From an uncultured bacterium (GTDB lineage: Bacteria; Zixibacteria; MSB-5A5; JAABVY01; JAHJOQ01), in contig CBDUQR010000055.1 of the NCBI GenBank assembly GCA_965369655.1, positions 1 through 15,860 on the forward strand: 15,860 nt of DNA. Direction: 5' to 3'. Positions within the stretch are counted from its first letter, which is position 1; each line of letters opens with the position of its first letter. Under the pieces are notes generated by a model. That model saw nothing but the letters and a program-made list of their open reading frames with translations. It did no database searches and had not been told where the DNA came from. This document shows positions 1 to 15,860 of the stretch, piece by piece. Both the position numbers and the translations under genes were made by a program.

Positions 1-54
1 GTCATGTATGGAGAGAATATAGATATGTCGTCGACTATGTCAAGTTAGTACTAG
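1..54 (-). mobile_element. Possible terminal segment (likely left end) of an insertion sequence inserted at CTAG; continues beyond the window
   Basis: The minus strand reads CTAGTACTAACTTGACA...TATATTCT...ATG: CTAG at 51-54, TTGACA at 43-38, -10-like hexamers at 21-16 or 19-14, ATG at 5-3. The reading frame of the downstream gene is closed by TAG at 20-22. No transposase is visible in the window. Confidence 0.35.
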
Positions 55-907
55 GTTTCATTACGACATAAACGACTTTGGTGGTCACATCGGTGTGACT
101 GATGAGGATTACTTCAGTGAAGAGATGCGAAGCAGAGACAAGACTCTCATTGAAACCTTTGGTTTCGGATATTCTCAGGATTTCAAAGAGAGAATAGTCG
201 TAGCTTTAATAAGGTATTTATCACGCCTGTCACCAGAGCATCAGCAGCTATGGAAGTCGAAAGAGCTGGTTGGTAACTACTCTGTTCATCCCAATTACGA
301 ACAAGCTGAACTCTTAGGCGCATTCCCTGATGGAGTTTCTATATTCAACGCTTTTCTGGAGGAGATTAAGCAAATTAACATTCTATCGAACCTAACGGGC
401 CGAAGTGCACTATTCAGAAAGGAGTTTGATCATCAGAAGCGACCCAGAAAGTTTGGCTTTCTGCTCCGCCCCACTCTAAGTGAGTACAGAGATTTCGTAG
501 TTACATTAGATAAAATCGTGAGCGAGAATATTAATCAGGACTTCTTCGGGAATGATGTTGATCTGTATAAAGATATTACTAAGAAGAATGGTACGTTTGA
601 ACGACAAAGAAAGGGCTCAATCAGTATCTTAGAGGAGTGGTTGGTTAAATTCTTCAAGCCGAACGATCCGACTCGTTTGAAAAAAATGATAGAAACGTTT
701 CGTAAAATCAGACACGAACGTCAGCCCGGAGCTCACAAACTTGAACTCGATGAATGGAGTATAGATTTTTTTGCAACGCAACGAAAACTTATGGATGAAT
801 CGTATGATGCCTTAAAGACTCTCAGATTGGTCTTTTCGGCTCATCCACAAGCCCATTCATATAAACCTCCCGAATGGCTGCAAACTGGAAAGATTTGGTC
901 CTATTAA
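53..907 (+). CDS. AT-rich hypothetical protein with C-terminal HEPN-like RX4H motif (RQPGAH); probably 5'-truncated (possible pseudogene)
   Basis: The ORF track gives 95..907 from a GTG with no clear RBS. The frame is open upstream (RFHYDINDFGGHIGV from 53). The helical C-terminus has FRKIRHERQPGAH, with the motif at 719-736. Base composition is lower in GC than the neighbouring core genes. Confidence 0.7.
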   Translation, partial: RFHYDINDFGGHIGVTDEDYFSEEMRSRDKTLIETFGFGYSQDFKERIVVALIRYLSRLSPEHQQLWKSKELVGNYSVHPNYEQAELLGAFPDGVSIFNAFLEEIKQINILSNLTGRSALFRKEFDHQKRPRKFGFLLRPTLSEYRDFVVTLDKIVSENINQDFFGNDVDLYKDITKKNGTFERQRKGSISILEEWLVKFFKPNDPTRLKKMIETFRKIRHERQPGAHKLELDEWSIDFFATQRKLMDESYDALKTLRLVFSAHPQAHSYKPPEWLQTGKIWSY

Positions 908-911
908 CCTG

Positions 912-942
912 GTAGCCCACCCAGAGTGCAACGTCGGGTGGG
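912..942 (+). repeat. GTAG-type REP-like palindrome between convergent genes (may also act as a terminator)
   Basis: GTAG (912-915) is followed immediately by CCCACCC (916-922), a 13-nt loop and GGGTGGG (936-942). It begins 4 nt after the stop at 907. Confidence 0.6.
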
Positions 943-966
943 ATTCTCCTTTCCAGCAATCCCTGT

Positions 967-1674
967 TCACGGATGCAGCCTGACCATCACACGTCTGACA
1001 TATTCATCCAGTGGTATCTCATCTGTCTCGCCGGTGAAGATATATATCCTGATGCACTTGGTCACACCGCCGAGTACTGTCCTGCCGTATATATAGCGCT
1101 GTCCTTCTTTCGCGGTCACAGGGAATTCGACATTGCCGTATTTGTCGATGTGAAGATCGGGAACCTCTTCCTCATACTCACCCTCAGCAGCATAGAACAG
1201 CCTCGAGCCGGGGGAAATCTTGAATTTGACCATCATGGTCAGCCCGCCTTCGAGACGTACAGTACGATATTCCATCCTGAGAACCGGATCGTATTCTTCG
1301 AACACAATCTGACGATTAGCATCACTGACAGTTGCGCCATCGTATCGCACTTCACGGAGCTGAGGAAGCGCCCTGATCTCATTGTGCATCCTGTGAATGT
1401 CATTCAGTGACGGAACCGTGAACTCGCAGTAAATCGAGTCATCTCCGACATCCATGAAGACACGAAAATCCTCCATCCGGTATTGCTCGATAAGTTGCTC
1501 TAATCTGTCGGCGTCCTCTTTCTCAGTATTTCTGAAAATATACTCGCATCTGATTGCTGAAATCTCACTCGGCGTAAGCTGCCGACGGGATGTGCACTGA
1601 ACGAGCACGGCACAGAGAATCATGACAGCAAACAGAGTCAATTCAGAAAGCGTAACTGATCGATGAATGGTCAT
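967..1674 (-). CDS. Hypothetical exported/membrane-anchored protein (possible lipoprotein)
   Basis: 235-aa ORF with an N-terminal hydrophobic stretch (LTLFAVMILCAVLVQC). It is co-oriented with, and 45 nt downstream of, the Smr gene. Confidence 0.75.
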   Translation of the reverse strand: MTIHRSVTLSELTLFAVMILCAVLVQCTSRRQLTPSEISAIRCEYIFRNTEKEDADRLEQLIEQYRMEDFRVFMDVGDDSIYCEFTVPSLNDIHRMHNEIRALPQLREVRYDGATVSDANRQIVFEEYDPVLRMEYRTVRLEGGLTMMVKFKISPGSRLFYAAEGEYEEEVPDLHIDKYGNVEFPVTAKEGQRYIYGRTVLGGVTKCIRIYIFTGETDEIPLDEYVRRVMVRLHP

Positions 1675-1719
1675 ATACTGATGTTAGAACGTGAGACAAG
1701 GCGAGTCAAGAAAAACATG

Positions 1720-2019
1720 CTATCTGAGATCGACCACAGTTGCGCCCCATGACCCGCCCGATCCGCCTTCATGCCGATACGACACGACCCTCGGATGTTT
1801 GTCGAGAATCGAATGCACGATGCGCCTGAGCGTTCCGGTTCCCTTACCGTGCACAATCCTGATCTTCGTGATCCCGCGCCTTAGGCACTCGTCGATATAC
1901 TCCGGCACAAGATCCTTGACATCGCTCGGAGCGAATGTGTGCAGATCGAGTGTACCGTCGATCGGGTATTCACCGGTAGTTTCGTTGATCAATCGAGAGC
2001 ATCCCTTCTTGCCTGTCAT
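1720..2019 (-). CDS. Stand-alone Smr/MutS2 C-terminal domain protein (putative endonuclease)
   Basis: Contains LDLH, IRIVHGKGTGTLR and GGSWGATVV, the typical Smr motifs. The start is more likely ATG 2019 or TTG 1992 than 2082. Confidence 0.9.
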   Translation of the reverse strand: MTGKKGCSRLINETTGEYPIDGTLDLHTFAPSDVKDLVPEYIDECLRRGITKIRIVHGKGTGTLRRIVHSILDKHPRVVSYRHEGGSGGSWGATVVDLR

Positions 2020-2812
2020 CGCTGACTCTTTCAACAACACTCGATGCAGGCAGGGCAACCGCAATGACAGCAGCGAAAACATTCCTGCATCCGGCCCTGC
2101 GCAGTTCCAATGCCGCTTCGTTCAATGTAGCGCCGGTCGTCGTGACGTCATCGATAAGAAGGATGCGTTTGCCGGCGACCACATCCGGTCTTGTGACGGA
2201 GAATGCTCCCTTCATATTCTCGACACGCTGCCTTGCGGTCAAACCTGTCTGATCTTTCGTTCGCTTGACTCTTTTGATAAGATCATCTGCGACCGGCAGT
2301 GATGTCTCATCAGCCAGAGATTGCGCAATGACGAATGACTGATTGAACCCGCGCTGCCGCTGCCTGATCCAGTGCAGCGGGATCGGCGCTATCAGATCAA
2401 TCAGCCCAATCGCTTTGGCGTCCCTAAGTCTCGATGCGAGCATTTTCGACATCCTGCCTGCAAGCGGCAGAAGAGAATGATACTTCAGTCCGTGAACGAC
2501 GGATCGAAAGAAGTCATCAAAAGTCCCGCAGGTGAAGAGTACGGAGATTGGCGATTTGTTCTCGCAGGATTTGCACCCCGCGCGAAGGTTTACGATTTCC
2601 GACCGGCATTCAGGACAGAGCGGCTCCTCTACTTCGCTCGCAAGGTCAAGACATGTCTCACAGTAATAATCGTAGCCTCTTGACAGCCTCGATCCACAGC
2701 AGATGCACTCGGGGTAGAAAACGAAATCGAGCAGGTCATCGACGAGTATTCGAGCACGTGTCGTCGTCGCGCTCTGGCGAATCGATTCCTGTATCCGCGT
2801 CGATATACTCAT
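1970..2812 (-). CDS. comF: ComF family protein (double zinc ribbon + phosphoribosyltransferase domain)
   Basis: CxxC pairs (CICC, CETC, CPEC, CKSC), PIPLH...RGFNQS, and the PRPP-binding motif LLIDDVTTTGATL. Confidence 0.93.
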   Translation of the reverse strand: MSISTRIQESIRQSATTTRARILVDDLLDFVFYPECICCGSRLSRGYDYYCETCLDLASEVEEPLCPECRSEIVNLRAGCKSCENKSPISVLFTCGTFDDFFRSVVHGLKYHSLLPLAGRMSKMLASRLRDAKAIGLIDLIAPIPLHWIRQRQRGFNQSFVIAQSLADETSLPVADDLIKRVKRTKDQTGLTARQRVENMKGAFSVTRPDVVAGKRILLIDDVTTTGATLNEAALELRRAGCRNVFAAVIAVALPASSVVERVSDDRQEGMLSIDQRNYR

Positions 2813-2815
2813 GTA

Positions 2816-3391
2816 TCATCTGTCCGCGCTGTCGATGCGCATTGGGGAATGCTCTTTTAGAAAACTACGCACACGATCGGCGAGATCACTGTCAGGTTCG
2901 ATAGCGAGATACTCGTTCCAGTAGTGCAGCATGAGCGAATCATTGCCGAGCCCGCCATGTACTATTCCGAGGTTGAAACGCGCGATTGCGTGATCGGGTT
3001 GAAGTGCCAGAGCGATCTCGAAATCCACAAGAGCCTCACCGAGTTGATCGGTCGCAAAATAGCAGGACCCTCGGTCGACTCTCACATCGACGAGAGTGGA
3101 ATCGATTTCGAGCACGCGCGAGTAATTCGAAATCGCCTCGGGATAACGCTGGGCATCCATGAGATGATTGCCGGTCTCGATAAGTTGCTCTATATCGTCG
3201 AGACGCTCAAGTCCGGCTGCTGACGCAGTAGATTCTGCACTTAAGTCAGCGCCGGTTCTGTTCAATACGAAATATCCCGTGTATCCTATGGCCGCGAGGC
3301 TCAGGACCAGAATGAGTATCGTCATATCCCGCCTGAGATTCGAGCGGTCTGCACTCGCCTGCGAACCATGCTTTTCGTCTGTCTTGCTCAC
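2816..3391 (-). CDS. Membrane-anchored tetratricopeptide repeat protein
   Basis: One N-terminal transmembrane segment (ILILVLSLAAIGYTGYFVL) and about three TPR-like repeats (e.g. ALALQPDHAIARFNLGIVH). AGGAGG lies upstream of the GTG start. Confidence 0.85.
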   Translation of the reverse strand: MSKTDEKHGSQASADRSNLRRDMTILILVLSLAAIGYTGYFVLNRTGADLSAESTASAAGLERLDDIEQLIETGNHLMDAQRYPEAISNYSRVLEIDSTLVDVRVDRGSCYFATDQLGEALVDFEIALALQPDHAIARFNLGIVHGGLGNDSLMLHYWNEYLAIEPDSDLADRVRSFLKEHSPMRIDSADR

Positions 3392-3418
3392 CCGCGCCTG
3401 CCTCCTTAACAGTAATTG

Positions 3419-5587
3419 CTAATCATCGCCGCCGCCTTTGGTTCTCCAGATCGAAATCACACCCGTAGTACGTTTGACTCTCTTGATTACTCTCTTAAGA
3501 TGGCTGAGATTTCTGATTTCTATTACAAGCTTGCCGTGCGCCATGCCTTCTTCGGACTTCATCACTGCATCGCGTATGTTCACATCTTCCGATGCGAGTG
3601 AATCGAGCACATCCCGCAGTGCGTTCTTCCTGTCCTCGACAACAAGTTCAAGCCTGACGAGGAATGAGTCATCCTTCTCGACATCCCACTCGACCTCGAT
3701 GAGCCGCTCCGGATCGTCTTTCATCCTGAGCGCGACTTCACAGTCGGCGCGATGAATCGAAATTCCGCGTCCTCGAGTAATGAAACCAATTATCTTTTCC
3801 CCCGGCACTGGCTGACAGCACTGCGCGAACCTGAACATCATATTGCCGAGTCCCTGGATTCTGATGCCTTTCGTACCCCGCGCTCTGTCGAGGAATTTCC
3901 TGACGATGGTCTCTTTCGGAGGTTCCTGCTCGGGGGGATAGAGACGGGAGAGTACGTTTGTCGCGGAGACGTCGCCCTGCCCGACGCCTGCATAGAGCCC
4001 TTCGACTGAACTGAAAGAGAGAGCCTGTGCAGAATCGAGGAGCTGGTCATCGGTTGGGAATTTCAATTTCTTTTTCCGCAGCGCCTTCTCGATCATCTCT
4101 TTGCCGAGGCTGACCGACTGTTCGAATCCCTTTTGTTTCAGGAACCTTCTTATCTTTGAGCGCGCCTTCGATGTCTTGACAACTTTCAGCCAGTCCTGGC
4201 TCGGTTCCTGATTCGGTGATGTTACAATCTTTACCTCATCTCCGCTGCTCAGCCGCGAAGCGAGAGGTACCAGCTTGCCGTTGACCTTCGCGCCCGTACA
4301 CTTCAGCCCGATGTTGGTGTGGACCGCAAAAGCAAAATCGAGAGGGGTTGCTCCGGCGGGTAGATGCTTCAACTCGCCGTTGGGAGTGAAAACAAACACC
4401 TCGTCATGGAACAGATCGATCTTCAGGTATTCGAGGAACTCGGCTGGATTCGTCATGTCCTTCTGCCAGTCGAGGACTTCCCGGAGCCAGTTGAACTGTT
4501 TGTCGGTCGGGTCGACCTCTTTCTTCCCTTCTTTGTAGAGCCAGTGCGACGCGATCCCATACTCCGCCGTGTAATGCATCTGCCTCGTCCTGATCTGAAT
4601 CTCAAGAAGTTTCCCTTCAGGACCGACCACATTCGTGTGAAGCGACTGATAGCCGTTCGCCTTGGGGTTTGCGATGTAGTCGTCGAATCCGATCCCGGAC
4701 GGTTTGTATATCTGATGCACTATGCCGAGAGCGGCATAGCACTCCGCGACTGACTCGACAATCACGCGTATGGCAAAAAGATCGTAAATCTCTTCGAATT
4801 CTCTCTCCTTGGTCTTCATCTTTCTCGCAATCGAATCGATAGATTTCGCGCGGCCATATATCGACGATTTTATGTCGCTCTTTTCAAACGCCGCGCGCAA
4901 CGGCGTCACGATTTCAGCGATGTATTTGTCTCGCTCCGTGACGGTTTCATCTATTCTACTCGTGATGAAATCATAGGTCTCGCGGTCGAGGTACTTGATG
5001 GAGAGATCCTCGAGCTCCCATTTGACTTTCGCCATCCCGAACCTGTTAGCAAGCGGCGCATAGACGTCGTATGTTTCCTCGGCGATGCGCTTCTGTTTGT
5101 CCTCGGGAAGGAAATCGAGCGTTCGCATATTGTGAAGCCGATCCGCCAGCTTGATGAGGATCACCCGGATATCGTCAGCCATCGACAGAAGCATCTTGCG
5201 GAAATTCTCAGCCTGTGATTCGACAACAGACTGTGCTCGAAAAGTTGATATCCTGGTGACTCCATCGACCAGCCCGGCGATCTCTGGTCCGAATTCACGC
5301 GTGAATTCCTTCATCGTAATGCCCGTATCCTCTACGACATCATGCAGCAATCCCGCGGCAATGGTGGCTGAATCGAGATGCTGCTCGGCGAGGATAAGAG
5401 CGGTCTGCACAGCGTGCAGCATGTAAGGTTCGCCTGAGAGACGCTTCTGCTGGGCGTGGGCTTTCTCGGCAAACTTGTAGGCATTCTTCAGGAGCGAAAT
5501 ATCGACATTCGCATTGAACGCTTCGACCGCGATCATGAATTCGGCCAGATTGACAAGCCCGTATTTTTCACCCGCCGACACAGGCAT
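3419..5587 (-). CDS. rel: Long RelA/SpoT homolog, bifunctional (p)ppGpp synthetase/hydrolase (HD-SYNTH-TGS-ZFD-ACT)
   Basis: HD motif GLLHDVVED, IKLADRLHNMRTL, synthetase motifs YGRAKS, DLFAIRV, GYQSLHT and EIQIRT, TGS motif GATPLDFAFAVHT, CCQPVPGE, and a C-terminal ACT domain. Confidence 0.97.
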   Translation of the reverse strand: MPVSAGEKYGLVNLAEFMIAVEAFNANVDISLLKNAYKFAEKAHAQQKRLSGEPYMLHAVQTALILAEQHLDSATIAAGLLHDVVEDTGITMKEFTREFGPEIAGLVDGVTRISTFRAQSVVESQAENFRKMLLSMADDIRVILIKLADRLHNMRTLDFLPEDKQKRIAEETYDVYAPLANRFGMAKVKWELEDLSIKYLDRETYDFITSRIDETVTERDKYIAEIVTPLRAAFEKSDIKSSIYGRAKSIDSIARKMKTKEREFEEIYDLFAIRVIVESVAECYAALGIVHQIYKPSGIGFDDYIANPKANGYQSLHTNVVGPEGKLLEIQIRTRQMHYTAEYGIASHWLYKEGKKEVDPTDKQFNWLREVLDWQKDMTNPAEFLEYLKIDLFHDEVFVFTPNGELKHLPAGATPLDFAFAVHTNIGLKCTGAKVNGKLVPLASRLSSGDEVKIVTSPNQEPSQDWLKVVKTSKARSKIRRFLKQKGFEQSVSLGKEMIEKALRKKKLKFPTDDQLLDSAQALSFSSVEGLYAGVGQGDVSATNVLSRLYPPEQEPPKETIVRKFLDRARGTKGIRIQGLGNMMFRFAQCCQPVPGEKIIGFITRGRGISIHRADCEVALRMKDDPERLIEVEWDVEKDDSFLVRLELVVEDRKNALRDVLDSLASEDVNIRDAVMKSEEGMAHGKLVIEIRNLSHLKRVIKRVKRTTGVISIWRTKGGGDD

Positions 5588-5609
5588 GGATTACATCCAA
5601 TGCGTTTGA

Positions 5610-6710
5610 TCACATCTGCAAGGCGATGCGATTGTACTGTTCAACTACTTCCCTGCACACGATGTCGATGTCGTAGTGCGAAGCCCGATTCGCGGCCTCA
5701 GTCGCCGTTGTCTTTCTCAACTGCTCGTCATCGAGGAGAGTTGCAAGAATTCTGTATAATTTCTCGTCATTTTCGACCGGAAACACAAACCCGGTCCTGG
5801 CTTCCTCGACGAAATCGAGCGGCCCGCCACAGTCGGATACAACAAGCGCAGAACCGCAGGCTCCGGCTTCGATCAAAGACGTTCCGAGTCCCTCGGATCT
5901 CGACGACAGGACGAATACGTCCAGCAGCGAATAGAACTCCGGCATCTCGTCAACATGTCCGAGCAGCATCACCCGATCTCCGACTTCGATGAACTCGATC
6001 AACTTCTCGATTTCAGTTCTCCGCTCGCCATCTCCCGCCACCAATAATATATAATCGTCGCGATCGTAAGATAGTTTCGAGATTGCATTCACGAGAGTGT
6101 CGATATCTTTATTATGGTCGAGGGCGCTCGCAGTTCCAATATAGAATTTGCGATCCGGTATCCCATATCGCGCTCTGAAGCCGTCGGTCTCGACGCGCCC
6201 GAAGTAGCGCATATCGACTCCGCTCGGAATGTGAACGACCTTTCTGTCGGAGACTCCCCAGTCGAGAAGTTCCCCTTCGACCGCGGTTGAGACAGCAATA
6301 AACAAAGCTATGCTCGGGCTCGTGTATTTGAAGCGGGATACTAAATTCTTCAGTTTGCCGCTGATGACTCTTCGCGTCACGACGACTCGGATTCTGTCAT
6401 CGATAAACGCTGTGGTCAGACCGATATTGTGCCCGTGTGAATCGTGAGCGTGCACGATGTTGTATCCCATCTCCGAGCAAACCCGTCGCATACGCATGCT
6501 CTCGCCGACCACATCGAATCCTCGGTACTTGATCGGGAATGTGTTCACGCCTATGTCGCCGAGTCGTCTTTCCAGTTCTCCGCCGGATGCTACAACACAG
6601 CCCGTATCGATCCCGTTCTCTTTCAGGTATCGAGCAAGGTAGAACACCTGTCTTTGTCCACCTCGGAACGATTCTCCCAGATCGATATGCAGCACGCCGT
6701 AACGGTTCAA
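5610..6710 (-). CDS. GT4 family (GT-B) glycosyltransferase, probably LPS core biosynthesis
   Basis: GGQRQV near the N-terminus, IVHAH, and FVLSSRSEGLGTSLIEA (EX7E motif). TTG start overlaps the GT2 stop. Confidence 0.92.
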   Translation of the reverse strand: MNRYGVLHIDLGESFRGGQRQVFYLARYLKENGIDTGCVVASGGELERRLGDIGVNTFPIKYRGFDVVGESMRMRRVCSEMGYNIVHAHDSHGHNIGLTTAFIDDRIRVVVTRRVISGKLKNLVSRFKYTSPSIALFIAVSTAVEGELLDWGVSDRKVVHIPSGVDMRYFGRVETDGFRARYGIPDRKFYIGTASALDHNKDIDTLVNAISKLSYDRDDYILLVAGDGERRTEIEKLIEFIEVGDRVMLLGHVDEMPEFYSLLDVFVLSSRSEGLGTSLIEAGACGSALVVSDCGGPLDFVEEARTGFVFPVENDEKLYRILATLLDDEQLRKTTATEAANRASHYDIDIVCREVVEQYNRIALQM

Positions 6711-7453
6711 CGATTATCACCTTTCAGCGCGTAACGATATTTCATGAACTGCCCGACCGCGGTCAGGACCGCGATCCACAACCCGGTGACGCCGTCGGCA
6801 AAGCCACGCTGGATCAGCAGCTTCTTGAGAAAGTGAACCGGTGGGCCGACAGCGATACGGACGAATGAGAATTTTCCTCCAGCCCTGATGTATTTCTCTG
6901 CTCCGAGTCCCGCATAGATTGCAAGCTTCCTGGCGTATGCTTTCATGTCGGGATAGCTGTAATGCAGCAGCAACCCTGTCAGCCGGCATGATTTGCCATC
7001 GCATGAAACGCTTTCATGCAACATGTCATCCGAGAACATGCCGGAATCTCTCCTGAACAACCGCAGCACATACTCCGGGTACCAGCCGGAATGCATCACC
7101 CAGTTCCCGCACAGATTCGTCACTCGCGGCAGTTCATAACCGGCAACGCCGTTATCCGATGATACGGCCTGTTCGATTTCAGACCTGAGCTTTTCGGTCA
7201 ACACCTCGTCCGCATCGAGAGAAAGGATGAACTCGGTATTCGCGAAAGTGCAGGCTTCATTCTTAGTCGGTCCGAATCCCTTCCACTCGACCAGAGTGAC
7301 TTCGGCGCCATGATCGGCGGCGACCTCGCGCGTTCGATCGCTCGATCCGCTATCGGCAACGATCACGCGGCCAAGAGACAGCGCGCTGTCGACGCATCTC
7401 CCAATATTCTCCTGTTCGTCTTTAGCGATTATCACTGTGGTAACTCTACTCAT
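6707..7453 (-). CDS. GT2 family glycosyltransferase (WaaE/LgtF-like beta-1,4-glucosyltransferase)
   Basis: VIIAKDE, DSGSSDRT, WKGFGPTKN, LSLDADE (DxD) and LHE...LLHYSY. The likely start is ATG 7453, which overlaps the GT9 stop, rather than 7504. Confidence 0.92.
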   Translation of the reverse strand: MSRVTTVIIAKDEQENIGRCVDSALSLGRVIVADSGSSDRTREVAADHGAEVTLVEWKGFGPTKNEACTFANTEFILSLDADEVLTEKLRSEIEQAVSSDNGVAGYELPRVTNLCGNWVMHSGWYPEYVLRLFRRDSGMFSDDMLHESVSCDGKSCRLTGLLLHYSYPDMKAYARKLAIYAGLGAEKYIRAGGKFSFVRIAVGPPVHFLKKLLIQRGFADGVTGLWIAVLTAVGQFMKYRYALKGDNR

Positions 7454-8591
7454 GCGCACCGGCCCGTTCGGGTCTCTTCTCAGCGACCAGCCTGCAGAAT
7501 GCATCGAAAACCGACGTCACATCGAGGAATTCTATGCGATAGAAATCGGGCGAGTTGATTGCTCTCACGCATGGATTGAACGGTCGCCAGACTGCGAAAT
7601 TCTCCATGTTGCCTACATACATAACCAGCGTGGGCAAATCGACACAACTCGCGATGTGACCGATCGATGTGTCCGGAGTAATCAGAAAATCGAGATGCTT
7701 CAACAATCCGGCGATCTCGCGAATCGAATACCCGGCAGGTAGACAGTATATCCGCTCCTCACTCGTTTCCTTAAGCTTGTCCATCTTCCAGCGCTCGCCC
7801 GGAGCCGCCGAAAGCACAAACGCAGCGTCCGGAAACCTGCCCTGAAGCATCGGCAGCAGTTCAATATACTTCTCGACCGGCCATGTCCGCGCAGGTCTCC
7901 CTGCTGAGAGATTGATTCCTATGAGAATATCGTGGTGCTCCCGCAGCGGCCTGAGAAATGACAGAGCCTTGCGTTCGTCATCATCGACCAGGAACATCTT
8001 CGGGATCAGATCGCAATCATGAAGCGATATATCGAACAGATTCAGCACAGACGCCGTCGATTCGATTATGTGCGGCCCGCTCACTGTTGGCGGATCAACA
8101 GTGAGATCGAAAAACTGTGCCAGCCTTGGTTTGCCCGCGCCGAGCTTGAACGACCCGGGACCGATCAGGGACAACAGAATCGTGGCGGTCACAGATTCGC
8201 CTACCGTCATATCGACAATCGCGTCATACTTGCGTCTTCTCATGTCGAAGATGCGTCGCACATCTTCGAGAGGCTTCTTCCTGTAGAACATTATGCGCGA
8301 TATGCTGGGATCATGCTGGATAATCATGTTGTTGTCGCGACCGCAAAGGACGTCGATTTCGATGCCCGGATAGAACTGTTTCAGGCTGTGGAAGACCGGC
8401 AGCGATATGATCATGTCGCCGAGCTTGTCGTGCCTGACAAAGAGCACTCGTCGAATTTTCTTCGGATCAAATTCCCTGAATGCTCGACGCACTCCGCCAA
8501 ACACAACGAACCAGACGAGCACTATCCACTTAAAGCCGATCTCGATGCTCTTCAGAAATCGGTCGGTGCGCTTTACCGGATCCAATCCCAT
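7446..8591 (-). CDS. GT9 family glycosyltransferase (ADP-heptose:LPS heptosyltransferase-like)
   Basis: LFVRHDKLGDMIISLP, RTWPVEKY and LITPDTSIGHIA, the GT9 signature segments. Confidence 0.92.
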   Translation of the reverse strand: MGLDPVKRTDRFLKSIEIGFKWIVLVWFVVFGGVRRAFREFDPKKIRRVLFVRHDKLGDMIISLPVFHSLKQFYPGIEIDVLCGRDNNMIIQHDPSISRIMFYRKKPLEDVRRIFDMRRRKYDAIVDMTVGESVTATILLSLIGPGSFKLGAGKPRLAQFFDLTVDPPTVSGPHIIESTASVLNLFDISLHDCDLIPKMFLVDDDERKALSFLRPLREHHDILIGINLSAGRPARTWPVEKYIELLPMLQGRFPDAAFVLSAAPGERWKMDKLKETSEERIYCLPAGYSIREIAGLLKHLDFLITPDTSIGHIASCVDLPTLVMYVGNMENFAVWRPFNPCVRAINSPDFYRIEFLDVTSVFDAFCRLVAEKRPERAGAHE

Positions 8592-10455
8592 TGCTGTTTA
8601 CCCTGAACTGCAGATTATACAATTTCTGATACAAACCGGACGAGGCAACCAGTTCGTCATGCGTACCTGTCTGTACGAGCTTGCCCTTATCCAATACGAG
8701 GATCTTATCTGCATGCAGAATGGTCGAGAGCCTGTGCGCGATCACCAGCACTGTCCGCCCGACCATCAGCCTGTCTATCGCTTCCTGCACAAGCTGCTCC
8801 GATTCCGTATCGAGCGCGGATGTCGCCTCATCGAAAATCAAAATCTCCGGGCTGCGCAGTATCGCGCGGGCGATCGCTATGCGCTGACGCTGTCCGCCTG
8901 ACAGCATAACGCCCCGGTTGCCGATAGGCGTAGCGTAGCCCTCGTCGAATGACGAGATGAATTCATCCGCGTTGGCAATCTTCGCCGCGCGCATGATGCC
9001 CTCTTCATCGACACCGTCCAGAGCATACGAGATATTCGCGCCGATTGTATCGTTGAACAGCATCGTCTCCTGTGTGACGATTCCGAACAGCGATCTCAGC
9101 GAGTTGATCTCGACATCGCGCAGGTCCATGCCGTCGACAGTGATACTCCCCGCAGTCGGGTCATAGAATCTCGGCAACAGATCGAGCAGCGTCGACTTGC
9201 CCGCGCCGGACGGTCCCACAACCGCAACTATCTCCCCTCGCTTCACCTCGAACGAAATGTCGTGCAGGACTTCAGTGCCCTCGTTGTACTCGAACGACAC
9301 ATGATCATATACGATGCGATCCGTCAGGTTCCTGACTTCAACCGCACCCGGCTTGCTCGCAACTGTAACAGCCGTATCGAGAATCTCGAATATGCGGTCC
9401 GCGGCTGCGAGCCCTTCCTGAACCTTGATGTGCAGATTCGACAGCGATTTCGCCGGTGCGATTATCGAAAACATCGCGAGAATGTACAACATGAAATCCT
9501 CGGGCTGCAGGAGCGATGCCCCGAGGACCTGACTGCCACCATACCAGAGAATCACAACACTGGCTGTCGTTCCGAGAAACTCATTGACCGGGTTCGACAG
9601 AAGCCGCAGGCGAGAAATCTTGAGCAAAGCCACGAAATACTTCTGAGTCATTGCCATGAACTTCGCAATCTCATATCGCGCCGCACCGAACGCCTTGACA
9701 ACACGCATGTTAGATACGTTTTCTTCAAGCACTGAATTAACATCGGCCATGCACGACTGCGCCCGCGCCGAGACTCTTCTGAGAGCACGCCCGATGATGT
9801 AGATGATGATGAAACTGATCGGCAGCACCACGATTGTGACGATAGTCAGTTTCCACGAGAGGATCACCATGAAGCTGATGTAGATCAGGATCAGGAGCGG
9901 CTCTCTGATGATGCGATTGAATCCCTGGTCGAGCGATTCTCGCAGGACATTGACATCGTTAGTCACACGCGACAGGAGTTCCCCGGTTCGGGCGCCATGG
10001 AAATAGCTAAGCGACAGCCGCTGGAACTGAATGAACAGCGAATCCCTGAGATTCTTGATAAACTTCTGCTCGACATACGTCATCAGGTAGCCCTGGAAAT
10101 AGAAAAAGAGCGCCTTTGTAACAGCAAGAATAACGACCACTATGCACAGGTTTTTCAATGTCACGAGCGATGACGAATCGAGAATCAGACTGTCGACTAA
10201 TCCCTGCAGCGACTCCTTGACGCCTGACACGAAATCAGTTATGCCGCTGACAACTTCGCTGGATGAGGAAGCAGGATCGATTGCCGAGGCATCGACTTCA
10301 TCTGCTCCTCCTATGAAGAGCGTTCGCAGCAACGGTCCGATCATCCAGATGAGCGCACCCGATAGCAACGCAAACATCACCATACAGAAAGCGGACAACG
10401 TCACATGCTTCCAGTACGGCTTGACCAGACCAATTACACGTCTGAGAGTTGGCAA
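8530..10455 (-). CDS. msbA: ABC transporter fused permease/ATPase, MsbA-like lipid A-core flippase
   Basis: N-terminal transmembrane domain, Walker A GPSGAGKST, signature LSGGQRQR, Walker B IFDEATSALD and H-loop IAHRLST. It lies next to LPS glycosyltransferases. The TTG start is preceded by GAGGA. Confidence 0.88.
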   Translation of the reverse strand: MPTLRRVIGLVKPYWKHVTLSAFCMVMFALLSGALIWMIGPLLRTLFIGGADEVDASAIDPASSSSEVVSGITDFVSGVKESLQGLVDSLILDSSSLVTLKNLCIVVVILAVTKALFFYFQGYLMTYVEQKFIKNLRDSLFIQFQRLSLSYFHGARTGELLSRVTNDVNVLRESLDQGFNRIIREPLLILIYISFMVILSWKLTIVTIVVLPISFIIIYIIGRALRRVSARAQSCMADVNSVLEENVSNMRVVKAFGAARYEIAKFMAMTQKYFVALLKISRLRLLSNPVNEFLGTTASVVILWYGGSQVLGASLLQPEDFMLYILAMFSIIAPAKSLSNLHIKVQEGLAAADRIFEILDTAVTVASKPGAVEVRNLTDRIVYDHVSFEYNEGTEVLHDISFEVKRGEIVAVVGPSGAGKSTLLDLLPRFYDPTAGSITVDGMDLRDVEINSLRSLFGIVTQETMLFNDTIGANISYALDGVDEEGIMRAAKIANADEFISSFDEGYATPIGNRGVMLSGGQRQRIAIARAILRSPEILIFDEATSALDTESEQLVQEAIDRLMVGRTVLVIAHRLSTILHADKILVLDKGKLVQTGTHDELVASSGLYQKLYNLQFRVNSNGIGSGKAHRPISEEHRDRL

Positions 10456-10524
10456 ATCATCCTCGCAGTCGGTTCAAAAACAAAAGCCAGGCATACAATT
10501 CACGCCTGACAATGAACAACAATA

Positions 10525-10553
10525 ATACTACGCCGTCCAGCAAGATTTGTCAA
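10525..10553 (-). promoter_or_regulatory. Sigma70-type promoter for the msbA-rel operon
   Basis: TTGACA (10553-10548), a 17-nt spacer and TAGTAT (10530-10525), about 70 nt upstream of msbA. Confidence 0.7.
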
Positions 10554-10609
10554 CTACAGCGGTGGCAGTTACATAATTGCGATGAGCGATAGCGACGGGC
10601 GGCGGTCAT

Positions 10610-10663
10610 GGATGTCGAAACTGCGCAGTGCGCACGGCGCAGGACTCAAGGGTTTCGACCTAC
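10610..10663 (-). repeat. 54-bp REP-like palindromic repeat, copy 1 (GTAG type)
   Basis: Minus strand: GTAG-GTCGAAAC...inner TGCGC/GCGCA hairpin...GTTTCGAC-ATCC. It is 45/54 identical, ungapped, to 12366-12419 (hand alignment). Confidence 0.85.
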
Positions 10664-11613
10664 TCGACTGCTCGGCTGATAGAGTCTGCCGAATTCGATC
10701 CATCAACCCATCTGTTGTGTGCAATCCACCTGGAGTCGAGTTGTCCGCCTGTGAGAATGTGGTTTACCACCGGCGACAGAAAACGGACTATGTCAGTCAA
10801 TACATCAGCGAATTCACTGGGACAATCAGCGATGCCGGTGCGTTTAATAAAGGCAACCCATTGCTTTGTCTTATCAGAATTCTTGAGCCGATCCAGAAAC
10901 GTATCGAGTTTCTCGGGGAGATCGGTTGATCTCGTTGTGAATGTCGATTCAATCGCCTGTTGCAGCGATTGTCCTTCAAAATCGAAATTCTGAGAGAGAT
11001 ACCAGATATCGTAGAAATCCTTCATACGACTATTGACCTCTCCAAGAGACACCATCGCTTCGAACTTCTCTGCAATTGTGCTCTCGATAGGATATGTGCG
11101 GAGTTTGAAGCGCGGGAAATCCAGCATGATTGGATAGTCGACTTCGCGCGGTTCGAGCACGATGCTGTCACCGAATCCAATATCAAGCTGCATTGGGATC
11201 TCAGCATTTCCCAGATAGCCTTTGAATCTCATTCGAACGCCACTGTACTCATCGTGATCGTCAATGACATTTCCGACAACGGTGTCGGCATCGAATTCAA
11301 CGCCGTCAGGTACTACATCTGTGGCACATATCTCTCTGACGATAGCTGCAACATCATCGACGTCATTGGGCATCTCTCCTTTCATATCGATATCCCTCGT
11401 TGGTCTTGTCCGAGGAGCTTTGACAGCGACGAGTGCAAGGGCACCTTTGAGAATGAATTTGGACCTATGCTCTGACACTGACAGGCGATACAGGAATCTC
11501 TCCATCGCGTAGTATTGGAGAAGTTCCTGGAAAGGTCGTGATTCATCGTGCGCCTTGTTCAGAAGCCTCTGGTGAACGGAAGCGGCAACATCTTTGAGCT
11601 TTCGCTCACTCAC
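10660..11613 (-). CDS. AbiEii/AbiGii family nucleotidyltransferase toxin (type IV TA)
   Basis: ERFLYRL, FILKGA...RPTRDID (pol-beta-like NTase), QLDIGFGD, IAEKFEA and SRMKDFYD. The GTG start overlaps the antitoxin stop (GTGA). Confidence 0.92.
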   Translation of the reverse strand: MSERKLKDVAASVHQRLLNKAHDESRPFQELLQYYAMERFLYRLSVSEHRSKFILKGALALVAVKAPRTRPTRDIDMKGEMPNDVDDVAAIVREICATDVVPDGVEFDADTVVGNVIDDHDEYSGVRMRFKGYLGNAEIPMQLDIGFGDSIVLEPREVDYPIMLDFPRFKLRTYPIESTIAEKFEAMVSLGEVNSRMKDFYDIWYLSQNFDFEGQSLQQAIESTFTTRSTDLPEKLDTFLDRLKNSDKTKQWVAFIKRTGIADCPSEFADVLTDIVRFLSPVVNHILTGGQLDSRWIAHNRWVDGSNSADSISRAVE

Positions 11614-12242
11614 AGAATTGCCTCCAGATAAGGCTTAATGATCTTCTCGACCCGGCAGATACGCGCATACTCAAGCAGCTTGTCTACTCTCACTTTTTTG
11701 CGTTCGCGATACATCTTCAGTGCCTCGATAGCGACATCAAGACCGATCTTGTTGCGATGCTTGAAACAGTCGGCGATGGTCTTCTCGGGAGAATATACTC
11801 TGATCTTGAAACCATCAACTTCCATTATCTCTTGTCCAGGTTCAAATACTTTCGAGACGAACCTGAAGGTTTTCGTAGGTGGATTCTTAATTGAGGGATC
11901 TCTCCTGTTGTATGAGAAATCGATGGCAATGTATACATAGTGAGGTATCTGTAGCGTCATGTTATGAAGCTGAAGCGCTGATATGAGACAAATCACACCT
12001 GTGGGTACTCTCTTGAGCACTGATAGAATATCTGGCGTATTCACAGGTTCAGCGGAAGTCAGGCGGTAGACTCCCCTGCTCAGAGCCTCAATTTCGCCTC
12101 GATCACGCATCTCATACAGAGTCCAGGCATTTATTCCAGCCTTTATAGCCTCTGACGTGCGCATGATTCCGCCGTGCTTGAGGAATATCGCTGTTGCTGC
12201 TTCAGCGGCTTTGCCGGATTTCGGTTTCTTTCTAAGCATCAT
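11610..12242 (-). CDS. AbiEi family antitoxin / winged-helix transcriptional regulator (type IV TA)
   Basis: N-terminal wHTH (GEIEALSRGVYRL), GVICLISALQLH, YSPEKTIADCFK and IGLDVAIEALK. The likely start is ATG 12242 or 12239, since the longer ORF runs through the promoter and repeat. Confidence 0.92.
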   Translation of the reverse strand: MMLRKKPKSGKAAEAATAIFLKHGGIMRTSEAIKAGINAWTLYEMRDRGEIEALSRGVYRLTSAEPVNTPDILSVLKRVPTGVICLISALQLHNMTLQIPHYVYIAIDFSYNRRDPSIKNPPTKTFRFVSKVFEPGQEIMEVDGFKIRVYSPEKTIADCFKHRNKIGLDVAIEALKMYRERKKVRVDKLLEYARICRVEKIIKPYLEAIL

Positions 12243-12287
12243 ACTCGTATCGCCTGCATCCCAGTTTCTATTTCTAATTTCGTCTAT

Positions 12288-12347
12288 ATTATACAGATTG
12301 TCTATATAAAAGTGCTGAAAATAATGAATATTTTTCAGTAATTTTAT
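12288..12347 (-). promoter_or_regulatory. Putative abiE promoter/operator: imperfect 16-bp inverted repeat plus TATAAT
   Basis: ATAAAAGTGCTGAAAA (12306-12321) and TTTTCAGTAATTTTAT (12332-12347) are complementary at 14/16 positions with a 10-nt spacer. Minus-strand TATAAT lies at 12293-12288. Confidence 0.6.
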
Positions 12348-12365
12348 TGAGCCAGCAAAGCTCAA

Positions 12366-12419
12366 GGATGTCGAAACCACGCCCTGCGCGCTGCGCAGGA
12401 CTCAGGGGTTTCGATTTAC
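12366..12419 (-). repeat. 54-bp REP-like palindromic repeat, copy 2 (GTAA variant)
   Basis: Minus strand: GTAA-ATCGAAACC...CCTGCGC/GCGCAGG...GGTTTCGAC-ATCC. Direct repeat of 10610-10663, starting 4 nt after the vsr stop. Confidence 0.85.
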
Positions 12420-12423
12420 TTGG

Positions 12424-12831
12424 CTATTTCTGTAGGAAGCGGGAAACCTTATTCAATGTTCTCTCGGAATCTCTCTTTAGGGTATGTTCCCATACGACCA
12501 TTACGCTCCAGCCCATTGAGCGAAGCTCTCTAATCTTCCTCTGGTCACGTTGTCGATTTGTGGCTATTTTTTCTCGCCAAAAGTCACTCGACAATCTATG
12601 CGACCATCTTGGGAATTGCCAACCATGCCAGAAATCGCTGTGTATGAACACAGCTATCCTATCTGAAGGTCTGGCAATGTCTGGCGTACCTGGTGCTCTT
12701 TTGTAGTGTCTCTGGAAGTAGATTCCCCTTTTTCTTAGATGTGCAAAAACCATGAGTTCGATTTTGCTGTTCTTCGGGCGAACTCGACTCATCAAAGAGC
12801 TACGCTGTTTCTTTGTAAGATGGTCAGCCAT
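12424..12831 (-). CDS. vsr: Very short patch repair endonuclease
   Basis: MADHLTKKQRSSLMSRV, PGTPDI, VFIHSDFWHG, FWREKIATNRQRD and GWSVMVVWEH. It is in an operon with a C5 methylase. Confidence 0.95.
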   Translation of the reverse strand: MADHLTKKQRSSLMSRVRPKNSKIELMVFAHLRKRGIYFQRHYKRAPGTPDIARPSDRIAVFIHSDFWHGWQFPRWSHRLSSDFWREKIATNRQRDQRKIRELRSMGWSVMVVWEHTLKRDSERTLNKVSRFLQK

Positions 12832-12851
12832 TCAGCATTAGAAAACAGTTG

Positions 12852-14513
12852 TCAGTGTTCGGATTCGTCCTTAGATAATAAAGCTTCTATTCTCGCCTTT
12901 ATGTTATCATACACAGCAGTCAACTTTTTTTTTGCTTCTGTGGTCAATCTGGCGGTGTGCATTAGAGCATCTCTAATGGGTTTGTATTGCTTAGCATCAC
13001 TAGGTAGACAATTGTGGCTACCCCTCTGCTTATCCACTAAGTTAGCTAGACCCGGCATATCCAAGTAACTAGTGTCGTCGTCATTTTGCCTTATATCGAT
13101 ATTCACATTGCCGCTCATCTTATTGTTACTCTCTCGTTCTTTCCACATCTGAATTTGACTTTGTGCCTTGTGTGAAAGATCGATCGATTGTTCATGAATG
13201 TAACTTCTAATCAGATTCTCCGAAAGAAAACATTCCGCATATGAAACAAAATTGAATGCAGCATCTTCACTCAAGTCATCAACCCATACGTCGACTCTTG
13301 CCTTAGATTCAGAACCTTCAGGAAATTCATACTCCTCTGATACAGCATTGTATAATTCTTCGGATTTTCTTCGTTTCTTTGATATACTCTCATTATCAAC
13401 ATCTCCGTCTTTCTTATGCTTTCTTCGCAGAACATCCCATTGGTCCAAAACAATTCGCATTACATTCTGTCTAAACGTTTCCAAGAATTCCCTAAACTTG
13501 GGGTCATTTGAAACAATACTTTCCCGGCTGCTAGTAAATCTATCTGTATTATCATCTAATTCATCAAAATGTACTTGCCCATAAAGATAACTCTCGACGA
13601 GTCGAGCACTGGGTATATGCTTAAGAATATCCCTTTCCCTCAACCTACCGTTCACGAAAAGATCGACTCCCACTTTCTCATCGGTCGTAAGAATTTTGAG
13701 GTGACTTGGTTTTTCTACAGAAGCAATGAATCCGGTAATGGCATAATTCACATCTAATAAACTGATTTCTTCCTTAAGATTCGTGAGCTTTTCGTCAACG
13801 TATGGATCTTCTAAGTCATTAATTTTCCAGGCAAATTCGGTCTTGTCTGCAAGTTCGTTTAGATGGTCAAGTGTGATCTGTTCATCGTTGATGAATATAT
13901 TGAAAGAACTATCTAATAGAGAGAACCTGAAATACAGGGCAACGGTTTTTGTCAAGTAATCTAGTGTATTTCTAATCCCATCTTTCATGTTTTCAAAGTG
14001 GATAATCGTGCCGCGATCATGGTGTTTCGTGTATCGCTTGAAATTCGTTTCTTGCCATGTCCCTAATGAATACTCGCCTGGAGTTAAATCATCATTTATC
14101 GCTTGATCCAAACCAGAGTTGTCGATTACACCACCAACGTAATTACCGTGTTCTATTTTTGTTATTACAGTGATTTTGTCTGCGCAAGATAGCAATGCTA
14201 GTTTACCAATTCCCTTTCTACCAATGAACGGTCTCCCTTTTTCTGAAGTCACCACTCCGTCTCTTCGCTTTGAATACCCAATTTTCAGGAATTTGTTTTG
14301 GAAATCGCCATCTGACATCCCTATACCGTCATCCTTTATGATGAAACAATGCTCTTCTCTATCAACATAAATCCACACGTTGTCTGCATCAGCATCCCAG
14401 GCATTGGAGATCGCTTCTCCAAGTACGGTTACAAAGCTTCTGTACAGATTTCTTCCCAAGTGGTTGAGAACACTTAGAGATATTTCGAATGTGAACCTGT
14501 TATTGTTTGCCAT
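12852..14513 (-). CDS. GHKL (MORC/MutL/Hsp90-like) ATPase with a putative C-terminal HEPN domain
   Basis: HLGRNLY, N-box EAISNAWDA, G1 DDGIGM, G2 GRKGIG, G3 RGT, and a following S5-like region (LFVNGRL, LYGQVHFD, TSSRE). The C-terminal helical region has SENLIR and IRDALMH. Confidence 0.9.
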   Translation of the reverse strand: MANNNRFTFEISLSVLNHLGRNLYRSFVTVLGEAISNAWDADADNVWIYVDREEHCFIIKDDGIGMSDGDFQNKFLKIGYSKRRDGVVTSEKGRPFIGRKGIGKLALLSCADKITVITKIEHGNYVGGVIDNSGLDQAINDDLTPGEYSLGTWQETNFKRYTKHHDRGTIIHFENMKDGIRNTLDYLTKTVALYFRFSLLDSSFNIFINDEQITLDHLNELADKTEFAWKINDLEDPYVDEKLTNLKEEISLLDVNYAITGFIASVEKPSHLKILTTDEKVGVDLFVNGRLRERDILKHIPSARLVESYLYGQVHFDELDDNTDRFTSSRESIVSNDPKFREFLETFRQNVMRIVLDQWDVLRRKHKKDGDVDNESISKKRRKSEELYNAVSEEYEFPEGSESKARVDVWVDDLSEDAAFNFVSYAECFLSENLIRSYIHEQSIDLSHKAQSQIQMWKERESNNKMSGNVNIDIRQNDDDTSYLDMPGLANLVDKQRGSHNCLPSDAKQYKPIRDALMHTARLTTEAKKKLTAVYDNIKARIEALLSKDESEH

Positions 14514-15570
14514 AGGTTCTCACATGTTTCTTAATACTTCGCCCAATAATAACTCCCAATCGAACAGGAACGGCGTTGCCAATGAACTTGGCGATATGAG
14601 ACGTGATAATTGGGTTCTTCGGTTCTACAAATCTATAGCTTTTCGGAAATGTCTGGAGTAATGCGGCTTCACGTAGACTTATCGCTCTATTCTGTTCGGG
14701 ATGTCCGAATCGTCCGTTTCCAAGACCAACACATTGTGTTGTCATTGTAGGGGCTGGATCATCCCATCTCATCCGTCCATAAACAGAGTATCTATATGAC
14801 TTGCCAGACTCCTTCTTATGACATTTCAATCTGAGATTCTTATCCCAACTACTGGAGCTTCCTCCATTATGAGGAGTGGACTTTATTCTCTTCAGGTTTG
14901 TTGGATTTAGCTTGCTCGCTCTATGAAGGGTATCTCTATCACATACTTCTCCATCTCTTATCGGTGTCAATCCTTTTATGACATCTCTGACTGTTACCTT
15001 TTTATTCTTGTGCGTATTTTTTACAAGTTCGATTTCGCCTAACCTTGATGCGAGCAATACTAATCGTTTCCGACTCTGGGGTACTCCATAATCAGAAGCA
15101 TCGACAATCTCATACTTGTATTTGTAATTACATCGTTCAAGCGTTTCTATAAAAGTCCTAAAAATGGGGTACTTCTTCATGTCAGCAAGCCCGCCGACAT
15201 TTTCCATTGAAATAATATCTGGCATTGTCTCTTCTATTAGTTGAGCGAATTTCTCCAAAGGTTCCAATTGTTGCTTCGTTATTCTCCCTATACTCAATCT
15301 TGAAAAGGGCTGACATGGTGCACAACCGGCTAATACTCTAATTGTCTTTTTCTTGTTTCCAAATAATCTGTTGATATCTTCTGCTGTTACTTGGAGAATA
15401 TCCTCGTGAATGAACAGGGTCCTGTTGTTGTATTCATATCCATATTTGCAGGTATTATCATTATCTATTCCAGCTACGACATCAAGTCCTTCTTTAATGA
15501 AACCATGAGTAAGCCCCCCAATGCCGCAGAATAAATCAATGACTTTGATATTTAATGTGGTTTCTCTCAA
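14500..15570 (-). CDS. DNA (cytosine-5)-methyltransferase
   Basis: Motif I DLFCGIGG, IV GCAPCQPFS, VI MENV, VIII YGVPQSRKR, IX RAISLREAALLQTFP and X IGNAVP. The TTG start has AGGAG 8 nt upstream, and the gene overlaps the ATPase start. Confidence 0.96.
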   Translation of the reverse strand: MRETTLNIKVIDLFCGIGGLTHGFIKEGLDVVAGIDNDNTCKYGYEYNNRTLFIHEDILQVTAEDINRLFGNKKKTIRVLAGCAPCQPFSRLSIGRITKQQLEPLEKFAQLIEETMPDIISMENVGGLADMKKYPIFRTFIETLERCNYKYKYEIVDASDYGVPQSRKRLVLLASRLGEIELVKNTHKNKKVTVRDVIKGLTPIRDGEVCDRDTLHRASKLNPTNLKRIKSTPHNGGSSSSWDKNLRLKCHKKESGKSYRYSVYGRMRWDDPAPTMTTQCVGLGNGRFGHPEQNRAISLREAALLQTFPKSYRFVEPKNPIITSHIAKFIGNAVPVRLGVIIGRSIKKHVRTYGKQ

Positions 15571-15575
15571 GCCAT

Positions 15576-15604
15576 ATTCTCCTGCCCCACTTGGCTATTG
15601 TCAA
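15576..15604 (-). promoter_or_regulatory. Candidate sigma70 promoter for the methylase operon
   Basis: TTGACA (15604-15599), a 17-nt spacer and GAGAAT (15581-15576). The -10 is imperfect and overlaps the putative RBS. Confidence 0.45.
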
Positions 15605-15647
15605 AGGACACATTCTTAGCATAGGAAAACAGTGGGTTCCGAGCAAC

Positions 15648-15677
15648 AAAAAAACGGCGTTCTTACGAACGCCGTTT
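15648..15677 (-). terminator. Rho-independent terminator ending the 16S rRNA transcript
   Basis: Minus strand AAACGGCGTTC-GTAA-GAACGCCGTTTTTTT: a perfect stem, a GNRA loop and a 7-U tail. Confidence 0.9.
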
Positions 15678-15813
15678 CTATGTCAAATAGCATTGGATTT
15701 CTTCGAGATCGACTTCGACTATGATCTGAATGGCTTGTATGCTTTCGCGACCGAAGTCGTGAGGCACGATATAATCGCGATCGCACCATTCAGATGCACA
15801 CCGTGCTCCTTAG

Positions 15814-15860
15814 AAAGGAGGTGATCCAGCCGCAGCTTCCGCTACGGCTACCTTGTTACG
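15814..15860 (-). rRNA. rrs: 3' end of 16S rRNA gene (partial, continues beyond window)
   Basis: Minus strand CGTAACAAGGTAGCCGTAGCGGAAGCTGCGGCTGGATCACCTCCTTT: the end of h44, helix 45 with its GGAA loop, and the anti-Shine-Dalgarno CCTCC. Confidence 0.97.

Follow-up and report, generated by a model that had tools for sequence, protein, structure and literature searches.

The window, by which we mean the whole 15,860-nucleotide stretch of DNA analyzed here, contains three genes with the build of a Type II restriction–modification (R–M) system in which the usual nuclease has probably been replaced by an RNA-cutting domain. They encode a C5 DNA-methyltransferase (MTase), a 553-aa GHKL ATPase and a Vsr endonuclease. 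At a probability of about one half, we take them to form a mobile cassette for methylation-linked immunity or addiction, with an effector that is not a DNase. An RNase would be the most economical reading of the sequences and models, because a probable Swt1-like HEPN domain is present, a DNase domain is absent, and the link to a methylase is near-obligate. The features of the cassette and its flanks are as follows:

14500..15570, minus strand: C5 cytosine DNA methyltransferase, 356 aa, TTG start; the catalytic Cys of the PCQ motif is residue 86
14513-12852, minus strand: GHKL protein, whole gene, 553 aa
13914..14513, minus strand: GHKL ATPase domain, ~aa 1-200 (PF13589, invariant motifs, Foldseek)
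13398..13913, minus strand: middle S5/transducer-like domain, ~aa 201-372 (NF050001, model, Foldseek)
12855..13397, minus strand: probable C-terminal HEPN domain, Swt1-like, aa 373-553 (motifs, AlphaFold2, hhalign, ESM Atlas, dimer prediction)
12424..12831, minus strand: Vsr very-short-patch repair endonuclease, 135 aa (PF03852, E 1.9e-17)
15576..15604, minus strand: promoter-like site TTGACA-17-GAGAAT immediately before the MTase start; a consensus match only, 10/12
15650..15679, minus strand: terminator-like hairpin with a 13-bp stem and a T run, lying between the 3' end of the 16S rRNA and the operon
12380-11610, minus strand: AbiEi antitoxin (PF13338, E 9.9e-8)
11613-10660, minus strand: AbiEii toxin (PF08843, E 1.8e-43)

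The tight linkage of the three genes, proposed in a first-pass annotation made from the sequence alone, is borne out by their coordinates, by a 14-nt overlap between the MTase and GHKL genes and a 20-nt gap between the GHKL gene and Vsr, and by family matches. The MTase matches PF00145 over aa 8–348 (Pfam, E 4.8e-60), the PADLOC model MTase_II PDLC03378 (E 4.7e-88) and TIGR00675 (139.5 bits); Vsr scores 99.9 bits against TIGR00632, for which the cut-off is 97.85. Vsr is also the only nuclease family found in the three proteins by Pfam, PADLOC and NCBIfam, in agreement with the annotation, which saw no PD-(D/E)XK or HNH motif and no separate endonuclease.

On sequence criteria, residues 1–372 of the 553-aa protein are the scaffold of the R.HgiDII/R.BbrUII (paraMORC3) restriction enzymes without its PD-(D/E)XK nuclease. 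PF13589 matches aa 27–121 (E 1.3e-18), and E33/N37, D61–G65, G98–K104 and G168–T169, which we take to be GHKL motifs I–IV, are invariant in an alignment of 27 full-length homologs. The ATP-binding motifs are intact and are followed by an S5/transducer-like domain, the arrangement of paraMORC-type proteins. The full-length model is of moderate quality (pLDDT 70) and mixed alpha/beta over aa ~201–372; Foldseek aligns it with the N and M domains of TRAP1/Hsp90 (E ~1e-11, ~400 columns) and with MORC2 (E 1.5e-9). Residues 7–372 correspond to positions 1–370 of the 659 in NF050001, the BbrUII/HgiDII restriction-enzyme profile, at 289.9 bits, a match to the N-terminal part only that falls short of the 550-bit cut-off for membership. 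True members score 654–753 bits over their full length, and carry in their C-terminal third a D...E-L-K nuclease motif that has no counterpart in the 553-aa protein. The REBASE-derived REase_II models of PADLOC match as well (E 4.7e-41), and the matches to restriction-enzyme models end at ~residue 372–394, ahead of the nuclease part. The annotation's reading of a protein without a DNase is upheld, although its N-terminal 370 residues are homologous to Type II restriction enzymes that do bear one. An assignment to Shedu type I-D (VcSduA-like) was considered and rejected, there being no match to PF14082 (DUF4263/SduA) or to another nuclease in the 553-aa protein. One member of the HgiDII family has a weak SduA_C match (E 4.5e-4).

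Residues 373–553, judging by motifs and models, probably form a Swt1-like HEPN domain that cuts RNA. The translation contains YAECFLSENLIRSYI and IRDALMH, with ENLIR at 13220-13206 and R514..H519 (R-D-A-L-M-H) at 12974-12957, exactly where the annotation had placed them; its description of the tail as helical also stood, and its length of ~140 aa did not, the domain comprising ~180. E432, N433, L434, R436, R514, H519 and T520 are invariant in the 27 full-length homologs and in 50 C-terminal domains. R-x4-H, the conservation of which the annotation had named as a check, occurs in all 195 proteins in which the domain is present; the residue after its R is polar in 192 and G in the other three, and E-N-x-x-R is nearly invariant. 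Given this conservation, the alignments argue that the motifs are not there by chance. In HEPN domains, helix 3 ends with Rx4-6H, helices 2 and 3 are separated by an insert, and Ex3[KR] lies upstream (PMC3710099, available text). The 553-aa protein has the R-x4-6-H, with a polar residue after the R, that is expected of HEPN proteins, and the placement of the motifs in the AlphaFold2 model of the domain (pLDDT 91.3) agrees with the same layout. In domain numbering, helices span 43–69 (with E60..R64, the ENLIR), 76–95, 131–146 and 153–179, with an insert at 96–130; R142 lies at the end of helix 131–146, and H147 in the loop that follows.

The Swt1-like pattern suggested by the annotation is further favored by comparison with other domains. 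In the ESM Atlas, 21 of the 30 nearest clusters are HEPN_Swt1 (PF18731; score 0.94, 191 shared features), and hhalign, run against an alignment of 25 Swt1-HEPN domains, aligns the R-x4-H motifs at 73% probability, in a match that spans the C-terminal 50 columns only. These 25 domains (Swt1/Abi2 clade) have an early-helix E-N-x-x-R and a late R-[ND]-x3-H, as in the window. The gathering score of PF18731 (27.5 bits) is not reached—the window's domain is unmatched, one of 50 members matches at E 0.064, and there is no match in the window's genome—so the domain resembles Swt1-like HEPN but lies outside PF18731 by the curated model. PF09509 (Ymh HEPN) matches neither the window's protein at E up to 10 nor the 50 members at E up to 1. 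For the C-terminal domain, Pfam returns noise only at E up to 10, a profile search of PDB sequences returns 0 matches, and Foldseek returns none at E <= 0.001. The top rows from VIA-align (1ylm, Z 7.7; 3o10, 7.6; 4nqf, 7.2; 7ae2, 7.1) are all within the range of unrelated helical bundles; at least 11 of its best 50 rows (Z 6–7.7) are what we take to be HEPN proteins, namely YutE, sacsin HEPN (3o10), HEPN toxins, Csm6 and AbiA. The weakness of the sequence-profile support for HEPN counts against our preferred reading. HEPN domains may also be non-catalytic, as in sacsin (PMC3710099, available text).

The annotation had further supposed that closure of the GHKL clamp creates the HEPN site, which the predictions do not support. 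Taken by itself, the HEPN domain is predicted to dimerize (ipSAE 0.89; best control 0.00), with at least 77% of contacts common to three runs and a partner pLDDT of 80 or more; the mark was reached in calibration by 20 of 30 true homodimers and by one of 23 single chains. The predicted interface comprises residues 146–152 of both chains, including a 146:146 contact, with E60/N61 against T148 of the partner, and the domains are confidently predicted to form a symmetric homodimer that juxtaposes both motifs. MutL and Hsp90 dimerize constitutively via their C-terminal domains. Because the isolated domain is predicted to dimerize by itself, it is more likely, by this analogy, that HEPN acts as a constitutive C-terminal dimer module and that ATP gating takes another route.

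Among 80 related loci from many phyla, 75 have the MTase gene directly upstream of the GHKL gene and three more have it at another place in the locus (78/80): the methylase link is nearly obligate. Vsr is directly downstream in 34 and elsewhere in 10 more (44/80), and is without a match in 36, ~9 of which have <700 bases of downstream sequence. The loci thus have the methylase and Vsr neighborhood of paraMORC-type genes. Methylase distances correlate weakly with GHKL-protein distances (Spearman 0.16), and the two genes are therefore not strictly co-inherited, a point against our preferred reading. A tree of the GHKL+S5 module with 86 representatives includes 58 with HEPN, 23 with PD-(D/E)XK, four with a TIR-like tail and one other, and requires at least five effector switches among DNase, HEPN and TIR. 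The TIR-like tail matches PADLOC spbK (E 6.4e-22), and its four representatives are nested among HEPN forms. Both HEPN and TIR are effectors typical of abortive infection.

These data bear on two alternatives. The first, which we consider unlikely, is an ordinary ATP-dependent Type II R–M system in which the GHKL-HEPN protein cleaves unmethylated DNA by a DNase activity hidden in the helical domain or by recruiting a nuclease, for instance Vsr. Gene order and the obligate link to a methylase suit such a system, as do the homology to the proven enzymes R.HgiDII and R.BbrUII and the match to REase_II, but those matches stop before the nuclease part and the D...ELK motif is absent. Vsr is stimulated by E. 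coli MutL, also a GHKL protein (cited in PMC2292703, available text), but it cannot be the obligate nuclease, since it is without a match in 36 of the 80 loci, short downstream sequence included. The conserved residues, moreover, are those of metal-independent HEPN RNases, which use 2'-OH chemistry (PMC3710099, available text). The Neisseria equivalent, NmeAI, has been termed a restriction gene (PMC3787668, available text), and this label, together with that of the REBASE-derived models, counts against our preferred reading; R.NmeAI is itself entered as putative, 'R.NmeAIP' (PMC2441816).

The second alternative, that the protein has no role in defense and is a MutL-like accessory to Dcm–Vsr repair, its HEPN-like domain serving dimerization or nucleotide binding only, is very improbable. 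Some public records do label homologs 'DNA mismatch repair protein', and a functional MutL–Vsr interaction is known (cited in PMC2292703, available text). The HEPN domain is a strong predicted dimerization module, but dimerization alone hardly explains why R, H, E and N never vary at the composite site that is predicted; and Vsr, although present in 44 of the loci, is unmatched in the rest. Neither the DNase or SpbK-like TIR domains that the scaffold bears elsewhere, nor a low-G+C insertion beside AbiE that is not found in relatives, would be expected of a repair accessory.

As the annotation had noted, the cassette is AT-rich: 12424-15570 has 40.2% G+C, versus 52.9% for the neighboring core genes (1000-10455). 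Its upstream boundary is the terminator-like hairpin at 15650..15679, beyond which the 3' end of a 16S rRNA lies at 15860-15814; promoter-like sites in the region are no more numerous than in shuffles. On the other side, and on the same strand, is the AbiE pair (10660..12380; 46.7% G+C), with a terminator-like site at 10510-10486, which is probably a separate module within the same small island. An ortholog was not found in any of 40 relatives, one of them a same-genus genome that is 94% complete. Low G+C, the lack of an ortholog in these relatives and the adjoining AbiE mark the cassette as horizontally and recently acquired.

In the reading we prefer, the methylase would mark one DNA motif across the host genome, and Vsr would repair the T:G mismatches that arise from deamination of 5-methylcytosine. 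The 553-aa protein would be a dimeric GHKL+S5 clamp ATPase of the paraMORC3/R.HgiDII type, with a Swt1-like HEPN in place of the PD-(D/E)XK DNase. In the two-fold HEPN dimer, both R-x4-H loops and the partner's E-N-x-x-R would form one composite, metal-independent RNase-type site. By itself or together with the methylase, the clamp would detect unmethylated target DNA—of a phage or plasmid, or following methylase loss—and its ATP-dependent closure would lead to RNA cleavage and so to an arrest of growth or to abortive infection instead of DNA restriction. No DNA-recognition domain was identified, which counts against this reading. The system may be a DNA-methylation-gated RNase, a proposal to which we give somewhat less than even odds, with a GHKL clamp that reads C5-methylation, a HEPN dimer that cuts RNA and the methylase as specificity subunit. 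Self and non-self would then be judged on DNA and the response carried out on RNA. The family would then be without a dedicated DNA-reading domain, so that the methylase itself would confer specificity, a Type III-like logic on a C5 methylase; and the scaffold family would trade DNase, HEPN RNase and TIR effectors like cassettes.

Alternatively, the clamp might sit on unmethylated foreign DNA while HEPN cuts the emerging transcripts and the cell survives. We judge such non-suicidal, RNA-level restriction to be distinctly unlikely, although the domain evidence for it is identical, and what is available fits local and global RNA cleavage alike. The GHKL clamps of MORC and MutL encircle DNA, as this alternative would have it, but known free-standing HEPN effectors, Csm6, RnlA and PrrC among them, target bulk RNA or tRNA in trans, and the TIR-like alternatives on the scaffold point to cell-wide effectors. 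HEPN domains in R–M systems have been discussed as an RNA-acting second line (Anantharaman et al., PMC3710099, available text). CoCoNuT Type IV systems, restriction-type like the window's cassette, are also predicted to target RNA through HEPN, but they use McrBC GTPases and helicases and are described without a cognate methylase or GHKL domain (PMC11090510, available text).

The annotation's central proposal, an R–M-like operon with an RNase effector, thus keeps its HEPN domain, its absence of a DNase and its methylase link, and loses clamp closure as the source of the active site and its possible novelty. The concept is not new: the Swt1-like GHKL-HEPN family is a separate variant of the published Ymh design, without a model of its own in Pfam, NCBIfam or PADLOC. 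PrrC is linked to Type I R–M systems and is activated by a phage anti-restriction peptide. PrrC and RloC, in which an ATPase and a HEPN RNase are tied to or curbed by an R–M system (PMC3710099, available text), offer an analogy only, their ATPase being ABC-type and not GHKL. This analogy, and GHKL/paraMORC–HEPN fusions in R–M neighborhoods, date from a 2013 publication, in which they concern the Ymh family; the available text of that paper (PMC3710099) gives the paraMORC fusion under Ymh only, and no GHKL fusion under the Swt1 clade. REBASE-based work had classed R.NmeAIP as GHKL+Ymh (PMC2441816). The Neisseria NmeAI cassette has the same order of C5 MTase, GHKL-HEPN and Vsr (Neisseria record; PMC3787668, available text), and its methylase, M.NmeAI, is assigned C5mCGG. 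Its HEPN is Hypoth_Ymh PF09509 (E 2.9e-25), unlike the window's. The GHKL parts are 28% identical and the MTases 35–40%, so that a common specificity is not established.

VcSduA of Vibrio cholerae, formerly paraMORC3, likewise joins a GHKL clamp ATPase to a C-terminal effector, the Shedu nuclease, and its anti-phage defense requires both ATPase and nuclease residues; unlike the window's protein, it bears a DUF4263 PD-(D/E)XK DNase, acts alone, with no methylase, and gives a protection that does not kill the host (PMC12137116, available text). The paraMORC4 proteins (Iyer et al., 2008) share the scaffold, but their effector is TIR, a presumed NADase, rather than HEPN. R.HgiDII and R.BbrUII (NF050001), the paraMORC3 class of Iyer, Abhiman & Aravind (2008; PMC2292703), have the GHKL + S5 module and the C5 methyltransferase partner of the window's protein; they run to ~650–690 aa with a PD-(D/E)XK end, versus 553 aa with a HEPN end. 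In the record of E. coli phage PhiR44_1, a gene labeled 'ParaMORC3' adjoins one labeled 'Dcm'.

Packed closely into the final 3.4 kb of the window are three genes of the minus strand:

15570–14500, minus strand: C5 DNA methyltransferase (MTase), 356 aa; PF00145, E 4.8e-60
14513–12852, minus strand: GHKL-HEPN protein, 553 aa; PF13589 (HATPase_c_3), E 1.3e-18, aa 27–121
12831–12424, minus strand: Vsr; PF03852, E 1.9e-17; TIGR00632 (vsr), 99.9 bits against a cut-off of 97.85

The gene for the 553-aa protein overlaps the methylase stop by 14 nt, and is followed, after a gap of 20 nt, by that for Vsr. Open reading frames, family matches and motifs thus bear out the first-pass annotation, which had reported a methylase, a GHKL-HEPN protein and Vsr side by side; the two motifs that it quoted, ENLIR and R-x4-H, occur in the translation exactly where it placed them.

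The N-terminal two thirds of the 553-aa protein are, by profile and model comparison, a competent GHKL + S5 clamp ATPase of the paraMORC3/HgiDII type, because residues 7–372 match positions 1–370 (of 659) of the NCBIfam profile NF050001 (‘BbrUII/HgiDII family restriction enzyme’); the first ~400 residues of a moderate full-length AlphaFold2 model (pLDDT 70) resemble the N+M domains of Hsp90/TRAP1 (E ~1e-11) and also MORC2 (1.5e-9); and the residues of the GHKL nucleotide-binding site do not vary among 27 aligned homologues. A homologue in an E. coli phage, with 36% identity over the N-terminal part, bears the annotation ‘ParaMORC3’ and adjoins ‘Dcm’. The NF050001 score, 290 bits, lies under the 550-bit cut-off, and the REase_II models of PADLOC reach only the N-terminal 363–394 residues. 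Full-length NF050001 members that we retrieved score 654–753 bits and have in their last third a conserved D...E-L-K, the PD-(D/E)XK signature; one has a weak match to Shedu SduA_C. The main rival to an RNase reading, that the 553-aa protein is, like such enzymes, a restriction enzyme that cuts DNA, we consider unlikely. Membership tests rejected the HgiDII/BbrUII, Ymh, Shedu and PrrC families. Orlowski & Bujnicki (PMC2441816) describe R.HgiDII as GHKL plus an unassigned C-terminus, and list four other GHKL ‘REase’ subfamilies, including R.NmeAIP with a Hypoth_Ymh tail.

Residues 373–553 have no sequence match in Pfam, NCBIfam, PADLOC or a PDB profile search. Pfam returned only noise for this domain at E up to 10 (DUF5382_C, YtzH), PADLOC and the PDB profile search returned nothing, and NCBIfam, searched with the whole protein, gave nothing besides the N-terminal match. 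The domain is nonetheless strongly conserved. E432, N433, L434, R436, R514, H519 and T520 are invariant across 50 C-terminal domains from many phyla. The R-x4-H motif, on which, with an upstream E-x3-R helix, the first-pass annotation had based its proposal of a HEPN RNase, is present in all 195 retrieved proteins whose C-terminal domain spans the motif region, with a polar residue after the arginine in 192; the E-N-[hydrophobic]2-R motif occurs in 119/120 close and 64/75 distant homologues. Modelled by AlphaFold2 from the 50-domain alignment (pLDDT 91.3, pTM 0.83), the domain comprises, in its own numbering, two N-terminal helices, a helix (43–69) that carries E60-N-L-I-R64, a helix (76–95), a 35-residue insert, a helix (131–146) ending in R142, with H147 at the start of the loop that follows, and a last helix (153–179). 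PMC3710099 gives HEPN domains this layout, with Rx4-6H where helix 3 ends, an insert separating helices 2 and 3, and Ex3[KR] further upstream.

Searches with this model suggest a HEPN fold, though not decisively. Foldseek found no match in the PDB at E <= 0.001, with SsR10 and Csm6 among its weak top rows. The top rows of a wide VIA-align search included YutE (Z 7.7), the HEPN domain of sacsin (7.6), other HEPN toxins, Csm6 and AbiA; none attained Z 8, and the tool warns that values below 8 are common for helical bundles, so fold identity cannot be claimed from VIA-align alone. Three leads, independent of one another, favour the Swt1-like branch. In an ESM Atlas feature search, PF18731 was found in 21 of the 30 nearest clusters (score 0.94, 191 shared features). 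Twenty-five PF18731 domains from relatives' genomes have the same ‘E-N-x-[IV]-R-x-[FY]-I’ and ‘R-N-x3-H’ signatures. And hhalign pairs the C-terminal and PF18731-domain alignments with 73% probability (E 3e-5 for the pair, 50 columns), in a register that aligns the R-x4-H motifs and the ‘Y-x-D...L’ segment preceding them. The curated Pfam model of PF18731 matches only one of the 50 C-terminal domains, at E 0.064, and the domain is not a member by that model. Since the leads are Swt1-like yet the domain falls outside the curated model, we call it, on these comparisons, a putative divergent and unmodelled Swt1-like HEPN family. Between them, the invariant motifs, the helix layout and the Swt1-like leads leave the HEPN reading of the tail well supported.

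Two copies of the C-terminal domain are predicted to bind one another with a score of 0.89 (three runs, 0.88–0.90), against 0.00 for the best of three controls; at least 77% of contacts are common to the runs, and the pLDDT of the partner does not fall below 80. In calibration, the mark was reached by 20/30 true homodimers and 1/23 single chains. Since HEPN dimers have solved structures, resemblance to known complexes may account for part of the score. Both chains contribute residues 146–152 to the predicted interface, which is symmetric and includes a 146:146 contact, and E60/N61 of one chain lie opposite T148 of the other; this predicted geometry is that of the composite site expected of HEPN RNases. 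The first-pass annotation had the HEPN site forming when the clamp closes; instead, the isolated domain is predicted to dimerise by itself, and in the 553-aa protein it probably does so constitutively. MutL and Hsp90 have C-terminal dimerisation domains, whose place the HEPN dimer would take. ATP-driven closure of the N-terminal gate would regulate the HEPN site, rather than create it.

The mechanism that we propose from the sequence comparisons and models, with a probability of roughly one in two, is methylation-gated, ATP-controlled cleavage of RNA that would lead to growth arrest or abortive infection. Restriction confined to transcripts locally would also use an RNase, and we rate it a little below DNA cutting. 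If the HEPN tail is an active, methylation-controlled RNase, the cassette would couple the self/non-self marking of restriction to an effector of the abortive-infection type, a coupling that was predicted in 2013 (PMC3710099).

Relatives are numerous. Among 8,000 scored candidates, 4,903 proteins match at E <= 1e-3; the best 120 are 62–71% identical, and all but one are 540–568 aa long. Representatives of 50%-identity clusters give 4,122 matches at E <= 0.001, 314 of them at E <= 1e-30. A collection with one genome per species (185,579 species) contains 379 confirmed loci, in taxa from Patescibacteria, Omnitrophota, Planctomycetota, Chloroflexota, Bacteroidota and Proteobacteria to Woesearchaeota. 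The family extends from CPR bacteria through Woesearchaeota at ~60% identity, and one copy is on a conjugative Paracoccus plasmid; it is large and very mobile. Public records label its members only as ‘ATP-binding protein’ or ‘DNA mismatch repair protein’.

Of the 80 loci retained for neighbourhood counts (L001–L080), 75 have a homologue of the window's methylase directly upstream in the same orientation and three have one at another position; in two, none was found. For Vsr the figures are 34 directly downstream, 10 at another position and 36 without a hit, of which about nine offer less than 700 bases of downstream sequence. An accessory role in repair, of the kind that the company of Vsr and the database labels might bring to mind, strikes us as improbable, and as the least likely of the rivals. 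The exceptional loci are informative, and do not contradict the methylase linkage: at one (L034, 1362–6656), a further GHKL gene, in fragments, separates the methylase from Vsr and precedes the GHKL-HEPN gene; at another (L059, 950–5367), whose 5.8-kb contig lacks a methylase, the GHKL-HEPN gene follows a gene for an MZB-domain helicase-like protein and one for a PLD nuclease.

The same ATPase also carries other tails. We built a GHKL+S5 tree (FastTree, SH-like supports only) from 86 of 151 sequences and the window's protein, dropping those shorter than 500 aa or without most of the module. By tail, its rows are 58 HEPN, 23 PD-(D/E)XK, four TIR-like and one other, and the labels require at least five changes. 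Two HEPN forms adjoin the nuclease clade, and the HEPN forms have TIR-like ones nested among them at three points. Because the tails switch this often, the scaffold is a carrier for a DNase, HEPN or TIR domain. HEPN and TIR domains are typical suicide or dormancy effectors. The TIR-like relatives are P0166 (55% identical over aa 4–368), P0205, P0207 and P0213; the tail of P0205 matches PADLOC spbK (E 6.4e-22), and the nearest ESM Atlas neighbours of the TIR-like tail are TIR_2 clusters, under the 0.9 mark. These relatives match paraMORC4 of Iyer et al. (PMC2292703). Repeated swaps of DNase, HEPN and TIR on one ATPase amount to a natural experiment in the control of unrelated effectors by a GHKL clamp, and bear on the biology of MORC, Shedu and Tiamat.

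The target-recognition region (TRD) of the methylase, its limits placed at what we take to be the motif positions, matches the catalytic core in conservation (mean identity 0.55 versus 0.50 and 0.58), which suggests one methylase specificity across the family and says nothing about which protein reads it. The window's methylase is 35–40% identical to a CCGG-type Neisseria enzyme, which is not decisive for specificity. A search for the DNA-reading part of the GHKL-HEPN protein by co-variation with the methylase TRD gave only weak correlations (Spearman 0.07–0.19) and picked out no domain. The correlation between methylase and ATPase distances is likewise weak (Spearman 0.16, 69 pairs), and echoes the incongruent M and R trees reported for meningococcal NmeAI (PMC3787668), where recombination between the cassette genes is also described. 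The poor congruence of methylase and GHKL-HEPN trees suggests that the two genes, though overlapping, frequently recombine within the cassette.

The general design, GHKL-HEPN in an R–M operon, is already published. Iyer et al. (2008; PMC2292703) described MORC/paraMORC GHKL ATPases in R–M operons with cytosine methylases and Vsr. Anantharaman et al. (2013; PMC3710099) report Ymh-family HEPN domains fused to paraMORCs in R–M neighbourhoods, and propose these fusions as functional analogues of PrrC and RloC. A Neisseria gonorrhoeae record (L112, 2589–5554) has C5 methylase, GHKL, Hypoth_Ymh (E 2.9e-25) and Vsr, and looks decayed: the methylase is in two pieces, the GHKL and Ymh parts are separate, and Vsr is intact. 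The equivalent in N. meningitidis is NmeAI, whose M.NmeAI methylates C5mCGG (PMC4676702) and which carries genes for ‘modification, restriction and patch repair’ (PMC3787668). VcSduA (PMC12137116), a GHKL-DNase relative, is a validated anti-phage protein, and the CoCoNuT systems (PMC11090510), a further class of restriction type, likewise have RNA as their predicted target, via HEPN. Full-text searches, with most subscription journals outside their scope, found neither a published experimental test of any GHKL-HEPN fusion nor a published description of the Swt1-like-tailed family. The latter is a variant of a computationally predicted design, and not categorically new. What is of note is that it is very widespread, mislabelled in databases, and built on an effector-swapping scaffold (DNase, RNase, TIR). 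In genome surveys such cassettes would be miscounted as ordinary R–M systems; they could also stand in the way of transformation, by a route that protocols mimicking methylation may or may not circumvent; and they are directly testable in E. coli.

The cassette is flanked by the following features:

12380–10660, minus strand: AbiEi antitoxin/AbiEii nucleotidyltransferase toxin pair, directly downstream of Vsr, G+C 46.7%
10510–10486: terminator-like site ending the AbiE pair
15604–15576, minus strand: promoter-like site, the first element upstream of the methylase operon
15679–15650, minus strand: strong terminator-like hairpin, between the promoter-like site and the 16S rRNA end
15860–15814, minus strand: last 47 nt of the 16S rRNA 3' end (model positions 1487–1533 of 1533, E 3e-13)

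The AbiE pair and the cassette constitute a small defence islet. The G+C content of the cassette block is 40.2%, versus 52.9% for the core genes at 1000–10455 (RelA/SpoT, LPS glycosyltransferases and an MsbA-like ABC exporter). No orthologue of the 553-aa protein turned up in any of 40 related genomes, one of them a same-genus genome 94% complete, from which we conclude that the cassette was acquired recently by horizontal transfer. Searches of the window returned no tRNA, and no Rfam family that attained its gathering score, and so no integration site can be defined. The contig stops 290 bases upstream of the operon, cutting the 16S gene; between the 16S 3' end and the methylase operon there is neither a spacer tRNA nor 23S, and the hairpin and then the operon come instead. 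The 23S gene of this genome is on another contig (L114, G000:C6), and the 1.5 kb upstream of it contains neither a tRNA nor anything similar to the 16S end; the rRNA genes thus look unlinked, or the assembly broken at the repeat. As an upstream controller or HTH gene we rejected an 89-aa plus-strand ORF (15555–15824). It matches no family, has no conserved counterpart in the 80 loci (best tblastn E 0.15), and overlaps, on the opposite strand, both the 16S end and the terminator-like hairpin, and so is probably spurious, not a gene. The same genome encodes two more proteins with a related GHKL N-terminus (G000:C25:13188–13703, plus strand, and G000:C97:371–727, minus strand), in open frames of 870 and 271 aa, which match the window's 553-aa protein with E 3.5e-12 and 1e-9.
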